Shown here: positions 1 to 64,000 of the stretch, piece by piece | Layout: each line of letters opens with the position of its first letter | Position numbering within the stretch: the first letter of the stretch is position 1 | Assembly (NCBI GenBank): GCA_000004695.1 | Contig: CM000150.2 | Location: 2,496,001 to 2,560,000 of the forward strand | Direction: 5' to 3' | DNA: 64,000 nucleotides | Source: Dictyostelium discoideum | Lineage: Eukaryota | Program-made: the position numbers and the translations under genes | The notes under the pieces: generated by a model | Database searches by the model: none | What the model saw: only the letters and a program-made list of their open reading frames with translations | Told to the model about the DNA's origin: nothing

Positions 1-701
1 AATTTGTAATACCAATGATTTAAAAGTTGGTATATACTTTTTACAATCCAATATATTCAATTGCATTTGTTCATAGAATTGAACGAAATCTGAATTCATT
101 GATTTATCACTTTGTCTGTTAAAATCTAATCTTGTAATCATAATCTTTAGTGATGAAAAACAAACATTACATGTTATAACTGAATTTGGTTGTTGATGTT
201 GTTGACTATGATTACTATTATTTTGTACTATAGAATTTGTTTCTTTTAATTTTATATTTAAAGATGATAATGGTACTGAATTATTATTACAATTTGAACA
301 AACTATTGAATTACAAACTAAACATTTTTGCCTTTTATTAAATATTTTACCAAATTTACTACCACATATACAACAATTTTGTACCATTCTATTGATTTCT
401 TGTGAATCTGTATTCAATAAAGTACTAATATTTAATGCTGCTTGTTTAAATTTAATTAACAATAAATCTTCTCCATTTCTATTATTATTTAAATATTTAT
501 TTTTTAAAATATTAAATTCTTCTGTTTTATTTCTATAAACTAATTTTTTTTGTTTAAAAAAATTAATTAATAAAAAATTAAAAAAAAAAAAGTATTAATT
601 AAATTGTTTAATTAATAAAATAATATTTATATTAAAAAATAATTACTTAATAAGGGTTCTTCTTTTGTATAACTTGTATTGAATTCTTCTGAACTCATCA
701 T
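1..701 (-). CDS. Cys-rich (zinc-finger-like) protein, 5' part only; gene continues past window start. Proposed exons 647..701 and 1..539
   Basis: Minus-strand ATG at 701 (MMSSEEFNTSYTKEEPLL). GTAATT donor at 641-646. AT-rich intron with AG acceptor at 540-541. Exon 2 is open to position 1 and encodes ...QNCCICGSKFGKIFNKRQKCLVCNSIVCSNC...VITCNVCF..., a CxxC-rich zinc-finger-like module. Family not recognised; splice model is inferred. Confidence 0.35.
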
Positions 702-1221
702 TTTTTTAATCTATTAATTTTTTTTTTTTTTTATTGTTATATTATATTATTTTATTATTATTATTATTATTATTATTTTATATTTTATTTTAAATCTTTT
801 AAATGTAATAAGTGCGTGTATTAATTTGAATGTGTACACGCTCACACGACTGCAAATTTTAAAATTAATAAAAAAAAAAAAAAAAATTTTAATTTTATTT
901 TTTTTTTTATTTTTTTTTTTTTATATTTTTTTATTTTTTTATTTATCAAGAAAGAAATTCTCATTTCTAATTAGTGGGGGGGTGGTAATTAAAAAAAATA
1001 AGAATAAATGAAAATAAAATTTTAGCCTGGTTAAATTTTTTTTGAAATTAAATTCCATGATTTTCCCGAATTTTTTTTTTATTTTTTTATTTCCTTTAAC
1101 AAATAAAGTTAAAAAAAAAAAAAAAAAAATAAAGAAAAAGAAAAAAGTTTAAAATAATAATATTTTTTTATTTTTATTTTTTTTATTTTTTTTTAGTGTT
1201 AATTATTTTATTATTATTTTT

Positions 1222-3823
1222 TTATTTTTTAAACTTTTTAGAATTTTCTTTATTTTTTTGTTCTTCAGCTTTTCTTTTAATATTTTGTGCCATTTCACTT
1301 AAACTTGATTTTGATGTTGTTGTTGTAGTGGTAGAATTAGTAGTAGTTGAATTTAAATTTTGATCTTTTAATTTATTTCTTCTTTCTAAAATTTCTTTTT
1401 CTTCTTTTTCTTTTTCAACTTTACGACGATTTTTCTTTTCGGTTAACATTTCAACCATACCAGTAGTTCTTTTGAATTTAGGGTCTGTTGGATCTATAGC
1501 GTAAGCTGGATCAATGAACATGCTATGAAATCTATTATCAGTTGTATTCATTTTGAAACCTTGGAGATCAATTAAATGTTTATCATCTTGGACATCCATT
1601 TTTTGATTTTTCTTTTTCAATTTCTTTTCCAATTTCTTTCTTTCAATTGGATCGATTGTATTCATTTTAGCTTCTCTCTCCAATTGTTTCTTTGTATAAC
1701 CTTTATTCTTTGAGAGATCATCATCCATTAAAAGTAACTCTAACTCTGCTTTCTCTTTTTTTTCCTCTTCAGTGACTCTACCTTTAGATTTATTCTTTTT
1801 TTGTTGTTTCTCTTTCTCTTCTTTCTCTTTAATTAATTTCTCAATTTCAATTCTTCTCTCTCTCTTTTTTTGTGATTTCTTTTCTTTCTTCTTTTCTAAA
1901 TAATCTGTAAAAACATTACCATTCTCTCTCTTTTCTTTTTCTTTTAATAATTTTTTACCAACATTATTTAAATTTGTATTAATTACCATCTCTTGAACTG
2001 TATCATCTTCTGAATCTGATTTTAAATCTTTTGCCCAATCTGGTGTTTCTGAATCTGATCCATTTAATAAATTATCATCATCATCATCGTCATCGTCATC
2101 ATCACCACTTTCATTTTCAGATGATTCATCATCAGCAGCAGAATCTGATTCATCATCATCATTTTCTTTATTAATTATACCTTCTTTATCAGATTCTTCA
2201 TCTTCTTCATCACTTGAACCAATTTCTTGATCTGAAAATTTAATTGAAAGACCATCGTCATCATCATCATCATCATCACTTTCATTTGATTTTTGTTGTT
2301 TTTGTTGTTTTAAAGTATCAGAGAAAGCTGAATTAAATGTAATTTGAATATCATCTTTTTCTTCTTCATCTTCAATACCATCTAATAATAATGATTTATA
2401 TTTATTTCTAAGTGCTAAACGTTTTGAATTTTTAGTTGTTTGTTTTCCATTTTTATTATTATTATTATTATTATCACCATCATCAGATGATTCTTCAGAT
2501 GATTCTTCAGATGAAGTTGGATCAGCTAAATATGCTCTTAAATCTTCTTCTCTTGCATCAAATTTTGAAAAGTTTTTAGTTAATAACTTCTTTCTAGTCT
2601 TATCGATATCCCAAGTGAAATCGACTGCTGTACCTTTAAGAATTGAAGTTTGGAAACCAAAACCACCATTTTCATCAGTTGAAGCGGGTAACTCTGTACA
2701 AGTGTCTCTTGGTGTATTTGTGAATTTTTGATCATCTGGAATGAATCTAAGATCTAAAACATTTGCTGTATCTTCAATTTCCATACCTTCACATTCTTCA
2801 TAAATTTTATTGGCAGTTTGAATTGAGCTACATTCAACTACAGCGTAATAGTATCTTAATTTCGATAATTCATATTGTCTTAACTTTTCCAAATTAAATC
2901 CTTTACCATCTAATGATTCTGCATCCTCTAGTTTATCAAAACTTAATGAACTCTCTTTTAAGCCATTATTATTACTATTGTTTATTATCGCTTTACTTGA
3001 GTCCCAAATTTCTTTATTTGGACCCAACGATTTTTCACGTGCCATTTGTTCCAAACCAAAATCCGATGGATAAATTGTAATTCTTTCAATATGACCACCA
3101 CCTGATGATGGTACAAATGAATTCAATAATATAAATAATTGTTTTGATGTAATATTATCCCAATCACAATTTAATACTGCAAATCTTTTAGTTGCATCAC
3201 CTCTTGGTACTTCCTCTTCTTCTTCCTCTTCCTCTTCAATATCATCACCTTGAAACTCTTCTGCATCTGAACTTTCTGTGTCTGAATTATATTCAAATCC
3301 ACCATATTCAATAACTTTTTCTGATTCAATATCTGAATTAATTGATTCCTCTTCTTCAACTTCTGATTCTGACTCTGATTCTGATTCAACAACTGGTTTC
3401 TTAATTTCTTTCTTTGTTGTTGATTTTGGTTTCTTTTCTTTTTCTTCTTTTTCTTCTTTTTCTTCATTTTCTAAAACATAGGTTTTCTTAATTGATTTAT
3501 CAATTTTTTTGTTTACAATCTTTCTACCATATTCATCAATTGGTGCTAAAAATAATGAAAAGAATTAACAAATTTTGTTATTAAATATTTATTATTTTTT
3601 TTTTATTTTTTATTTTTTTATTTTTTAAAAATTTACCATCTGATGTGAATGAACTATTTGATTTCATTAAATCACCGAATCTATTATCAAGTTGAACTGC
3701 CTTATCTTTTCTTCTGTACATCTTAAATTTTGGATCATTTTGAGCATGTTTAAAACGATTATCTGTAATTGCACCATTATTTGGTTTATTACCACCATTT
3801 TGTTTTGTTTTATTACTTTTCAT
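1222..3823 (-). CDS. esf1: ESF1 homologue (pre-rRNA processing / 18S biogenesis factor); 2 exons: 3637..3823 and 1222..3545
   Basis: Exon 1 starts MKSNKTKQNGGNK... and ends GAT G|gtaaat. Intron 3546-3636 ends tttag. Exon 2 translates ...RFAVLNCDWDNITSKQLFILLNSFVPSSGGGHIERITIYPSDFGLEQMAREKSLGP..., which matches the conserved ESF1 core. A long acidic/Ser-rich region follows, then a NUC153-like C-terminal segment (FIDPAYAIDPTDPKFKRTTGMVEML) and a Lys-rich tail. Total is about 836 aa, ESF1-sized. Confidence 0.7.
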
Positions 3824-3937
3824 CTCTTTACTTCTCTCTTTTATTTTTGTAATCGAACAAATGTGAGAAAATGAAAATAAAAAAAAAAAAATTAAAAATA
3901 AAAAAAAATAAAAATAAAAAAAAAAACGACAAACGAA

Positions 3938-3971
<34 letters not shown>

Positions 3972-4174
3972 CAATTTTCTTTTTTTTTTTTTTTTTAATT
4001 TTAATCAATTTATTTTAAATTTAATTATTTAATTATTTATTATTTTAAATTTTACTATGAATAGATTGTATTAATTAATTTTCTTTAAGTCATCCAACTT
4101 TTTTGGGGTATAAAAAAAAAAAAAAAAGTTAGAATTCTTTATAATTAAATAAGAGTTTAAAAAAAAAAAAAAAA

Positions 4175-4579
4175 TTAAATACATACAAAAAGTTCACCAA
4201 CATGAATGAATTTTTCTTTCAAATTATTTGTATAATCAAAATCATCACAAACTACAAAGATTGAATCATATGGTTTTGAAGTGATTGCATATAAAGTAGG
4301 TTTTGGATTTGAATTTTCATTTTGATTGGATATTGAATGAAATGAAATTAGATCACCATTTACAGTTTTATTTATTGGGTCTACTTTAAATTTTGAACCG
4401 TTTGCTTCTAGTTCATATCCCCAACAAGTATCCATTGATAAAATCTCTCTAATTTTACTAATTTCGTGGTTTTCCATTTGGAATTTTGGTGACTTGAATC
4501 GAAATTCCATTCCTTTAATACACCCAAAACTTGAGAATGTTTCATAAGTTATTATTAAATTCTTTTCGTTTTCAAACAT
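4175..4579 (-). CDS. hypothetical protein, 134 aa, no recognisable family
   Basis: Clean ATG ORF with non-low-complexity composition: MFENEKNLIITYETFSSFGCIKGMEFRFKSPKF...FVVCDDFDYTNNLKEKFIHVGELFVCI. The 3' end overlaps a GTATGT motif, so a short terminal micro-exon (LDDLKKIN) is possible but unsupported. Confidence 0.4.
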   Translation of the reverse strand: MFENEKNLIITYETFSSFGCIKGMEFRFKSPKFQMENHEISKIREILSMDTCWGYELEANGSKFKVDPINKTVNGDLISFHSISNQNENSNPKPTLYAITSKPYDSIFVVCDDFDYTNNLKEKFIHVGELFVCI

Positions 4580-5392
4580 TTTTCTATTTATCTTTTTTTT
4601 TTTTTTTTTTTTTTTTCTAAAAATTTTTAATTATAATTATAATTATAATTGTATTGAGTGTTGTTGGGTGTTTAATAATTTTTTTTTTTTAATTTTTTTT
4701 TTTTAAATTAAAAATTATTTATTTATTAATTGTTTTTTTTTTTTTTTAAAAAAAATTTGTTTGTGGTTATATTAATTTTTTATTTGTGAAAAAAAATTAA
4801 AATTTAAAAAATAATTATGTAATTATTTATCATTTATTGATGTCCAAATGATAATTATTTTTATTTATTATAAAATAAAAATTATACGTATAACCTTATT
4901 AATGATCGAATTTAAATCATTCACAATTTTATTTTTCTTTATAATTCTTTTTTTTTTTTTCTATTTTTTATAATTCAAAACAAAAAAAAAAAAAAAAAAA
5001 AAAATATAGATTAAGCAAACCAATGTAGATAATTTTTTATTGTATTTTTTATTTTTTTAATTTCTTTTTTTAATTTCTTTTTTTTTTTTAATTCAAAAGC
5101 CGATTTAAAAAAATATTGTAATTTTTTTATTTGGGCCAACAAAAATACTTTTTTTGTTTCAAGGTTTTTTTTTTTGAATTGGACAACGCAATTTTTTTTA
5201 ATTGGTGTATAACACAATTGCAGGGGCTAAATATAACAAATCTCATCAATGCCAGGATGTGTAAAATTTAAATTTTTTTTCCTATTATTATTAAAAATCA
5301 ATTTTTTTTTTTTGAATTGGATAACGCAATTATTATTTGCTTCTCCTTGAGATGCTAGATCTCATTTTATTTTTTTTTTTTTTTTACAGGGT

Positions 5393-5628
5393 CTTTTTGA
5401 TTAAAACATCTTTTTTGTCCAAACTTTTTTCTAAATCTTTTTTTATTTTATCGTCTGGTTCGTGATTGATGTTTATGACGTATTTGAATTGTTTTTTTTT
5501 TTTTAATTGAGTTTTATCCACAATTTCGCTTATTTTTTGTAGGCATTTGTGTTGCTTAATATTTGTGGTGTTGTTTGTGATTTTCATTTTATTTTCTTTC
5601 TATCTTTTTTATTTTTCTGATTAACTTG

Positions 5629-5686
<58 letters not shown>

Positions 5687-5692
5687 TTATAG
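5393..5692 (-). repeat. second (truncated) copy of the retroelement 5' module with poly(T/A) tract
   Basis: Near-identical to 7122..7456, including the start codon and first 66 codons of ORF1 (ORF 5384..5587). Ends in a run of about 52 T on the + strand, preceded by gattaacttggg. Confidence 0.6.
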
Positions 5693-5982
5693 AAAGTACT
5701 GAGTGAATTATTGTATTTTTTGAGATGTTTAGGAAGTTCTATTGCGGGTGTTGATGATGATTTGTGACACCCCTTGTCCTGTTTTATCAATTGGTGCGTG
5801 GTGTGTTATTTTGTTTTTATATTGTTGATTTATTGAGTAAATTTTATTTGTTTTTATATTTGTTTCAGTTAGAAGTGCTGCGTCCAGCTTGTTGTTGTCT
5901 AAAACGGTGTTTATTATGCTGGCAGATTGGATGGTGTTGGATCCTTGGACGTTCCAAACACCTATTCTTATTGTGTTTTTCT

Positions 5983-7317
5983 TTATAGTTTTATTTGGGG
6001 TAGATTTTTATCTACCTTTTGAAGTTTCTGGTTTATTTTGTCTTCTAACTGATCTTTACTTTGTTCGTTGTGTTGTTGGTCTTGTGTGTTTGTGGGGTTT
6101 TTTGATTTATTGATTTGTTTTAGAATTTCCTTGTTGAAGTTGTCTATATCTTCATCCATTTTTGTTTTTATGCTTTTTTGTCCATATTCACCCAATTTTG
6201 GTTTGACTGGTGTTTTGTTGGTCTTGTTTGTTTTGTCTTGTTGTTTCTTTTTTGGTGTGTTTAACAATTTACTTGGTGAATCGATAATTTTCGATGGTGT
6301 ACCATAGGTTGGGCTGAAACTCATGATATGTTTTATTGGAGAGGAGAAGAACCATTGATTTGAAGGGATTGAAAGTGGGAATTCTATTTTTCTTATTGCA
6401 TCAGTGTTTGGGCTGGTGAAGTCGAAGATATCATTTGCCTCTCTAAGTTTTTCTTCCGTTGTTAGTCCCTTTGTTTCGCCGTGTTGTTTTATTGGTGTAT
6501 TGTATGGAGATGGTGGTTCGATAGGTTTTTCTGATTTTGTTTTAATTTCTTGATTGTTTATCGATTGTGTATTGATCTCATTCTCTATTCTTGTTAGTTC
6601 ATCTACGTTTTCTAGTGATGCTTCTATTACCTTTTGAGCTGTATCATCTAGGGCCATAAATGTTTTATCATTAGATGAGGATGTGATTGGTGGGATAATG
6701 ATTGTTCTTTTTCCTTGTTTTGGTATTTGTTCTGATGTAGATTGTGGTTGTTGTTCATCTGATTGTTTTTTATTTTTGTTTTCTTCTTGATTTTCTGGTA
6801 ATGAGGTTTGATCTCTCCATCCTTTGTTGGAGTGTCCAATTAATGTTAGATTGTCTAGTTCAATGATAGTGTCAAATTCTTCTACGACTCTTTTCACTGT
6901 TTTGATAATTAGAGTTTCGCCTTTAATTTCTGATTTAATTAGTTTACATCCTTCATTTTCTATTACCCATTCTATTTCTGTGAGTGATTTATACCAATCA
7001 AAATCTGTATACATATTTTTTGGTCTTATAGTGGTTATAAATTGTCCTTTTAATTCTGCATCAAACATATTTACAAAATAGATTACTGTACTAATACTGT
7101 CTGTGAGAATTTTGAATGTATTATTACTTTTGATTAAAACATCTTTTTTGTCCAAACTTTTTTCTAAATCTTTTTTTATTTTATCGTCTGGTTCGTGATT
7201 GATGTTTATGACGTATTTGAATTGTTTTTTTTTTAATTGAGTTTTATCCACAATTTCGCTTATTTTTTGTAGGCATTTGTGTTGCTTAATATTTGTGGTG
7301 TTGTTTGTGATTTTCAT
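5983..7317 (-). CDS. retroelement ORF1-like protein (444 aa)
   Basis: Long ORF with moderate complexity (…HSNKGWRDQTSLPENQEENKNKKQSDEQQ…PSPYNTPIKQHGETKGLTTEEKLREANDIFDF…). Its N-terminus lies inside the duplicated module. No RT domain follows; about 290 bp of non-coding sequence, then poly-A. Confidence 0.5.
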   Translation of the reverse strand: MKITNNTTNIKQHKCLQKISEIVDKTQLKKKQFKYVININHEPDDKIKKDLEKSLDKKDVLIKSNNTFKILTDSISTVIYFVNMFDAELKGQFITTIRPKNMYTDFDWYKSLTEIEWVIENEGCKLIKSEIKGETLIIKTVKRVVEEFDTIIELDNLTLIGHSNKGWRDQTSLPENQEENKNKKQSDEQQPQSTSEQIPKQGKRTIIIPPITSSSNDKTFMALDDTAQKVIEASLENVDELTRIENEINTQSINNQEIKTKSEKPIEPPSPYNTPIKQHGETKGLTTEEKLREANDIFDFTSPNTDAIRKIEFPLSIPSNQWFFSSPIKHIMSFSPTYGTPSKIIDSPSKLLNTPKKKQQDKTNKTNKTPVKPKLGEYGQKSIKTKMDEDIDNFNKEILKQINKSKNPTNTQDQQHNEQSKDQLEDKINQKLQKVDKNLPQIKL

Positions 7318-7392
7318 TTTATTTTCTTTCTATCTTTTTTATTTTTCTTTAAAAAGTTAAAAATCTGGAAATTTTCTAATTAACTTGGTTCC

Positions 7393-7456
<64 letters not shown>
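7122..7456 (-). repeat. retroelement 5' module (contains ORF1 start) with long poly(T/A) tract
   Basis: Direct repeat of 5393..5692. Poly-T run 7381..7456 on the + strand. Confidence 0.6.
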
Positions 7457-7458
<2 letters not shown>

Positions 7459-7576
7459 TCTTTTTTATATGAAAAATGAAATAATCAAAAAAAGAGATTG
7501 TTGTTGTTGTTTGTTTTTTTCGATCTCTAATTAATTAATGACCTAATCTAGTAATTAAAATTTATTTATAACAAAT

Positions 7577-7649
7577 GCCCAGATAGCTCAGTCGGTAGAG
7601 CGCAAGGCTTTTAACCTTGTGGTCGGGGGTTCGAGCCCCCCTTTGGGCG
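7577..7649 (+). tRNA. tRNA-Lys (anticodon UUU)
   Basis: GCCCAGATAGCTCAGTCGGTAGAGCGCAAGGCTTTTAACCTTGTGGTCGGGGGTTCGAGCCCCCCTTTGGGCG. Cloverleaf with 7-bp acceptor stem (one G-T pair), D-arm GCTCAGTCGGTAGAGC, anticodon loop CTTTTAA, T-arm GGGGGTTCGAGCCCCCC, discriminator G. No intron. Confidence 0.9.
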
Positions 7650-7663
7650 AATTTTAAAATAAT

Positions 7664-7935
7664 CAACTTTAGATCAAGTGTTCGACTCTGTATATGAAAT
7701 TAAAAAAATGGTCAACTATCCATTTATATTTTAACCGACCAATATTTTCATGCTTGGAGAGATCACTTTTTTTTTTTTAAAATAAAAAAATAGATTAATC
7801 ATTTATCCCTGGAAATAAGCAATAATTAATAGTTTTAATTATATTTATGAGTTTTTAATTTTAAAATATAAATGGTTAGCTGACCATTTTTTAAAGACGT
7901 TTTTACGGATTCGAACACTTGATCTAAAGATATAT
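7664..7935. repeat. imperfect foldback inverted repeat (about 75-bp arms) immediately 3' of tRNA-Lys; each arm carries a B-box-like motif (probable ex-B box region)
   Basis: Arm 7668..7745 versus reverse complement of 7858..7932: ctttagatcaagtgttcgactc / ctttagatcaagtgttcgaatcc and aaaaaaatggtcaactatccatttatatttt / aaaaatggtcagctaaccatttatatttt. GTGTTCGA(C/A)TC resembles the pol III B box GGTTCGANTCC. The first copy sits about 30 bp downstream of the tRNA end, where Dictyostelium tRNA genes typically carry an extra B box. Confidence 0.45.
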
Positions 7936-8109
7936 TTATTTAAATAAATTTTTAAATATAACTTTCAAAGAAATTACATTATTGGTTTTAAATTTAGAAT
8001 TTAAATATATCTTTTTTCATGAAAAATCCAATTCAAAAAAAAATCTTTTTTCATGAAAAAAAATTATTATTTGATTGTAAATTTTGATTTTGATTTAAAA
8101 AATATTGAT

Positions 8110-8586
8110 TTACTTCTTTAAAGATTGGATGATGAGATGAATCAATTGAATATTCAGTGAAAATGAATCGACAACATTGATTTGTCCACTATCTAAAGAA
8201 TTGATAACGATTGATATTAATAGATTCATATTATTTAATAAAACATTAACCATTGTAATATTTAAATTTTTAAAATAATTGGAAATCTTTAAATGACCAC
8301 ATTGTGATGTAGAATAATTTAAAATGTTTGAAAGTAGGTCAATAACATCACCACTAATACCACTAGTATCACCACTATTACCATATCTAAATAATAAAAA
8401 AGATAAAGTTACATCTAATAAAAGTAAATCACCTCTTTTTGAAATTTCAAATGCCAAATATTTGCAATTAAAAAATTTCTTATTTTTAAAAATTTTAATG
8501 ATTTGATTTTTATCATTATTGTCACAAGTATTATCGCAATTGTTAAATAAATTTGAGTTCAACTTTTTCCCATTATAATATTCCAT
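8110..8586 (-). CDS. hypothetical ORF (158 aa) in unique sequence flanking the duplication; weak
   Basis: ORF MEYYNGKKLNSNLFNNCDNTCDNND... replaces what is exon 3 of the DNase II-like gene in copies 2 and 3. No recognisable domain. May be a non-coding remnant. Confidence 0.2.
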   Translation of the reverse strand: MEYYNGKKLNSNLFNNCDNTCDNNDKNQIIKIFKNKKFFNCKYLAFEISKRGDLLLLDVTLSFLLFRYGNSGDTSGISGDVIDLLSNILNYSTSQCGHLKISNYFKNLNITMVNVLLNNMNLLISIVINSLDSGQINVVDSFSLNIQLIHLIIQSLKK

Positions 8587-8699
8587 TAAAATTAAATCTG
8601 AATTATCAACTAAACATCTTTTTGGTTCAATTTCTAAATACTTATTCCCACATATATTATAAACGTTGTTTATTAATTGATTTAATTATAGTATCTGAA

Positions 8700-9723
8700 T
8701 TAATTTTGCCTATTTTTTAAGAATATTGGTTTGGTAATTTAAAAACACAATTTTAAAAATATAAATTTCTTACCAATTGTGACCATTTATTTAAATAAAT
8801 AACTCCATTCCATATATAAGGATCACCATCATTCTTTTTTTTAACCAAAATATATTTATTCATTAGACCATCCAATTATTTAAAAGTTTTGATAGTTTCT
8901 TTTGCCAAAATTTTACTCTCAATTACTTCCAACTTAATGACTCCTGTTTTTTTCTCGTCAACCTTTTTTTTGAGGTCTTCAGAATAGAAAGAGGCTGATG
9001 ATACCCTTTTTGCTCCAGAACCTGGAAAAACTGTATTAATGGTTTGAATATTTAAATTACCATTAATAATATACTTTGGAATAATATGAAGTTCTTCTTT
9101 TGACAAAGTTATACAAATTGAATGCTGCGCGTGTTGATTATCTAAAGTCCCTGTACCGTAATTATAAAGAGGATGATATAAGGTTCTGGAGATTTTGGAA
9201 CACTGTGAATTACATGAATTCCCCCTTCTTCATTCCAAATAAAAAATCCTTTTGCATGTGCCTTTTTTAACACATGAAACATATGAAAAAAAAAGAATTA
9301 ACAACAAATTATAATAAAAAAAAAATAAAAATAAAAATTTAAAATTAACACATACACTATTATCTCCACGGGTTGATCATTATAGGTCAAACTATTATAT
9401 ATAGTTTTACCAGAGCTATTTGGATAACTCTGTTTGTATGTTGATGCAATTGGGTTTGGCTCATGCGGATTCCTAATATTATAATAAGCTAATTCATTAA
9501 TCACCCTATTTAATTCATTATCAGTATAAATAGCACCTCTACTGTGACTCAATTGTTCTAAAACCCACCATTCAACATTCTTTTCTATTTTAACTCCATC
9601 TTTATCTATAAACACCTGACTTTTTGTATAAACATTTTTTGTTGTTATACATTTTGGAGGAACACAATAAATTTGTGATATTAATAAAAATAAATATAGA
9701 ACTATTATATATTTATTTTTCAT
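8700..9723 (-). pseudogene. DNase II-like gene, copy 1: 5' remnant (exon 1 plus disrupted exon 2), 3' exon lost
   Basis: Exon 1 (9298..9723) is intact, with signal peptide MKNKYIIVLYLFLLISQIYC and a GTATGT donor. Exon 2 begins AHAKGFFIWNEEGGIHVIHSVP, then frameshifts (…SPEPYIILFIITVQGL*) relative to copy 3. It carries an in-frame TAA where copy 3 has GAA (…KTFK* versus …KTFKELDG). After the exon-2 donor, the sequence diverges from copies 2 and 3 (duplication boundary near 8650-8700). Confidence 0.5.
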
Positions 9724-10017
9724 TTCTTAGATCTAGTATAAAAAAAAAAAAAAAAAAAATGAATCTATTTTTGCATTGAAATCTAAATTTGGATTTTTTT
9801 AAAAAAAAACGAACGAATTTTTGTTTCAGAAAAAAAAAAAAAAAAAAATTGATTCTTTTTTTTGTGAAAAAAAAAAAAAAAAAATGAATCTATTTTTGCA
9901 TTGAAATCTAAATTTGGATTTTTTTAAAAAAAAACGAACGAATTTTTTTTTTATTGTTTTCGAGCATCTCTACAAATCTTTTTTAATTTTTTTTTACGAA
10001 ACAGTTCTAAAATGTTT

Positions 10018-10049
<32 letters not shown>

Positions 10050-10113
10050 CTCAAAAAAAAATTATTAAATCTCAGAATATGTTTTTTTAAATCATATTTA
10101 AATTAAATAAAAA

Positions 10114-12047
10114 ATGGTAAAATATAAAATAATAATATCATTTTTATTTTTTATTTTATATTGCAATTGTTTCACATTTGGTAGTTACACATTTGATACA
10201 AAAAATTGGTCAACAAATGGTACACTATCATCATGTGTTTTTTATGATTTTGTAAATAACGATTATTATGATTTAAGAGCTATTGTCCACAATGATCATC
10301 AAGGTCCTTACAAAGCAAGTTTTCCTGCCGAACTTCCTGGTGGAATTCAAACACCTTATACAATGTATTTTAATCCTTGTTTTAATGATAATGTGTGTCC
10401 AGGTGGTCTTTCAGTAGGTTGTATGAGTTATGTGCAAAATTCACAAAAAATTCTTAATTCCGTTGGTTCACTTTCAGAGCCACATTCTATAACATTAAAT
10501 TCAGAAGGTATTTCTATTGAATATCAATCAGCTCTTTTACCATCAACAACATGTGCCTCTAATGGTAACCGTAGAACTTTGGTTTTATTTATTACTTGTA
10601 TCCCAACCGAAACATTTAAAATTATTGGTACTTATAACAGAAGAGTATTATGTGAACATACAATTTATATATCTTCAAAATTAGTTTGTAAAGATAGAGG
10701 AATATTATTTAATCAAGGTCTATTTTATGATTTAACACCAATGAAATTGTAAGTTGTTAAATTCTTTTTTATATTTTTTTTTTATTTTAATTTTTTTTTT
10801 TTTTTGTTTTTAATAAAAAAAAAAAAAACCAAACACGAAATTTTTTGTTTTTAATAAAAATTAAAATATCTAACCACTTTTTTTTCAATTTTTTATTTTT
10901 TTCTTCCCACAGATTAGCAAGCACTTCACACCAAATTACCAACAGTGACCAAACACAAGATATTCTCTTTAATTTATTCGGAAATGTAAATAGATGTGGT
11001 ACTTTCGGTACATCAACATTAAGTTATCAATCATGTATTTTAACAGTTGCTAATAAAGTGATCGATTATAAACTAGATTCAAGATATGCAACATCACCAA
11101 AATCAGTTATGGTAGGATCTCTCAGTCAACCAAGAACAATTACATTTACAAATGATGTAATAACCATAATTTATAGTTCAACAACTGGTTTCACAGAATG
11201 CTCATCAAATGGTAACAAATATTCATCAAAGTATATTTTAATTTGTGATCCATTCACAGAATATTATGTAGATAAATTTACATTAGAATCACAATGTATT
11301 TATCAAATTAAGGTTTATACTAAATACGCATGTCCAACATTACGTTTATTCAAACAAACACAATATTATGACCTTTCACCATTGATGTTGTAAGTATTCA
11401 ATTTATTCTTGTATTTCTTCAAAACAGTTATTAATTATTAATAATAAAATAAATAATAGGGATTCAACAAGAAATTATACAACAAGTCATATTACAGACG
11501 GATATGAGTATAATATTGTATTCAATATTGGTAATAAAGCACAAATGTGTAGCGATGCATTTAATGATTATTATTTTGCTTGTCAATATGATCCACGTTA
11601 TAAAAGTTTTAATCCACTTGCAAAGGCAAGTTTAGGTCAAAGAGTAACATTTGATTTAAATCAAGTTAAATTCGAATATACTTCACCAATGTCAGGTTGT
11701 TTAAGAACTTTTATTATTGTTTTAACTTGTGATGAAAACCAACATTATCAATTAGTTTCAACTTTAGAATCTCCTGCATGTGTATATACAGTAACAATTG
11801 AAACTAAATATGTATGTGAATCAACAATTTATTACAATAGATTCGACTATACATATTATGATATTACTCCAATAAAAACGTAAGTTTTAAATTAAATTTG
11901 AAATTAAATTTAAATATAAATAATAATATTAATAATATTAATAATCTTTATTGTCAACAACTAAAATATTAATTTAATTAGAGAAAAAGATAGTCCAAAT
12001 AAAATAGATATTGTTGTTGGTGGATATCCATATAGAGTAAGTAAATT

Positions 12048-12100
<53 letters not shown>

Positions 12101-15100
12101 AACAAATATTTTTCTAATAGCTTTTTTATGGTATCGGTAATACTGTTGATTATTGCGGAGAACAAGTGGGATCAGTCCCTGGTGTAGATTATCAAGCTTG
12201 TCAATATCTCAGTGGTCTTGTTATTCAAGTCGGTAGTTTAAAAAATACATCAATGATTCTTAATAAGGATGGTATAAGTATATATCATACCTCACCATTC
12301 GATTTAACCAAAGTGTGCCAAAATACAAGATATCAAAGAGTAAACATTTTAAATATGGTATGTGATCCAACAGCAACAAATGTTGTGGTCAGCGCTACTG
12401 AGACTGCCAACAATTGGGCATGTGAATATACAATCGAAATTAAAACTAAATATGCATGTTCAATTAATTATGCACCAGTATTACCAGTTGTTGGAAATCC
12501 ATGTTTATACAGTTGTACACCACCAGGTGCTTTAAATCCAAAAGCTATAGTTAGTGTACTTTTAAATTTAGGTGTTTGTTTCTCAGAGATTAATAAATAT
12601 GGTACAGGTGCACAATCATTACTTAATATATTTAAAGATACTTGGGTTTCAAATCACAATGGGTATGATGATTGGATGGGTGGACAACTTTATTCACTAT
12701 TATTAACAGGTAAACCACAGTCAACAATTTCACCATATGTTATTTCAATTACACATGATAATTTATGTACATATGGTGCCGATGGGTTAAGTAAAGCAAA
12801 AAATTCAATCAATGATTTTCTTACTATTACAAATGATCTTCTTGAAATTTCAAATCGTGCAGTTAGTTTAACCGTTACCAAATATACATATTCAGATGGA
12901 GCAATTACATTATCAACACATAAACTTTTATCAACATCAACTGGAGGTCTTGCAATTATTAAATACAAAAATTTGCTATGCTACTATTCAATAGTCCCAA
13001 ATTTACAAACTTTAATTATTGGGAGTTATTTGCTTTCTTGCCCATATTATTCACTACCAACTATTACAGTGCACAGTTTAACACCATCAATAGGGAAAGT
13101 TGGAGATACTATCACAATTAATGGTCAAAATTTAGATACAGATATATATGATGTTTATTTCAACATTATTGATGACAACAGTAAAATTAAAGCAACAATA
13201 ACATCAAGAACCGTAAATTTTGTAAAAGTAATTGTTCCAAATGGTTTTGGTAATGCATTAGTCTACACTCAAAATATACTTAATCCAACTACCTCCGATA
13301 AACTTTCATTTTCATATCCATCACCAACGATTGTCAAAGTAATTAGTCAACCATTTAGTACAGGTATCATCAATAGATTCTTTGTTATTGGTCAAAACCA
13401 TCGTTCTTTAATAACCAATATTGTTATTAATCCATACATCGATAATATTGAAAAAGAAGCAATTTATTGTGAAATTGAAAAGTATTGTCCAAGTTCATCA
13501 AAAATTCCATCGATTTCAGGATCAGCAGTAGGTCATCCATGTATTGATTCAACAGTTTACTCTGAGAATTCCCAGTTTTTCGATTATTCCAAGTATGATG
13601 TTTTTGTTTGTATCAAATCATCATTAGGTGTTGGAAGTGGTATCATTAAATTCCCATCACAAACATTTACATTTGCATACTCTTATAAAGCACCTCTCTT
13701 ATATTTTGTACCACCTGGCATTCGTATTCCAACTGATGGTGGTAGTTTTCAATTGGATGGTAAAAACTTTCCGCCAACACAAGAAATCATTGATCTCGGT
13801 TTAAACACACCTGTAATCATTTGGAATAATGATAATTTTGTTACATTCAAAGGAACAAATCTTGCAAATACCAATATCAATTGGAAGAGTTCGAAATCGA
13901 TTTTATGTGTTGCACCACCTGGTTTCGGTGGACCATTCATCGTTACAGTAACTGTCGGTAAACAAGTGTCAAAGACTATATATCCAAGTGATTTAGATGA
14001 AAATCCAACAAATTATAATTTATATTATTATCCCCCAGCAGTTGTTGACATATCAGAAGTTTCAACTGATGGTGGTGAAGTTATAATAAAAGGTACAAAT
14101 TTTATTCCAGCCTCGCTTAAAGATCAAATTAATAATCAACCAATAATCGGTTCACCTCATTCAGTAGAGTTTAATAATGTTTTATCTTCATCATGGACAT
14201 GGATTGATTCAACACATGTAAAAGCCATCGTACAAAAAGGTATTGGTACAATCTCTACAATTGTAAATGTTGGTGGTCAAAGATCTGATTTAAATCCAAT
14301 TCCTGTAAATTTTTACAAAAGACCTGAACTAGATAATAAAAAATATGAAAACTTTGCAAATAGTGATATTTTAATAACTGGTTCTAATTTTATACCAGTT
14401 GGTGTTTCAGCAGGTTCATCAAGTTCTGTCAAAATCGGAGGTATTCCCTGTAACTCTGTAACATGGGTAGATTCAAAATCTGTTATTTGTAATGTGCCAA
14501 TTGGAACTGGTGATAATTTAAATATCCAAGTAACAGTTGGAGGTCAACAAACCGAATTAAATGATTATTTCTCATATTTAGGGCAATGCGATTTCCTCTG
14601 TAGCGATTTATCAAATTTAGTAAGTTTTTAAACATTTTAATTACAGAAAAAAAAAAAAAAACTAAAAAATACTAATTTATTATCATTTTTATCTCAAAGG
14701 AATTAGCAAAAGTTATTGGGGAAAATAAAAAAGATTTAAAGAGTACTCTTTTATTAACAGGTGTATGTTTAGAACAAATTGAGCAATATAATTTCACAGA
14801 TATTAATGATGAAATTGAATCAAGTTGGATTGAAAACTCAATTATTGATGATTGGACAAGTGGTAAATTCTATAACTATTTCAAATCATCAGAATCATAC
14901 TCAACAGTTAAAACACTTGCAAAATATATTACACCAAAGAATCCATGTATTTATGAAAATAAAAGAGTAAAGAATTCATTAGATTACCTTTTTGAAATCA
15001 ATTCAGATATTTTCCATTTAATTGAACTTTCAATTTCATCAAAAATCAGTTATCCAGATTCACCATATGAAACTTATTTCTATGAATCATCAAGCAACCC

Positions 15101-18100
15101 AGAGTATGGTCTTTCAATTATTACATTTGATTCAGCAATTTGTAGCTTTACAGAATCAACTATTCAAGACTATCAAAGTGGAAAAGTATTACAATCATGT
15201 TCAATCATTCCAATTATAAATCAAGTAATTAATCCAACAACAACACTTCAAGCACCATATCAATATTCACTTACAATAATTGGTAGATTATTTGATAGTT
15301 CAACTAGAATATTCTTATCAGGTTATGAATGTCCAATCATTGGTAATATCGCTACTAATCAAAATGATTATATTCAAACTCTTAGTTGTTCAGTACCACC
15401 AGAAATCGAATCATACTCGGCCTCTCAAATTACTTTTTACAATGATTATAGTGAAAATAATATATATAATTTCTTGTTTTATTTTAAAAAATCATTCTTT
15501 TTTAAATATCCAATTTCAACAGTAACTCAAATTCAATACCCATCAAGTGGTCCAATTCAAATGAATTCTGAAATTAAAGTAATTGGTTTTAATTTCTTCC
15601 CATATGGTATTACAAATCCAAGCATTCAAGTTTTTATTGATGATCTTGAATTAACTGATACTATATTTGGATTAACAAGCATAAATGGAGTTGATTCATT
15701 TTCATTTATTGCTTCTGGTTTAGGTTCTTTAAAGTAAGTGAAAAAAAAAAAATTAAAAAAAAAAATTTATAAATATTTATTAATATTTAAAAATATTTTT
15801 TTACAGTTTCATTCGATTATTTTATAGTAATAGTTTACCGATGTTTATAAACGATGATATTAATTTAGAATTCTCATTTGAAAGACCAATTATTAATAGT
15901 ATATTACCAACAAATGGAGATTACAATACAAAAGTTACAATTAATGGTAATAATTTTAGAAAAGGTCAATCAGTAAAAATTGGAGACATATTAGTAAATG
16001 ATATTGAATTCATTTCAAACCAAGAGATTATTGCTTCAGCACCATTTGGATTTATTAGTGGACTTGTAGTTGTTTATTCAGATGATCAATTCAGTTTAGA
16101 AGAAATATCATTTAGTTATACTTCACCAATTATAGACCAAGTTATTCTTTCAAATTATGAATCAAAATTAAACACAACAGGTACAAATTATTTCACAGTA
16201 ATAGGTAGAGGTTTAGGTACATACATTGCAGAACAAGTCGATATTATTATCAATCAAGAGTTTTATGCAAGTTGCGAATTCGATTTCTGTGAAAGTTTAG
16301 AAATTATTGAAGATATAGATATAAAAGATCAAGGAATTTGTCAATATTTAAAATATAATAAATATCAATATATCAATGAAAACTTTGATATATTAAATTG
16401 TATTTTAACCGATTCGATTGGTAAAGATAAATCAATCAGTATCAAAATTTCAGAATTCCAAAACCAAACTTTCACCTACTCTTATTATGAACCATGGATT
16501 GAAAAATTAACACAAAACTCTTCATCAGCAAACACTGATGGTGGTGAAGTTATCGTTATAAATGGTTACAACTTTTTACCATTCGAAAATTTAAGTCCAT
16601 ACTATGAAAACAATGAAACTATTGCACAATGGTTAAATCAATCAGAAATATTAATTGGTGAAAGCTATCTTTGTCAATCAATTAATTGGACCAATTCCTA
16701 TGAATTAAATTGTACAATCCCACCAGGAATTGGTGTTAATCATACAATCATTGTAAAAGTAGGCCTTCAATCATCAAATCATACTGATTATTTGTATTCT
16801 TACGATTCACCAAACCTTGATACAATCAATAACTCCACTGGAAATGAAACACATTACTATTCTTCAACAGATGGTAACAATGAAATTATAATAACAGGTT
16901 ATAACTTTATTCCAAAAGAGTTATCAGATCATTACAACCAGAATGAAAATAAAACCATAAATTCAATACTATTAGGTAAACAATATTGTAATGAAACTAT
17001 TTGGATTAATTCAACAACAGTCAAATGTAAACCAATAGCAGGTATCGGGTCAAATTACAAAATTATCATTAAAGTTGGTAATCAAGATTCAAACGAAACC
17101 GTTTACTTCTCATATGAGAAGCCAATTTTAGATTTAAAGAATTACACAGGTTCAACAAATGGTAATACTGAAATTACAATAACAGGTATCAACTTTATTC
17201 CAAAAGAATTAGCAGATAATAATAATTTCAATCAATCAGAGAACTATATAATGATTGGTGATAATAAATGTAACGAAACTATTTGGATCAACTCAACAAC
17301 AGTTAAATGTAAACCAATATCAGGTACTGGTATCAATCATAGAGTTATAATAACAGTTGGTAATCAAAACTCAAATGAAACGGTCTACTTTTCATATGAT
17401 AAACCAATTTTAGATATTAAAAACTATAGTAGTCCAACTGATGGCAATACTGAAATCACAATAACAGGTGAAAACTTTATTCCAAAAGAATTAGCAGAAA
17501 ATAATAATTTCAATCAATCAGAGAACTATATAATGATTGGTAATAATGAATGTAATGAAACTATTTGGATCAATTCAACAACAGTTAAATGTAAACCGTT
17601 AGCAGGTATCGGGTCAAATTACAAAATTTTCATTAAAGTTGGTAATCAAGATTCAAATGAAACCGTTTACTTCTCATATGAGATGCCAATTTTAGATTTA
17701 AAGAATTACACAGGTTCAACAAATGGTAATACTGAAATTACAATAACAGGTATCAACTTTATTCCAAAAGAATTAGCAGATAATAATAATTTCAATCAAT
17801 CAGAGAACTATATAATGATTGGTGATAATAAATGTAATGAAACTACTTGGATCAATTCAACAACAGTTAAATGTAAACCAATATCAGGTACTGGTATCAA
17901 TCATAAAGTTATCATAACAGTTGGTAATCAAAACTCAAATGAAACGGTCTACTTTTCATATGATAAACCAATTTTAGATATTAAAAACTATAGTAGTCCA
18001 ACTGATGGAAATACTGAAATCACAATTACAGGTGAAAACTTTATTGAAAATTATAATCAAGAAAAACATAATGAAAATGATAATTTCGTTAGAATTGGTG

Positions 18101-20856
18101 AAAATAAATGTAATGAAACAAAGTGGATAAATTCGACAACAATTAAATGTAAAATAATTCAAGGTATTGGTTTAGATTATAAAATAGTTGTAACAGTTGC
18201 CAATCAACAATCAAATGAAAATGTTTTCTTTTCATATGAAAAACCAATGATTGACAGTAAAACACTATTAGCATCAACCAGTGGCAGTGAAACTATTAAA
18301 ATTACAGGTACTAATTTCATTCCATCAACTTTAGTAGAACATTACAACAAAGAAGAAAATAAAGATAACTCAATAAATTCAGTTACTATCAATAACGAGT
18401 TTTGTAATGATATTACATGGATTAGCTCAACAGAACTAACATGTAAACCATTAGCAGGAGTTGGAACCAATCATACTATATTCATTTTGGTTGGAACTCA
18501 AAAATCAAATGAAGAAAACTCATTCTCATATAAACCTCCGAATATTGAAGAGTTTAAATACTACACAGCACCAACACATTCCAATAAAATTATTACTATA
18601 ACTGGTGAAAACTTTATTCCAATCGAATTATTATCAAAAGACAACAGCAATAGTTCAGTACTTATTGATAATATAAAATGTGAAGAAATCAAATGGATTG
18701 ATTCAACAAAAGTTTCATGTCAAGTTCCAGTAGGTCAAGGTAAAGATTTATCGATTAAAGTTAAAATTGAAAATCAAGAAACTGAAGAAAATCAACAATT
18801 TTCATATGATAAACCATTTATTCAATCAATCAATCCAAATAAAGGAAGATGTAATCAAGAAGTATTAATTACAATTCAAGGTGATAGTTTTGGAAAGAGT
18901 GATCAACTAATTAAAATTGGTAATAACGAATGTCAAGATATTCAATTCTATCCAAATCATACATTTACATGTAAAGTTCCAATCGTGGAGAATTCAATTG
19001 AATCCATTGTTTTATTAAATGTTGGCAATCAAGATTCAAACGATAACATTACATATAAATACTATGGACCACCAGAAATTAAAAGTATTGGTTTACCATC
19101 ATATCTTTCATTCAAAGGTGATGATTTAATTACAATCATTGGTAATAACTTTATAGAATATGATGATGGATCTGATGAAATTGTTAAATTTAATAATGAA
19201 CCAACAACTATCATTGAAAACACAGAAACATACATTAAAATTAAAACTCTTAGTGGTGATGAATTTAATGTACCAATTGCTGTAGAATTAAATGGTCAAA
19301 TAAGTAATACAGATACTTCATTCGTTTACTCAAATCCAATAATTGAAAGTGTAACACCATCATCAAGTAGCTCAAAATCAAATACTAATATCATCATTAA
19401 AGGACATAATCTTGGGTATTTAACAAACACTCCCAAAATTACAATTGGAAGTAGTAATTGTTTAAATATCAAAACTATATCTCCAAATGAAATTCATTGC
19501 ATCGTTATGAAATCAAGCGCAGGCACTAAACAATTAACATTAACCTATGAAAGTTATCAACCAACCTATTCACAATTCACTCACAAAAACGATGATGACA
19601 GTGATAGCCACGATGATGATGATGATGACCATAAAAACAATAATGGACCAAAAAACACCATATTAAGTATTCTTGGAGGTATAATTGGAGCAGCAGCATC
19701 AGCAGCCGTAAGTGGATTTATAACAAGCATTTTCGGTGGTGCGACATCAGTAGCCACAGCAGCAGCAACAGCAACAGCAGCAGGTACTGCGGTAGCAGCA
19801 GCAACTACAGCGTCAACAGCAACAGCTATTGCCGGTGCAATTACCGAAGGTGTTGCAGTGGCCTTTACAGGGGTATCAGTAATAGCAGCAACAGCAGGTG
19901 GTGTTGTTATTACTTCAATTGTAACAGCAACAGCCATCCTTATTTCAGGTGGAAGTACACAATCACCAACTCCAACCATAGCTCCAACTATTTCACCAAC
20001 TCCAACGCCAACCGATAACTATTGGGTAAGATGTATGGTCGATTATTCAAGATTAACTTTACAAGTCGATAATCTTTACGGTCAAGATATAGTATGTATT
20101 GATGGTAATGGAATTTCATCAATTTTCAACGAATCATTCTCTTGTAAACCTGATCTTATTAACGATGGTATGATATGTGCTCAACAACATCAAGATGGAA
20201 CAAATTCAACAACCACATTTGGTAATTCAACATTAATTTGTCATATTGACTCAACAAAATCATGTGAAATTTCACCACCATTCATCATACCATCCGATCC
20301 AATTGAAGATGATGAATATTCAAATATTCTAGAATGTCAATATAATCTCATTGAAAATTCATTATCAACACACTCTAATAATAGTCCACTAAGATGTTAT
20401 AATAATGAAACTGAAAATTACTTCATTATGAATACTACACTTTCATGCTCAAAAGATGAATCATTAAGTCAAGATAAAGATACGATTTCTTGTTTAGCAG
20501 ATACAGATGACACTCAAATCTTTTTCTATAAGAACTCAATTACATGCATTACAGATTATCCATACTATAGATGTACAATGAAATCTCAACCATCACAAGA
20601 TGATAACATAATTCCAAAACCAACATTACCACCAATTCCATCAATTGATGATGATTCCACATGTATTTATGATTCAGCCAATTCATATTCAATAGATCTC
20701 CAACTAACGACTGGAACTAATGCTAAATGTCCAAAAAATGAAAAAGAACTTCGTTATGATCTTTCAACTTCTCTAACATGCACTGATTATATCACACTTA
20801 AAAACTCCACTTATTCAATTTCATATTCAAATTACATTTGCATTAAAACAAAATAA
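10114..20856 (+). CDS. giant secreted/membrane glycoprotein with 4 CI-MPR-like (MRH) repeats plus IPT/TIG repeat array plus Ala/Thr hydrophobic block plus Cys-rich C-terminal domain; copy 1, 7 exons: 10114..10748, 10913..11389, 11460..11879, 11982..12036, 12121..14619, 14700..15733, 15807..20856 (about 3389 aa)
   Basis: Signal peptide MVKYKIIISFLFFILYCNC. Exons 1, 2, 3 and the start of exon 5 each encode a roughly 150-aa Cys-containing domain ending in a C-x-Y-x-h-x-h-x-T-K-Y-A/V-C motif (CIYQIKVYTKYACP, CVYTVTIETKYVCE, CEYTIEIKTKYAC, CEHTIYISSKLVCK). Each is followed by YDLSPL/YDLTPM/YDITPI, the pattern of cation-independent M6P-receptor repeats. All introns are GTAAGT...AG, AT-rich, and phase-consistent. 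Exons 5-7 encode many roughly 96-aa beta-sandwich repeats (…TDGNTEITITGENFIPKEL…CNETIWINSTTVKCKP…VGNQ.SNETVYFSYEKP…) typical of IPT/TIG domains, with N-glycosylation sites throughout. C-terminal part: acidic HDDDDDDH, roughly 100-aa GC-rich Ala/Thr hydrophobic low-complexity block, PT-rich linker, then a roughly 290-aa Cys-rich domain. Confidence 0.65.
17118..18050 (+). repeat. tandem array of near-identical 288-bp units (alternating A/B variants) encoding IPT/TIG-like repeats inside exon 7
   Basis: Units starting EKPILDLKNYTGSTNGNTEITITGINFIPKELADNNNF… (A) and KPILDIKNYSSPTDGNTEITITGENFIPKELAENNNF… (B) recur A-B-A-B with almost identical nucleotide sequence. Paralogue copy 3 (38951..43393) has exactly one A-B pair fewer (1480 versus 1671 aa in the last exon). 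Confidence 0.7.
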
Positions 20857-20895
20857 AAACAATTAAAAAATTTTAAAAAACAAAATGATATAATA

Positions 20896-20974
20896 ATTTA
20901 ATGAAATAATTTAATTACTATTTTTACTATTTTTTTTATTTTCAAAAAACTGTAATTAAATTATTTCATTAAAT
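20896..20974. repeat. 23-bp perfect inverted repeat in the convergent 3' intergenic region between the receptor-like gene and the next DNase II-like gene
   Basis: atttaatgaaataatttaattac (20896..20918) and gtaattaaattatttcattaaat (20952..20974) are exact reverse complements separated by about 33 bp. The same structure is retained downstream of copy 2 (about 29655..29735). Confidence 0.5.
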
Positions 20975-21194
20975 CATTATGTCACACCACCCAAAATTCA
21001 ATTCTGAAAACTTTTTTTATTTAATTACCCTTAAGAAAAAATTAAATGTGAAAATAAATGTTATATTTATTTTAGTTTTGTTTTTTTTTTTAAATTATCA
21101 TTAATAATAATGATGCACCATTTGGTATTATCTAATTTTGAAAACTAAAAAAAAAAAAATTTATTTTTGGAATTAGTTAAATTTAAAAAAAAAT

Positions 21195-23300
21195 TTAAAT
21201 TAAAATATAATTAATACTTACACCTTTGGTATATTCACCCAAAACTTTTGTAAATTCCTTAATGGAATTGATGTTTTGTAGATCACCATGTCTATTTTCA
21301 GTTAAGAGAATACAATAGATAAGATGATCTTGGCAATCTGGATGATATTTAATGATTTTTGAGTCTGTATCACTTGGAAAAGCTTTACATATTTTTTTAT
21401 TAATTTCATTATAATCCTTATGACCTTTTTCGCTATCACTTTGATCGCCTTCGATTTTATTTGGGAATTTAAATGGTACTAAATCATTGATTTCAACTTC
21501 TTTCAATTGAATGATGTTTTTATTTTTAATAAATTTCAATTTTTCATAAAGTTCTTTTACTAAATCAATATTTTTTAAATCGATATATATCTTATCTGGG
21601 AAAGGTGTGAGTATTGATGTTGGTTCGATAATGGTATTTTGTGTTAGAGCAGTTACCTTTTTATTATCTCTTGATGAGGTAAGTGTAAATGTTGATTCAA
21701 CATAGATATCTTTAAACAATTGGTAAGATTTGGATTTTTCAAAGCTACAAGTGACATCATCATTATCACATAAAATAATTTCCCCATTGATTGATGGAAA
21801 CACATTGAAATCGAATAACTCTGATTTGTATATATTTTGATCCTTAAGTTGGGTTAATAGTGGAATATAAACATTGTCATAACCATAGTTATATTCATTT
21901 GAAAATAATTTATCTTCATCTTTTTCATTATTGTAAACGATATTAAATGGATTCAAATGATAGTATTTTTCATCATCTCCATAACCTTTTACCTTGGTTT
22001 CAAAGTTTAGCTTTCTGTTACCTAAAACATTAGATCATTTGGATATTTTTCTATTAATTCGTTTAAATTCAACTTTTGACCTGCAATGCTATTTAATCTT
22101 AAAGAAGCTTTTCTAAGATATTGACCATCCTCTGGGTGTCTAATTATACCAACTCTTCTGTAAAAGTATTCAGAAAGATATTTCATTTCGTCACTGCAAA
22201 AAGAACCACCTCCACGTGCCTCTTGCCTTCCATGCCAATTTAAATCACCAAAGCAAATAGTCCCACCACCGCCACCGCTATATGCTTTATCCATATAATT
22301 GATTTGATAAGACATTTTTGAATGGTCACTTCCTGAATCAGAGCTAATAACTGTTGACCAAGGTGTTTCGAATCTGTAAGAAAGATATATTGATACAACT
22401 GCTGGAGACATTTCATTTTTTCCTTTTTCCATCTTTGTTTGAGTATGGACCATTGTTTTAAAATTATTACCATTTTTAAAACTATAGATGTAATGCCAAA
22501 GTATAAAAAATTTAATTTTTTCCTTGTGAGTATTTTCAATTTTATCACTATACTCTTTATAAAGGTGTGTATTTGTTGTTTGAATGAAGTAATCCCCTTT
22601 ATTTTTACTCTCATAAATTTTATTATAGTGAACATTTGTTTCATGAGCTGTATCTGATGATGTAATATTTTTGTTTAGAATTAAATCTGCCTATTTTAAG
22701 AATGTAAGTTTGATGATTTATTAACACAAATTTATAATTAAAATTACTTACCAATTGTGACCATTTATTTAAATAAATAATTCCATCCCATATATCAGGA
22801 TCAACTTTATTCTTTTTTTTAACAAAAATATTATCACTCATTAGATCATCCAATTCTTTAAAAGTTTTGGGAATTTTTGTTTCTAAAATTGAACTATCAA
22901 TTTTTTCCAACTTAATGACTCCTGAGCTTATCTTTTCAACCTCTGTTTGAAGATTTTCGGAATAAGAATCGGCTGATGATACCTTTTTAACCTTTTTACC
23001 ATTTCCTGTTGAAACTGTATTAATGGTTTGAATATTTAAATTACTATAAATAATATACTTTGGAATAATATAAAGTTCTTCTTTTGACAAAGTTATACAA
23101 ATTGAATGTTGAGCATGTTGATGATTTAAAGTATTTTTATCGAAATTAAAAAGAGGTTCATATCCTGTTTCTGGAGATCTTGGAACACTGTGAATTACAT
23201 GAATTCCCCCATTTTCATTCCAAATGAAAAATCCTTTTGCATGTGCCTTTTTTAAATAAATAAATTAAAAAAAAAAAATATGTTAACAAATAATGATAAC

Positions 23301-23337
<37 letters not shown>

Positions 23338-23734
23338 AATAATAAACACAAACACTATCTTCACCACTACTGAGCTGATCATTATAAGTCAAACTATTAT
23401 ATATAATTTTGTTGTCAGATTTATTTGGTAAACTCTGTTTGTATGTAGATGTAATAGGGTTTGGTTCTTTTGGATCTCTAATATTATAATTTGCAATTTC
23501 ATTTATCTCTGAACTTCCTCCTTTTAATGTGTTATCAGTATAAATAGCACCTTGACTGTGACTTAATTGTTCTAAAAACCACCATTCGACATTCTTTTCT
23601 ATTTTAACTCCATCCTCAAATACTTGACTATCCTTGTAAATATTTTTTGTTGTTATACATTTTGGAGGATCGTTACAATAAATAGGTGATATTAATACAA
23701 ATAAATATAAAAAAATAATATATTTATTTCTCAT
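21195..23734 (-). pseudogene. DNase II-like gene, copy 2: 3 exons present but reading frame broken in exon 3
   Basis: Exon 1 (23336..23734, signal peptide MRNKYIIFLYLFVLISPIYC) and exon 2 (…AHAKGFFIWNENGGIHVIHSVPRSPETGYEPLFNF…MSKEELYIIPKYII…) are intact. In exon 3 a 5-bp deletion relative to copy 3 (near 22030) shifts the frame. This gives ORFs 22022..22453 (…DHSKMSYQINYMDKAYSGGGGGTICFGDLNWHGRQEARGGGSFC…KYPNDLMF*) and 21195..21956. Confidence 0.5.
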
Positions 23735-24164
23735 TTTCTTAAGTCTAATGTTATAATGTTTGTTTCAATTTTTTAAAATTGGGTGTGTTTTTGCGAAAAA
23801 AAAAAAAAAAAAAAAAAAAATGGCTTTGTCGTCAACAAAAAAGAAAAAAAACTAAAATTGGATCATTTAAAATAAAATAAAAAAACGAACGAAAATATTT
23901 TTTTTTAATCGTTTTTAGATGGTTTTACCACTCCTTTGATTATTGAAAATCTTTTTTAAATATTTTTAGATTTTTTTTTTTTTATTTTTTTCGACCCATT
24001 ATTTTATAAAAAAAAAAATAATAAAAATTACCCCCACAAACCGCTTTTTTTTTTTTTTTTCACAAAGCCTGGTTTTTAATTTTTTTAACACTTTTTGGCT
24101 TTGCATCTTTATCGCTTAAAATACGGTTTGGAAAATACAACATTTTTTTTTTAATCAACCATAC

Positions 24165-24196
<32 letters not shown>

Positions 24197-24221
24197 TCGT
24201 ATTGAAATTAAAAAAAAATGG

Positions 24222-25808
24222 TAAAATTTTAAATAGTTATATCATTTTTATTATTTATTTTATATTTTAATTGTTTCACATTTGGTAGTTACACATTTGA
24301 TACAAAAAATTGGTCAACAAATGGTACACTATCATCATGTGTTTTTTATGATTTTGTAAATAACGATTATTATGATTTAAGAGCTATTGTCTATCCTGAT
24401 CATCGAGGTTCCCACAGAGCAAGTTTCACAGCTGAGCTTTCTGGTGGAATTCAAACACCATATACAATATATTTTAATCCTTGTTTTAATGATCATATGT
24501 GTCCAGGTGGTCTTTCAGTAGGTTGTATGCAAAAATAGAGGAGTATTATTTAATCAAGGTCTATTTTATGATTTAACACCAATGAAATTGTAAGTTATTA
24601 AATTCTTTTTCATATTTATTTTTTTATATTTTTTTTTTTTAAAATAATTATCAAAAAATAAAAAAAAAAAAGAACCAAACACAAAATTTCAAAATAAAAA
24701 AATCTAATCTTTTTTCACTTTTTTTTATTTTTTTTTAATTTTTTTATTTTTATTTTTTTTTCCCACAGATTAACAAGCACTTCACACCAAATCACCAATG
24801 ATGACCATACAAAAGATATTCTCTTTAATTTATTCGGAAATGTAAATAGATGTGGTACTTTCGGTACATCAACATTAAGTTATCAATCATGTATTTTAAC
24901 AGTTGCTAATAAAGCGATCAATTATAAACTAGATTCAAGATATGCAACATCACCAAAATCAGTTATGGTAGGATCTCTCAGTCAACCAAGAACAATTACA
25001 TTTACAAATGATGTAATAACCATAATTTATAGTTCAACAACTGGTTTCACAGAATGCTCATCAAATGGTAACAAATATTCATCAAAGTATATTTTAATTT
25101 GTGATCCATTCACAGAATATTATGTAGATAAATTTACATTAGAATCACAATGTATTTATCAAATCAAAGTTTATACTAAATACGCATGTCCAACATTACG
25201 TTTATTCAAACAAACACAATATTATGATCTTTCGCCATTGATGTTGTAAGTATTCAATTTAATTAAAAAACTTTTTTGGTGTTTTATTCTTTTGCGCTTA
25301 TTAATTATTAATAATAAAATAAATAATAGGGATTCAGCAAGAAATTATACAACAAGTCACTTTACAGACGGATCTGAGTTTTTTATTGTATTCAATATTG
25401 GTAATAAAGCACAAATGTGTAGCGATGCATTAAATGATTATTATTTTTCTTGTCAATACGAACCACGTCAAAAATTTTTTTATCCACTTGCAAAGGCAAG
25501 TTTAGGTCATAGAGTAACATTTGATTTAAATCAAGTTAAATTTGAATATACTTCACCATCAACAACAACTTGCTCATCAAATTCCTATAAAAGAGATCTT
25601 ATTGTTATTTTAAATTGTGATGAAAACCAACATTATCAATTAGTTTCAACTTTAGAATCTCCAACATGTGTATATACAATAACAATTAAAACTAAATATG
25701 TATGTGAATCAACAATTTATTACAATAGAATTAACTATACCTATTATGATATTACTCCAATAAAAACGTAAGTTTTAAATTAAATTTAATTATAAATTAT
25801 AAATTATA

Positions 25809-25874
<66 letters not shown>

Positions 25875-28800
25875 TATAACTTTATTAACAACCAAAACTA
25901 TTAATTTTAATTAGAACAAAAGATAGTCCAAAAACTGTAGATATTGTTGTTGGTGGATATCCATATAAAGTAAGGGATAATTTTTAAATTTTTAAATTTT
26001 TTTTTTTTTTTTTTTTTTTTTTTGACAAACACCAAACGTGTGTGAAACTAAAATTTAAATATTTTATATATATTTAAAAATGGTTACTAACTTTACTTTA
26101 TTAATTTTTTCCAACAGCTTTATTACGGTATAGGTAATACTGTTAATTATTGCTCAAATCAAGTGGAGTCAGTTCCAGGTGTTGATTATCAAGCTTGCCA
26201 ATATCTCAGCGGTCTTGTTATTCAAGTCGGTAGTTTAAAAAATACATCAATGTATATAAGTAATAATGGTATAAGTATATATCATACCACACCATTTGAT
26301 TTAACCAGAGTATGCCAAAATACAAGATATCAAAGAGTGATACAACAGCAATTAACGTTGTGGTCAGCGCTACGGAGACTGCCAATTATTGGGCATGTGA
26401 ATATACAATCGAAATTAAAACCAAATATGCATGTCCAATTAATTATGCACCAGTATTACCAGTTGTTGGAAATCCATGTTTATACACTTGCACACCACCA
26501 GGTGCTTTAAATCCAAAAGCTATAGTTTGTGTACTTTTAAATTTAGGCTTGTTTCTCAGAGATTAATAAATATGGTACAGGTGCACAATCATTACTTGTT
26601 ATATTCAACAATACTTGGGTTTTAAACCACAACGGATATGATGATTGGATGGGTGGACAACTTTATTCACTATTACTAACAGGTAAACCACAAACATCGA
26701 TTTCACCATATGTTAGTTCAATTACACATGATAATTTATGTACATATGGTACCAATGGGTTAAGTAAAGCAAAAAATTCAATCAATGATTTTCTTACTAT
26801 CACAAATGATCTTCTTGAAATTTCAAATCGTGCAGCCAGTTCAACCGTTACCAAATATACATATTCAGATGGAGAAATTACATTATCAACACATAAACTT
26901 TTGTCAACATCAACTGGAGGTCTTGCAATTATTAAATACAAAAATTTGCTATGCTACTATTCAATAGTTTCAAATTTACAAACTTTAGTTATTTCGAATT
27001 ATTTGCTTTCATGTCCATATTATTCACCAACTATTACAGTGTTCAGTTTAACACCATCAACAGGGCAAATTGGAGATATTATCACAATTAATGGTCAAAA
27101 TTTAGATACAAATAGATATGATGTTTATTTCAACATTATTGATGACAACAGTAAAATTAAAGCAACAATAACATCAAAGTAATTAGTCAACCATTTAGTA
27201 CAGATATCATCAATAGATTCTTTGTTATTGGTCAAAACCATCGTTCTTTAATAACCAATATCACCATTTATCCATATATCGATAATATTGAAAAAGAAAC
27301 AATATATTGTGAAATTGAAAAGTATTGTCCAAGTTCATCAAAAATTCCATCGATTCCAGAATCAGCAGTAGGTCATCCATGTATTGATTCAACAGTTTAC
27401 TCTGAGAATTCTCAGTTTATAAGGTACAAATTTTATTCCAGCCTCGCTTGCAGATCAAATTAATAATCAATCATTAATTGGTTCACCAAATTCAGTCACG
27501 TTTAATAATGTTTTATCTTCATCATGGAAATGGATTAACTCAACACATGTAAAAGCCATCGTACAAAAAGGTATTGGAGCAATCCTTACAATTGTAAATG
27601 TTGGAAGCCAAAGTACTGAAACGAGTCCATATCCCGTAATTTTTTATAAACAACCTGAATTAGATAATAAAAAATATGAAAACTTTGCAAATAGTAATAT
27701 TTTAATAACTGGTTCTAATTTTGTACCAGTTAGTGTTTCAGCAGGTTCATCAAGTTCTGTCAAAATCGGAGGTATTCCCTGTAACTCTGTAACATGGGTA
27801 GATTCAAAATCTGTTATTTGTAATGTACTAATTGGAACTGGTGATAATTTAAATATCCAAGTAACAGTTGGAGGTCAACAAACCGAATTAAATAATTATT
27901 TCTCATATTTAGGGCAATGCGATTTCCTCTGTAGCGATTTATCAAATTTAGTAAGTTTTTAAACATTTTAATTACAGAGGAAAAAAAAAACTAAAAAATA
28001 CTAATTTTTTACATTATAATCTCAAAGGAATTAGAAAAAGTTATTAGAGAAAATAAAAAAGATTTAAAGCAATAGTTCAGTACTTATTGATAATATAAAA
28101 TGTGAAGAAATCAAATGGATTGATTCAACAAAAGTTTCATGTCAAGTTCCAGTAGGTCAAGGCAAAGATTTATCGATTAAAGTTAAAATTGAAAATCAAG
28201 AAACTGAAGAAAATCAACAATTTTCATATGATAAACCATTTATTCAATCAATCAATCCAATTAAAGGAAGATGTAATCAAGAAGTATTAATTACAATTCA
28301 AGGTGATAGTTTTGGAAAGAGTGATCAACTAATTAAAATTGGTAATAACGAATGTCAAGATATTCAATTCTATCCAAATCATACATTTACATGTAAAGTT
28401 CCAATCGTGGAGAATTCAATTGAATCCATTGTTTTATTAAATATTGGCAATCAAGATTCAAACGATAACATTACATATAAATACTATGGACCACCAGAAA
28501 TTAAAAGTATTGGTTTACCTTCACATCTTTCATTTAAAGGTGATGATTTAATTACAATCATTGGTAATAACTTTATAGAATATGAAGATGGATCTGATGA
28601 AATTGTTGTTAAATTTAATAATGAACCAACAACTATCATTGAAAACACAGAAACATACATTAAAATTAAAATTCTTAGTGGTGATGAATTTAATGTAACA
28701 GCAACAGCCATCCTTATTTCAGGTGGAAGTACACAATCACCAACTCCAACCATAGCTCCAACTATTTCACCAACTCCAACGCCAACCGATAACTATTGGG

Positions 28801-29629
28801 TAAGATGTATGGTCGATTATTCAAGATTAACTTTACAAGTCGATAATCTTTACGGTCAAGATATAGTATGTATTGATGGTAATGGAATTTCATCAATTTT
28901 CAACGAATCATTCTCTTGTAAACCTGATCTTATTAACGATGGTATGATATGTGCTCAACAACATCAAGATGGAACAAATTCAACAACCACATTTGGTAAT
29001 TCAACATTAATTTGTCATATTGACTCAACAAAATCATGTGAAATTTCACCACCATTCATTATACCATCCGATCCAATTGAAGAGATGAATATTCAAATAT
29101 TTTAGAATGTCAATATAATCTCAATGAAAATTCATTATCAACACACTCTAATAATAGTCCACTAAGATGTTATAATAATGAAACTGAAAATTACTTCATT
29201 ATGAATACTACACTTTCATGCTCAAAAGATGAATCATTAAGTCAAGATAAAGATACGATTTCTTGTTTAGCAGATACAGATGATACTCAAATCTTTTTCT
29301 ATAAGAACTCAATTACATGCATTACAGATTATCCATACTATAGATGTACAATGAAATCTCAACCATCACCAGATGATAACATAATTCCAAAACCAACATT
29401 ACCACCAATTCCATCAATTGATGATGATTCCACATGTATTTATGATTCAGCCAATCCATATTCAATAGATCTCCAACTAACGACTGGAACTAATGCTAAA
29501 TGTCCAAAAAATGAAAAAGAACTTCGTTATGATCTTTCAACTTCTCTAACATGCACTGATTATATCACACTTAAAAACTCCACTTATTCAATTTCATATT
29601 CAAATTACATTTGCATTAAAACAAAATAA
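24222..29629 (+). pseudogene. MRH/IPT receptor-like gene, copy 2: decayed, internally deleted remnant
   Basis: Exon-1 homologue has a 1-nt insertion giving ATG GTA AAA TTT TAA, plus a roughly 300-bp internal deletion (24222..24590). Exons 2 and 3 remain (24965..25249, 25292..25771). The exon-5 homologue is fragmented by frameshifts and deletions (26163..27182 and following). The whole region equivalent to 14640..18640 of copy 1 is missing. The C-terminal fragments 28407..29105 and 29201..29629 carry a precise deletion of the Ala/Thr block (…EFNV|TATAILISGG…). Confidence 0.6.
25811..25870. repeat. (AAT)n microsatellite in intron 3 of receptor-like copy 2
   Basis: About 20 perfect ATA/AAT triplets. 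The orthologous intron of copy 1 (11885..11975) has only a few. Copy 3 has about 40 (34897..35019). Confidence 0.8.
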
Positions 29630-29953
29630 AAACAATTAAAAAATTTTAAAAAACAAAATGATATAATAATTTAATGAAATAATTTAATTACTATTTTTAC
29701 TATTTTTTTTTATTTTCGAAAAACTGTAATTAAATTATTTCATTAAATCATTATGTCATACCACCCAAAATTCAATTCTGAAAACTTTTTTTTTATTTAA
29801 TTACCCTTAAGAAAAAATTAAATGTGAAAATAAATGTTATATTTATTTTAGTATTGTTTTATTAATTTAAATTATTAATGCACCGTTTATCTAATTTTGA
29901 AAACTAAAAAAAAAAAAATTTATTTTTGGAATTAGTTAAATTTAAAAAAAAAT

Positions 29954-32497
29954 TTAAATTAAAATATAATTAATACTTACACCTTTGGTATATTCACCCA
30001 AAACTTTTATTAATTCATCATTGGATTTGATGTTTTGTAGATCACCATGTCTATTTTCAGTTAAGAGAATACAATAGATAAGATGATCTTGGCAATCTGG
30101 ATGATATTTAATGATTTTTGAGTCTGTATCACTTGGAAAAGCTTTACATATATTTTTATTAATTTCATTATAATCCTTATCATCATGACCTTCTTCGCTA
30201 TCACTTTGATCGCCTTCGATTTTATTTGGGAATTTAAATGGTTCTAAATCATCTTTGATTTTAACTTCTTTCAATTGAATGATGTTTTTATTTTTAATAA
30301 ATTTCAATTTTTCATAAAGTTCTTTTACTAAATCAATATTTTTTAAATCGATATATATCTTATCTGGGAAAGGTGTGAGTATTGATGTTGGTTCGATAAT
30401 GGTATTTTGTGTTAGAGCAGTTACCTTTTTATTCTTTTTTGATGAGGTAAGTGTAAATGTTGATTCAACATAGATATCTTTAAACAATTGGTAAGATTTG
30501 GATTTTTCAAAGCTACAAGTGACATCATTATCATCACATAAAATAATTTCCCCATTGATTGATGGAAACACATTGAAATCGAATAACTCTGATTTGTATT
30601 TATTTGTAGTTTGATCCTTAAGTTGAGTTAATAATGGAATGTAAACATTGTCATAACCATAGTTATATTCATTTGAAAATAATTTATCTTTTTCATTATT
30701 GTAAACGATAATAAATGGATTCAAATGATAGTATTTTTCATCATCTTCATAACCTTTTACCTTGGTTTCAAAGTCTAGCTTTCTGATACCTAAAATTTCT
30801 TTTAGACGCTGTGGATATTTATCTATTAATCCGTTTAAATTCAACTTTTGACCTGCAATGCTATTTAATCTTAAAGAAGCTTTTATAAGATATTGACCTT
30901 TATCTGGGTGTCTAATTATACCAACTCTTCTGTAAAAGTATTCAGAAAGATATTTCATTTCGTCACTGCAAAAAGAACCACCTCCACGTGCCTCTTGCCT
31001 TCCATGCCAATTTAAATCACCAAAGCAAATAGTTCCACCACCGCCACCGCTATATGCTTTATCCATATTATTGAATTGATAAGACATTTTTGAATGGTCA
31101 CTTCCTGAATCAGAGCTAATAACTTCTGACCAAGGTGTTTCGAATCTGTAAGAAAGATAAACTGATTCAACTGCTGGAGATATTGCATTTAGTCCATTTT
31201 CGATCTTTGTTTGAGTATGGACCATTGTTTTAAAATTATTACCATTTTTAAAATTATCGATGTAATGCCAAAGTATAAAAAATTTAATTTTTTCCTTGTG
31301 AGCTTTGTCAATTTTTTTATTATACGCTTTATAAAGGTTTTTATTTGTTGTTTGAATGAAATAATCCCCTTTATTTTTACTCTCATAAATTTTATTATAG
31401 TGAACATTTGTTTCATGAGCTGTATCTGATGATGTAATATCTTTGTTTAGAATTAAAACTGCCTATTTTAAGAATGTAAGTTTGATGATTTATTAACACA
31501 AATTTATAATTAAAATTACTTACCAATTGTGACCATTTATTTAAATAAATAATTCCATCCCATATATCAGGATCACCATCATTCTTTTTTTCAACAAAAA
31601 TATATTCACTCATTAGACCATCCAATTCTTTAAAAGTTTTGGGAATTTTTGTTGCTAAAATTGTACTATCAATTTCTTCCAACTTAATGACTCCTGAGCT
31701 TATCTTTTCAACCTTGGTTTTGAGATTTCTGGAATAAGAATCGGCTGATGATACCTTTTTAACCTTTTGACCATTTCCTGTTGAAACTGTATTAATGGTT
31801 TGAATATTTAAATTACTATAAATAATATACTTTGGAATAATATAAAGTTCTTCTTTTGACAAAGTTATACAAATTGAATGTTGAGCATGTTGATTTTTTA
31901 AAGTCTTTTTATTGAAATTAAAAAGAGGTTCATATCCTTTTTCTGGAGATTGTGGAACACTGTGAATTACATGAATTCCCCCTTCTTCATTCCAAATGAA
32001 AAATCCTTTTGCATGTGCCTTTTTTAAATAAATAAATTAAAAAAAAAAAATATGTTAACAAATAATGATAAACAAAAAAAAAAAAAAAAAAAAAAAAAAG
32101 TTAAATAATAAAAACAAACACTATCGTAACTACCACTGGGCTGATCATTATAAGTCAAACTATTATATATAATTTTGTTGTCAGATTTATTTGGTAAACT
32201 CTGTTTGTATGTAGATGTAATAGGGTTTGGTTCTTTTGGATCTCTAATATTATAATTTGCAATTTCATTTATCTCTGAACTTCCTCCTTTTAATGTGTTA
32301 TCAGTATAAATAGCCCCTTTACTGTGACTTAATTGTTCTAAAAACCACCATTCGACATTCTTTTCTATTGTAACTCCATCCCCAAATACTTGACTATCCT
32401 TGTAAATATTTTTTGTTGTTATACATTTTGGAGGAACACAATAAATATGTGATATTAATACGAATAAATATAGAAAAATAATATATTTATTTCTCAT
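29954..32497 (-). CDS. DNase II-family nuclease (secreted/lysosomal-type) with about 330-aa C-terminal extension; copy 3, the only intact copy. Exons 32120..32497, 31524..32018, 29954..31462 (about 793 aa)
   Basis: Signal peptide MRNKYIIFLYLFVLISHIYC. Exon 2 carries the first PLD-like HxK motif in the DNase II context (AHAKGFFIWNEEGGIHVIHSVPQSP; compare mammalian HTKG…GFWLVHSVPNFP). Exon 3 carries the second (DSGSDHSKMSYQFNNMDKAYSGGGGGTICFGDLNWHGRQEARGGGSFC; compare DHSKW…C[VI]GD[ML]NR…RGGG[TS]LC). Donors are GTTTGT (weak) and GTAAGT. A roughly 330-aa unclassified C-terminal region ends …GEYTKGVSINYILI*. Confidence 0.6.
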
Positions 32498-33045
32498 TTT
32501 CTTAGATCTATTGTCTAATATTATAATGTTTCAATTTTTTAATGGTATAAAAAAAAATTGGGTGTGTTTTTGCGAAAAAAAAAAAAAAAAAAAAAAATAG
32601 CTTTGTCGTCAACAAAAAAGAAAAAAATCTAAAATTGGATCATTTAAAATAAAATAAAAAAACGAACGAAAATATTTTTTTTTAATCGTTTTTAGATGAT
32701 TTTCCCACTCCTTTGATTATTGAAAATCTTTTTTAAATATTTTTAGATTTTTTTTTTTTATTTTTTTCGACCCATTATTTTATAAAAAAAAAATAATAAA
32801 AATTACCCCACAAACCGCTTAGTTTTTTTTTTTTTTTTCACAAAGCCTGGTTTTTATTTTTTGTGACACTTTTTAGCTTTGCATCTTTGTCGCTTTAAAT
32901 ACGGTTTGGAAAATACAACATTTTTTTTTTAATCAACCACTTTAAAATACGGTTTGGAAAATACTATATTTTTTTTTTCAATCAACCACACTCTTTTTTT
33001 TTTTTTTTTTTAAAAAAATAATCATATTGAAATTAAAAAAAAAAA
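32498..33045. promoter_or_regulatory. shared divergent intergenic/promoter region between DNase II-like gene (minus) and receptor-like gene (plus), copy 3
   Basis: 548 bp between two start codons facing away from each other. Contains a tandemly duplicated roughly 50-bp motif (aaatacggtttggaaaatac[a/t]a[c/t]attttttttt[t]aatcaacca, 32891..32990). It is single-copy in copy 2 (24117..24170). Copy 1 (9724..10113) instead has a different duplicated roughly 65-bp block (gaatctatttttgcattgaaatctaaatttggatttttttaaaaaaaaacgaacgaatttt, twice). Confidence 0.4.
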
Positions 33046-43393
<10,348 letters not shown>

Positions 43394-43899
43394 AAACAAT
43401 TAAAATAATTTTTAAAAAAAAATAAAAAATAAAATGAGATAATGGTTTTATCAATAATTTAATTTGATACAAAATTCATTTTTTGTGTTTTTACATGTAT
43501 AACATTTTAATTATTGTTTACTAATATTAATATTAATTATTCCTCTGAATATTTCTAATTAATTTTAATTTTTTAATAAAAAAACTAAATTATTTTTAAA
43601 CTTTTTGTGACATTGAATGTAAAATTATAGCTAACTATCCAATTAATACTTTATTAATAGTAATAGTAATAGTAAAGGTAAAAGCAAAATTAAAAAAGAA
43701 ATAGAAAAACTAGAAAAAGATAAACAGGATGAAATTAAAAATCAAAAAAATGATAAATTCAATGGTCTAAATCAAAAAGAATAGTAATTCAATTATGGCA
43801 TCATCTTCATATTTTCAAGCTTCATTTTTTTATTTGATTAAACAATAAAAAATAATTAAATGTGAAAATAAATGATATTTATTTTAAAATAGAATTTTT

Positions 43900-45720
43900 T
43901 TTTTTTATTTCTTAATGCACCATTTTGGTTTTATAGAATTTTAATATACCTTTATGAAGTTGAGTAAATTTTAAATCCTTTTGAATAATTGAATCTAAAA
44001 AATATTTAAAAATTGCTACCCTAGATTTATTTGATAAATCAGACCAATTATCAAAAATGAATTTATAATTTTCAATTGTTAATTTTGATTTTTTAATTAT
44101 TTTATAATATTCTAATTTACCAAGATTGGAATTTCATTTGATTTTATAATTGAAAGTATCCTATTATAAATATGATTTAATGAGTCTTGATAAAGTTGTT
44201 TATGATTTAATTTAAAATGAAATGCTAAAATTGGATTAAAAATTATTTCACTTAAAATATTATCATCACCATCTAATTCAATAATACTTAATAAAAAATC
44301 AAATATTTCAATTGAAATTTCATAAGAAAATGGTGATACATCAAAAGATTTTAAATTAAACATTGGTTTAAAATATTTAATTTTATAAATTAATTTTAAT
44401 AATTCTAAATCTAATTTATAAATACTATAAAGTATTAAATTATTAACTTCTTTTGAAATTTTTAATGAATTATTATTATTATTATTACTATTACTATTAT
44501 TTTCAATTATCCAATTTAATTCTTTAATTCTACTATTTTCAATTTTTCATGATTTCCACAATAATATAATGAATTATTATTATTAAAACTATTAATATTA
44601 ATATTCATAGGTTTTAATTCTGATGATATAATATAATCACCAAATTCTGATTTTTTAAAAATTTTTGATTGATAGTGGATATTGATTATTAAATTTAATA
44701 TTAAAAAATATTAGATTTTCAAGTATAATAGTTGAATCTAAAAATTTATAAACCAATATAAATAATCTCTTTACAATTTCAATATCATTTTTATTTTCAA
44801 TATTAATTATTAATGATCATTAAATTTCATTTCATTTAATTCTTTTTGAATTTTTGGAATTTCTTCAAATTCATTATCAATCTTTGTTAATTTCGAAATT
44901 AATGAATTCTTGGCATTGATTGATATATGATTTTGAAATTGTAATATCAATATTATATTGTATAAATTTTTTAAAACAATCATATAATGAATAAATTAAA
45001 TTTGTTATACCAAATAATGTTTTTAAATTTGTTTCAAATAATTTTAATTCAAATAAACCTAAACCAATTAATTCTTCAGATTTACTTTTACTTGGTTTTA
45101 AAATTTTTAAATCATTTAATAAAAAATTAACTTTTTCAATTAATTTATTAAAATGATCATTATTTCTTTTTTTAAATATAATATCTTTCCAAATTTCATT
45201 ATTTTTTGTTGATTTATTATTATTATTATTTTTTAAATAATTGAAAATAATTTTTGAAATTTCATAAGATCCAATATCAATTGATATTTTAATGATGATA
45301 ATTTTGGTTCTAATTTATAATTTTCAATTAAAATTTTATATAATGATATATTATTATATTTGATTGAAATTTTTTCTAAATATTCAATTGAATTATTAAT
45401 TGTCGTTGTCTTTGTCGTTATTGTTGTAGTTATTAACTGAAATTCATTTGAATAGTTTTTTAATAAATTTAAAAATAATTCTTTATTATTATCAATATCT
45501 TGTTTAAATTGATTAAATATTGAATATTTATAATTATTGATTTTAGTTTCTTCATTATAATAATTTAATTTTGTAAAAGAAAAAACTAAATTTGATTTTC
45601 TTTTAATCTTATCTTTTAATAATCCTAAATGATTATTCTTTATCATCCATTCAACATTTTCAATCTTTTCATAAGAATATGAACACCATCCACTTATTTT
45701 TGATTGTTGTTTAATAAATT
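43900..45720 (-). pseudogene. degenerate multi-frame ORF region (possible pseudogene or intron-rich gene); weak
   Basis: Minus-strand ORFs 45233..45646 and 44112..44363, plus other coding-like stretches (…SGWCSYSYEKIENVEWMIKNNHLG…, …NLKSFDVSPFSYEISIEIFDFLLSIIELDGDDNILSEIIF…), lie in different frames without convincing GT..AG introns between them. Confidence 0.2.
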
Positions 45721-46012
45721 TAAATATTATAAATATATTTTTAAAATAATATTTAAATTATTCATTTGGGTTTAAATTAAAAAAAATAAAAAAAAAAAAA
45801 AAAAAAAAAATTTTCATAAAAACCAAACACCATTTCGCACTCGACCCATTAAAAAAAAAAAAAAAAAATTAATTTAATTTAATCATTCACAGAATTTCGA
45901 AATTAAGATCAAAGTTTTCTAAATTTAATAAAAAAAAAATTAAAAAAAAAATTATTTTAATGATTATATTATTATAATTTTAATAATATAATAAAGTTTA
46001 TTTTTAGAAAAT

Positions 46013-46876
46013 TTAATTTGAACATTGACATAAATTGGAATCAATAGTATGAGAACAAAAATCTCCAATCCATGGATGGAAACATTCACAAACTCCATTA
46101 TTACAAGTACCCATATTAAAACAATTATTAAAACAAAGGTTTGGATCATATAAGAATTGATTAACACCAGTGTATACTAAAACATTATTTGAATTGTAAA
46201 TTTTAATATCTTGATTTCCAGCAAAACCATTTGGACCTTGAGTGACATATCCAATGATTTTATCTGATTGGGTCAAATGAATTTTAACTTTATTTAAACC
46301 AATTTCAAATGAATATTCAGTTTGATCACTTCCAAACCAACCAGTGAGAGTAAAAACACCACCATCTACTGAAACTGGTGTAACAGTAGTAACAAATGGT
46401 AATGCTTCAATATTACAATTTTGACCAGTCCATCCAAGATAACATTGACATGCGCCCATATAAAATTGACCATTACCACAATCTTCAATCAAAGGTCCAT
46501 AGAAATCTTCTTGGAACCATGTTATATTATTTTGTGTAATTTCAACATCATATAATTGGTATAAATTCAATGAATAATCTAAAAAACAACTAACTCTATA
46601 ATAATTTACATTTCTAATTACACAATTATGACCACCAATTGTAATTTCTAAATTGTTATGAGTATCACCAAATAAACCAATAAACTCTATTGTATCAGGT
46701 TCTGGTGGTGCAGCATAATAATAGTTTGAATAATGATTTAAAATTTCACAATTTTCACCAGAATAATGTTCAGGACAACTTGACGAGGATGAAGATGAAG
46801 CAGAGTTTGAGGATTGAGACAAGCATTGATTTGAAAATGTTAAAAAAGCAATAATTAAAGATAATAAAAATTTCAT
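46013..46876 (-). CDS. secreted EGF-like / IPT-domain protein (287 aa), single exon
   Basis: Signal peptide MKFLLSLIIAFLTFSNQCLS, then Ser-rich stretch. EGF-like Cys spacing (CPEHYSGENCE; CGNGQFYMGACQCYLGWTGQNC; CFNNCFNMGTCNNGVCECFHPWIGDFC) flanks a TIG-like beta segment (VTTVTPVSVDGGVFTLTGWFG…). Clean stop. Confidence 0.55.
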   Translation of the reverse strand: MKFLLSLIIAFLTFSNQCLSQSSNSASSSSSSSCPEHYSGENCEILNHYSNYYYAAPPEPDTIEFIGLFGDTHNNLEITIGGHNCVIRNVNYYRVSCFLDYSLNLYQLYDVEITQNNITWFQEDFYGPLIEDCGNGQFYMGACQCYLGWTGQNCNIEALPFVTTVTPVSVDGGVFTLTGWFGSDQTEYSFEIGLNKVKIHLTQSDKIIGYVTQGPNGFAGNQDIKIYNSNNVLVYTGVNQFLYDPNLCFNNCFNMGTCNNGVCECFHPWIGDFCSHTIDSNLCQCSN

Positions 46877-47145
46877 TTTTTTTTTTTATTTATAATAATT
46901 TAATAATTGAAATTGTTTTTTTGAATTGTATTTTTATTTATATTTGTTTAATTTGATTAATATAAAATTTTAAATTATTTTTAATCTATTTATATCTTTT
47001 TTTTTTTTTTCATTGCAACTCAGTTCTGTTATAATTTTAAGAACGAGTTTTATAAGAAATTAATAATTAATTGGAAATTTAAAGTTTATAAAAAATTAAA
47101 ATAATAAAAAAAATCTAGATTCCATCTTTGCATTGGTCCATTTTC

Positions 47146-47191
<46 letters not shown>

Positions 47192-47533
47192 CACCAACTG
47201 ATTAAATTATAATTAAAAACTTGATTGTTAAAAATTCTACAACTCGATTTCCATATCAACACAAATATCTTAAACATCTTTTGTTAATAGAAAATATTAA
47301 AATAAATTAAAAAAAAAAACTTCTTTTGTTAATAGAAAATATTAAAATAAATTAAAAAAAAAAATCAAATTTTATAGTATTTATATAATAGTTTATATTA
47401 ATCACCATTTTGAGTGCACTCACCAATCAAATGATTTTTTGGTAATATCTGAAATAAAATAAAAAAAAATCTGAAGAAATTATTTACATATATTTTTTTT
47501 TATTTTTTTTTTTTTTTTATTAAATTTTAGATT

Positions 47534-47668
47534 TTAAATTAAATCCATTTTACCACCCTCCACTAATGATTTGATTGGTAAATATTTTAAAAAGTAAATT
47601 GAAGTTTTTTTAAAATCAATTGTTTCGCTATACATATTTAAAAAAAATAGAAAATAAAAAATTAATAA

Positions 47669-47699
<31 letters not shown>

Positions 47700-48345
47700 A
47701 CATACTCGTCTACTAAAAAGTCACCTAAATCTTCTCTTGGTTTACAAAATACAAATGTATTTAAAAATGGTCTATTTATACTATTTGAATCCATTTTTTG
47801 AAAATCTTTTGGAATTGAATTTAATAATGTATTTTTAAAATATCCATCCATTAATGCTTTATACCTTGTTTTAAAAATAAAAAATAAAAAAATAAAAATT
47901 AAAAAATTTAGTTTATTATTATTAACTATAATAAATAAGAAAATTATATAAATTATAAATACTTTTGACAATAATTAATTTCAAATTCTGATAATAATTT
48001 ATAACTATCGTATTCATCATTTTCAATTTCTAATAAAATTGAAGAATAGAATTTATCAATTTTCTTTATTCTTTGAACTAAATAACATTTTATAATATAT
48101 TTTAATCTTTCTATTTCCATTTCATATATATTAGCAGTAAATTGAAGATTTATATTAGATATAGCACTTGCACATAATGATTCCTTTTCTTCAATTTTCT
48201 CCATAACTTCTTTAATAATAACATCTTCATAATTTAATAAATTTGGTGCATATTTCTCATTTATCCATGCTTTCTTTAATTTATCTAATAATGATAATTC
48301 TTTATTATTTGTGTTATTAAAATCACCATATTCCCCACTCATCAT
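47534..48345 (-). CDS. gins4: GINS complex subunit Sld5 (GINS4); 3 exons: 47963..48345, 47706..47864, 47534..47627 (211 aa)
   Basis: N-terminus …LLDKLKKAWINEKYAPNLLNYEDVIIKEVMEKIEE… matches the Sld5 A-domain (…AW.NE..AP.LL.Y…). Exon 2 reads KYKALMDGYFKNTLLNSIPKDFQKMD…FCKPREDLGDFLVD. C-terminal …EGGKMDLI* is GINS B-domain-like. Donors are GTATTT and GTATGT; phases are consistent. Confidence 0.65.
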
Positions 48346-48413
48346 TATTCTTTATTCTTTAATATTAGAGTTTATAAAAGAATGGATTAAAAAAAAAAAA
48401 AAAAAATGAAAAA

Positions 48414-48446
<33 letters not shown>

Positions 48447-48680
48447 GCGCTTGTCTTGCGTGTATTGGTGGGAAAAAAAAAAAAAAAAAATAAAGGAATA
48501 ATTGATAATTGAAGGGAACTACTTTTTATTTAATTTAAATAATATTTTAAATGTATAACCTAAATCTCCTTTTCGAACGGGGTTTTTTTTTTTTTTTTGT
48601 TTTATTTCCAATTTGGATTATTTTTTAGTTTTGGTTTTGGTTTTGGATATTTTTTTTTTTTTTTTTTTTTTTTTAATCAA

Positions 48681-49004
48681 TCAAACCCAAATTGCAACAA
48701 CTGCCATACCACTAAATCCTAATAACAATAAAAATGATTTAATTAAAATATCATTACTATCATGACTTAGCTCCTTGGGTATGATCTCTACCACAGCAAC
48801 ATATAAAAAGGTACCACTTGCAATACCCTGAAGTATTGGTGGAACCATTGATCCTGTTACACCTGATCCAACTATAACCATTCCTAATATTGACCCAATA
48901 GGTGAAGTTAAAGAAAATACAAAAACTAATAAAAATAATTTTAAAAATGATCTAAATATAATTATTATTATTATTATATTATTATTTTAAATTTTAATGT
49001 TAGT

Positions 49005-49036
<32 letters not shown>

Positions 49037-50649
49037 AATGATTTATTTATAATTATAAAAAATACATACGGTTTTTCATTTGAACTTGTTATTGTACTTA
49101 TACCTAAAGCAAAAGAAGCTAAAATTTTATGAGCGAAAATTGCAATTAAAATATCGAAAACTCTTATTTCTGAACTTTGTACACCCATTGCTAAACCTTC
49201 AAATAATGAATGAATTGATAACGCTATAACCAATATAAATGGTAATAATATATTACTCTTTTTAGTTACAACTATTATCTCTTGTTGATGAAGATGTTGA
49301 TGTTGATGTTCACCTCCTTTCATATTTTTTATTGAATCTGTTGTCGTATCTTTTATTAAAATTTCACTTTCTATTTTATTATTATTATTATTATTTTCTT
49401 CATTATCATTATAGTCAATATTACTATTACCACCACCACCACCACCACCACCATTATTATTATTATTATTATTACTACCTATATTTCCACTATTACCAAT
49501 ACCACTATTTATTAAAACTATTCTTTCATTATGTACATTTGAATCTGATCCTAAACTATTTCCTCTTGTTCTACCCTCTTGATTATAATCTATATCGTCA
49601 TAGTCAATGATAATGTCAGGTTCTTCATCATCACCATTATAACGGTAACTTAAACTTTTACTACTACTTAAAATTTTATTTGTATTTGGCGTTATATTTG
49701 CACTACTACTATTATTATTACTACTATTATTATTATTACTATTACTATTATCATTACTACAAGTAGTTGTTGTTGTAGTAATAAACGGATGATAATTTAC
49801 ACTACTAGATGGATAGTGGTGTACACTATTATTACTTGTTGTACTGATTGGTTGTATAATTATTTCTGTTCTAAAATTATTATTATTATTATTATTGTTG
49901 TTTTTGTTATTATTATTGTTATTGTTATTATTATTGTTATTATTATTTGAGAAACCACCTACACCACTACCACTTTTATCAATATCAATATGACTACCAA
50001 TAATTCCTTTATATTTATTTTGATTATAATAATAACTATTACTACTATCAAGCAATCTTTGTTTTTCACTAATTTTAGTTGATGATGATGTTGATGATGT
50101 TGATGTTGATGAAAAGGTTGGTATTGTATCTATAAATTTTCTAAATTTTGTTCTTGCACATTTTGATTGTTTCTTTTTATATATTTGTTCATCATCATTC
50201 TCATCATAATCATCTGGAATTATTATTTCATCCATTATATCTTTTTCTTCATCTTCATCTTCATCTTCAAGTACTATTTCTTTTGCTGTTGCTGCTGTTG
50301 TTGCTGTTGTTGTTGTCGTTGTTGTTGTTGTTCCTTCTGATGGTGTTGTTGGTGTTATTGTTGGTGATGTTGTTTTATTTTTTTTAGAATTTAAAGCACC
50401 TACACTCCCCATTCCAATACCAACACCTGATCCTGGATTACCATTACTACCATTATCTTTCCCATGATGTGAATGGCCATGTGATAAATGTACATGACTA
50501 TGACTATGTCCATGTAATGAGGCAAATGTATTACTCTTTATAAATATTGAATTTATTATTAATTCTAAAAATAATGTAATTAAAAATCCAACACATAAAC
50601 AAAGTGCTCTATATTTTATGTATGATATTAATATACTTTAATAACTATA

Positions 50650-50682
<33 letters not shown>

Positions 50683-50835
50683 TTAAATAATAATACATAC
50701 GCAAATGGATAATTGTATTTTTGGACATATGGTTGTAGATCTTCATCAGCTGTTGCAAATAAATGTAACATACCTGCTCCAAAAAATACACCTCCTGTTT
50801 TAATCATTTTATTACTATTAGTAAATTTTTAAAAG

Positions 50836-50870
<35 letters not shown>

Positions 50871-51056
50871 GAGATAATAAAAAAAATAAAAAAATAGTTT
50901 ATATTTACCAGCAAATGTATTACTCCACGATAAATATCTTGAGCTATTATTTAAATTTCTCATCCAATATGGAGCTATTCCTGCTAATAAACTTAGTATA
51001 AACAATACAGTAGTTGATATTATTTTAATATCTAATACTGATAATGAAATACCCAT
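48681..51056 (-). CDS. ZIP (Zrt/Irt-like) family zinc/metal transporter; 4 exons: 50909..51056, 50701..50794, 49070..50635, 48681..48951 (about 692 aa)
   Basis: TM segments with ZIP signatures: …SNTFAGGVFFGAGMLHLFATADEDL…, …ALCLCVGFLITLFLELIINSIF…, His-rich loop HGHSHSHVHLSHGHSHHG. C-terminal …HSLFEGLAMGVQSSE… and …GTFLYVAVVEIIPKEL…GFSGMAVVAIWV*. A large poly-N/T-rich cytoplasmic loop sits in exon 3. Splice junctions were resolved by hand and are phase-consistent. Confidence 0.65.
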
Positions 51057-51739
51057 TTTATATAATATATATAATATATATTATATATTAAAAAAAAAAA
51101 AAAAAAAACTATTTTTTATTGCACAAAAAAAAAAATGTAGACCAAAGTTTTTTTTTTTTTTTTGGAATTTTCTTTTTTTTTTTTTTTTTTATTTTTTAAT
51201 TTATTTTTTTTTTATTTTTTTTTTTTGGGTTGATATCAAACAACTTTAAAAAATAAAAAAAATTAAAAAATGAAATAAATAAAAATAGAAAATTAAAATT
51301 TTAATAAGTTTAAAAAATACAATATTAATAAGCGAATATAATATCTAAATATTTAAGATTTAAAATCACCACACATTAATTTTTGTCTTTTTTTTTTTTT
51401 TTTTTTTGTTTTTTTAATTATTTTTATTTATTTTTTATTTTTTTTTTTTTGGTTATTCTTACAAATAGTAGTTTATGCCTATAAATAATTAAAAAATGGT
51501 TTATTTCTCTTTAAAACAAAAAAAAAAACAAAAAAAAAAAAATGTATATACAAATTCATTATAATTATTATAAAATTTAAATAATAATAGAAAAAAGAAG
51601 TATTTTCTAGAAAAAAAAAAAAAAAAAAAAAAAAAATAATATTTCATTAAATTTTTGATTATTGATTGTTTTGGCTTAAGTTTAATTTTTTGATTTGTTT
51701 TATATTTTTTATCCCTATTTGGGTTTCGTTAGAAAGTGT

Positions 51740-51782
<43 letters not shown>

Positions 51783-52106
51783 TTTTGGGACTTTTTCTTT
51801 GTAAAATAATACAAAATAACTTTTTGTGGAGGTTGCCAAAGTTTTTCAGACTTTTTTTTTTTTTTATTTTTTTTTTTTTTTTTTTTTATTTTCAATTTTT
51901 TTTTTTTTTTAATAATTTTTTTTTTTTGATAACTAATTTGGTCAACTATTATCACATATATTTTTTTTTTTTTTTTAATTTTTTTTTTTTTTTTATTGTT
52001 ATAATTAATAATAATAATAACAATAATAATAGTAATAATTAACACCAATTATTAAAAAAAAAAAAAAAAATTAAAAAATAAAAAAAATAAAATTAAAAAC
52101 AAAATA

Positions 52107-52156
<50 letters not shown>

Positions 52157-52312
52157 CAATTGGTTTTAAATTTAAAAGAGAATAAATAATTTATAACATA
52201 TTTAAATATATTTTTTTTAAAAAAAAAAAAAAACAATTCAATGAAAAATTATTTAATATTCTTATAATAATAAAGTAATAATAATAATAATAATAAAAAA
52301 ACAAATAATAAT

Positions 52313-55992
<3,680 letters not shown>

Positions 55993-56985
55993 AAATAATA
56001 ATATTAATAATAATAAAAAACAAACAAACAAATAAATTTATTTAATTTAATTTATATTTTATTTTAAATTTTTTATTTTATTATTTATTATTTAATATTT
56101 AAAAAACTATTATTAATTTAGAATAAATTTTGGATTTAATATTTCAAATGTAACTGGCTGCAATCAAATATATATGAAAAAGGTTTATCAATTTCAATAT
56201 CATAATCAATTAAACTACAATTCAAATATCAATAATTTTTTGCAACTTGTACTTCCGATTAATAAATATTCAATAATTATACAAAATTATAATTTTTATT
56301 TTTTTTATTATATTTTTATATTTTATTTAATTAAATCTAAAAATATAAAACTAGCAATTTTTTTTTATTTAATTTTTTTTTTTTTTTTTTTAAATTTAAA
56401 ATTATATTTAATTTCCTGGAAATTAATGATGAATTATGTAAATAAAATGTTTTAAAACATTTTATTTTATTCATTATGTTTTTTTTATTTTATTTTTTTT
56501 TTGGAAAAATTAAAAATATTATTTTACAAATAGATCTCCCAATAAAAAAAAAATTAAAAAAAAATTAAAAATAAAAAAAAATTAAAAAAGGGATACTTTT
56601 ACATTCTAAATAATTAATTAGATAAAAATAAAAAAAACACAATTTATTTAGATTTTAAAATTAATTAATTATTAAAATTTAAAAAAAAAAAAACAAAAAA
56701 AAAAAAACAAAAGTGTTAATTTTTTTTTTAATTTAAAAATAAAAAAAAAAAAAAAAAAAGTGCCTTTTTTTAATAATTAATTTTGAAAAATTTTAATAAT
56801 TTATTTTTTCGATATAATAAAAAAACATAACAAATAATTTATTTATTCATTTTTTTTTTTTTTTTCAGTAAACACTTTTTTTTTTTTTATTTTTTATTTT
56901 TTATTTTTTTTTTATAATCTAATTAAAATATTATTAAATATAAATATAAATAAAAAATAAAAAATAAAAAATAAAAAATAATAAA

Positions 56986-58021
56986 ATGATAACAAATTTA
57001 ATTAATAAATATTTAATATCAACAAGATCATATTTATCAAGTGGTATTTTATTTATACTTTTAATATCAAGTTCAATAGCATATAGACAAACAAAACAAA
57101 TTGATATATGGTTTAGTTTATTTTGTTTTACAATTATATTTCAAAATTTTTGTTTTGCATATTTATTAAATTCATATTTAGATTATTTAACTGGATCAGA
57201 TTATGTAAAGAGTGAAATGGATAGAACACTATTCAAACATATAACATTGGGTCAATTGAGGGGATTCATAAAGATACCTTTGATTTTAAATGTACTACTT
57301 TTAATAATAACTTATAGATGGAAAGGGTTAAACACATTGTTAATGATTGCATTTTTAGATTTCTTACAAATTATTGGGGTTTGCATTTACTCACCATCAA
57401 AACACTATGCTATGGGTCATTTGGTTTTTAGCTTTGTACATTATATTAATATTTGGATTTTCTATTATTCAAATACTAAACAATTTCCATCATTCAATTC
57501 TTCCGATCCTTTCATTTATTATAGTTTTTATTTTTTACCTGTAATTCTTCAATCAATTCATGCAAATTATCATAGAGATATTGAAAATGATAAAAAATCT
57601 GGTATTTTAACAATTGCAATCTTATTAGGTAAAAAGTTTTCTTTAGTTTATTATTTTTTATTATATATTGGTAAGTAAAATTTTTATTTTAATAAAAAAT
57701 TATTTGATCAAAAAAAAAAATAAAAAATAAAAAAAAAAAAAAAAAAAAAAAACACATCCCCAATTCTCCACATACTCTCCCCCCACACGCACTAACCCCT
57801 TTTTTTTTATTTTTATTTTTTTTTTTATAGGTGGTTTGATTTATTTAATATTTTTAATGATAAAATTTAATAATATTTTCTTTTTATTACCATTTGCAAC
57901 CATATCATTAATTAATGAACTATATGGAAATATCGATTTATTAAATGTTCAAACAACTAAAATTCATTTTTTTTCTTTATTTTTATTTTCAATAGCAATT
58001 TTATTGGGTGGTAAAAAATAA
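56986..58021 (+). CDS. UbiA prenyltransferase-family-like polytopic membrane protein; exons 56986..57670, 57831..58021 (about 291 aa)
   Basis: Multiple TM helices. HANYHRDIENDKKSGILTIAILLG resembles the second Asp-rich motif of UbiA/MenA-type prenyltransferases (N..RDI..D...GK.TL...LG). A degenerate first motif is possible at LDYLTGSDYVKSEMDRT. GTAAGT donor and ttttttatag acceptor. Confidence 0.4.
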
Positions 58022-58440
58022 ATTAATAATAAAGTTACAATTAATATAAAATAAATAAAAGTAAAAATAAAAATAAAAAAAGAAAAACTAATATTGTAAA
58101 TATATTTAGAACAAAAAAAAAAAAAAAAAAAAAAAAAAACAGGATGATTACATTCATTTTTTAATATTTCAAATAATTTTGTGTATTTTTCTTGGGTTCT
58201 CTATTTTTATATACTAAATTCATATTAAAAATAAGTAAAAATAAATAATTATAATATTTTTTTTTTTTTTGAGAATTTCACCAATTTTAATAAAATTTTT
58301 TTTAATTTTCTTTTTTTTTTGAAAAAAAATTAAAAAAATTAAAAAAAAAAAAAAAAAACAACACTTTTTTTTTTTTTTTTTTTTTTTCAAAAAAATTATT
58401 TTATTTTCATTTGATCAGTTGGGTGGATAAATATTAAATA

Positions 58441-58517
58441 ATGTCGGATATTAACTCAAATTCTTATGACCCATATCATCATCCACAACAACACCAACAA
58501 GAATCACAATATCATCC

Positions 58518-58559
<42 letters not shown>

Positions 58560-58927
58560 GGAATATTATAATCAACAACATCAACAAGAATCACAATATC
58601 AACAACAGTCTCCACCACAACAACAATATGATAACCATCAACATCATCAACAAGATTTAAATCAAGCACATAATAGTGGACATGGCCGTAGTCATAACAG
58701 TGGACATGGTCATAGTCATGGTAATAATTATAGTGGATTACCACACTTAAGAACACAAGTTGGACATGCTCAACCTTATTTTTCATCTTATAATGAATTA
58801 AATAATAGTGGTGATATTTCAAATAGTAATAATAATAATAATAATAATAATCAATATAATTATAATAACAATAATAATAATAATAATTATAATAATAATA
58901 TAAATAATAATCAATTTAATAGTAGTG

Positions 58928-58970
<43 letters not shown>

Positions 58971-59712
58971 ATTTAGTATTGATGGTAAAAGTGGTATTAC
59001 AATTAAACATTTATTAAATAATTTAAATAGAGATAGCGATGCTAAAAAATTAGCAGCTTGGATAAGTGTAATGTTAGTATTTACAATCTATGAAATATTT
59101 TATGGTGCTTATTTAGAGAGTTTAGGTTTAGTTAGTGATGGTTTTCATGCATTATTCGATTGTATTGGTATGGGTATAGCTTTATTGGCAATGTTGGTTG
59201 GTAAAAGAGGTATCTCTAATCAAGAGTATACCTATGGTTATGATCGTTGGGAAGTTTTAGGTACTTTTTCAAATGGTTGTTTCCTTTTATTTGTTTCTTT
59301 CTTTTTATTTTTAGAATCAATTGAAAGATTATTAGAACCACCTCATATTCATAAGTTTGTATTTTTTTAAAAAATATTTATATAAAATAAATTAATACTA
59401 ATTTTATTAATACTAATTTTATTATTTTTTATTTTTTAAAAATAAATAGTCATGGTAGAGTTATGTCATTAGCAACAATTAGTTTAATTATTAATATTGT
59501 TGGAGTTTTATTTTTTAAACAAAAATCAAATGAAAGAAAACAACAATCATCAATTAGAAGTGAAAATCTATTAACAATTTCCCATCATATTCTCGTTGAT
59601 AGTTGTACAAGTTTAGGTGTAATTTTATCTTCTTTAGTTGGTCAAGCTTTGTAAATATATATATATATTTTTTTTTTTTTAATAATAATTAAAAATAGAT
59701 TATTTTATTAAT

Positions 59713-59754
<42 letters not shown>

Positions 59755-60496
59755 TATAAAAAAAAGTGGATTAGAAATTTCAGATTCATTAATTTCAATT
59801 ATTATTGCATGTATTATAGTTTATAATGCTTTACCAATTTGTATTAAAACATCAGCAATTTTACTTCAAACAACACCAGATCAATTGAAAATTAATATAA
59901 ATAATGCAATCAAAGATATTTTAGTTATGGAAGGTGTTATAGATGTTACAGATAAACATTTTTGGTCTCATTCACCTGGTAATATTATTGCAACTGTTAA
60001 TTTATTAACTAAAAAGAATTGTGATGATTTCACTTTAACTCAATCAATTAGAAATAGATTATCTTTTGTTCAAGATTTAACTATTCAATTAGATAAAGAA
60101 GGTAAACATAATAGTCATAGTCATGGTGGTGCTCACCATCATCCTCATGAACATAAAGAAGATAAGAAATCTCATAATCATAGTCATGGTCATAATCATG
60201 GTCATAGTCATGGTCATAGCCATGGTGGTAATGATGACCACGAACATGGAGAAAATTGTGATGAAGAACATGAACCAGTTCCAAAATATCAAGTTCAACC
60301 AACTTCACCTTTCTCAAGTCATTATACTGATATTCATAGTAATAATACTCCAATTCCTTTATACAAGAGCGAGCAAGATGATGAAGATGATGAAGATGAC
60401 TATGATCACGACGAACATCACCATGACCATGATCACGACGAACATCACCATGGTCATAGTCATAATTCCTCACATTCCCACGCTCACAATCATTAA
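58441..60496 (+). CDS. cation diffusion facilitator (CDF/ZnT-like) zinc transporter; exons 58441..59354, 59450..59650, 59767..60496 (about 614 aa)
   Basis: Poly-Q/His N-terminus. CDF signature block …SDGFHALFDCIGMGIALLAMLVGKRG…YTYGYDRWEVLG…. TM5 HHILVDSCTSLGVILSS (HxxxD). …SAILLQTTP…. Long His-rich C-terminal tail (HSHGHNHGHSHGHSHGG…HHHDHDHDEHHHGHSH). Donors GTTTGT and GTAAAT; phases consistent. Confidence 0.7.
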
Positions 60497-60675
60497 ATTA
60501 ATTTTAAAAAAATAAATAAAATAAAATAAAATAAATAAATGTATTTAACAATTGTTTTTTTTTTTTTTTTTTTTTTCAAATAGTATAAAATATATCTTTT
60601 TTTTTTTTTTATTAAAAGATGAAAAATAATTTCATCTTTTTTTCTTAATTGTATAAAATAAAATTAAAATTAATT

Positions 60676-60865
60676 TTAAGCTGGTGAACATTTTAAAACT
60701 TCAATAGTACCAGAAGTTTTACCAATACCAATTCTCTTTTTATTTACAAGACGAATTTCTTTCATAACTTGCATTTCACGAAGAGAAGTTACACTCTTAC
60801 CAATGATATCATGAGCACCACCACTCTATAAATAAAATAAATAAAATTTTATTAATAAATATTAA

Positions 60866-60912
<47 letters not shown>

Positions 60913-61732
60913 AAAAACTTACATCATAATCCCAACATTCAATTTTAATTGGTCTTTCTAAATTACCACCACATAAAGCGTGTAAACCTAGAGTGAATGG
61001 TTGCCAAACTGGATTTTGATTATCTCTAATAGTTTCAGTTCTATGAATGACAGCCCAATTAGCGGTTGAACCACCTTTAGCTTTACCAACATAACTAGAA
61101 TGACTTTTGCTAACATAAAGTGGATTTCTTGGAACAGAGATTGTAACGAATGGATCAGATTTTGAGAAAACATCTTTACGATCTAAACGACTACCTTTAA
61201 GATGAAGAGTGTATGGAATATCAGTACCTACTACAACTGGTGCAACAACTGGTGTAACACCAACCACTGGTGTGACTCCTACAACTGGTGCTACTGGGTA
61301 TGCACCATATGCTGGTTGTTGTGGGTATGCGCCATATGCTGGTTGTTGTTGATAGGCACCATAGGATGTGGTTTGATAGGCACCATACCCACCGTATGCT
61401 GGCTGTTGTGGTGGGTAGCCTTGTTGTGGTGGGTAACCTTGTTGTGGTGGGTAACCTTGTTGTGGTGGGTAGCCTTGTTGTGGTGGGTAACCTTGTTGTT
61501 GTGGTGGGTAACCTTGTTGTGGTGGTTGTTGTGTATATTGTCCATATTGTTGAGTTTGTTGTGTATATTGACTGTATTGTTGAGTTTGTTGTTGACCACC
61601 ATATCCAGTTTGTTGTGGATAACTTCCATAACTACCTGGTGCTTGACCATATTGTCCTGGAGCTGGTGAATTATATTGTCCTGGAGCTGGTGAATTTTTA
61701 TTTAAATTTGCTTGACCTGGATAACCTGACAT
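60676..61732 (-). CDS. single C2-domain (copine-type) protein with N-terminal GYPPQQ repeat region; exons 60923..61732 and 60676..60825 (about 319 aa)
   Basis: N-terminal roughly 170 aa of (Q/P/Y/G)-rich repeats (…PPQQGYPPQQGYPPQQGYPPQQ…) like Dictyostelium annexin VII. Then …LKGSRLDRKDVFSKSDPFVTISV…NPVWQPFTLGLHALCGGNLERPIKIECWDYD|SGGAHDIIG…, matching the copine C2 consensus (KLD.KD.FGKSDPF…NP.W.PF…LC.GD…PI..EC.DYD..G.HDLIG). Ends …VLKCSPA*. Confidence 0.65.
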
Positions 61733-62656
61733 CTTTTACTTTTATATCTATTATTGATTGTTTACTCTCCTATCTATTAATTGTTAAATAAATAAATTTT
61801 TTTAAAATAATAATTTGGGGGGAAAAAAAAAAAAAATAATAATAATAATAATAATAATATACAAATACAATGATATAATAAATAAATTTATATGGAAATT
61901 TTTTATTTTTTTAATTTTTTAAAAAAACAAAAAAAAAAAAAAAAAAATTGAAAAAAAATTTAAGTGTCAAATTAAAAAAAAAAAAAATAAAAATAAAAAA
62001 AAAATAAAAAAAAAACAATAAAAAAGTTTTTTTGAAGAGATATTGTTGGCTTGCACCAATTTGCTAAACACACTCGATTGTGTAATTTTAAATTTAATTA
62101 AAAAAAAAAAAAAATATCAAGGTTCAGGATAAAAGAAAAAAAAAAAATTTAAATTAAAAAAAAAAAAAAAGAAAAAAAAATATAAATAAAACTTCTTATT
62201 TTAAAATATTTTTTTTTTTTTTTTTTTTGTTGATGAATTTTTTGAGGTTATTTGGGATGTGGTTGGTTTGTTTTTTTTAGTTTTTTTTTTTTTTCAAATT
62301 AATTTCTCAAGTCTGGATCTTGTTCAAAACCAAATGGATGATTTTACTTTTTTTGGTTCATTTATTATTTGTTCTTTATGGATTGTGGTGTTTATTTGTT
62401 TGTGATAGAAACTGTTTCTTTCCTCAATATGTAAATGGCTATTAATGTGTTTTTTATCTCCTCTTAGTGTTTTAAGATTTTGCTATTCCAGGTAAGTTTA
62501 TGTCAATTTGTTAACCAACTTTTTGTTTAAATGATTTACAATTATTTGAATATTTGTGAGATTTTTTTAATGTAACGAAAGTGATTTATTTAAACTTCAT
62601 TTTTTTATTCCTTTATTATACATTTTTTGATATTTTTAAGGTTATAAATATTTTAT

Positions 62657-62738
62657 TTACATCAAAGACATCGTAGCAAAGTGGTCTAATGCGTCTGACT
62701 AGAAATCAGATCCCTTCGGGGGCGCAGGTTCGAACCCT
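62657..62738 (+). tRNA. tRNA-Ser (anticodon AGA)
   Basis: GACATCGTAGCAAAGTGGTCTAATGCGTCTGACTAGAAATCAGATCCCTTCGGGGGCGCAGGTTCGAACCCTGCCGATGTCG (82 nt). Anticodon loop CTAGAAA. Long variable arm (CCCTTCGGGGG), typical of class II Ser tRNAs. T-arm GCAGGTTCGAACCCTGC. Confidence 0.9.
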
Positions 62739-62882
62739 GCCGATGTCGATACTTTTTAAAAAGATGTCCCAAGTTCGGAAATTGATGCTAAATTTTACAA
62801 AAAATCTCCAATCTCTCTGGGTGTGTATTTGCACTCATTTGTATAGACAAACCCTCAATAGGCGAAAAATTCTCAGCATTAG

Positions 62883-63156
62883 TTAGATATGTTGTAAAAT
62901 ATAATATAGTTTAAAAAATTTAATACAATTGAATAATAAAAATAAAACCGTTTAACAAACACCGCCGAAAAGACACAAGGACATTCCTTGAAGGTCTGAT
63001 CACAGGTAAAAAAAAAAAAAAGTTAGATATGTTGTTATATAATATAGTTTAAAAAATTTAATACAATTGAATAATAAAAATAAAATCGTTTAACAAACAC
63101 CGCCGAAAAGACACAAGGACATTCCTTGAAGGTCTGATCACAGGTAAAAAAAAAAA
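62883..63156 (+). repeat. two tandem roughly 135-bp units, each ending in oligo(A); 3'-module-like units of a TRE3-type retroelement
   Basis: gttagatatgttg[t]aaaatataatatagtttaaaaaatttaatacaattgaataataaaaataaaa[c/t]cgtttaacaaacaccgccgaaaagacacaaggacattccttgaaggtctgatcacaggtaaaaaaaaaaaa occurs at 62883..63021 and 63022..63156. A third copy of the first 13 nt (gttagatatgttg) opens the RT fragment at 63157. Confidence 0.7.
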
Positions 63157-63157
63157 A

Positions 63158-64000
63158 GTTAGATATGTTGGTATACCTACTCAAAGATACTAAAAACAAA
63201 ATAAAGATCAACGACTTTTTAGTCAATGGAATAACAATCAGAAGAGGAACAAAACAAGGAGACCCAATATCACCAACAATCTTTGCTCTAGTTTTAGAAC
63301 CACTTCTAATAGATATCATCAATGATAATACAATCAAAGGCTTCACTCTACCAAATTCCAAATCATTAAAACTCACTGCATTTGCTGACGACATAGCAAC
63401 CTTTACAAACTCCACAGAAGAACTAATGAAAATTAATACTAAAATCCAAAAGTACTGCTCAGCAACATCATCATCGTTAAACAAAGAGAAAACAGTAATG
63501 ATAGCAATAGGAGATAAACCACACGATCTACCATTCCAAGAGAGTACAGTCCCAGAAAGATATCTTGGCCTCAATTTCACCAAAACAGGTTTAAATTCAA
63601 AATACAACACTTTAATCCAAGAAATGAAAAACAATCTAATCAAATGGAAATCACAAGCAATAACGATGAAGGCAAAGATGACAATTCTCAAAACATACGT
63701 TCTATCCAAATTAACATACCATCAATACATGGATAATCTAAATGAAGAACAAATTGAGGAAATCAATAACATGACCAGATGGTTCTTATTCTCCTCAGTT
63801 AAGAATACATATACAGAAGAGAGAAAATACAAAACTATGATGAAAATAGACAGAGCATATGCAGATTGGAAAGAAGGAGGCATAAAATTATGGGATATAG
63901 AACTAAGACATATAGCATTCAAAATCTGGTACATGAACAGGCTACTCCATAATAACTACAACAACAACAATACCTTACAAGAATGGTACATGGAGCAATT
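63158..64000 (+). CDS. reverse transcriptase fragment (C-terminal RT motifs) of non-LTR element, partial at both ends
   Basis: Frame is open for 281 codons to the window edge: LDMLVYLLKDTKNKIKINDFLVNGITIRRGTKQGDPISPTIFALVLEPLLIDIINDNTIKGFTLPNSKSLKLTAFADDIATFTNSTEELMKIN…. The minus-strand ORFs in the track here (63035..63709, 63722..63934) are antisense artefacts. Confidence 0.6.

Follow-up and report, generated by a model that had tools for sequence, protein, structure and literature searches.

Gene layout at the locus

The window, a 64,000-nucleotide stretch of the Dictyostelium discoideum genome (contig CM000150.2, positions 2,496,001 to 2,560,000), carries on its forward strand, to which all coordinates below refer, a gene of seven exons that we call gene A (10114-20856; exons 10114-10748, 10913-11389, 11460-11879, 11982-12036, 12121-14619, 14700-15733 and 15807-20856) and that encodes a protein of about 3,389 amino acids. 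In this GT-AG model every donor reads GTAAGT, every acceptor is AG and a single frame stays open through to the stop; if the acceptor at 15827 were used instead, the product would have 3,383 aa. We reject the possibility that several genes have been misread as one: no stop interrupts the frame from the first exon to the end of the seventh, and P0004, an NCBI gene model made independently (3,198 aa), is collinear with the product over its full length.

The product starts with a putative signal peptide (10114-10182, aa 1-23, MVKYKIIISFLFFILYCNCFTFG), assigned by inspection from the hydrophobic N-terminus in a hydropathy scan, and continues with four MRH (P-type lectin) domains in tandem (10228-12465). 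A Cys-containing module with no Pfam match comes next (12466-13059, aa 645-842), followed by an IPT/TIG stalk (13060-19581, aa 843-2965) of ∼20 repeats with a motif period of ∼95 aa and many N-glycosylation sequons. The stalk is interrupted by a second copy of the module (14581-15248, aa 1350-1545), an internal repeat of aa 645-842, and the module is also present in the D. purpureum orthologue, as read from the sequences. Pfam TIG (PF01833) matches the two segments scanned with E = 1.3e-52 (6 stretches) and 3.8e-36 (3 stretches), and with its multiple TIG domains the product belongs to the IPT/TIG repeat proteins; TIG is the only further family that Pfam returned for the remainder of the protein. 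Beyond the stalk lie an Asp-rich run (aa 2966-2985) and ∼100 uncharged Ala, Thr, Gly, Val and Ile residues (aa 2988-3091; together 19582-19959), then a Pro/Thr linker and three Cys-rich repeats with NxS/T sequons, read from the sequence, that reach the C-terminus (19960-20853, aa 3092-3389). In a Kyte-Doolittle scan (19-residue windows) two segments, aa 2990-3017 and 3047-3091, score above 1.6, and the uncharged region, which is kept in the paralogues, is possibly a multi-pass or hairpin membrane anchor. It is the sole hydrophobic region in which a type I anchor could be sought, and neither such an anchor nor a short cytosolic tail with AP/GGA sorting motifs was found in the product, which terminates ...ICIKTK at the end of a ∼280-aa Cys-rich C-terminus with sequons; a Pfam scan of this terminal region returned no family at its cutoff.

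Gene A sits in a fast-diverging tandem array of three copies, one of them decayed. Copy C (33046-43393) shares the gene A architecture, and copy B (24218-29629), which has a truncated first exon, a frameshift in the fourth MRH domain and internal deletions, is probably a pseudogene. A DNase II gene, part of the duplicated unit, had been read as a functional hint; the gene is real (Pfam DNase_II above cutoff), but since adjacency in a eukaryotic genome is no evidence of shared function it is uninformative on what gene A does.

Four tandem MRH domains at the N-terminus

The four domains, each ∼140-155 aa, are D1 (10228-10695, aa 39-194, 8 Cys), D2 (10696-11339, aa 195-354, 6 Cys, spanning intron 1 and carrying a ∼14-aa insertion), D3 (11340-11823, aa 355-492, 6 Cys, spanning intron 2) and D4 (11824-12465, aa 493-644, 6 Cys, spanning introns 3 and 4 and the 55-nt exon 4). 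[quoted passage not shown] The C-terminal signature expected of each repeat is present in every one, CEHTIYISSKLVC at aa 180, CIYQIKVYTKYAC at aa 340, CVYTVTIETKYVC at aa 478 and CEYTIEIKTKYAC at aa 630, that of D1 in a degenerate form with one Tyr changed to His and another to Leu. Searched as a regular expression through all six frames of the window, the signature gave 11 matches, all of them in gene A and its two paralogues (mean over 100 shuffles, 0.01), and a scan for the YDL motif gave 9 against 0.05 expected. In gene A this motif appears as YDLTPM at aa 205, YDLSPL at 364 and YDITPI at 504. It had been taken for a linker that follows each repeat; predicted secondary structure and alignments place it instead in the first β-hairpin of the following domain, as in CI-MPR.

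Because YDLxPh opens the next domain rather than closing the previous one, the correspondence between repeats and exons is offset. The suggestion of one repeat per exon needs correcting to this extent: introns 1-3 each interrupt the domain that follows some 17-20 residues after its start, and D4 is divided among exons 3, 4 and 5. These three introns, each of phase 2, fall in codons that correspond exactly between the domains, and exons 2 and 3 (477 and 420 nt) are symmetric. As judged from these intron positions and phases, a symmetric exon unit of phase 2 was duplicated in tandem to give the four domains, a description that fits better than the exon shuffling proposed before. Six Cys columns are invariant across D1-D4, and the N-terminal Cys and the Cys of the 'NxCG' motif are both kept in D1 and both gone in D2-D4, a co-loss as would be expected of a disulfide pair.

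An independent profile was built from 25 MRH domains of other amoebozoan proteins, with no sequence from the protein group of gene A. D1-D4 score 48.3, 71.2, 72.6 and 64.3 bits against this profile, which itself matches bovine CI-MPR with E = 4.9e-127. A profile made only from the repeats of gene A and its paralogues finds CI-MPR in the PDB with E = 2e-12, the remaining matches all being MRH proteins, and a 38-domain family profile reaches CI-MPR with E = 8e-133, matching all of its repeats at full length, best of all the carbohydrate-binding domains 9, 5 and 3; the cation-dependent receptor (CD-MPR), GII-beta, ERLEC1, GNPTG and OS-9 are found as well. Family-profile matches cover positions 2-147. 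Single repeats give weaker results. With Pfam, D3 alone reaches the cutoff (PRKCSH_1, 25.5 bits, cutoff 23), D4 gives weak CIMR, ATG27 and PRKCSH matches below it, and D1 and D2 searched singly give no match; profiles made from D1 only or D2 only place CI-MPR at the top of the PDB at non-significant values (E = 1.8 and 0.04, respectively). The MRH membership of D1 and D2 is therefore transitive.

An AlphaFold2 (AF2) model of D3-D4, computed from a 26-row alignment of two-domain fragments that included remote relatives, has a pLDDT of 88.8 and a pTM of 0.79, with D3 at ∼88-95, and the top 48 PDB matches returned for it by Foldseek are all MRH proteins; the whole of paralogue P0002 with 7 rows gave a pLDDT of 27. 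In the modelling and in the search of representative sequences the spliced gene A protein was represented by P0002 and by a fragment of P0001 with 8 differences over 294 aa. The fold so predicted is the flattened MRH β-barrel. Profiles, the Pfam match of D3 and the predicted fold together bear out the original assignment, and we conclude that the gene A product, a giant glycoprotein of the secretory pathway, begins with four tandem CI-MPR-type MRH domains.

Predicted sugar pockets, divergence of the copies and function

In solved MRH lectins a Gln-Arg-Glu-Tyr tetrad holds the mannose ring. We anchored the tetrad columns by alignment on CI-MPR domains 3 and 9, in agreement with published spacing, and found the tetrad complete in D3, with Gln413 (11584-11586), Arg453 (11704-11706), Glu474 (11767-11769) and Tyr480 (11785-11787), and in D4, with Gln557 (12202-12204), Arg602 (12337-12339), Glu623 (12400-12402) and Tyr632 (12427-12429). 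It is degenerate in D1 (Met104, Arg154, Asn175, His182) and in D2 (Ile254, Tyr315, Glu337, this position reading E/L, and Tyr342). The spacing in D3 is 40/21/6; for domain 9 of human CI-MPR the alignment gives 42/20/6. The D4 residues occupy strand positions in the AF2 model equivalent to those of D3, and the predicted pocket geometry of both domains rests on the alignment together with these strand positions. Alignment and model topology show D3 and D4 to retain the tetrad and D1 and D2 to have lost most of it, so that the binding residues whose conservation was in question are present in half of the repeats. By analogy with the non-binding repeats of CI-MPR, D1 and D2 are probably structural or supporting domains. 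One feature of gene A D3 stands apart from all paralogues, a 5-residue deletion in the Cys451-Arg453 loop that might alter or abolish sugar binding. The shortened loop falls where phosphate-contacting residues sit in MPRs; such residues vary among known MPR domains and are not assignable from sequence, and the tetrad alone, as a sequence feature, fits phosphomannose and plain high-mannose ligands alike.

Complete tetrads occur in D3 and D4 and in 15 of 41 MRH family domains. Copy C keeps all four residues in its D3, with the Gln of its D4 tetrad replaced by Ser. Identity between copies A and C is a mosaic (D1 80%, D4 75%, D2 96%), as is dS, which ranges from 0.03 to 0.33, a pattern better explained by gene conversion than by diversifying selection. 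The corresponding dN/dS values, 0.45-0.92, suggest weak constraint; positive selection on these copies is not supported, the ratio being <1 in all segments.

A homologue search with the four-repeat region returned three D. discoideum hypothetical proteins only, and among 1.84 billion representatives searched (16 matches in total) proteins joining MRH and TIG domains came from D. discoideum, D. firmibasis and D. purpureum alone. D. discoideum assemblies differ from one another, with clearly distinct alleles or paralogues, and in D. purpureum domains 1 and 4 retain the tetrad. Homologues are already labelled automatically 'MRH domain-containing protein' and none is characterised; our literature search found no paper on a Dictyostelium methyl-phosphomannose receptor or on the gene A protein. 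Identity of gene A with DDB_G0283243 (chromosome 4, Asp413Tyr; PMC12954983) was considered and not established, residue 413 here being Gln and the nearest Asp residue 415.

We think it rather likely that the gene A product is an extracellular mannose-glycan lectin, an MRH head on a long IPT/TIG stalk, and not a Golgi-to-lysosome cargo receptor. In such a protein the D3-D4 pair would bind mannose-type N-glycans, either plain high-mannose structures or the methyl-phosphomannose and mannose-6-sulfate glycans that are abundant on Dictyostelium glycoproteins. The head would be carried at the far end of the ∼20-domain stalk, which may be anchored via the small-residue hydrophobic segment or shed into the matrix, and the molecule would recognise glycans extracellularly or within the lumen of endocytic compartments. 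It might serve in adhesion between cells, to matrix or to prey, or in the capture of secreted glycoproteins; according to a 2018 review (PMC5758549), D. discoideum is believed to possess surface receptors of lectin-like type that recognise sugar derivatives. A sharper version, that D3-D4 is specific for Man-6-P-OMe and/or Man-6-SO4 ('common antigen 1', CA1) and is the long-sought endogenous receptor, located at the surface or in the matrix rather than engaged in Golgi sorting, strikes us as improbable; were it true, the lectin would capture secreted lysosomal enzymes or cross-link CA1-bearing glycoproteins.

That the protein is instead the missing receptor by which Dictyostelium sorts or recaptures methyl-phosphomannose lysosomal enzymes in the manner of CI-MPR, as the sequence-only reading had it, now appears very improbable. 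CIMR-type domains with the tetrad intact in D3 and D4 and a profile preference for the carbohydrate-binding CI-MPR domains do speak for it, as do the mannose-6-phosphomethyldiester and mannose-6-sulfate found on D. discoideum lysosomal enzymes (PMC5758549) and the earlier report that no Man-6-P receptor is detectable in this organism (PMC2114169). Neither a type I anchor nor a YxxPhi or acidic-dileucine tail is present, however, and the 280-aa Cys-rich terminus with its sequons stands in their place; a head on ∼20 TIG domains would moreover be ill-suited to packaging into coated vesicles. The restriction of the MRH and TIG combination to three Dictyostelium species, the Polysphondylium relatives being short and MRH-only with no hydrophobic C-terminus, argues in the same direction because a core receptor should be more widely conserved, and so does an array of three copies in which one has decayed and another has lost the Gln of D4. 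Glycosylation mutants that lack these mannose modifications still target their lysosomal enzymes, which we also count against a sorting receptor.

The remaining alternatives concern what the domains recognise. Some well-folded MRH domains bind proteins and not sugars, the precedent being CI-MPR domain 11, which binds IGF2, and the four repeats of gene A could likewise be structural or protein-binding modules devoid of lectin activity, for which Drosophila LERP and Trichomonas TvMPR, with their sugar-binding residues missing, are further precedents. Loss of most of the tetrad from D1 and D2, the shortened D3 loop, the missing Gln in D4 of copy C and the relatively high dN/dS would all be accommodated, and five-repeat MRH receptors without the M6P residues are documented (PMC8717582). 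We nonetheless regard this as unlikely, since D3 keeps its tetrad in every copy examined despite divergence to 50-90% identity, the tetrad is also kept in D. purpureum and in 15 of the 41 family domains, and if the domains did not bind sugar it would be difficult to see why just these four positions should be preserved. The chances are slim, too, that the three copies form a rapidly evolving system of recognition or adhesion like the Tgr allorecognition proteins, with variable D1 and D4 domains setting partner specificity: the IPT/TIG stalk, the greater A/C divergence of those two domains than of D2 and the differences among D. discoideum assemblies would suit such a system, but dN/dS stays below 1 in every segment and the dS mosaic indicates gene conversion rather than diversifying selection. 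For the extracellular lectin that we favor, D3-D4 (aa 353-645) provides a defined and well-modelled fragment for direct expression. Some Dictyostelium species, then, encode CIMR-type lectin domains with an intact predicted mannose pocket, a statement tempered by the database labels that homologues already carry and by the case against a sorting role.

Comparison with known MRH and TIG proteins

CI-MPR and the gene A product share tandem MRH domains of ∼140-150 aa that start with YDL and end with C-x-Y-...-Y-A-C, an equal disulfide pattern and a Q/R/E/Y pocket confined to some of the repeats. CI-MPR has 15 repeats as opposed to four, an FnII insert, and one transmembrane segment followed by a sorting tail in the cytosol, whereas the gene A head is fused to ∼20 IPT/TIG domains and a Cys-rich C-terminus and its D2-D4 are without the first disulfide. 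With neither 15 repeats, nor FnII in repeat 13, nor an IGF2-binding repeat 11, the gene A product is not a CI-MPR orthologue. CD-MPR resembles D2-D4 in its six-Cys domain and D4 in its long Glu-to-Cys loop, but it is a single-domain, dimeric type I membrane protein with a sorting tail, and its Asp/Asn/His and Mn2+ phosphate site is not evident in gene A. Drosophila LERP and Trichomonas TvMPR offer short tandem CIMR-type arrays in non-vertebrates (PMC8717582), as gene A does; they lack most M6P-binding residues and have a transmembrane segment with a YxxPhi or DxxLL tail, the reverse of gene A, where those residues are present in D3 and D4 and the tail is absent.

The closest relatives outside the orthologues, A0A8J4PV14 and A0A8J4V4K4 of Polysphondylium violaceum and the metagenomic P0009 (∼30% identity, E 1e-25 to 1e-11), share the gene A motifs and have QREY in many of their domains; they differ in being MRH-only, with 4 to 7 repeats and neither an IPT/TIG stalk nor a hydrophobic C-terminal region. 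The Tgr family resembles gene A in its long extracellular IPT/TIG arrays and multicopy, fast-diverging loci, a comparison that covered the TIG content of the gene A product; Tgr proteins are not known to carry an MRH head and possess a conventional single transmembrane segment. Phosphomannosyl and sulfomannosyl N-glycans of Dictyostelium are recognised by animal CI-MPR, and classical studies detected no endogenous receptor for them. OS-9/Yos9, XTP3-B/ERLEC1, glucosidase II beta and GNPTG have the MRH fold and the Q/R/E/Y mannose pocket in common with the gene A product, and its MRH head on an IPT/TIG stalk is unlike any characterised MRH protein. Should it prove to be an extracellular lectin, recognition outside the cell would join intracellular sorting and quality control in the ER among the tasks of P-type lectins.

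Four MRH domains at the N-terminus of gene A

The product of gene A, a seven-exon giant glycoprotein gene at 10114-20856 on the plus strand, begins with four CIMR-type MRH (P-type lectin) domains, two of which have the canonical Gln/Arg/Glu/Tyr (QREY) mannose-binding tetrad. The domains, D1 to D4, follow a hydrophobic, signal-like N-terminus and occupy aa 39-194, 195-354, 355-492 and 493-644 (window 10228-12465, plus strand). (Y)YDL/YDI marks the start of each domain and C-x-Y/H-x-I-x-I/V-x-S/T-K-Y/L-x-C its end; this terminal signature is matched 11 times in the six-frame translation of the window, in every case within gene A or its two paralogues, against a mean of 0.01 in shuffled sequence. 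The four repeats described in the sequence-only reading are thus real, although the interval assigned to them there, 10114-14619, overshoots by ∼2.1 kb.

Taken alone, Pfam support for the MRH assignment would have to be called weak: D3 matches PRKCSH_1, an MRH family, at 25.5 bits (cutoff 23), the matches of D4 to CIMR, ATG27 and PRKCSH are all sub-threshold, and D1 and D2 have no Pfam match. A profile of the four repeats together with those of one paralogue finds bovine CI-MPR at E = 2e-12, and its other ten matches are all MRH proteins. The homologue search with the four-repeat region of gene A returned homologues from Dictyostelium exclusively. When 1.84 billion representatives were searched exhaustively by phmmer, with the D. 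discoideum paralogue P0002 as query, only 16 proteins came back: the D. discoideum paralogues, a D. firmibasis orthologue, a D. purpureum orthologue (MRH + TIG), tandem-repeat proteins made up of MRH domains only, from Polysphondylium violaceum and metagenomes, and a three-repeat Rhizomastix protein. Cut into 38 single domains, these proteins yield a family profile that matches CI-MPR at 8e-133, with matches spanning essentially every repeat end to end (best for domains 9, 6e-16; 5, 3e-16 in a human fragment; and 3, 1e-13), followed by CD-MPR, glucosidase II beta, ERLEC1, GNPTG and OS-9. As a control for circularity the profile was rebuilt from the 25 domains outside the MRH+TIG protein group; it retrieves CI-MPR at 4.9e-127 and scores D3, D2, D4 and D1 at 72.6, 71.2, 64.3 and 48.3 bits, respectively, bearing out the CI-MPR-type identity that had been proposed for the repeats. 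Profiles made from D1 only or D2 only give no significant match in the PDB, and the MRH assignment of these two domains, as judged from sequence profiles, is transitive yet strong.

An AlphaFold2 model of the D3-D4 pair was computed from a 26-row alignment of two-domain fragments, using the sequence of P0001, a D. discoideum paralogue or allele with 8 differences from the window over 294 residues. The model (pLDDT 88.8, pTM 0.79) has the MRH fold, the best 48 Foldseek matches in the PDB all being MRH proteins, and neither an unrelated Cys-rich fold nor an incompatible Cys pattern emerges. The N-terminal Cys and the Cys of an 'NxCG' motif, which form the first disulfide of CD-MPR, occur together in D1, while D2-D4 have neither; their joint presence or loss is an internal covariation that fits an MRH fold.

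The sugar-binding tetrad

Tetrad columns were anchored on HMMER alignments to CI-MPR domain 3 (…VCQV…FQR…EVDCTY…) and domain 9 (…SCQE…YQR…KETSDCSY…), the 42/20/6 spacing of the latter reproducing the published Q1292/R1334/E1354/Y1360 numbering. Conservation of the tetrad, proposed earlier as a check, is complete in D3 (Q413, R453, E474 and Y480, spacing 40/21/6) and in D4 (Q557, R602, E623 and Y632, spacing 45/21/9 with a 3-residue insertion ahead of the Cys) but not in D1 (Met104, Arg154, Asn175, His182) or D2 (Ile254, Tyr315, Glu337, Tyr342). The tetrad residues of D3 and D4 occupy equivalent strand positions in the AlphaFold2 model. Full QREY is found in 15 of the 41 family domains; the D3 tetrad is kept in all paralogues and orthologues examined, and in D4 of copy C, one of the two paralogues in the window, Ser replaces the Gln. 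No MRH lectin is known in which the mannose ring is not contacted by these four residues, so that the tetrad predicts mannose recognition and is silent on phosphate, methyl-phosphate and sulfate. We infer that the D3-D4 pair binds mannose-type glycans.

In MPRs phosphate is contacted by the loop that leads from the conserved Cys to the tetrad Arg. The corresponding site in gene A D3 (aa 451-453, window 11698-11706) reads C-L-R, with 5 residues deleted and a single one left between Cys451 and Arg453, while D3 of all paralogues has 6-7 residues there, for example C-S-S-N-S-N-K-R, resembling the C-S-S-G-F-Q-R of CI-MPR domain 3.

Gene structure and the three-copy locus

The region around gene A is AT-rich, and the introns are short with GTAAGT donors. 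A single frame stays open through exons 1-5 (10114-10748, 10913-11389, 11460-11879, 11982-12036 and 12121-14619, plus strand) and runs on through exons 6 and 7 (14700-15733 and 15807-20856) to the stop, for a total of ∼3,389 aa. Because P0004, an independently predicted 3,198-aa gene model ('Dictyostelium cf. discoideum'), is collinear with the product over the whole length, we accept gene A as a single giant gene. Introns 1, 2 and 3 split the codon after YDLTPMK, YDLSPLM and YDITPIK, respectively; exon 2 measures 477 nt and exon 3 420 nt. Since these introns lie at equivalent codons and are all in phase 2, the DNA repeat unit corresponds to an MRH domain offset by a single beta-hairpin, which is the expected product of tandem duplication of a symmetric exon. 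The duplication is internal, and the pattern is no evidence for the exon shuffling suggested previously, with sequence brought in from another gene.

A ∼195-aa Cys module with a D-D-W-x-x-G-x-x-Y motif lies at aa 645-842 (12466-13059) and again at aa 1350-1545 (14581-15248), on the plus strand; it matches no Pfam family, and the D. purpureum orthologue carries it as well, C-terminally. Downstream of D4 there are ∼20 IPT/TIG domains (Pfam 1e-52 and 4e-36), an Asp-rich run, ∼100 Ala/Thr/Gly/Val/Ile residues, uncharged but for a single Glu (aa 2988-3091), a Pro/Thr linker, and then three Cys-rich repeats bearing glycosylation sequons to the C-terminus. The paralogues conserve the stretch from the Asp-rich run through the Cys-rich repeats (window 19582-20853), for which Pfam gives no match. 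A minus-strand 132-aa ORF at 19581-19979 is spurious, a product of the Asp-rich/uncharged region.

The giant gene is present in three tandem copies, all on the plus strand. Gene A (copy A) is intact, and so, over the part modelled, is copy C (33046-43393); copy B (∼24218-29629) is decayed, its first exon being truncated and its sequence interrupted by a frameshift and deletions. Divergent DNase II-like ORFs on the minus strand (9298-9723, 22022-23734 and 29954-32497) stand one ahead of each copy, so that the duplicated unit, ∼11-14 kb, comprises the giant gene and its DNase II neighbor. The lysosomal-type hydrolase previously taken as a clue to function is indeed next door, but since such a gene precedes every copy it is part of this unit. 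Over exons 1-5 dS between A and C is 0.03 in D2, 0.05 in D3, 0.21 in D1 and 0.33 in D4, with dN/dS of 0.45-0.92, a mosaic that suggests gene conversion over D2-D3 and relaxed or weak constraint overall. A long (AAT)n-type repeat, giving poly-Asn or poly-Ile where a frame is open, lies in intron 3 of gene C (34890-35040). Beyond the copies lie a TIG + teneurin-like EGF fragment (46013-46876, minus), a ZIP zinc transporter (49000-50412, minus), an EMP70/TM9 (Phg1-like) protein (53132-55945, plus), a cation-efflux protein (58441-59370, plus) and a C2-domain protein (60911-61732, minus).

Extracellular lectin or sorting receptor

Lysosomal enzymes of D. discoideum bear Man-6-P-methyl and Man-6-sulfate (PMC5758549), the classical literature states that the organism has no detectable Man-6-P receptor (PMC2114169), and a review notes a presumption that it possesses lectin-like surface receptors (PMC5758549). 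The sequence-only reading saw in gene A a plausible missing sorting receptor, or an endocytic or adhesion lectin. Nothing similar to a single-pass anchor and a cytosolic tail with sorting motifs is found in the gene A product. This lack, together with the long TIG stalk, the restricted phyletic distribution and a locus that is multicopy and in part decayed, leads us to favor an extracellular role, and we consider trafficking in the manner of CI-MPR unlikely. The product would then be a surface or matrix lectin that might mediate adhesion, recognize prey or self-glycoproteins, or capture secreted glycoproteins. That it is a lectin specific for common antigen 1, the Dictyostelium modified mannose (Man-6-P-OMe and/or Man-6-SO4), we regard as a long shot.

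'MRH domain-containing protein' is the UniRef name of the homologues in D. firmibasis, D. purpureum and P. violaceum, so that the MRH domain call itself is already in databases. DDB_G0283243, a D. discoideum 'MRH domain-containing protein' that need not be gene A, appears uncharacterised as one of four suppressor-strain mutations in a 2026 paper (PMC12954983). The per-domain dissection, the intact D3 and D4 tetrads, the MRH-on-TIG architecture and the tandem locus were not found in the literature searched. The main value of gene A is as a concrete reagent for the old question of a Man-6-P-type receptor in Dictyostelium.

The MRH-on-TIG arrangement is an architectural variant of a familiar kind of lectin. 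The 511-aa Rhizomastix libera transcript product P0015 combines three MRH repeats with a transmembrane segment and a tail of 38 aa that ends ...VQYTPLPL and holds a YxxPhi-like motif. On this predicted architecture P0015 is a candidate amoebozoan sorting receptor, far more MPR/LERP-like than the Dictyostelium MRH proteins.

Follow-up and report, generated by a model that had tools for sequence, protein, structure and literature searches.

The locus raises the question of how two giant paralogous genes, near-identical in the middle of their last exon, came to encode different numbers of IPT/TIG units there, and in which of them the number changed. The analysed window comprises 64,000 nucleotides of chromosome 1 of Dictyostelium discoideum AX4 and includes three copies of a segmental repeat with the following features.

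10114..20856, + strand: copy 1 gene, alpha-type MRH + IPT/TIG protein of 3382 aa, seven exons
10114-10748, 10913-11389, 11460-11879, 11982-12036, 12121-14619, 14700-15733 and 15828-20856, + strand: exons of copy 1, GT-AG model
15828..20856, + strand: exon 7 of copy 1 (last of 7), 12 Pfam TIG stretches
22731..31502, + strand: copy 2 of the segmental repeat, TIG gene degenerate with five internal deletions
33046..43393, + strand: copy 3 gene, beta-type, 3197 aa, seven exons
33046-33680, 33861-34337, 34424-34861, 35054-35111, 35240-37735, 37813-38846 and 38938-43393, + strand: exons of copy 3

Spliced products were rebuilt and subjected to exact look-up, which led to annotated proteins of AX4 and of a second assembly. 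The reading frame of copy 1 was intact under the GT-AG model and stayed open through the array, its product conforming with KAM9941430.1 (ACTFIT_007973) without a difference and with the AX4 model XP_002649194.1/C7FZX2 except for 2 aa arising from acceptor choice. The copy 3 product was identical to KAM9941427.1 (ACTFIT_007970), again with an open frame through the array; the AX4 model of this gene is DDB_G0270480/Q55EA6, the knockout of which was reported to be wild-type with regard to dedifferentiation (PMC7190356). In copy 2, one of the deletions is the equivalent of 14741-18646 of copy 1, so that the entire array is gone. Pfam analysis of the whole copy 1 protein revealed 15 TIG stretches and a weak PRKCSH_1/MRH-like match, and the product is predicted to be a giant secreted or membrane MRH+TIG protein. 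Exon 7 accounts for 12 of these TIG stretches in copy 1 vs 10 in copy 3, and in copy 1 it further encodes a run of acidic residues, a hydrophobic stretch rich in Ala/Thr/Gly and a tail rich in Cys. A DNase II-like gene accompanies every one of the giant MRH+TIG genes.

In a global alignment of the last exons of copies 1 and 3, there was a single large gap of 564 bp, corresponding to 2 x 282 bp (188 aa). Tandem Repeats Finder returned head-to-tail repeats with a period of 282 at 16987-18248 in copy 1 (4.5 copies) and at 40094-40791 in copy 3 (2.5 copies). The copy 1 array, from 16807 to 18240, was resolved into five related units in the order U0-A-B-A2-C, with start-to-start spacings of 282, 282, 282 and 276 nt, and that of copy 3 into three, U0-A-C.

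16807..17118, + strand: unit U0, TIG domain of 104 aa, the type from which the 3' third of B derives
17119..17400, + strand: unit A, TIG domain of 94 aa, 6 differences from A2
17401..17682, + strand: unit B, chimeric TIG domain, in copy 1 only
17683..17964, + strand: unit A2, second copy of A
17965..18240, + strand: unit C, TIG domain of 92 aa
17121..17684, + strand: 564-bp stretch without copy 3 counterpart, as placed by the aligner; it can slide within the repeats
39914..40783, + strand: three-unit array of copy 3 (U0 39914-40225, A 40226-40507, C 40508-40783)

The sequence-only reading of this DNA had proposed a paralogue-specific copy-number difference of IPT/TIG units within exon 7, some of them far more alike than the other units of the exon, and on these points it was borne out. 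The gap lies in exon 7 of 7 of the copy 1 gene model, and nucleotide identity was 98% for A/A2 (6/282 sites differ), 84-85% for A/B, 82% for B/U0 and 80% for B/C, as compared to 64-75% for the remaining unit pairs in the exon. When the units were searched alone against Pfam PF01833 (TIG), every one scored above the curated cut-off of 20.9 bits, with 42.0 bits for U0, 52.8 for A, 51.9 for A2, 54.4 for C, 51.0 for the flanking unit D and the top score of 58.9 for the chimeric B. The details had to be revised. The repeat unit is 282 bp (94 aa) rather than 288 bp, the indel 564 bp rather than 576 bp, and the two paralogues differ in frame by whole units, albeit not by an A/B pair that is doubled in copy 1 and single in copy 3; the supposed second B of copy 1 and the supposed B of copy 3 are both unit C, which matches B over its first 81 nt (27 aa) only and diverges beyond. 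A2 carries two private changes (K->M at the first codon and I->T) and has no other difference from unit A of copy 3. Each unit has 2 Cys and 5 N-glycosylation sequons, all of which are kept, and the profile match together with the conserved Cys pair suggests an Ig-like beta-sandwich fold for the units, including B. As an aside, the reference model DDB_G0270480 departs from the simpler seven-exon model of copy 3, e.g., by skipping a stretch within unit U0.

Misassembly is a classic risk where 282-bp repeats lie within segmental copies that are, as here, three in number and nearly identical, and it could have spuriously expanded the array of copy 1 or collapsed that of copy 3. Assembly GCA_054883475.1 showed both arrays, exon 7 of copies 1 and 3 being byte-for-byte identical to AX4 and the copy 3 array lying in locus L001 of that assembly. 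The alignment of ~21 kb around copy 1 had 0 mismatches and 19 gap columns, and the full products of 3382 aa and 3197 aa were annotated there exactly. Zero substitutions imply that GCA_054883475.1 is of the same laboratory lineage as AX4, and the comparison addresses assembly error, not natural variation. In addition, the repeats can be told apart, A and A2 differing at 6 sites and B being unique, which is not what a duplication made by an assembler would yield, and both frames are open through the arrays. Since the second assembly carries both arrays without a difference, the array is not an assembly artefact, an explanation we regard as extremely unlikely; the assembly error that the sequence-only reading had named as its own refutation did not materialise. 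The difference in array length between copies 1 and 3 is real sequence, and for users of the AX4 genome both arrays are thus confirmed.

Unit B was found to be a mosaic of three parts, a C-type 5' part of 81 nt, an A-type middle of 113 nt and a U0-type 3' part of 88 nt.

17401..17481, + strand: B segment 1, 5' end of a C-type unit, alignment columns 1-81, 79/81 identical to C
17482..17594, + strand: B segment 2, middle of an A-type unit, alignment columns 82-200, 108-110/113 identical to A
17595..17682, + strand: B segment 3, 3' end of a U0-type unit, alignment columns 201-288, 84/88 identical to U0

Along B, the diagnostic sites comprised 13 C-only, 15 A-only and 11 U0-only positions in this order, forming 5 runs with the A block interrupted by one U0-only site at column 148, and none of 200000 permutations of the site order was as ordered. 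Only 4 changes were private to B. The 5' breakpoint falls within the shared 9-mer AACTTTATT at 17473-17481 and the 3' breakpoint somewhere in 17551-17598, within a near-identical core of ~48 nt coding for CNETIWINSTTVKCKP; both lie within shared sequence at equivalent positions of the 282-bp unit. B is a recombinant junction unit with two breakpoints. A simple one-step duplication of two units was rejected, as it would make B a composite of C and U0 only, and the middle of B is A-type.

To which side the change is to be assigned was evident from the spacing of the flanking units T3 and D, which was 1434 nt in copy 1 alone and 870 nt in four other family genes, namely copy 3, the chromosome 1 paralogue XP_002649199.1 (p34, locus L014) and two genes of D. 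cf. discoideum (cfA and cfB, locus L015). All four have three units, including the orthologues of both lineages in D. cf. discoideum: over the 3' part of exon 7, copy 1 clusters with cfA, which diverges from it by 4.0-6.5% and from the beta genes by 7.6-9.1%, and copy 3 clusters with p34 and cfB. The sequence-only reading had also suggested that the array may vary in length in populations; the two D. cf. discoideum genes, both with three units, are the sole genes reached outside the laboratory lineage, and among the other assemblies copy 1 was found in GCA_054883475.1 alone. At the source cluster, the alpha copy no longer has the array region, the whole 35-kb block with these genes is missing from this locus in three other assemblies, and a fourth is likewise without block sequence. 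Homology searches, for which the whole of exon 7, the array region or the product of exon 6 served as query, returned only the truncated chromosome 5 paralogue DDB_G0289225, which is devoid of the array, and distant dictyostelids, and none of the AX4 proteins of this window; a protein-to-contig search found no contigs encoding DDB_G0289225 or the 423-aa DNase II-like ORF, and the protein cluster of the 684-aa neighbour of the source cluster holds AX4 and the same-lineage assembly only. In D. firmibasis, units of the U0, A and C types were absent altogether.

Since the four other family genes have three units, we take the five-unit state as derived in the copy 1 lineage. The reverse direction, with five units being older and two of them lost from copy 3 and the other genes by A/A2 recombination, draws on the ease of deletion between direct repeats of 98% identity, on an apparent age of B exceeding that of the flanking units and on unit A of copy 3, which is readable as an A/A2 recombinant (A at column 2; A2 at columns 162, 180, 230 and 237). 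This simple pattern is disrupted at column 170, and B includes derived bases specific to the U0 lineage of copies 1 and 3. Furthermore, the same loss would be required in copy 3, p34, cfA and cfB, including both paralogue lineages of the outgroup species, or else a deletion spread by conversion across loci and species, which makes an ancestral five-unit array highly improbable. An origin of copy 3 by a one-crossover A/A2 deletion was considered as well, and the outgroups speak against it.

Divergence between copies 1 and 3 was 0-1.5% across 16628-19027 vs 4-20% in the 5' half (10114-14337), and the nearest relative changes along the gene, with copies 1 and 3 being near-identical in mid exon 7 and in separate groups in its 3' part. 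This pattern indicates an interlocus gene-conversion tract between the two copies in the middle of exon 7. For segment 3 of B, the derived bases 216C and 256G were common only to U0 of copies 1 and 3, and 205T and 264T are ancestral. B keeps 205T and 264T, as in U0 of p34 and the D. cf. discoideum genes, 45C, as in C of p34, and also 63A, as found in paralogue or outgroup units. As B holds ancestral bases no longer present in the flanking or donor units of copies 1 and 3, the gain would predate the last homogenisation of these copies; this dating depends on roughly six informative sites, among which column 63 suggests an earlier origin than do columns 216 and 256. Because the family undergoes gene conversion, individual dating sites could mislead. 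The claim of recent unequal crossing-over or gene conversion made in the sequence-only reading was therefore upheld for recombination between repeats, with B as the recombinant, and for conversion, with the tract described above; 'recent' is too strong in view of the 6/282 differences between A and A2, the private changes of B and its ancestral bases. It was also observed that the 564-bp length difference survived conversion, the unpaired A-B stretch retaining older bases.

A family that exchanges sequence, as seen from the divergence profile of copies 1 and 3, might have supplied the five-unit array, or at least B, from another paralogue by interlocus gene conversion. The bases 45C, 205T and 264T of B occur in other paralogues and not in the donor units of copy 1, and at least one further full-length gene (3195 aa), adjoining locus L014, has its array outside the paralogue sample. 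The length of that gene is, however, that expected of a three-unit gene, and none of the four other arrays examined departs from three units. That B has 216C and 256G, which otherwise occur only in U0 of copies 1 and 3, is what one would expect had the unit arisen in situ at some intermediate time. Import is, on this evidence, unlikely.

We consider it probable that U0-A-C is ancestral and that the copy 1 lineage gained two units by out-of-register exchange between its own repeats. According to this proposal, the ancestral array at this locus would have comprised the three related units U0-A-C, and in the copy 1 (alpha) lineage, after the split from D. cf. discoideum, out-of-register homologous exchange at the conserved unit cores would have added two units, i.e., 564 bp in frame, to give U0-A-B-A2-C. 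Starting with U0, synthesis or exchange would have covered A and ~77 nt of the 5' end of C and then, at the shared 9-mer, returned by one unit to A; ~100 nt further on, within the ~48-nt core, it would have returned by another unit to U0 and from there proceeded across A (present as A2) and C. A path of this kind would result from a single replication episode in which the template switched twice or, equally, from two successive unequal exchanges or conversions; the molecular route, be it replication slippage or crossover, is inferred, the anatomy, mosaic, polarity and conversion tract having been observed. Later gene conversion between copies 1 and 3 would have homogenised the units flanking the insertion and left the length difference in place. 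With breakpoints at equivalent domain positions and a unit of 94 codons, the encoded protein has gained two further TIG domains, both intact.

Intragenic coding repeats, the copy number of which shifts by unequal recombination or slippage, are known from the yeast FLO and ALS adhesins and from bacterial adhesins of the Big/Bap type. The copy 1 array resembles these in its head-to-tail units with a length that is a multiple of three, the high identity of neighbouring units, the in-frame gain of whole units, the recombinant junction unit and the presence of a signal peptide, many N-glycosylation sequons and paired Cys. It is unlike short Ser/Thr-rich linker repeats in that the unit is a whole Ig-like domain of 94 aa, and the one gain event documented here is between paralogues rather than alleles. 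As in concerted evolution of tandem duplicates, copies 1 and 3 are near-identical in mid exon 7 though their lineages are older than the species; unlike full concerted evolution, conversion spared the length difference and the older bases of the A-B stretch. In Dictyostelium, the Tgr ('Tiger') family comprises transmembrane IPT/TIG proteins, e.g., the allorecognition pair TgrB1/TgrC1, which span the membrane once and have ~900 aa and a small number of TIG domains. By description, the genes analysed here share with them the organism, the IPT/TIG arrays and the occurrence in clustered, fast-changing families, and they differ by a product length of 3200-3400 aa, N-terminal MRH-like modules, at least 15 TIG domains, the Cys-rich tail and the pairing with DNase II-like genes. 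A literature search yielded no description of the MRH+TIG gene family or of the array.

The array gain is a new example of a known process, the ordinary route to length change in repeat-rich genes, and reveals no new kind of system. It represents a well-preserved, datable case of a multidomain extracellular protein gaining whole Ig-like domains, in which the junction unit B still shows both exchange points and the outgroup genes supply the direction, and it illustrates that a length difference can outlive later conversion between paralogues, with the unpaired stretch serving as a small archive of older bases. The longer stalk might have a functional effect. Modelled on the Tgr allorecognition system, one reading is that the MRH+TIG and DNase II-like genes may constitute a fast-evolving, strain-variable cassette, with TIG number and sequence under diversifying selection for the recognition of partners, prey or non-self; it draws on the two ancient paralogue lineages, the extra block of 35 kb in the laboratory lineage, the ongoing conversion and the gain and loss of domains, and we hold it to be improbable. 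If it were true, the two TIG domains gained by copy 1 would alter function, in either reach or specificity, and would not be neutral repeat noise.

The window is AT-rich (G+C about 25%) and contains a tandem segment of 9-14 kb in three copies.

Tandem segment copies (window positions)
about 8700-22730, segment copy 1, large gene on the + strand
22731-31502, segment copy 2, large gene on the + strand
31450 to about 43940, segment copy 3, large gene on the + strand

The + strand genes were remodelled on the basis of canonical GT-AG introns (70-190 nt), giving seven exons each for copy 1 (3382 aa) and copy 3 (3197 aa, as long as the gene annotated at the same place in a second assembly, GCA_054883475.1). 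Exact look-up in NCBI identified the products as KAM9941430.1 (copy 1) and KAM9941427.1 (copy 3), both from GCA_054883475.1. The AX4 model of copy 1 (XP_002649194.1/C7FZX2, 3380 aa) is 2 aa shorter through the choice of another acceptor and otherwise the same; for copy 3, AX4 has DDB_G0270480/Q55EA6 (3225 aa). Both proteins have a signal-peptide-like N-terminus, MRH-like modules (a name taken from UniProt for Q55EA6, the Pfam PRKCSH_1 match being weak), 15 Pfam IPT/TIG stretches, an acidic run, an Ala/Thr/Gly-rich hydrophobic stretch and a Cys-rich tail. The ORF at 46016-46876 (-) encodes a product letter-for-letter identical to DDB_G0269322 of D. discoideum AX4 chromosome 1.

The rebuilt seven-exon model places the TIG repeat array in exon 7, as an earlier sequence-only reading had it. 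By TRF, the repeat period is 282 both in copy 1 (16987-18248) and in copy 3 (40094-40791). The units were delimited by cutting exon 7 after each domain, where the conserved ...FSY[DE] motif ends it.

TIG-domain repeat units of exon 7 (window positions, + strand)
16807-17118, copy 1 unit U0
17119-17400, copy 1 unit A
17401-17682, copy 1 unit B
17683-17964, copy 1 unit A2
17965-18240, copy 1 unit C
18241-18534, copy 1 unit D
39914-40225, copy 3 unit U0
40226-40507, copy 3 unit A
40508-40783, copy 3 unit C, followed by unit D as in copy 1

Global alignment of the two exons showed a single large gap, 17121-17684, which sets the indel at 564 bp and the unit at 282 bp (94 aa), and not at the 576 bp and 288 bp first proposed. 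Nor is an A/B pair present twice in copy 1 and once in copy 3: B is single, and the unit that follows A2 in copy 1 and A in copy 3 is C, which equals B over the first 81 nt (27 aa) only. The unusually high identity among units was confirmed, with nucleotide identities of 98% for A/A2, 84-85% for A/B, 82% for B/U0 and 80% for B/C, since the remaining TIG unit pairs in the exon reach just 64-75%. Overall, the copy-number difference is real, while the unit size, indel size and repeat pattern given for it were wrong.

As to an assembly error, GCA_054883475.1 was compared at two loci, one surrounding DDB_G0269322 (L001) and the other surrounding the gene of the copy 1 product (L013). L013 matched window positions 9867-30862 with no mismatches and 19 gap columns, and L001 matched 36013-56922 at 99.77%; length changes were the only differences. 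Exon 7 of copy 1 and that of copy 3 are both present as exact substrings of these loci. Differences in length only would be expected if the same laboratory lineage had been assembled independently from long reads. The exact exon 7 sequences, the six sites at which A and A2 differ and the single occurrence of B together rule out that the assembler expanded or collapsed the array, unless GCA_054883475.1 was copied from the reference.

To determine the composition of B, 17 units were aligned: the five of copy 1 and, with three per gene, those of copy 3, p34 (the XP_002649199.1 gene, a chromosome 1 paralogue) and two D. cf. discoideum genes, cfA and cfB. The unit class matched by B was scored at every variable column. 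Four sites were private to B.

Mosaic structure of unit B (alignment columns; window positions)
columns 1-72; C-type part, 17401-17481; 13 C-only sites, 0 A-only, 0 U0-only; 79/81 identity to C
columns 82-156; A-type part, 17482-17594; 15 A-only sites, one U0-only (column 148); 108-110/113 identity to A
columns 205-288; U0-type part, 17595-17682; 11 U0-only sites; 84/88 identity to U0

The ordered site labels form five runs, and 0 of 200000 permutations had five or fewer, the lowest number seen being 15. The 5' switch lies inside a 9-mer common to A and C, AACTTTATT (17473-17481), and the 3' switch within 17551-17598, the core of which encodes CNETIWINSTTVKCKP and is nearly the same in A and U0. 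Because B by itself attains the top Pfam TIG score among the units (58.9 bits) and retains two Cys and five N-x-S/T sequons, it would be expected to form an intact domain.

One simple duplication was rejected, as it would give B without an A-type middle. A minimal history would involve two exchange points with the register moving back one unit at each, along the path U0, A, C[1-~77] -> A[~77-~180] -> U0[~180-282], A, C. Such a path could arise in a single replication episode during which the template was switched backwards twice, by unequal exchange twice in succession, or by duplication of two units and a subsequent conversion patch from A; the three routes match the data equally well. With a unit of 94 codons and both switches in register, neither the reading frame nor the limits of the domains are disturbed.

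The direction of change was read from five genes. The units that flank the array, T3 and D, are 1434 nt apart (T3 end to D start) in copy 1 only and 870 nt apart in copy 3, p34, cfA and cfB, where p34 sits in a second cluster 1.1 Mb off on the same contig (L014) and cfA and cfB are tandem genes (L015). Sliding-window divergence over the 5' half of the gene separates copy 1 by 4-20% from copy 3, p34 and cfB, which are mutually only 0.6-9% apart. Over the 3' part of exon 7, cfA is nearest to copy 1 (4.0-6.5%) and cfB to copy 3 and p34, with cfA and cfB 10% apart. The family thus has two lineages, alpha (copy 1 and cfA) and beta (copy 3, p34 and cfB), both of which predate the species split. With three units in cfA, the alpha orthologue, the five units are a gain made along the copy 1 lineage of D. 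discoideum. The U0/A/C group is in itself a younger expansion, as in a D. firmibasis homologue (2462 aa, 36% identical) a T3-like unit directly adjoins D- and E-like units.

For the timing, individual bases of the units were compared. Derived bases 216C and 256G are common to the U0-type part of B and to U0 of copies 1 and 3, with T and A in p34, cfA and cfB; B retains 205T and 264T, where U0 of copies 1 and 3 has A and C. The C-type part of B retains 45C (the p34 state) and 63A (the state of the D. cf. discoideum genes), and copy 1 unit A likewise retains 230G (p34) and 237A (D. cf. discoideum), while A2 equals copy 3 unit A but for two private changes. Copy 1 and copy 3 diverge by only 0-1.5% over 16628-19027, less than the 5-7.5% that separates copy 3 from p34, a close relative, in the U0 region, which argues that the insertion-flanking units were homogenised between copies 1 and 3 by gene conversion after the origin of B. 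The unpaired A-B stretch escaped this conversion. We place the unit gain, with moderate confidence, after the D. cf. discoideum split and before the last conversion, the sites being few and one (column 63) in conflict. Recombination as the origin, as suggested earlier, is supported by the B mosaic with its in-register switches; "recent" was too strong a term for an event that, by the bases retained in B, would predate the last copy 1/copy 3 conversion.

The conversion tract between copy 1 (alpha) and copy 3 (beta) covers 15828-19314 and 38938-41850, respectively, at 0-3% divergence, compared with 4-20% in the 5' half and 8% at 19425-19824 outside it. In the U0 region, copy 3 is shifted from p34 towards copy 1.

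For copy 3, two models disagree, DDB_G0270480 (3225 aa) and the simple seven-exon model (3197 aa, as in the newer annotation). The former includes parts of two AT-rich introns (33681-33860, 38847-38937) as coding, TKHKIKKQKNLIFFHFFFF... and YIRLFYS, and omits GIGSNYKIIIK within unit U0 (39914-40225); given this read-through and skipping, the reference model looks mis-modelled. Intron 3 of copy 3 is filled by a perfect (AAT)41 microsatellite (34896-35018) and that of copy 1 has merely a short interrupted TAATAATAT run (11921-11945), making this a further length-variable site in the two paralogues.

Degenerate relatives of the gene were also found. Copy 2 (22731-31502) has five internal deletions (10425-10684, 13207-13334, 13578-14087, 14741-18646 and 19272-19920 in copy 1 coordinates), of which 14741-18646 takes out the array, and the aligned blocks flanking each deletion overlap by just 1-5 bases. 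In its 5' part copy 2 resembles copy 3 more (up to 98.8%), and in its 3' part copy 1 slightly more; in GCA_054883475.1 it is annotated as a 1321-aa TIG protein and a 142-aa fragment. An alpha-type gene at the presumed source cluster (L014 1-5924, GCA_054883475.1), 96.7-97.4% identical to copy 1, is without equivalents of 13477-13953, 15470-19144 (the entire array) and 19778-19993, and with these three losses copy 1 is the only intact alpha gene seen in this lineage. The annotated chromosome 5 paralogue DDB_G0289225 (528 aa) shares 88% identity with copies 1 and 3 over the first part of exon 7, as far as U0, and then passes directly to the Cys-rich tail, being a truncated family member whose deletion begins within the array.

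A DNase II-like gene (Pfam DNase_II, 24.4 bits; annotated likewise in GCA_054883475.1) follows copy 1 and copy 2 on the - strand, and none follows copy 3 in the window.

DNase II-like genes
21012-23741, - strand, window
29788-32504, - strand, window
6308-8999, L014
20844-23474, L014
6777-9438, L015

Giant gene and DNase II-like gene alternate in the same way in the second cluster and in D. cf. discoideum. The pair is repeated as one unit, in which an MRH-domain protein gene neighbours a lysosomal-type nuclease gene.

All three TIG-gene copies lie in a 35.2-kb block (8698-43942) that is absent at this locus in GCA_054859355.1, GCA_054859385.1 and GCA_054859235.1 (labelled D. discoideum in two cases and D. 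cf. discoideum in one), where 43944 adjoins 8697 directly. A fourth assembly (L012, D. cf. discoideum) has no block sequence, and its match to the window stops at about 44858. In the first three assemblies a gene of 867-945 aa crosses the junction; in the window its two parts (45646-43945 and 8655-7939, - strand) are split by 35 kb, with about 50 codons gone. The block ends match L014 positions 7959 and 20880, each within a DNase II-like gene. The whole block is therefore a lineage-specific insertion copied from the second cluster or, less likely, the other assemblies all share a deletion. Just beyond the left end of the block, the product of the 444-aa ORF at 5986-7317 (-) matches, without any difference, a protein that D. 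discoideum has in multiple copies (DDB_G0269094 and many others, 14 contigs). This ORF probably belongs to a retrotransposon; a similar gene of 439 aa in another strain (L009) adjoins a reverse-transcriptase gene.

Knockout of DDB_G0270480 (copy 3) gave a wild-type result in a dedifferentiation study (PMC7190356). A literature search found no description of the family or the array. Out-of-register recombination that adds whole repeat units is a textbook process, and so is the concerted evolution of paralogues in tandem. We conclude that the array is a clean new example of known processes and no new kind of system.

Follow-up and report, generated by a model that had tools for sequence, protein, structure and literature searches.

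Organisation of the locus and of the encoded protein

The window analysed here, a 64,000-nucleotide stretch of Dictyostelium discoideum contig CM000150.2, contains three copies of a giant gene; positions refer to the window and, unless stated otherwise, to its forward strand. Copy 1 was delimited by open reading frames, Pfam and tblastn as a multi-exon gene at 10114..20856 with its last exon at 15841..20856. The exon 14700..15737 is open, and a 3198-aa homologue from D. cf. discoideum (P0003) covers 10114..20853 in tblastn. The protein of about 3,200 aa comprises a signal peptide, MRH-like repeats, some 15 or more IPT/TIG repeats, a hydrophobic block and, at its C-terminus, a Cys-rich domain. 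The putative signal sequence, MVKYKIIISFLFFILYCNCFTFG, stands at the start of the exon beginning at 10114 and was recognised by hydropathy only (peak 1.95). Pfam assigned TIG (PF01833) to 12 stretches of the last exon (E=7e-137) and to three further stretches in 12166..14631.

The hydrophobic block (GPKN...ILISGG, 103 codons, 19645..19953) is situated between the last IPT/TIG repeat and the Cys-rich domain, and the peptide quoted for this region in the earlier note is encoded exactly there, in the frame of 15841..20856. It consists largely of Ala (29), Thr (17), Gly (15), Ile (13), Val (10) and Ser (9), with one Lys and one Glu, and includes a run of 63 residues without D, E, K, R, H, N, Q, Y, W or P. 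As this set makes up 46% of the other residues of the protein, the chance of such a run is 0.54^63, or roughly 1e-17 by simple arithmetic. Three parts can be distinguished: hydrophobic segment 1 (TILSILGGIIGAAASAAVSGFITSIFGG, 19657..19740), a central Ala/Thr tract (19741..19848) and hydrophobic segment 3 (GVAVAFTGVSVIAATAGGVVITSIVTATAILIS, 19849..19947), the most hydrophobic of the three.

The flanks are as previously described, with an acidic SHDDDDDDH tract on one side and a PT-rich linker on the other. The acidic juxtamembrane tract (HKNDDDSDSHDDDDDDHKNNN, 19582..19644) is in part a (GAT)n microsatellite (GAT x5.7 at 19612..19628 according to TRF), and indels between the copies are located in it. 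The Pro/Thr-rich linker (STQSPTPTIAPTISPTPTPT, 19954..20013) contains a 14-nt direct repeat and likewise differs in length among the copies. The Cys-rich domain that follows (20014..20856; about 280-300 aa) is composed of three beta-rich repeats with 16 Cys residues. It ends in ...YICIKTK and has neither a C-terminal hydrophobic tail nor a GPI-type tail. Members of the two subfamilies compared below share only 25-28% identity in this domain but retain 13 invariant Cys within even totals of 14 or 16, and His is scarce. Two conserved N-x-S/T sequons occupy corresponding positions in the alignment, the sharing of sequon positions between the subfamilies being marginal (P=0.07), and the sequon number, taken as a proxy for topology, was not enriched over shuffled sequences (P=0.17-0.19). 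Pfam searches with the block, the Cys-rich domain and the corresponding module of the paralogous subfamily returned nothing meaningful, the best match being DUF5989 (E=1.5) besides weak sub-threshold matches to SPRY and C25_C.

A phmmer search of 1.84 billion representative sequences gave 10 matches and no informative distant relatives; all nine matches whose source was looked up are from Dictyostelium. The matches are unnamed proteins whose descriptions mention an MRH domain or an IPT/TIG domain. Word-indexed homologue searches were flooded by low-complexity words, and only 2 of 8000 candidates scored; a profile built solely from the paralogue module matched nothing, its own members included. 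Literature searches with the AX4 gene identifiers yielded nothing beyond a list of genes whose knock-outs had not been recovered, and searches for proteins with MRH plus IPT/TIG domains found no paper. The nearest AX4 gene models of copy 1 are unnamed hypothetical proteins, and the AX4 reference models of this gene family appear to be only fragmentary.

Hydropathy comparison with Tgr-family proteins had been proposed. Tgr ('tiger') proteins, TgrB1 and TgrC1 among them, begin with a signal sequence and carry IPT/TIG repeats (Ig-like E-set) in an extracellular array as well as a hydrophobic segment in the membrane; tgr genes form clusters of duplicates and pseudogenes with head-to-head pairs and signs of gene conversion (10.1101/2025.10.22.684067). 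The window's protein shares the signal sequence, the IPT/TIG array and the hydrophobic segment, and its genes share the clustering, the head-to-head pairing and the signs of gene conversion, so that the Tgr label fits loosely. However, this protein exceeds Tgr proteins about threefold in size and carries N-terminal MRH-like repeats. Instead of one helix of about 20 residues it has 100 uncharged hydrophobic residues, and in place of a cytoplasmic tail a Cys-rich domain of about 300 aa follows the hydrophobic region. A Tgr protein would be defined by a single transmembrane (TM) helix leading into a cytoplasmic tail; here, the 103-aa block contains two segments above the TM threshold and leads into a PT linker and then the Cys-rich beta domain of 280 aa. 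A DNase II-like gene occupies the head-to-head position that in Tgr pairs belongs to another IPT/TIG gene. Judging from the descriptions of the search matches, which are unnamed proteins and not tgr products, the window's protein appears to be set apart from the tgr genes, and the relationship to Tgr proteins probably extends only to the IPT/TIG repeats.

Base composition, antisense frame and splice-like signals

The block had been noted for its high GC content in an AT-rich gene. Windows of 100 nt at 19700-19900 indeed reach a GC content of 0.50-0.55, compared with about 0.27 in the flanks, but this does not reflect an anomaly at the DNA level. The GC content of the block (0.469) is close to the 0.456 expected from its peptide and the gene's own codon usage. 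Its excess is confined to codon positions 1 and 2 (0.56 and 0.69), while GC3 is 0.155, as elsewhere in the exon (0.164 and 0.150), and foreign or inserted DNA as the source of the spike is rejected on this basis.

The antisense ORF of 132 aa at 19581..19979 (reverse strand) exists as claimed, and so does the gtaagt...tttcag pair, with GTAAGT starting at 19708 and TTTCAG ending at 19948. Both features could be read as signs that the block is non-coding or alternatively used, either as an intron or facultative intron or as the template of an antisense gene, the more so as copy 3 and D. cf. discoideum have the antisense frame open as well. We consider this reading hardly credible. The candidate intron of 241 nt would break the frame (241 mod 3 = 1), as had been recognised before, and its GC content is 0.477, against 0.098 and 0.117 in the short inter-exon gaps of copy 1. 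The sense frame shows a dN/dS of about 0.3 and a GC3 equal to that of the exons. A stop in the register of the antisense ORF requires a Tyr, His or Gln codon in the sense strand after a codon ending in T or C, and none of this kind occurs in 19582-20020; the antisense frame is open because about 146 successive codons lack one, and it therefore recurs wherever the peptide is conserved. A real intron and an antisense gene are rejected on these grounds, and the block is coding sequence, as the earlier note had assumed. Neither the antisense ORF nor the splice-like signals are of biological significance: the former is a by-product of the sense composition and the latter a chance match. With a run of GCN, ACN, GGN and GTN codons in an AT-rich genome, the local rise in GC, the antisense frame and the splice-like hexamers follow automatically. 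An Ala/Thr/Gly-rich peptide alone can thus yield all three in such a genome.

Copies of the block and selective constraint

Copy 3 contains a diverged version of the block, as had been reported, though at 42182..42490 and not at 42150..42480. This version ('type B', as opposed to 'type A' in copy 1) also has 103 codons and differs from copy 1 at 20 amino acids, with Arg at block positions 24 and 76. Copy 2 had been described as lacking the block through a precise deletion. Its junction, at which GATGAATTTAATGTA is joined to ACAGCAACAGCC (28683..28700), does read ...EFNV followed by TATAILISGG..., but the deletion is not confined to the block. It corresponds to 19273..19923 of copy 1 (651 bp, 217 codons) and has TGTA microhomology. 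Besides 93 of the 103 block codons, the acidic tract and the entire last IPT/TIG repeat are gone. Copy 2 is moreover a fragmented pseudogene with short ORFs and several further deletions. Since the deletion neither targets the block nor affects a functional gene, it is uninformative about whether the block is dispensable.

In the four intact copies from two genomes, the block is free of stops, frameshifts and indels, whereas the flanking (GAT)n and PT tracts vary. The dN/dS ratio was 0.30 (Fisher p=0.007) between the copy 1 block and its orthologue in D. cf. discoideum, and 0.29 (p=0.003) between the copy 3 block and its own orthologue. Replacements remain within G, A, S, T, V, I, L and F except for N4D, G24R, G76R and G102D. 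These results show that the block is coding, constrained in length, and under purifying selection at the level of its amino acid sequence.

A functionless, drifting remnant in decaying pseudogenes is accordingly a very improbable description of the block. The array does contain an obvious pseudogene (copy 2), other strains have a truncated copy (P0001) and a truncated, degenerate one (P0004), the AX4 annotation consists of fragments only, and dN/dS between block types A and B is as high as 0.6-0.9. However, the exons of copies 1 and 3 are open throughout, and the dN/dS within types resembles that of the flanking IPT and Cys-rich regions (0.23-0.34).

At 19752..19828 the central tract contains a trinucleotide repeat, a degenerate CAG/CAA array translated in the GCA/ACA frame (periods of 3, 6, 18 and 21 with 65-83% matches in TRF), which the direct-repeat families D1-D3 overlap as well. 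It spans about 25 codons, roughly the central quarter of the block only. P0004 has lost 16 codons inside the Ala/Thr tract, a deletion that by our reading of the sequence appears to lie between ACAGCAACAGC direct repeats. In its repeat and in this loss the block resembles the poly-Q and poly-N type trinucleotide tracts of Dictyostelium. It differs from them in using the Ala/Thr instead of the Gln frame, in being interrupted and placed between two non-repetitive hydrophobic segments, and in lacking length polymorphism among the four intact copies, P0004 alone being short.

Probable membrane association and topology of the block

Hydropathy was evaluated with the Kyte-Doolittle (KD) scale in a 19-residue window and a TM threshold of 1.6. 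Segments 1 and 3 exceeded this threshold in all four copies, with a peak of 1.83 for segment 1 and of 2.0 (copy 1) or 2.2 (copy 3) for segment 3, while the central tract (0.8-1.3) stayed below it; both are candidate TM helices. On a simple summation of the biological scale of Hessa 2005, segment 1 was only marginal (deltaG of about +2 kcal/mol), and the best 19-mer of segment 3 scored +0.96 in copy 1 and about -0.2 in the copy 3 type. We found no other hydrophobic region after the signal peptide in copy 1, as judged from the hydropathy window for the 152 residues immediately preceding the Cys-rich domain and by eye for the last exon. No other part of the protein is a candidate for spanning the membrane, and one or two transmembrane passes, as envisaged in the earlier note, is still the right frame. 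Where the block crosses the membrane decides whether the Cys-rich domain is extracellular. Helical periodicity of small and bulky residues near 100 degrees was no better than in shuffled sequences for any segment or copy (P=0.11-0.74), and AlphaFold2 models of the module were too low in confidence to interpret in either subfamily (pLDDT 23-35).

A paralogous subfamily is represented by P0008, which corresponds to AX4 DDB_G0290815 plus DDB_G0290813 (one gene split over two models), and by P0011 of D. dimigraforme. Both resemble copy 1 in overall architecture and have a module of about 100 aa in the same place, followed by a homologous Cys-rich domain. Their module starts with a strong TM helix of 20-25 residues (in P0008 KD 2.97, summed deltaG -3.95), with which segment 1 aligns; the remainder aligns to the block with few small gaps. 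A conserved K/R-rich stretch (…ALEKSL.FG..AV.RRVVTQVAK.GIKRVS…) with a net charge of about +5 and a short hydrophobic piece follow the helix, and the Arg of TRR/KR in these proteins is aligned with the type B Arg in FTRVSV. Alignment shows the block and the module to be homologous in position, length and some residues. In the window's subfamily, nearly all charges are replaced by A, T, G, V or I and the hydrophobic maximum lies at the C-terminal end of the module, whereas it is N-terminal in P0008 and P0011; in these two, the counterpart of segment 3 in the alignment (VSTIALAMVVTK) has too many charges and too few residues to cross a membrane.

One way to dispense with a membrane function would be to regard the block as an extracellular low-complexity spacer of a secreted matrix protein, a spacer that resembles mucin or else self-associates in the manner of amyloid, silk or elastin. 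Ala/Thr/Ser/Gly-rich tracts between PT linkers and Cys-rich modules are known in Dictyostelium matrix and spore-coat proteins. The marginal hydrophobicity of segment 1 would agree with such a role, as would an alternation of small and apolar residues in part of the block, which has its peak power at 140-180 degrees and is not significant. Nevertheless, we regard this explanation as unlikely, since two segments exceed the TM threshold, the paralogue module opens with a helix hydrophobic enough to be expected to integrate via the translocon, and strict length conservation is unusual while the adjoining true low-complexity tracts vary. The amyloid- or silk-like alternative raised in the earlier note found no positive support. 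Most likely, the block serves as the membrane anchor of a giant surface protein of Dictyostelium that is as yet uncharacterised.

We slightly favour an anchor in the form of a two-helix hairpin within a giant protein of the secretory pathway, with both large domains outside. Each end of the block, from about residue 5 to 32 and from about 69 to 101, would cross the bilayer as a helix, and the central Ala/Thr tract, which may have grown from the degenerate CAG/CAA repeat, would form the cytosolic connecting loop. Such a hairpin would hold the protein in the membrane and leave both the IPT/TIG array and the Cys-rich domain, with its disulfide-type pattern, in the extracellular space. The N-terminal flank of the block is strongly acidic and the C-terminal flank contains no Lys or Arg for about 27 residues, so neither flank looks cytosolic. 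The Cys pattern, the two conserved sequons and the PT-rich linker before the Cys-rich domain would also be in keeping with the hairpin, as would the only basic residue of type B segment 3, which is on the loop side. However, the loop does not follow the positive-inside rule: it has one Glu and no Lys or Arg in type A, and one Glu and one Arg (two in copy 3) in type B.

The main competitor is a single-pass type I anchor, in which segment 3 or segment 1 alone spans the membrane, placing PT linker and Cys-rich domain in the cytosol. P0008 and P0011 display the classical type I pattern of exactly one convincing TM helix followed by a K/R-rich stretch, which speaks against a hairpin and for a cytosolic Cys-rich domain at least in these proteins. 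Among the segments of the window's copies, only segment 3 comes near a deltaG of about 0, and the lack of sequon enrichment in the C-terminal domain points in the same direction. For the window's subfamily we nonetheless consider this arrangement rather doubtful. No Lys or Arg follows segment 3 within the K/R-free flank, and no charge at all follows segment 1 in type A. Furthermore, a beta-rich domain with 13 invariant Cys behind a mucin-type PT linker is atypical for the cytosol, and about 70 more uncharged hydrophobic residues would have to face water on one side. The hairpin with both large domains outside is the favoured, albeit unproven, topology. Like known two-TM hairpin anchors and the marginally hydrophobic, small-residue-rich TM helices of the glycine-zipper type, the block has two Gly/Ala/Ser/Thr-rich segments, a loop of about 35 residues and no positive outer flank; unlike them, it has no positive-inside loop and no supported 3.6-residue periodicity of bulky and small residues.

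More speculatively, types A (...FTGV...) and B (...FTRV...) may be kept distinct across the two genomes even though gene conversion homogenises the flanking kilobases. The intramembrane block itself might then carry specificity, for example in homotypic or heterotypic pairing of paralogous giant surface proteins, and the D. discoideum lineage would have turned a conventional module of TM helix plus charged juxtamembrane stretch, belonging to a giant adhesin-like protein, into a membrane-embedded, charge-free segment of about 100 residues. We give this idea a small chance of being correct.

As an anchor the block is unusual, and the family to which it belongs is unstudied and restricted to one lineage; the AX4 gene models of this family merit curation. 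If the hairpin topology is true, one long, charge-free anchor displays two quite dissimilar ectodomains, namely the long array of MRH and IPT/TIG repeats and a novel Cys-rich beta domain, which would bear on possible roles of this protein family in cell-cell or cell-matrix contacts of the social amoeba.

Locus and architecture of the giant genes

The window is AT-rich (GC about 0.25), and homologue searches with the proteins it encodes gave matches to Dictyostelium entries only. A tandem array at 5983..43393, whose repeat unit is composed of a giant MRH plus IPT/TIG gene (+) and a DNase II-like gene (-), contains the giant gene three times, the middle copy being degenerate. Copy 1 was located at 10114..20856 (+), copy 2, a fragmented pseudogene, at about 24218..29629 (+) and copy 3 at 33046..43393 (+); each has a DNase II-like partner gene on the minus strand, in divergent orientation. 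The same order of an intact copy, a truncated copy, a DNase II-like gene and an intact copy was found in D. cf. discoideum (L001 and L002). The DNase II-like copy downstream of giant gene copy 1 (21207..22453, -) comprises two pieces that match the intact 423-aa copy at 29954..31225; the frame changes where these pieces meet, at 22028/22031, suggesting a frameshift. Another N-terminal fragment of the DNase II-like family lies at 9370..9723.

Copy 1 begins with a signal-peptide-like sequence, MVKYKIIISFLFFILYCNCFTFG. The homologous gene of D. cf. discoideum gave a weak PRKCSH_1/MRH match, and 'MRH domain-containing protein' is the name of one paralogue in the reference strain AX4. Pfam TIG was matched in 12 stretches (E=7e-137) of the last exon (15841..20856, +; 1671 aa), at the end of which the hydrophobic block is followed by a PT linker and then by a Cys-rich domain. 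Three beta-rich repeats, each with roughly six Cys, make up the Cys-rich domain (20014..20856, +); it is predicted to be all-beta, with pLDDT values of 70-83 in two of the three repeats, and contains few His and 14 or 16 Cys, 13 of which are invariant between subfamilies. It had no match in Pfam and no convincing fold match in the PDB, and may be an undescribed domain. The protein terminates in ...YICIKTK without a GPI-type tail.

The hydrophobic block and its compositional by-products

The Ala/Thr-rich peptide quoted in the earlier note is encoded at 19645..19953 (+), and the acidic tract and the PT linker described on its two sides were both found. Ala accounts for 29 of the 103 block residues and for 22 of the 1568 in the remaining exon. 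A run of 63 residues in the block is free of D, E, K, R, H, N, Q, Y, W and P, residues that make up 46% of the rest of the protein. In view of these counts and the confirmed observations, the block is a real feature, far beyond chance. A six-frame scan returned as the sole other long apolar runs those of 53400..55000; here, very long AAT/ATT-type repeats inside ORF 53132..55945 yield runs of 40-125 Ile or Leu in the off-frames, which are trivial homopolymers.

Several of the supporting details in the earlier note are artefacts or were over-read. The reported GC-richness is present (0.50-0.55 at 19700-19900 vs about 0.27 around), but it is not an anomaly at the DNA level. GC at codon positions 1, 2 and 3 is 0.56, 0.69 and 0.155 in the block, 0.34, 0.32 and 0.164 upstream and 0.34, 0.42 and 0.15 downstream, and a block GC of 0.456 is expected from the peptide when the synonymous codon usage of the gene itself is applied, vs 0.469 observed; the GC spike is therefore explained by the amino acid composition. 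Likewise, the antisense ORF at 19581..19979 exists (132 aa) but is a by-product of composition. A stop in this antisense register needs a sense Tyr, His or Gln codon after a codon ending in T or C; such a pair occurs at 19582 and then not again until 20020, and each of the three His/Gln codons in this interval follows the wrong base. Since the same codon constraint acts wherever the peptide is conserved, antisense ORFs are also found in copy 3 (42127..42474) and in D. cf. discoideum (L001 6797..7105). As had been stated, splicing at the GTAAGT (19708) and TTTCAG (ending at 19948) pair would break the frame, the interval being 241 nt; its GC is 0.477 vs 0.098 and 0.117 in the short inter-exon gaps of the giant gene. 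The GC, antisense and splice features are thus composition artefacts.

Constraint and evolution of the block

The orthologous locus of D. cf. discoideum (GCA_054859235.1; L001, L002) contains two intact copies and one truncated copy. In all four intact copies of the two genomes the block has exactly 103 codons and zero indels, while length varies between copies and genomes in the (GAT)n acidic tract (19612..19628) and the PT linker (19963..20006), which carries a 14-nt direct repeat. Compared with its orthologue, the block of copy 1 shows 13 synonymous and 10 non-synonymous differences, giving a dN/dS of 0.30 (Fisher p=0.007); for copy 3 against its orthologue the ratio is 0.29 (p=0.003). The IPT and Cys-rich regions on either side have comparable values (0.23-0.34), and nearly all replacements in the block stay inside G/A/S/T/V/I/L/F. 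The block is very probably coding and constrained.

Copy 3 carries a diverged block at 42182..42490, as had been noticed. Divergence between copies 1 and 3 is 1.1% over 1.65 kb upstream, 10.7% in the block and 3.5% downstream; per 150 nt, there are 0-3 differences over 17689..19100 and 20011..20300 and 12-21 across the block, forming a gene-conversion mosaic (17619..20860 vs 40700..43393). Block divergence is 7.4% and 8.4% for the orthologous pairs and 10.7-14.2% for paralogous pairs. Orthologues are closer than paralogues in the block and in part of the last IPT repeat but nowhere else; the flanks were therefore homogenised within each genome while two older block types were kept, type A (...AFTGVSV...; copy 1) and type B (...VFTRVSV...; copy 3), which accounts for the many substitutions reported for copy 3. 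The dN/dS between the types is 0.6-0.9, not distinguishable from 1.

A degenerate CAG/CAA-type repeat was detected at 19752..19828 (TRF; periods 3, 6, 18 and 21; 65-83% matches), which in the reading frame of the block is GCA/ACA, encoding Ala/Thr, and direct-repeat families extend across 19688..19934. P0004, a degenerate copy from another strain, lacks 16 residues of the Ala/Thr tract; read from the copy 1 sequence, these would lie between ACAGCAACAGC direct repeats.

The block had also been described as precisely deleted in copy 2. Although the junction sequence EFNV|TATAILISGG is as reported, and recurs in P0005, a 1321-aa model from a D. discoideum strain assembly stitched from pseudogene fragments, the copy alignment places the deletion at copy 1 positions 19273..19923 (651 bp, 217 in-frame codons, TGTA microhomology). 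Of the block, 93 of 103 codons were lost, together with the acidic tract and the final IPT/TIG repeat in its entirety. Copy 2 (24218..29629) is split into short ORFs and has numerous internal deletions and changes of frame; large portions of the gene are missing from it. Given this extent and the pseudogene status, the deletion is not precise for the block and is uninformative on its dispensability.

Topology, paralogues and comparison with Tgr proteins

Using a Kyte-Doolittle (KD) 19-residue mean of 1.6 as the transmembrane threshold and a summed deltaG scale, two segments exceeded KD 1.6 in all four copies. Residues ~5-32 reach a KD maximum of 1.83 and a best summed deltaG of about +2 (copy 1), and residues ~69-101 a KD of 2.0 and a deltaG of +0.96 (2.2 and about -0.2 in the copy 3 type), while the middle of the block remains at KD maxima of 0.8-1.3 and best values of +3.7 to +6.3 (copy 1). 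The block is probably the membrane anchor of the giant protein; a non-membrane spacer, self-associating or mucin-like, is unlikely. The N-flank is very acidic, and the C-flank lacks K/R for about 27 residues. The loop carries a single Glu, to which type B adds an Arg; copy 3 of the window has two Arg. The Cys-rich domain has two sequons conserved at aligned positions, with sequon number not enriched (P=0.17-0.19) and positional sharing marginal (P=0.07). We tentatively favour a two-helix hairpin, in which the Ala/Thr tract would be a cytosolic loop and the IPT array and the Cys-rich domain would both be outside.

Among 1.84 billion representatives searched exhaustively with phmmer, only 10 matched, and the nine whose source was looked up were all from Dictyostelium. 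A paralogous subfamily, including P0008 (D. discoideum, 2456 aa) and P0011 (D. dimigraforme), has the same architecture and a homologous Cys-rich domain (25-28% identity, 13 invariant Cys). At the block position these paralogues carry a ~100-aa module that aligns to the block with few small gaps. In this module a strongly hydrophobic helix, IVIFMVIGLAALVAAALLA (KD 2.97; summed deltaG -3.95), is followed by a K/R-rich stretch that is conserved, ...ALEKSLQFGFAAVTRRVVTQVAKDGIKRVS..., and then by a short hydrophobic piece, TIALAMVVT. The type B Arg (FTRV) is aligned with the Arg of the paralogues' TRR/KR. Judged by this alignment, the block represents a conserved membrane-proximal module in charge-depleted form. 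The paralogue hydropathy favours the main rival to the hairpin, a single-pass type I topology with the Cys-rich domain in the cytosol, which we consider less likely than the hairpin for the giant protein.

In P0001, the truncated D. cf. discoideum copy (L001 10819..11154), the block is reduced to its first hydrophobic segment, followed by unrelated Lys-rich sequence (…IFGGVMKFLNKTRD…), resembling a classical single-pass transmembrane segment with a basic tail. In the AX4 reference annotation, the family members DDB_G0290815/DDB_G0290813, DDB_G0289225 and DDB_G0268484 (P0014, P0016, P0002, P0010) seem to be represented by split or truncated models. An AX4 member of the 90% cluster of P0008 is split into DDB_G0290815 and DDB_G0290813, two models corresponding to one 2456-aa wild-strain protein, and in DDB_G0289225 the N-terminal IPT part runs straight into a fragment of the Cys-rich domain.

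Tgr proteins are defined by a signal sequence, IPT/Ig-like E-set repeats and a transmembrane domain (10.1101/2025.10.22.684067). The giant protein likewise has a signal sequence, IPT repeats and a hydrophobic region. In contrast to Tgr proteins, however, its N-terminal part carries MRH-like repeats, its hydrophobic region comprises 103 uncharged residues and is followed by a large Cys-rich domain and no cytoplasmic tail, and the partner of its gene is DNase II-like. Because of these differences and the lack of a tgr annotation, we describe the giant protein as Tgr-like in architecture only. A literature search found nothing on a giant MRH plus IPT/TIG protein family. Taken together, the block is real but for the most part ordinary, a probable membrane anchor of unusual, charge-free and low-complexity make-up, and the family that carries it consists of uncharacterised, lineage-restricted giant surface proteins.

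Follow-up and report, generated by a model that had tools for sequence, protein, structure and literature searches.

Tandem families that evolve by birth and death, as described by Nei and Rooney, include the MHC, immunoglobulin, plant NLR and olfactory receptor genes. At the tgrBC loci, tgrB is shortened in 13 of 25 cases and tgrC is typically full-length (Holland et al. 2025, PMC12745789). The locus described here shares with tgrB1/tgrC1 and its duplicates an arrangement in head-to-head pairs that include an IPT/TIG transmembrane protein. It lies in a 64,000-nt window (the whole stretch of DNA analysed) on what the AX4 gene identifiers show to be the 4.92-Mb chromosome of Dictyostelium discoideum, chromosome 1, and forms a tandem array of three cassettes, the middle unit of which (copy 2, 21195-29629) is the subject of this analysis. 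No paper describing this nuclease–receptor family was found in the literature. The best explanation for the whole, to which a probability of roughly 80% is given, is that copy 2 is a recombinant unit with a wrecked receptor gene and a truncated nuclease gene, in an array that would have evolved by birth and death together with gene conversion.

Array layout and the copy-2 receptor pseudogene

Each cassette consists of a DNase II-like gene on the minus strand, located head-to-head with a receptor-like gene on the plus strand that encodes 3,200–3,400 aa. The receptor-like protein comprises a signal peptide, MRH-like domains, many IPT/TIG domains (~20 TIG), a hydrophobic Ala/Thr block and a Cys-rich C-terminus. 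Pfam matches in the cassette genes are to DNase_II, TIG and PRKCSH_1/MRH. In copy 1, the receptor gene (10114..20856, plus strand) is intact and encodes 3,382 aa in 7 exons; the nuclease gene, of the DDB_G0270642 type, is a remnant (8697..9723, minus strand) in which exons 1-2 are left with two frameshifts and one stop and exon 3 is missing; an earlier note on this DNA had likewise described copy 1 as having an intact receptor and a dead nuclease. Both genes are intact in copy 3. Its DNase II-like gene (29954..32497, minus strand) encodes 793 aa in a 3-exon model, and the models of NCBI (798 aa) and AX4 (DDB_G0270850, 812 aa) differ from it only at the extreme C-terminus. The copy-3 receptor gene (33046..43393, plus strand) has 7 exons and encodes 3,197 aa; for both intact receptors the length agrees with the NCBI gene call. 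In copy 2, the region between both ATG codons (23735..24217) is presumed to be a shared promoter.

The copy-2 receptor gene (24218..29629, plus strand, as are all positions in this paragraph) is unambiguously a pseudogene. It is what is left of a 7-exon gene for MRH and IPT/TIG domains and has lost ~50% of the 9,594-nt coding sequence. The remaining splice sites are all intact. Its decay is dominated by deletions, of which the five larger ones (263, 130, 509, 3,336 and 642 bp) each have 1–4 bp of junction microhomology, accompanied by small frameshifts of −22, −2 and −1 bp. The one real nonsense substitution converts codon 5 (24230..24232) from AAA to TAA. An early stop had been reported correctly, but was attributed to a 1-nt insertion, whereas the sequence length is unchanged. 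The exon-1 deletion, put at roughly 300 bp in the earlier note, measures 263 bp (junction 24525..24527, 3-bp microhomology GTA). Exon 5 has indeed suffered the frameshifts and deletions ascribed to it, namely losses of 22 bp at ~26336 and 2 bp at ~26548 (26336..26548), 130 bp (27174..27177, 4-bp microhomology) and 509 bp (27418..27418, 1-bp microhomology), each of which shifts the frame. In-frame changes are a 3-bp insertion and a 3-bp deletion in exon 5 and a 3-bp deletion in exon 4. The loss further downstream, estimated earlier at about 4 kb and at exon 6 plus most of exon 7, is real but smaller: 3,336 bp (28068..28069, 2-bp microhomology), made up of 992 bp of exon 6 (1,034 bp long, lost from the 15th codon on), intron 6 and the leading 2,251 bp of the 4,456-bp exon 7. 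The deletion of the Ala/Thr block was found as described. It is in-frame and spans 642 bp (28694..28697, 4-bp microhomology), and an acidic stretch and the last TIG domain are lost with it. The earlier list lacked a frameshift at 29083, caused by the deletion of 1 bp. Copy-2-specific coding changes are nonsynonymous and synonymous in a ratio of 46:26, no higher than in the intact copies, so that the substitutions alone give no sign of relaxed constraint.

Mosaic ancestry and cassette turnover

The distribution of three-way informative sites indicates that copy 2 is a recombinant, with a copy-3-like nuclease gene and receptor 5' part and a copy-1-like receptor 3' end. Across the nuclease gene and promoter, 254 such sites in copy 2 match copy 3 and 20 match copy 1; the receptor 3' end shows the reverse, with 41 matches to copy 1 and 3 to copy 3. 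The copy-1-like tract (28694..29683, plus strand) shares 99.4% identity with 19920-20910 and ~95.5% with copy 3. Near the receptor 3' end, copies 1 and 2 have 6 mismatches in ~1 kb up to the unit boundary and ~3-5% divergence past it. The tract is, judged from these identities, the footprint of ectopic recombination or gene conversion. Within exons 1-5 of the receptor gene, blocks of alternating ancestry are found.

The three-part copy-2 unit would have arisen when receptor genes of the copy-3 and copy-1 types underwent an unequal ectopic exchange. Since the switch from copy-3-like to copy-1-like ancestry is the junction of the 642-bp deletion, the recombinant receptor may have been defective from birth, or its 3' end may have been patched later from copy 1. 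Divergence is uneven, with 0.6% between the receptor 3' ends of copies 2 and 1 and ~4-5% between the nucleases of copies 2 and 3, so a single crossover would be insufficient and one or more subsequent events of conversion or repair are required. Receptor function was lost through the nonsense codon at position 5, followed by microhomology-mediated deletions and small frameshifts. The nuclease gene would have been under selection for most of its history until a single small deletion removed the conserved C-terminal third of its product.

Turnover is seen beyond this array. In a sister cluster 1.1 Mb distant, decay is complementary, and a related cassette is in the reciprocal state; this and the opposite state of copy 1 support the earlier claim that selection on the two genes is uncoupled within a copy. 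Judged by annotated proteins, cassettes have been duplicated and shuffled between the two clusters, with either partner lost independently. The AX2 side of the AX2/AX4 comparison is GCA_054883475.1, probably the lab strain AX2-214, which is among the ten assemblies described in PMC12745789. The AX2 cluster-B receptor adjoining the intact DDB_G0270642 is copy-1-like (95.6-97.4%) and has its own deletions of ~3.7 kb and ~0.5 kb; at the same cluster-B position, two wild strains have an intact or nearly intact receptor. Receptor fragments are also present in the array of D. cf. discoideum. Family-level turnover counts, which rest on annotated proteins, give one nuclease of this subfamily in each of two wild D. 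discoideum assemblies versus about eight in AX2/AX4, and cassette content and annotated copy number differ sharply between strains and species. The comparison of dN/dS between copies for each gene, suggested in the earlier note, yields 0.54-1.9 for nuclease paralogs and 0.47 for the receptor by the same method, a significant difference (Fisher p = 2e-7).

These sequence comparisons support birth-and-death turnover to which ectopic recombination or gene conversion has been added. The birth-and-death dynamics proposed earlier hold as far as turnover is concerned, given the strain differences in copy number, but not in pure form, as copy 2 is a mosaic. A tentative alternative is mainly concerted evolution, in which gene conversion homogenises the copies and copy 2 is a donor or acceptor reservoir, as proposed for the tgrB/C duplicates. 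The nearly identical tract common to copies 1 and 2 and the alternating blocks would fit this reading, as would the dS between the receptors of copies 1 and 3, which is 0.03-0.05 in the TIG region versus 0.19-0.24 in the N-terminal MRH region; moreover, pseudogene-like tgrBC duplicates have been proposed as a recombination source (PMC12745789). However, none of the approximately ten disabling lesions has been repaired by homogenisation, the nucleases remain 5-28% divergent from one another, and the number and content of cassettes vary between strains. Conversion and birth-and-death are compatible and not mutually exclusive.

Truncation of the copy-2 nuclease

The copy-2 DNase II-like gene (21195..23734, minus strand), mapped from the intact copy-3 gene, has exons at 23734-23354, 23246-22752 and 22690-21195, with every splice site intact and zero in-frame stops when read in register with copy 3. 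A single lesion breaks the frame, the net loss from exon 3, at codon 511-512, of 4 bp that correspond to AAAG of copy 3 (30799-30802). Alignments and sequence place it between 22031 and 22030, followed by a premature TAG at 22024-22022 (22022..22031, minus strand). A single lesion in exon 3 had thus been recognized correctly, but its size by alignment to copy 3 is 4 bp and not 5 bp. The frame ends with NDLMF before the TAG, and the conceptual product of 514 aa is truncated after the catalytic domain and before the conserved C-terminal domain. The truncation costs ~280 residues that all paralogs conserve strongly; among them, E523, C600 and C607 are invariant and C730, C748, D750 and C755 near-invariant. 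From this we infer a loss of function, although 'pseudogene' is not proven, because the entire DNase II fold and both HxK motifs, upstream of codon 511, are kept. The decaying pseudogene pair of the earlier note is therefore a wrecked receptor gene next to a nuclease gene with one truncation. The other five indels in the nuclease gene are multiples of 3. Four of the five copy-2-specific indels are in-frame, including all three downstream of the frameshift, which suggests that this gene stayed under selection for most of its history and, in line with the earlier proposal, was inactivated recently.

It is unlikely that the copy-2 nuclease is functional though short, either as the 514-aa DNase II-domain-only protein annotated in AX4 or as a 775-aa protein (NCBI AX2 model ACTFIT_007953) that bypasses the frameshift by a cryptic 59-nt intron (GTCAAA...TTTTAG, 22022..22080, minus strand). 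The retained catalytic domain and the intact promoter region and splice sites would fit a functional gene. As regards the 775-aa form, GT and AG are present at 22080 and 22022, excision restores the frame, and confirmed introns in the nuclease gene are as short as 61 nt. Yet a short product would have to do without invariant Cys and Glu residues, and the 514-aa product has no gene call in the indexed transcript-derived assemblies, which is weak evidence. The donor GTCAAA is poor compared with GTAAGT, GTATGT, GTTTGT or GTAAGG in ten confirmed introns, the AT content (79% versus 83-96%) is the lowest of any, and removal of this stretch, which is conserved coding sequence in all paralogs, would eliminate 18-19 codons. 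The 59-nt 'intron' is probably an annotation artefact.

Errors of sequencing or assembly at a repetitive, AT-rich locus might be suspected behind the lesions, or at least behind the nuclease frameshift, since the tandem repeat is 95% identical, the genome has ~25% GC and a single small indel is the commonest long-read error type. This reading is effectively refuted by the independent AX4 assembly, where DDB_G0270848 is the same product (P0013, 514/514 residues identical), by the position of the deletion outside any homopolymer with substitutions nearby, and by the clean junctions of the large receptor deletions. The 4-bp deletion is, on this agreement, real and present in AX2-type and AX4 assemblies, and the sequencing error considered earlier is excluded, because AX4 was sequenced independently. 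The AX4 reference is Sanger-based, and each of the ACTFIT paralogs has an AX4 twin of 99-100% identity. AX2 and AX4 both derive from one natural isolate, so their agreement rules out sequencing error and is silent on the age or population frequency of the lesion.

Comparison with known systems

As gene-family turnover, the decay of copy 2 is nothing unusual, but the family concerned evolves fast. As in the MHC, immunoglobulin, plant NLR and olfactory receptor families, tandem duplication by unequal crossing-over and divergence of copies are found together with non-processed pseudogenes amid functional copies and copy-number differences between lineages. Unlike in those families, what is duplicated is a cassette of two genes, each of which dies independently of the other, and the array combines complementary loss between cassettes with superimposed gene-conversion tracts.

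The nuclease resembles DNase II (lysosomal acid DNase of the phospholipase D superfamily, PF03265, structure 5i3e) in its above-threshold Pfam match, its two invariant HxK motifs and its N-terminal signal peptide. It differs by a further conserved domain of ~320 aa at the C-terminus, for which no structural match was convincing, and the putative nuclease family is expanded, evolves fast and is paired in the genome with a receptor-like gene. In the receptor, one N-terminal domain passes the Pfam cut-off (PRKCSH_1, 27.1 bits versus 23), three adjacent exon-encoded domains have the Cys pattern of this domain and the 'YDL.P' boundary motif, and the D. firmibasis homolog is named 'MRH domain-containing protein' in UniProt. 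In contrast to MRH (mannose-6-phosphate receptor homology) sorting and lectin receptors, the MRH-like part is fused to the TIG domains and the Cys-rich C-terminus. Animal DNase II belongs to the lysosomal enzymes, whose sorting is typically done by MRH receptors. A receptor-cargo relationship between the receptor-like protein and the nuclease, which has one N-glycosylation sequon only, would be speculative.

We know of no allorecognition role for the nuclease–receptor array, and Tgr proteins were absent among the matches to the receptor C-terminal half in a limited search. Compared with tgrB1/tgrC1, the partner is a secreted DNase II-like enzyme instead of a second TIG protein, the receptor has MRH-like domains and is larger by a factor of three to four, and the array is located on chromosome 1, whereas the tgrBC hotspot is on chromosome 3. 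Common to both systems are local duplication, recombination and inversion with big differences between strains, and asymmetric decay within pairs.

Array layout and intact genes

The window has a GC content of ~25% and contains three tandem cassettes, located at ~8697-20910 (copy 1), ~20911-29683 (copy 2) and ~29684-43443 (copy 3). Each cassette consists of a minus-strand gene with a Pfam DNase_II match (the nuclease) and a giant plus-strand gene with IPT/TIG repeats (E = 3e-111) and a PRKCSH_1/MRH-like domain (the receptor), arranged head-to-head and separated by ~0.5 kb. The array is flanked by ordinary single-copy genes, namely ESF1-like, ZIP transporter, EMP70 and cation efflux genes. On the left, the ESF1-like gene and a tRNA-Lys gene are located within ~1200-7650, and on the right, a 137-aa gene, an EGF-like gene and Sld5 are located within ~45200-48350. 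An exact look-up of the 287-aa and 137-aa flank genes returned matches in the same assembly and in short Logan contigs only.

Both genes of copy 3 are intact. The receptor is encoded on the plus strand in seven exons (33046-33680, 33861-34337, 34424-34861, 35054-35111, 35240-37735, 37813-38846 and 38938-43393) that yield 3,197 aa, the same length as the NCBI call. A long (AAT)n run in its intron 3 (34890-35020) is 44 bp shorter in copy 2 (25808) and largely missing from copy 1. The nuclease is encoded on the minus strand in three exons (32497-32120, 32018-31524 and 31462-29954; 793 aa), from which public models deviate in the last few residues only. Its product is identical over the aligned length to the NCBI model ACTFIT_007952 (assembly GCA_054883475.1, contig JBTAPE010000039.1), and for every nuclease paralog of this assembly a 99-100% identical twin is found in the AX4 reference. 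Ten long-read Dictyostelium genomes have been described (PMC12745789), including that of the lab strain AX2-214 (N50 5.3 Mb), which has a natural ancestor in common with AX4.

The open reading frames of copy-3 nuclease exons 1 and 3 score 26.4 and 24.4 bits against the DNase_II profile (PF03265, curated cut-off 23), and PF03265 is present in all database homologs of this protein. The two HxK motifs, AHAKG (H128, K130) and DHSK (H414, S415, K416), are shared without exception by 28 family members and are kept in the copy-2 nuclease. With these features and a DNase II / PLD fold, the nucleases of copies 2 and 3 are assigned to the DNase II family (PLD superfamily) as putative acid endonucleases. 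For the nuclease C-terminal domain, no convincing structural match was found among solved structures and no significant family in Pfam. A profile search of PDB sequences yielded no match either. The Pfam search likewise gave no significant family for receptor exons 1, 2, 5 and 6 and the receptor C-terminus. A homolog search with the N-terminal 1,712 aa of the receptor returned two matches only, with orthologs of >3,000 aa apparently not among them.

In copy 1, the receptor is intact and the nuclease is dead, as the earlier note had described. The receptor comprises 3,382 aa, and its surplus length corresponds to two additional 282-nt TIG units. This unit, located in exon 7, occurs five times in copy 1 (16966-18387) and three times in copy 3 (40073-40930), so that the length difference between the two proteins is due to in-frame repeat expansion or contraction. 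Of the nuclease, a gene of the DDB_G0270642 type, exons 1-2 are left; they carry two frameshifts, of 4 bp and 1 bp, and a stop codon, and no homology is left beyond the fourth codon of exon 3. On its left side, the array adjoins a retroelement ORF1 (444 aa, minus strand, 5983-7317) that resembles a TRE5-type element. Identical copies of this ORF1 are present at at least ten other genomic sites, often next to an RVT_1 ORF2, and a tRNA-Lys(UUU) gene is located at 7576-7650. Since the copy-1 nuclease homology ends just to the right, at 8697, a retroelement insertion or target site near this position may be linked to the loss of exon 3.

Receptor and nuclease genes of copy 2

The copy-2 receptor carries numerous lesions. 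Codon 5 is changed from AAA to TAA (24230-24232); the earlier note had taken this start-proximal lesion for a 1-nt insertion, but it is a substitution. The deletion noted in exon 1 is present and causes a frameshift, at 263 bp (junction 24525-24527) rather than ~300 bp. The frameshifts and deletions reported for exon 5 were found as four frameshifting deletions of 22 bp (~26336), 2 bp (~26548), 130 bp (junction 27174-27177) and 509 bp (junction 27418). The loss across exons 6 and 7 is also real, but it amounts to 3,336 bp instead of ~4 kb; it takes out exon 6 from codon 15 onwards, intron 6 and half, not most, of exon 7 (junction 28068-28069). The deletion of the Ala/Thr hydrophobic block spans 642 bp in-frame (junction 28694-28697), with the last TIG domain and an acidic stretch gone as well. 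A frameshifting 1-bp deletion at 29083 had been missed. In total, the gene carries the nonsense codon, eight frame-disrupting deletions and the in-frame deletion of 642 bp, and ~50% of the coding sequence is lost.

The retained segments share 92.7-98.8% nucleotide identity with copy 3, the introns are kept and all retained splice sites are intact. On this sequence evidence, the copy-2 receptor is certainly a non-processed (duplicated) pseudogene. All five large deletions show 1-4 bp of microhomology at their junctions, which points to end-joining or slippage and not to recombination between TIG repeats. Copy-2-specific substitutions number 26 synonymous, 46 nonsynonymous and one genuine nonsense change, a ratio that does not differ from that of the intact copies (Fisher p = 1.0). 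The decay is thus dominated by deletions and young on the substitution clock. Two additional nonsense changes in a per-site screen, at 25471 and 27420, were discarded as artefacts of a codon with two changes and of a deletion junction, respectively. The NCBI model ACTFIT_007972 (1,321 aa, 'TIG protein') lacks a signal peptide and skips each lesion, and was therefore rejected as an annotation artefact. A further NCBI call of 142 aa is located in copy 2 at 29201-29629.

The copy-2 nuclease, in contrast to its partner, carries a single visible lesion. Read in the copy-3 frame, its splice sites are intact and in-frame stops are absent. Six indels separate it from copy 3 (+3, -4, +6, -6, -3 and -6), and just one of them breaks the frame, a net loss of 4 bp between 22031 and 22030. 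The earlier note had correctly placed one lesion in exon 3, but its size of 5 bp is not borne out by the alignment to copy 3. Past the deletion, the frame reads ...YPNDLMF and meets a stop two codons later (TAG at 22024-22022), which takes away 282 of the 793 codons.

The copy-2 nuclease is probably a recently disabled gene, in line with the earlier note. Of five indels specific to copy 2, four preserve the reading frame, among them each of the three located downstream of the frameshift, and this pattern suggests that the gene was under selection until recently, although slippage at codon repeats weakens the argument. The main alternative is a functional truncation. Both HxK motifs are retained in the shortened protein, as the frame is lost only downstream of the DNase II domain; the ~280 residues lost are strongly conserved across all paralogs, and continued function appears improbable. 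A second possibility is the NCBI model ACTFIT_007953 (775 aa), in which the frameshift is masked by a 59-nt 'intron' (GTCAAA...TTTTAG). This intron is judged an artefact because its donor differs from those of ten confirmed introns, no other intron of these genes has so low an AT content and its removal deletes conserved codons. A sequencing error, also considered in the earlier note, is excluded: the conceptual translation of 514 aa matches DDB_G0270848 of the independently sequenced AX4 at 514/514 residues, a comparison made at the level of protein identity. AX2 and AX4 are sister lab lines, so this agreement is uninformative on the natural frequency of the lesion.

Origin of copy 2 and turnover of the family

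Copy 2 is a mosaic of the two neighboring cassettes. Across the nuclease and promoter region, 254 three-way informative sites group it with copy 3 and 20 with copy 1. This bias towards copy 3 persists through receptor exons 1-6, with blocks of other ancestry interspersed. The affinity is reversed from the 642-bp junction up to the unit boundary (28694-29683), where 41 sites group copy 2 with copy 1 and three with copy 3; this tract has six mismatches to copy 1 in ~1 kb, and past the boundary the divergence is 3-5%. From this mosaic, we infer that copy 2 may have arisen when, in an ancestor with two cassettes, receptor genes of the copy-3 and copy-1 types underwent an unequal exchange. To account for the uneven divergence, there would have to be at least one extra, more recent conversion or repair event, which could have stopped at the microhomology junction and thereby left the 642-bp deletion.

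The same contig carries a sister cluster (cluster B) at a distance of 1.1 Mb. It contains the intact nuclease DDB_G0270642 next to a copy-1-like receptor (95.6-97.4% identity) with separate deletions of ~3.7 kb and ~0.5 kb. Judged by sequence, the two related cassettes (3514-12596 of the cluster B locus compared with window positions 8697-20856) have lost opposite partners, the nuclease in copy 1 and the receptor in cluster B, and their decay is complementary. Together with copy 2, these patterns uphold the proposal that, within a cassette, the two partners are under uncoupled selection.

The cluster B locus of two wild D. discoideum assemblies contains a copy-3-like receptor (93-94.6% identity), which is intact in one assembly (ACTFIW) and annotated as two separate gene calls in the other. 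Each of these assemblies has one nuclease there, 71% identical to DDB_G0270642, the AX2 nuclease at that position. Counted as annotated proteins only, the nuclease subfamily has ~8 members in AX2/AX4, while the wild D. discoideum assemblies have one each and the two assemblies of D. cf. discoideum, the cryptic sister species, have 2 and 3(+1). Receptor fragments are also found in the array of a cryptic sister species. In D. firmibasis, the locus that corresponds to cluster B by synteny encodes receptor homologs (2,117 aa and >6,307 aa), and tblastn detected no DNase II-like gene there. The nuclease-receptor pairing thus seems either restricted to the discoideum clade or lost in D. firmibasis. 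In Tieghemostelium lacteum, at least six TIG repeats and half of a DNase_II domain, the N-terminal one (aa 28-237), are found together in a single 1,834-aa model. It is either a true fusion or two merged neighbors, and hints at a DNase II-TIG association that is older than the discoideum clade.

Nuclease dN/dS ranges from 0.54 to 1.9 over all pairs, with 1.25 between two intact recent paralogs and 1.9 between the truncated copy 2 and copy 3. The same method gives 0.47 for the receptor (Fisher p = 2e-7 for the contrast). Absolute values are possibly biased by the extreme AT content, but the contrast between the genes is internal to one method and should be robust. The dN/dS between copies, which the earlier note had proposed to compare for each gene, was rejected as a test for a nuclease pseudogene, since the ratio reaches 1 or more even between intact paralogs; the value of 1.9 for copy 2 is accordingly not diagnostic. 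Between the receptors of copies 1 and 3, dS is 0.19-0.24 in the N-terminal MRH-like region (33046-35700 in copy 3) and 4-7x lower, 0.03-0.05, in the TIG stalk (38938-42400). This suggests that conversion homogenises the stalk, while the nuclease-proximal end keeps its old divergence.

The array contains tandem duplicates with pseudogenes beside functional copies, and gene number (as annotated proteins) and content vary between strains and species; the cluster-B receptor, for example, is decayed in AX2 and intact in ACTFIW. The birth-and-death dynamics and rapid turnover proposed in the earlier note are supported, with duplication, ectopic recombination and deletion as the modes of turnover. 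Superimposed on them are clear conversion and recombination tracts, and homogenisation has gone further in the TIG region than at the N-terminus. The locus shows a mixed regime of birth-and-death and homogenisation between copies.

Possible function and comparison with tgrB/tgrC

Taken alone, a pseudogene pair in the middle copy is routine gene-family biology, an ordinary case of a known process, and matters chiefly for annotation: ACTFIT_007953 and ACTFIT_007972 run invented introns across the lesions, and AX4 gives the truncated nuclease as an ordinary protein. The cassette family itself may merit experimental attention. It pairs secreted DNase II-like proteins that have an extra conserved domain with a giant MRH/TIG surface protein, and it combines fast protein evolution, recombination between cassettes, complementary decay and an ~8-fold spread in annotated copy number among D. 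discoideum isolates. Such traits are hallmarks of conflict or recognition loci.

A tentative and rather doubtful proposal is that the nuclease and the MRH/TIG receptor form a cognate two-gene module of the discoideum clade, in which a secreted or lysosomal effector would be matched by its own lectin-type receptor in conflict, defence or non-self discrimination. Consistent with such a module are the nuclease dN/dS between recently diverged intact paralogs (1.25, or 1.9 when truncated copy 2 is included), the old divergence kept by the nuclease and the receptor N-terminus beside a homogenised stalk, and the sharp variation in annotated copy number between strains. The same holds for the presence in trans of at least one intact partner of each type (the copy-1 receptor and the DDB_G0270642-type nuclease 1.1 Mb away) and for the T. 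lacteum model that joins half a DNase II domain to TIG repeats. If the module were real, copy 2 would represent a discarded specificity.

A literature search by gene ID and for DNase II/TIG in Dictyostelium retrieved no publication on this nuclease-receptor family. Among described systems, the tgrB/C hotspot (PMC12745789) comes closest; the array does not belong to it. As in the tgrB/tgrC pairs, the receptor contains IPT/TIG repeats, with ten TIG stretches in exon 7 alone (E = 3e-111), and is predicted to be a transmembrane protein, with hydrophobic segments at aa 2798-2901. The tgrB/tgrC pairs consist of two TIG-protein genes, whereas the head-to-head partner here is DNase II-like. tgrB1/C1 is already a central topic in D. 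discoideum, and the cassettes, if their pairing is functional, would offer a second, independent hypervariable system for study.

Follow-up and report, generated by a model that had tools for sequence, protein, structure and literature searches.

As a rule, DNase II is a compact lysosomal enzyme present in single copy. The locus analyzed here, which lies in a 64,000-nucleotide stretch of Dictyostelium discoideum DNA (contig CM000150.2, positions 2,496,001 to 2,560,000; hereafter the window, whose numbering is used throughout), raises the question of whether a 798-residue protein that carries both DNase II motifs and then continues far beyond them is such an enzyme, and what the added sequence represents. 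The reading favored here, to which a probability of about 0.6 is given, is that the gene encodes a secretory-pathway protein of a Dictyostelium-restricted DNase II subfamily, probably an acid, metal-independent endonuclease furnished with a lineage-specific module. It represents a known enzyme family in a lineage-specific form, and its relatives are already present in databases as uncharacterised proteins.

The gene is intact on the minus strand and consists of four exons that encode 798 amino acids and a stop codon (Table 1). The exon model was derived from three-frame minus-strand translation and splice-site analysis and compared with a database protein, ACTFIT_007952 (P0001, 798 aa; annotated as hypothetical, from a wild strain of D. 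discoideum), which the four-exon translation matches exactly (100% identity). The start at the ATG at 32497, the boundaries of exons 1 and 2, and the beginning of exon 3 at 31462, as proposed in a first-pass annotation made from the sequence alone, were reproduced by translation and splice-site analysis. That annotation had counted three exons and ended the gene at 29954, where a TAA occurs; this codon falls inside intron 3, and the end has to be moved to 29862. A consensus GTAAGT donor is found at 29980, right after ...GEYTKG, and the resulting 77-nt intron leads to a fourth exon of 13 codons. The short peptide specified by this exon, including its Cys, is conserved in paralogs, and the C-terminus of P0001 reads ...GEYTKGFSKLDKRCINNLN. 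The reading frame of exon 3 is not a product of chance, because it contains no stop over ~500 codons, in DNA with ~27% G+C. ACTFIT_007952 itself is encoded on contig JBTAPE010000039.1 of assembly GCA_054883475.1, at ~2.43–2.45 Mb.

Table 1. Features of the DNase II-like gene and of related loci, in window coordinates
Feature	Positions	Strand	Remarks
Whole gene	29862..32497	-	Exons translate exactly to P0001
Exon 1, aa 1-126	32120..32497	-	Signal-like N-terminus and N-terminal beta-strands of the DNase II domain
Hydrophobic signal-like N-terminus, about aa 1-20 (hydrophobic residues 3-24)	32438..32497	-	Pattern MK..II..L.LF...C..PPRC family-wide
Intron 1, 101 nt, GTTTGT...AAAAG, very A+T-rich	32019..32119	-	Frame and family alignment continuous across the junction
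Exon 2, aa 127-291	31524..32018	-	Opens with first HxK motif A127-H128-A129-K130 at 32018..32007
Intron 2, 61 nt, GTAAGT...ATAG	31463..31523	-	Splice-site analysis
Exon 3, aa 292-785, uninterrupted	29981..31462	-	Second HxK motif, RGGG segment, nearly all of the C-terminal extension
Second HxK motif, D413-H414-S415-K416	31099..31088	-	Within exon 3
Intron 3, 77 nt, GTAAGT...TTTAG	29904..29980	-	In-frame TAA 29954-29956 inside; based on P0001 and paralog C-termini
Exon 4, aa 786-798 (FSKLDKRCINNLN) and TAA, 13 codons	29862..29903	-	Cys near the C-terminus kept in paralogs
DNase II/PLD-superfamily catalytic core, aa 21-475	30911..32437	-	Two introns within
Family-specific insertion, ~aa 205-300, mostly helical	31436..31784	-	Interrupted by intron 2
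C-terminal extension, aa 476-798	29865..30910	-	Interrupted by intron 3
DNase II-like copy 1, partial	~9723..8738	-	Partner gene starts at 10114 (+)
DNase II-like copy 2	23734..~21100	-	Partner gene starts at 24218 (+)
DNase II-like copy studied	32497..29862	-	Partner gene starts at 33046 (+)
Intergenic spacer, 548 bp, shared with the divergent MRH/TIG gene	32498..33045	.	37-nt direct repeat, 32894-32930 and 32942-32978

The first part of the protein, aa ~21–475, is a DNase II/PLD-fold core that keeps the two HxK motifs and the arginine of RGGG intact. Against Pfam PF03265 (DNase_II), the profile common to canonical DNase II such as human DNASE2, C. elegans NUC-1, and the B. thailandensis enzyme (PDB 5i3e/5unb), the protein scores 123.4 bits (E 1.5e-35; gathering cut-off 23 bits), which confirms the family membership originally read from the two motifs. 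When scanned piecewise, residues 45–201 match profile positions 7–163 at 95 bits, and residues ~409–463 match positions 266–312, with 25.6 bits for the motif 2 region. Canonical enzymes share the contexts YNDQP...(A/G)H(A/S)KG...HS.P and DHSK...C.GD.N...RGG..C. The first motif here, A-H128-A-K130-G, aligns with their AHAKG/GHSKG, whereas the second, D-H414-S-K416, is followed by C437-F-G-D-L-N442 and then R450-G-G-G, all invariant or nearly so within the family; this second region aligns to canonical sequences and, by way of the family profile, to DHAKW...CVGDINR...RGGG of 5i3e. The motif strings noted in the first pass are thus where they had been placed, AHAKGFFIWNEEGGIHVIHSVPQSP at the very start of exon 2 with H128 and K130, and DHSKMSY...TICFGDLNWHGRQEARGGGSFC in exon 3 with H414 and K416. 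Across the 28 family sequences aligned, H128, K130, H414, S415, K416, C437, R450, G451, G452, and C456 are invariant and line up with canonical DNase II from fish and metagenomes, and the motif-proximal blocks are the best-conserved stretches of the whole protein.

Similarity to the canonical enzymes is too low for phmmer to reach 5i3e: a search of the protein against PDB sequences returned chance matches only, and the family profile reached that entry weakly (E 0.047). In the AlphaFold2 model built from the 28 family sequences (pLDDT 76.6, pTM 0.80), the core has the three-dimensional fold of a solved DNase II. The eukaryotic canonical enzymes carry a signal peptide; the protein here has a beginning that may be of the secretory type, as had been supposed, with a hydrophobic, signal-like segment at residues 3–24 followed by a conserved PP(K/R)C. 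There is no further hydrophobic segment in the protein and just one N-glycosylation sequon, so a link to mannose-phosphate sorting has little support. No mannose-phosphate receptor is known from D. discoideum.

The core also departs from the canonical enzymes, which are single-domain proteins of ~350 aa with their catalytic histidines ~180 aa apart. H128 and H414 are separated by 286 aa, ~100 more than in canonical enzymes, compared with 179 aa in B. thailandensis DNase II (H100/H279; PMC5449587) and ~180 aa implied by the PF03265 profile, and the early statement that a spacing of ~280 aa matches DNase II is consequently withdrawn. The distance is widened because the family has an insertion of its own at ~aa 205–300, opposite which canonical DNase II sequences are gapped. 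Conservation within the core is lowest in this insertion, helices are predicted at aa 215–265, and a scan of residues 205–377 alone gave no Pfam match. The surroundings of motif 2 differ as well. In B. thailandensis, a conserved W239-W282-R298 interaction may align the second HxK motif (PMC5449587); at the two of the three stack positions compared, this Trp-Trp-Arg arrangement is altered here, with Met417 in place of the canonical Trp after Lys416 and Trp443 in place of the canonical Arg after N442. The position after the motif-2 Lys is Met, Ile, Leu, or Phe in the listed paralogs. Because the residues after K416 and N442 are changed, catalytic competence, as judged from sequence, is likely but not assured.

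A further difference lies downstream. Canonical enzymes stop 20–35 residues after RGG..C, whereas this protein runs ~320 residues further, and with the insertion of ~100 aa between the motifs it reaches more than double their size (798 aa against about 350). The first-pass description of a long C-terminal region that has no recognizable family and belongs to the same gene stands: the ~320 residues have no Pfam match on their own and nearly all of them share an exon with motif 2, and Pfam scans of all 18 aligned family tails gave nothing other than chance matches in single members. When 1.84 billion representative proteins were searched with a profile of the extension, six matched, each of them at this one C-terminal location. 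Five of these were already known members of the family, and the sixth and weakest, P0033 (E 8e-06), likewise has DNase II motifs upstream. The extension thus appears, on the evidence of these searches, to be confined to the Dictyostelium family and to occupy always the same position. That it might be a diverged internal duplicate of the core was rejected, as the tail–core hhalign probability is 0.1.

Structure prediction for the extension gives, with confidence, a folded module made of a beta-sandwich (~aa 520–650) followed by an alpha/beta part. Two of its cysteines, Cys 600 and Cys 607, never vary within the family, and Cys 730, 748, and 755 are almost invariant, a pattern that fits a putative disulfide-bonded extracytoplasmic domain. 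Among close paralogs, aa 521–620 are 79–96% identical, and the variable parts of the extension are residues 621–660 and an acidic loop at 701–720. Model confidence falls at the junction of core and tail (pLDDT 64–69, aa 471–490). In most family members the extension is net acidic, which argues against a simple role in DNA binding or as a general DNA clamp.

It is scarcely credible that the tail belongs to a gene of its own further downstream or is an annotation artefact of misprediction, an outcome for which the first-pass annotation had left room, and this reading was rejected. No stop occurs in exon 3 between motif 2 (aa 413–416) and the tail, so that motif 2 and residues 476–785 share one stop-free exon of a single gene; paralogs of just 26–31% identity still align over 93–98% of the query; the fusion is found in all full-length members from six species; and no protein consisting of the tail alone turned up among the 1.84 billion representatives searched with its profile.

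Database searches that used the protein and a profile of its core as queries recovered ~40 proteins, about 35 of them full-length, all from Dictyostelium (D. discoideum, D. cf. discoideum, D. citrinum, D. firmibasis, D. dimigraforme, and D. purpureum); the next matches beyond the family are ordinary DNase II from fish and metagenomes at 43–63 bits. All full-length members, in the six species, carry the extension, and the fusion, at first regarded as an unusual one-off, is in fact the standard architecture of a multigene family. In AX4, DDB_G0270642, DDB_G0290837, DDB_G0291033, and DDB_G0267616 are deposited as uncharacterised DNase_II-domain proteins and have the same end-to-end architecture and the same invariant residues, with 72% identity to the copy studied for DDB_G0270642 and 28–29% for the other three. 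The copy studied has no identical AX4 protein in the protein search and is a strain-specific paralog. In a distant subfamily, the acidic loop at aa 701–720 is missing and the protein ends in an acidic, Pro-rich tail. Two further AX4 members, DDB_G0270848 and DDB_G0270476, are truncated and annotated as uncharacterised; the former is a frameshifted copy of 514 aa that ends exactly at the core–tail boundary, and copies 1 and 2 of the window are likewise frameshifted or truncated. The family is arranged in tandem arrays, the number of copies varying from strain to strain. Paralogs compared by a rough Nei-Gojobori estimate, crude for sequences of such biased composition, have a dN/dS of ~0.75 in core and tail alike, which points to rapid evolution or to a relaxation of constraint. 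Given this high ratio and the frameshifted and truncated copies, constraint may be relaxed.

The window holds three minus-strand DNase II-like loci, each head-to-head with a large plus-strand MRH/TIG gene (Table 1). The partner has several MRH-like repeats, one ORF of which scores 27.1 bits for PF13015 (PRKCSH_1; gathering cut-off 23), together with more than 10 TIG repeats, a Cys-rich tail, and hydrophobic segments. A search using exon 1 of the neighboring MRH/TIG gene yielded no matches, not even to that gene. A head-to-head MRH/TIG gene is also found beside DDB_G0270642 and beside the distant paralog DDB_G0291033, the partner of the latter having MRH-like and TIG regions ~30% identical to those of the window partner. 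No such gene was found head-to-head at DDB_G0267616, at the three-gene DNase II-like array of D. firmibasis, at the D. purpureum loci, or at the one D. dimigraforme locus inspected. These observations are suggestive of an association of DNase II-like and MRH/TIG genes within D. discoideum that does not define the family. In the spacer, the 18-nt core of the direct repeat, ATACGGTTTGGAAAATAC, recurs at 24121, in the corresponding spacer between the two genes of the neighboring pair (0.02 occurrences expected by chance). It is absent from the spacer of the distant paralog, which has different repeats, and the motif was therefore discarded as an independent sign of shared regulation.

By analogy with the mechanism worked out for DNase II and the PLD fold (PMC5449587), the protein would act in an acidic compartment, the phagolysosome, or after secretion. 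Attack of H128 on the phosphodiester of the DNA would give a phospho-histidine intermediate, and H414 would activate the water that releases it, so that cleavage would proceed without metal and leave products with 3'-phosphate ends (PMC5449587). For a bacterivorous amoeba, the likely substrate would be prey or extracellular DNA. As for the tail, a protein- or glycan-binding, sorting, or regulatory module seems somewhat easier to envisage than a general DNA clamp, and in D. discoideum it might conceivably act jointly with the head-to-head MRH/TIG membrane protein.

Several other readings compete with that of an active enzyme. The family might have kept the DNase II fold as a DNA-binding or other noncatalytic scaffold while drifting in sequence, as the substitutions at Met417 and Trp443, where Trp and Arg are conserved beside motif 2 (PMC5449587), the 100-aa insertion that separates the motifs, the paralog dN/dS of ~0.75, and the broken copies (DDB_G0270848, DDB_G0270476, and copies 1 and 2 of the window) would allow, and some DNase II-like proteins of Trichinella, being without DNase activity, offer a precedent (PMC10249883). 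A scaffold of this kind is nonetheless unlikely, since conservation is highest in the motif-proximal blocks and since paralogs only ~30% identical share without exception the four HxK residues, the Ser next to them, and the arginine of RGGG, which makes catalytic constraint hard to deny. Another possibility, by a little the less probable of the two, is a two-gene conflict or recognition module in which a secreted nuclease effector would dock through its variable tail onto the MRH/TIG protein or be delivered by it, comparable to the allorecognition pair tgrB1/tgrC1 or to polymorphic nuclease toxins. The three tandem divergent units in the window, the same layout at DDB_G0270642 and at the distant DDB_G0291033, a partner ORF that reaches the Pfam gathering score for PRKCSH_1 and has many TIG repeats and hydrophobic segments, the differences in copy number from strain to strain, the high paralog dN/dS, and the repeated elements in the shared spacer all speak for it. 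Tandem duplication alone, however, accounts for three adjacent units; pairing is missing at four other loci or species inspected, no immunity-like partner was identified, and no link was found in the literature. The layout of the tgrB1/tgrC1 pair, two head-to-head genes that share a short spacer and are kept as a unit through duplication, has counterparts in the three window units, DDB_G0270642, and DDB_G0291033, and none in the loci of D. firmibasis, D. purpureum, and D. dimigraforme or at DDB_G0267616. Pairs of the tgrB1/tgrC1 type are further distinguished by extreme allelic polymorphism between strains; the dN/dS of ~0.75 given above compares paralogs. Moreover, both tgrB1 and tgrC1 are membrane-spanning TIG proteins, whereas the DNase II-like partner here lacks a TIG domain and, beyond its signal-like N-terminus, shows no membrane segment.

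More doubtful again is the proposal that, in D. discoideum, nuclease and MRH/TIG protein form a co-duplicating, fast-evolving two-component system with the tail as docking or specificity module, which would either deliver the nuclease to prey or rival cells or use the partner as an MRH-type sorting receptor for a lysosomal hydrolase. A similarly slim chance attaches to the tail being a removable pro-region or sorting region that is cleaved off in the endolysosome to leave a DNase II of canonical size. Mammalian DNase II, which is reported to undergo proteolytic processing (PMC3596287), lends this idea an analogy; it is compatible with the drop in pLDDT to 64–69 at the junction (aa 471–490), with the frameshifted DDB_G0270848, whose 514 aa end precisely at that boundary, and with the acidity of the tail. 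Set against these, the full-length pTM of 0.80 suggests that tail and core pack in a fixed manner, the tail is a folded, cysteine-conserving domain in two parts rather than a short propeptide, and no cleavage motif was identified.

What sets this subfamily apart is its restriction to Dictyostelium, the internal insertion, and a folded 320-residue module without relatives elsewhere, along with its multiplication into strain-variable tandem arrays, often, in D. discoideum, together with a giant MRH/TIG gene. If active, these proteins would be candidates for the digestion of prey or extracellular DNA by a bacterivorous amoeba, and the tail would provide a case study of an orphan domain modifying an old enzyme. 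The orphan domain and the recurrent MRH/TIG partner are the main reasons for interest. The practical value is modest, consisting of a corrected gene model and a defined family, and the receptor–nuclease pair, which is not established, is the sole part of possible wider interest.

Other expansions and related enzymes help to delimit the family. The DNase II-like/plancitoxin-1-like family of Trichinella spiralis is also a lineage-specific expansion of secretory DNase II-like genes, some members of which are active nucleases and some inactive (PMC4148230, PMC10249883, PMC11287892). It arose independently in an unrelated organism, a parasite, whereas Dictyostelium is a free-living bacterivore; the papers cited mention no comparable C-terminal module for the Trichinella proteins. 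PLD3 and PLD4, which are lysosomal exonucleases, come from another family: they have HKD motifs instead of those of DNase II and are anchored in the membrane as type II proteins. A literature search on five AX4 gene identifiers returned no papers. Mention of dictyostelid DNase II expansions was found only at the GO level, where 'deoxyribonuclease II activity' is among the terms enriched in dictyostelid lineage-specific expansions (PMC8535579).

The DNase II-like gene under study (798 aa) is the third copy in a series of three tandem units (window 8738-43393), each made up of a DNase II-like gene on the minus strand and, head-to-head with it, a large MRH/TIG gene on the plus strand that encodes a putative membrane protein. 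Copy 1 is partial, spanning only approximately the first 300 residues of the DNase II-like protein; it probably corresponds to the 419-aa ACTFIT_007954 (P0039) of the wild-strain annotation and resembles DDB_G0270476, a truncated gene of strain AX4. Copy 2 carries a frameshift near 22030, at the boundary between the DNase II core and the C-terminal tail (...KYPNDLMF, then stop; region 21100-22690), which is exactly the point at which AX4 DDB_G0270848 (514 aa) stops. Past the frameshift, ~270 codons of the tail are still open in a different frame, and the strain annotation presents copy 2 as a 775-aa protein, with an intron placed across the frameshift. Copy 2 may be a recent pseudogene or the source of a natural core-only protein.

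Coordinates of the DNase II-like copies, their MRH/TIG partners and the MRH-like repeats in the window
Feature	Position	Strand	Partner or host gene
DNase II-like copy 1	~9723..8738	-	MRH/TIG gene, start 10114 (+)
DNase II-like copy 2	23734..~21100	-	MRH/TIG gene, start 24218 (+)
DNase II-like copy 3 (gene under study)	32497..29862	-	MRH/TIG gene, start 33046 (+)
MRH-like (mannose-6-phosphate-receptor-homology) repeat regions	33256-34862, also 10447-11880 and 24926-25768		TIG genes

A tandem arrangement is also found in D. firmibasis (CM069767.1, locus L006 665-12454), where three DNase II-like genes of 734, 741 and 739 aa are separated by small, nearly identical minus-strand genes (244 and 230 aa); the TIG partner is absent from this array.

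In its N-terminal part, the TIG gene neighbouring copy 3 contains MRH-related repeats, three or four in tandem, and the ORF 34371..34862 within this part matches PF13015 PRKCSH_1 (27.1 bits; cut-off 23) and, weakly, ATG27. When the first exon of this MRH/TIG gene (33046-33681) was used as a database query, no match was returned and even the 3197-aa protein annotated in the same strain was missed; this empty result probably reflects a word-index limit and is uninformative on biology. The gene for a multi-MRH protein adjoins that of a lysosomal-type hydrolase. To our knowledge, no mannose-phosphate receptor is known in D. discoideum.

Just downstream of the stop codon of copy 3, in the A+T-rich spacer of two convergent genes, lies a 41-nt inverted repeat (29658-29759; 90% complementary, 20-nt loop). 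The spacer of the divergent pair holds two copies, 48 bp apart, of a 37-nt direct repeat with the core ATACGGTTTGGAAAATAC (32894-32978), and the core recurs once in the spacer between the genes of the adjacent pair (24121-24138), giving 3 matches where 0.02 were expected. DDB_G0291033, the distant paralog, has direct repeats in its spacer too (L003 9620-9790), but different ones.

The ORF 29201-29629, annotated as a 142-aa gene of its own, is near-identical to the Cys-rich tail at the C-terminus of the 3197-aa TIG gene (the end of ORF 38951..43393); rather than a separate gene, it probably represents the final exon of the 1321-aa TIG gene upstream.

What the first reader, a model, noticed from the sequence alone, without database searches (positions are those of the whole stretch)
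62739..64000. TRE3-like element downstream of tRNA-Ser, built from tandem oligo(A)-terminated 3'-module units joined to a 5'-truncated RT at a 13-nt microhomology
Starting 145 bp after the tRNA, two nearly identical roughly 135-bp units, each ending in A(10-14), are followed by an RT reading frame that opens with the same 13 nt (gttagatatgttg). This looks like repeated target-primed insertions at one tRNA-associated site, each severely 5'-truncated, with template switching at microhomology. The units could also be internally deleted copies in which gttagatatgttg occurs both in ORF2 and near the 3' end. It is a compact record of insertion mechanics at a pol III target.
Basis: partly seen in the sequence, partly recalled or inferred. 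Interest (0 to 1): 0.5.

Follow-up and report, generated by a model that had tools for sequence, protein, structure and literature searches.

The report
Stacked TRE3 retrotransposon insertions behind tRNA-Ser
Three dead copies of a tRNA-targeting Dictyostelium retrotransposon (TRE3 type) landed one after another at the same spot behind a tRNA-Ser gene, each time duplicating the same 13 bases of host DNA; such TRE tandems are already described, so this is a tidy but ordinary example.

Summary
GTTAGATATGTTG occurs three times (62882, 63022, 63158). Two 99%-identical units end in A14 and A12, and an open reverse-transcriptase frame follows.

The window is Dictyostelium discoideum, AX4 type. The units are the last ~113 nt of the 3' UTR of the same TRE3-like family as the RT fragment.

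The 13-mer is neither ORF2 sequence nor a microhomology. Six other copies read ...AILLNLLK... (GATCCTACTAAACCTAC) at that position, and the 13-mer is absent from 2.3 kb of element sequence. It sits exactly where a target-site duplication should: directly after each oligo(A) and before each 5' junction. Its length matches the 13-16-nt duplications of other copies.

The units differ at their 5' ends, in tail length, and at the one shared polymorphic site of the module. They therefore came from different source RNAs.

Best reading: successive target-primed insertions reused the same staggered nick 134 bp downstream of tRNA-Ser(AGA).

TRE-TRE tandems from sequential targeting are published. Beyond the window the long copy has lost its 3' end, so a fourth 13-mer cannot be checked. 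Low novelty.

The parts
62667..62748 (+). tRNA-Ser(AGA) gene, the pol III target. Internal B box GGTTCGAACCC at 62727-62737; T5 terminator at 62753-62757.
   Evidence: ARAGORN; Rfam tRNA, 61.5 bits; sequence read directly.
62749..62881 (.). Native 3' flank of the tRNA gene (133 nt). It contains a B-box-like motif AAGTTCGGAAA at 62771-62781, a candidate external B box about 109 nt upstream of the insertion point.
   Evidence: Single-copy among all sequence held. The first ~60-100 nt are alignable to the syntenic flanks of L003 and L004. The exB role is inferred from PMC5911963.
62882..62894 (+). 13-mer copy 1 (GTTAGATATGTTG): left target-site duplication of unit 1, contiguous with the native flank.
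   Evidence: Counting the ambiguous flanking A and T, the direct repeat around unit 1 is up to 15 nt.
62895..63021 (+). Unit 1: a 5'-truncated TRE3-like copy holding only 4 A of the internal A-run, the 3'-terminal UTR module (to 63007) and A14 (63008-63021). Carries the C variant at the polymorphic site.
   Evidence: 99% identical to L001 12384-12506 and L002 11837-11961, which are the last bases of longer copies.
63022..63034 (+). 13-mer copy 2: right duplication of unit 1 and left duplication of unit 2.
63035..63157 (+). Unit 2: a second 5'-truncated copy of the same module. It has a different 5' end (TTA TATAATATAG), the T variant at the polymorphic site, and an A12 tail (63146-63157).
   Evidence: 100% identical over 121 nt to L001 12385-12505; alignments.
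63158..63170 (+). 13-mer copy 3: right duplication of unit 2, abutting the 5' junction of the long copy. It contains the ATG used by an automatic gene model in L009.
63171..64000 (+). 5'-truncated ORF2 (RT domain, C-terminal half onward) of a TRE3-like element. Homology to the family starts at 63172. The copy continues about 155 nt beyond the window and is then cut off.
   Evidence: RVT_1. 97.5% identical to L001, 97.2% to L007 and 99.2% to L008 over 832 nt. Continuation seen in L009.

Best explanation
This is a TRE-TRE tandem: a stack of three dead-on-arrival copies of one TRE3-type non-LTR retrotransposon, made by successive target-primed reverse transcription events at the same position downstream of tRNA-Ser(AGA).

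Proposed order of events:
1. The oldest copy, truncated inside the RT domain, integrated about 134 bp behind the tRNA.
2. Insertion leaves the tRNA-proximal flank and the left copy of the duplicated target unchanged, at the same distance from the pol III complex. The next integration nicked the primer strand at the same T^A step (CATT^AGTT) and the other strand 13-15 nt further on, at the old element's 5' boundary.
3. That recreated the same 13-nt duplication without damaging the resident copy. It happened twice more: unit 2 first, then unit 1.

In both later events reverse transcription got only as far as the internal A-run of the 3' UTR, so only the terminal ~113-nt module plus oligo(A) was installed.

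Shown here:
- the identity of the units and the RT fragment with one family;
- the absence of the 13-mer from that family;
- the repeat-flanked architecture;
- the different source variants of the two units.

Inferred:
- the order of events;
- reuse of both nick positions;
- the A-run as a stalling or dissociation point;
- B box / external B box (TFIIIC) as the ruler.
For: (1) The units are the 3' end of the RT's own family. In L001, L002, L007 and L008 the module follows the ORF2 stop, GTAGTAG and an A24-37 run, and is itself followed by oligo(A).

(2) The 13-mer is not element sequence.

(3) Each unit is bracketed by the 13-mer, directly after its oligo(A) and directly before its 5' end. Other copies of the family carry duplications of the same size: 14-15 nt (L001), 15-16 (L002), 13-16 (L007), 16 (L008). 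The primer-strand nick falls at a T^A step in every case.

(4) The units are independent. Their 5' ends differ (AAAATATAAT... against TTATATAAT...), as do their tails (A14 against A12). Their only core difference (C/T) falls on the one site that is a shared polymorphism among seven young copies: C in L002 and L008-A; T in L001, L007 and L008-B. A random post-duplication substitution would hit that site with that base about 1 time in 340.

(5) Position and orientation fit TRE3: 40-150 bp downstream, same orientation as the tRNA, measured from the B box or external B box (PMC5911963).

(6) The literature describes such tandems. [quoted passage not shown] (7) A second natural example is L007. A young copy's duplication abuts the 5' end of an older, more diverged copy that lies further from the tRNA.

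(8) The direct repeat around unit 1 extends to 15 nt by including the first T of unit 2, which fits unit 1 being the younger of the two.
Against: - The long copy's 3' end is lost. In L009 it stops at element position ~1393 against a T36-39 run and an inverted TRE3 copy. There is no fourth 13-mer, so its own duplication cannot be shown.
- No clean pre-insertion allele was found. L003 and L004 are unoccupied at the syntenic tRNA-Ser, but their flanks are too diverged. Local alignment of the last 50-95 nt scores no better than shuffles (fraction of shuffles reaching the score 0.10-0.38).
- The 5' ~3 kb of a full-length element (5' UTR, ORF1, endonuclease) was never seen, so a 13-mer there is not formally excluded.
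- Re-use of both nicks to within 1-2 nt in two or three events is more precise than the scatter of a few bp reported for TRE5-A.
Confidence: 0.78

Rival explanations
1. One short-unit insertion followed by tandem duplication. A single 5'-truncated module inserted next to the RT copy. Unequal sister-chromatid exchange or replication slippage between the two 13-mer/oligo(A) repeats then duplicated it, and the copies later diverged.
For: The units are 99% identical in the core. Most of their differences lie in slippage-prone A/T-rich stretches, namely the 5' end and the tail length. This model needs only one re-use of the nick pair instead of two.
Against: The single core substitution coincides with the only shared polymorphism of the family and gives the alternative family allele. 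The 5' ends differ by an indel plus a substitution. The repeat around unit 1 includes unit 2's first base, as expected for a fresh insertion.
Confidence: 0.12
2. Either the 13-mer is element sequence shared by ORF2 and the 3' region, so the units are internally deleted copies, or the array was made in one event by RT template switching at a 13-nt microhomology.
For: The frame stays open through the 13-mer. One-event composites do seem to exist in this family: L008 has two copies inside a single 16-nt duplication.
Against: The 13-mer is absent from ORF2 at the homologous position in three DNA copies and three proteins. It is also absent, allowing up to 1 mismatch, from 2.3 kb of 3' element sequence including all 3' UTRs. 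The leftmost 13-mer is contiguous with single-copy host flank. In the L008 composite the inter-copy linker is not the flanking duplication, unlike here.
Confidence: 0.04
3. The ~113-nt module plus oligo(A) is a separate non-autonomous (SINE-like) retroposon. It would have a defined 5' end at the A-run and be mobilised in trans by TRE3 proteins that recognise its 3' hairpin, rather than being a random 5' truncation.
For: Both units start within 3 nt of the same landmark, the internal A-run. The module's last ~48 nt are predicted to fold better than shuffles (z = -2.8). In TRE5-A a 3'-terminal hairpin in the 134-137-bp C-module is essential for retrotransposition (PMC3159450).
Against: The unit contains no A/B box or other promoter, and Rfam finds nothing in it. 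No solo units were seen in the other ~190 kb held, although those loci were chosen through RT proteins. Other truncated copies start at scattered positions, at about element positions 1708, 1832 and 1862.
Confidence: 0.08

Closest known systems
TRE3 elements and TRE-TRE tandems of Dictyostelium discoideum (Winckler/Glöckner groups; PMC5006619, PMC5391098, PMC5911963)
   Same: A non-LTR element with an RT-bearing ORF2 and an oligo(A) tail. It lies 40-150 bp downstream of a tRNA gene in the tRNA's orientation. Successive copies are stacked head-to-tail without disrupting each other, and the host organism is the same.
   Different: Nothing essential. The subfamily (A, B, C or D) could not be assigned because no reference sequences are held. 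This locus adds that the same 13-nt duplication was regenerated each time, and that two of the three copies stop at the internal A-run.
5'-truncated, duplication-flanked L1-type insertions made by target-primed reverse transcription
   Same: Oligo(A) next to the 3' duplication, variable 5' truncation, 13-16-nt duplications, one or two extra bases at 5' junctions, and a T^A-type nick on the primer strand.
   Different: Here the target is chosen by proximity to a pol III gene rather than by nick-site sequence alone, so the same site is hit repeatedly.
TRE5-A C-module (134-137-bp 3'-terminal module with an essential hairpin; PMC3159450)
   Same: A discrete ~110-135-nt terminal UTR module just before the oligo(A), with a predicted 3' hairpin. 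It is the minimal part retained by truncated copies.
   Different: No sequence relationship was tested or seen. The TRE3 module is separated from ORF2 by a long internal A-run. The function of its hairpin is untested.
Site-specific non-LTR elements that pile up at one target (R1/R2 in rDNA)
   Same: Repeated use of one nucleotide position by independent insertions.
   Different: R elements recognise a DNA sequence. Here the position is presumably set by distance from a tRNA gene's B box, and the 'site' is ordinary AT-rich flank.

Membership tests
TRE3 (tRNA-gene-targeted non-LTR retrotransposons, 3' side) | Integrated 40-150 bp downstream of a tRNA gene | tested here: met
   133 nt lie between the tRNA-Ser 3' end (62748) and the duplicated target (62882). 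Related copies sit 45-71 nt downstream of tRNA-Gln, tRNA-Ser(UGA), tRNA-Asp and tRNA-Phe. The criterion is from PMC5911963.
TRE3 (tRNA-gene-targeted non-LTR retrotransposons, 3' side) | Same transcriptional orientation as the tRNA gene | tested here: met
   The tRNA, both units and the RT frame are all on the + strand. The same holds in L001, L002, L007 and L008.
TRE3 (tRNA-gene-targeted non-LTR retrotransposons, 3' side) | ORF2 with endonuclease, RT and zinc-finger domains | tested here: inconclusive
   RT is met (RVT_1, E = 2.8e-15). The endonuclease is missing through 5' truncation. The zinc-finger region lies beyond the window and is deleted at this locus. The relative P0054 is named 'Reverse transcriptase zinc-binding domain-containing protein' by UniRef, but Pfam found no domain in it.
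TRE3 (tRNA-gene-targeted non-LTR retrotransposons, 3' side) | Oligo(A) 3' end and flanking target-site duplication | tested here: met
   Units: A14 and A12, each bracketed by the 13-mer. For the long copy this is not testable, because its 3' end is lost.
TRE3 (tRNA-gene-targeted non-LTR retrotransposons, 3' side) | Sequence identity to a TRE3-A, -B, -C or -D reference, or clustering of ORF2 with TRE3 rather than TRE5 | not testable with these tools
   No reference TRE sequences are held. Protein hits carry only 'hypothetical protein' names. The supplement of PMC5006619 holds no alignment text.
TRE-TRE tandem by sequential targeting | Several TRE copies head-to-tail at one tRNA gene, with later copies not inserted into earlier ones | tested here: met
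   Three copies are present, and each 5' junction is intact and preceded by the same duplicated target. Definition from PMC5391098 and PMC5006619 Table S2.
SINE-like non-autonomous retroposon | Own (pol III) promoter and a fixed 5' end shared by many solo copies | tested here: not met
   The unit has no A/B-box motif and no Rfam match. The 5' ends of the two units differ by 2-3 nt. A genome-wide census was not possible.

The most novel reading that the evidence does not exclude
TRE3 integration at a given tRNA gene is precise to the nucleotide on both strands. Each insertion would then regenerate its own landing site, giving a self-renewing target 134 bp behind the gene. In addition, the A-run-bounded ~113-nt 3' module with its hairpin would be the minimal unit that the TRE3 machinery copies preferentially, a step towards a SINE-like parasite of TRE3.
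Probability: 0.12. Interest if true: 0.45.

Novelty: already known. Interest (0 to 1): 0.2.

Why it matters
The locus shows, in one 420-bp stretch, how pol III-directed targeting lets a retrotransposon hit the same safe spot again and again without destroying earlier copies. It suggests that TRE3 nick positions at a given tRNA gene are reproducible to within 1-2 nt.

No retrotransposition assay for TRE3 turned up in the papers read, which describe experimental targeting work only for TRE5-A. Natural 'replicate insertions' like this one could therefore be mined genome-wide to measure targeting precision and the 5'-truncation hotspot at the internal A-run.

The phenomenon itself, TRE-TRE tandems, is already published, and the locus lies in the reference genome. 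The value is illustrative rather than a discovery.

Tried and rejected
**Reaching past the window end**
- Window ORFs 53132-55942 and 56986-57675 were not on record.
- A low-complexity query wasted one protein search.
- What worked: the UbiA-like gene was spliced by hand, the exact sequence was found as DDB_G0269330, and its locus L009 was fetched.

**Fourth 13-mer.** The prediction that a fourth 13-mer follows the long copy's tail could not be tested, because that tail is deleted.

**Empty-site test.** L003-L006 are syntenic, and L003 and L004 are unoccupied. However, the flanks diverge within ~60-100 nt of the tRNA, and the alignment over the 13-mer is not better than shuffles. Result: inconclusive.

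**Subfamily assignment (TRE3-A, -B, -C or -D).** There are no named hits. The Glöckner 2001 paper is not held under the PMC id tried, which was quoted from memory. The supplement has no sequences, and a search for 'Tdd-3' gave only a review.

**Other ideas rejected**
- The 133-nt flank as a remnant of another element: it is single-copy in all held sequence.
- A structured RNA gene in the unit: Rfam finds only the tRNA.
- Twin priming as the origin of the inverted segment beyond the window: the oligo(A) is on the wrong side for that model.
- A TRE5 element at the window's other tRNA gene (tRNA-Lys-UUU, 7576-7650): the neighbouring ORF is ESF1, and there are no RT hits.

Full report
**What is in the sequence**

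The window is AT-rich Dictyostelium DNA. A prenyltransferase-like protein spliced by hand from 56986-58021 is identical to DDB_G0269330 of D. discoideum AX4.

ARAGORN and Rfam place a tRNA-Ser(AGA) gene at 62667-62748 on the + strand. After 133 nt of flank, the 13-mer GTTAGATATGTTG occurs three times, at 62882, 63022 and 63158. None of 100 shuffles reached the observed number of matches.

Between the 13-mers lie two units whose cores are 99% identical. They end in A14 (63008-63021) and A12 (63146-63157). After the third 13-mer a reading frame runs open to the window end. It matches the C-terminal half of Pfam RVT_1.

An independent assembly of the same locus (L009, 0 mismatches over 10 kb) has the identical array.

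**What the units are**

Protein hits to the RT fragment are unnamed Dictyostelium proteins, 94-99% identical. Fetching their loci gave four further copies of the same element family. Each lies just downstream of a tRNA gene and in its orientation:

| Locus | Species | tRNA gene |
|---|---|---|
| L001 | D. citrinum | tRNA-Gln |
| L002 | D. discoideum | tRNA-Ser(UGA) |
| L007 | D. citrinum | tRNA-Asp |
| L008 | D. discoideum | tRNA-Phe |

Their ORF2 is 97-99% identical to the window's RT. In all of them the element ends in the same order: ORF2 stop, GTAGTAG, an internal run of 24-37 A, a ~113-nt module, then oligo(A).

The window's two units are 98-100% identical to that terminal module.

**What the 13-mer is**

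At the ORF2 position where the window reads GTTAGATATGTTGGTATACCTACTC, L001 and L007 read TTCACAGCGATCCTACTAAACCTACTC. L008 aligns straight through this position. Three D. discoideum proteins (P0043, P0048, P0049) read FTAILLNLLKDTKNK where the window reads LDMLVYLLKDTKNK. Homology to the family begins at 63172.

No match to the 13-mer with up to 1 mismatch exists in any held element sequence. That sequence covers the last 2.3 kb of the element, including all 3' UTRs. The 13-mer is therefore not ORF2 sequence, not 3'-UTR sequence, and not a microhomology between them.

It is placed exactly as a target-site duplication is: immediately after each oligo(A) and immediately before each 5' junction. 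The leftmost copy is continuous with single-copy host flank.

The other copies carry duplications of the same size, and the primer-strand nick falls at a T^A step every time:

| Copy | Duplication (leading A's ambiguous with the oligo(A) tail) | Length (nt) |
|---|---|---|
| L001 | (A)TTAATAAATTGAGG | 14-15 |
| L002 | (A)TCCATATAAAGAGCA | 15-16 |
| L007 | (AAA)TAAAAAATAATGA | 13-16 |
| L008 | GAAAAAGGTTCTTTTA | 16 |

TRE5-A duplications of 10-16 bp are reported (PMC9012585).

**Independent insertions or a duplication?**

The two units differ in three ways.

- Their 5' ends differ. Unit 1 keeps four A of the internal run and then matches the family exactly. Unit 2 starts TTA TATAATATAG.
- Their tail lengths differ (A14 against A12).
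- They differ at one core position, C in unit 1 and T in unit 2.

In an alignment of eight modules, that position is the only shared polymorphism among the seven young copies. It is C in L002 and L008-A, and T in L001, L007 and L008-B. A random substitution after a duplication would land on that site with that base about once in 340 (1/113 x 1/3). Two different source RNAs are much more likely.

The direct repeat around unit 1 extends to 15 nt because it includes the first T of unit 2. This fits unit 1 having been inserted after unit 2.

**Mechanism**

*Shown:* three copies of one family, all 5'-truncated, stacked head-to-tail behind one tRNA gene and separated by the same duplicated 13 nt.

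*Inferred:*

- The RT-bearing copy came first.
- Integration leaves the tRNA-proximal flank and the left duplication copy untouched. The position measured from the tRNA gene therefore stays available. It lies 154 nt from the internal B box and about 109 nt from the B-box-like AAGTTCGGAAA at 62771.
- The next element nicked the same T^A step (CATT^AGTT), and nicked the other strand 13-15 nt on, at the boundary of the resident copy. This happened twice.
- In both later events cDNA synthesis ended at the internal A-run, which suggests a stalling or dissociation point.
- The last ~48 nt of the module are predicted to form a hairpin (-15.7 kcal/mol, z = -2.8). This recalls the essential 3' hairpin of the TRE5-A C-module (PMC3159450). 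Its role here is untested.

**Comparison with what is known**

[quoted passage not shown] L007 is a second natural example. A young copy's duplication abuts an older, more diverged copy that lies further from the tRNA.

The finding is thus an instance of a published phenomenon in the reference genome. The subfamily (A-D) could not be assigned with the tools available.

**Limits**

- Beyond the window (L009) the long copy stops at element position ~1393, roughly window-equivalent 64155. It stops against a T36-39 run, followed by the reverse complement of the ORF2 3' end. That segment is a convergent TRE3 copy sitting 67 bp downstream of a minus-strand tRNA-Lys(CUU). There is therefore no 3' module, tail or fourth 13-mer for the long copy, and its own duplication cannot be shown.
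- The syntenic tRNA-Ser sites in L003 and L004 are unoccupied, but they are too diverged to serve as an empty-site control.
- The 5' ~3 kb of a full-length element was not seen.

**Verdict**

- Observation: confirmed.
- Interpretation: partly supported. TRE3-like identity, 3'-module units and repeated truncated insertions are correct. 'Microhomology', 'template switching' and 'the 13-mer in ORF2' are not, because the 13-mer is the target-site duplication.
- Novelty is low. The locus is a neat natural record of how precisely TRE3 re-uses a site.

Noticed in passing
L009 17100-17546 (same locus, about 150-550 nt beyond the window end): The long RT copy is cut at element position ~1393 (…GAAAGAAATTT). 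It is joined to a T36-39 run plus the reverse complement of the ORF2 3' end. That segment is a convergent TRE3 copy 67 bp downstream of tRNA-Lys(CUU) on the minus strand. It ends at the internal A-run, without the 113-nt module and without a recognisable duplication. About 700 bp of the tRNA-Ser to tRNA-Lys spacer seen in L003 and L004 (912 bp) is missing. Either a deletion occurred between two convergent copies, or an insertion primed at a T^A step inside the older copy with loss of target DNA.
   Followed up: partly
L008 10361-13236 (D. discoideum, tRNA-Phe): Two TRE3 copies in tandem (2.3 kb and 0.5 kb) are enclosed by a single 16-nt duplication, GAAAAAGGTTCTTTTA. The linker between them (TAATCATAATATATCTAAAATTT + A15) is not that duplication. 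This suggests a one-event origin: a template switch, or retrotransposition of a read-through transcript from a tandem elsewhere.
   Followed up: partly
L007 10498-12640 (D. citrinum, tRNA-Asp): Another TRE3-TRE3 tandem. A young 1.8-kb copy lies next to the tRNA, and its duplication directly abuts an older 0.3-kb 5'-truncated copy that is only 75-85% identical to the family.
   Followed up: partly
window 63165-63167; L009 16157-17583: An automatic gene model in assembly GCA_054883475.1 (318 aa, RVT_1) starts at the ATG that lies inside the third 13-mer. The duplicated host target supplies the apparent start codon of a dead RT fragment, so this is an annotation artefact.
   Followed up: partly
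L001 12353-12376, L002 11806-11840, L007 12174-12200, L008 12528-12561 and 13068-13095: All full 3' ends of this family carry a long internal A-run (24-37 A) between the ORF2 stop and the terminal module, so the module itself is flanked by two A-runs. Both window units and the minus-strand copy in L009 break at this run.
   Followed up: partly
window 62961-63007: The last ~48 nt of the 3' module are predicted to fold into a hairpin (whole unit -15.7 kcal/mol, z = -2.8 against shuffles). The module is almost invariant among copies, so covariation cannot be assessed.
   Followed up: partly
L003 14281-15349, L004 14905-15983, L005 13894-16276, L006 14638-17997: The syntenic tRNA-Ser(AGA) locus carries no copy of this family in four other assemblies. 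These are one labelled D. discoideum, D. cf. discoideum, D. citrinum and D. firmibasis. L003 and L004 look unoccupied (~0.9 kb to the next tRNA). L005 and L006 have ~2.2-3.2-kb spacers whose content was not examined. Intergenic DNA there is strongly diverged from the window, although the neighbouring proteins are ~95% identical.
   Followed up: partly
window 7576-7650: The second tRNA gene in the window, tRNA-Lys(UUU), has no TRE3-like sequence downstream. The ORFs upstream include a host ESF1 homologue rather than a TRE5, so this tRNA gene looks unoccupied.
   Followed up: partly
window 63035-63709 (- strand): A 224-aa ORF runs antisense to the RT fragment and unit 2. It is most likely a chance ORF in A-rich coding sequence.
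   Followed up: no
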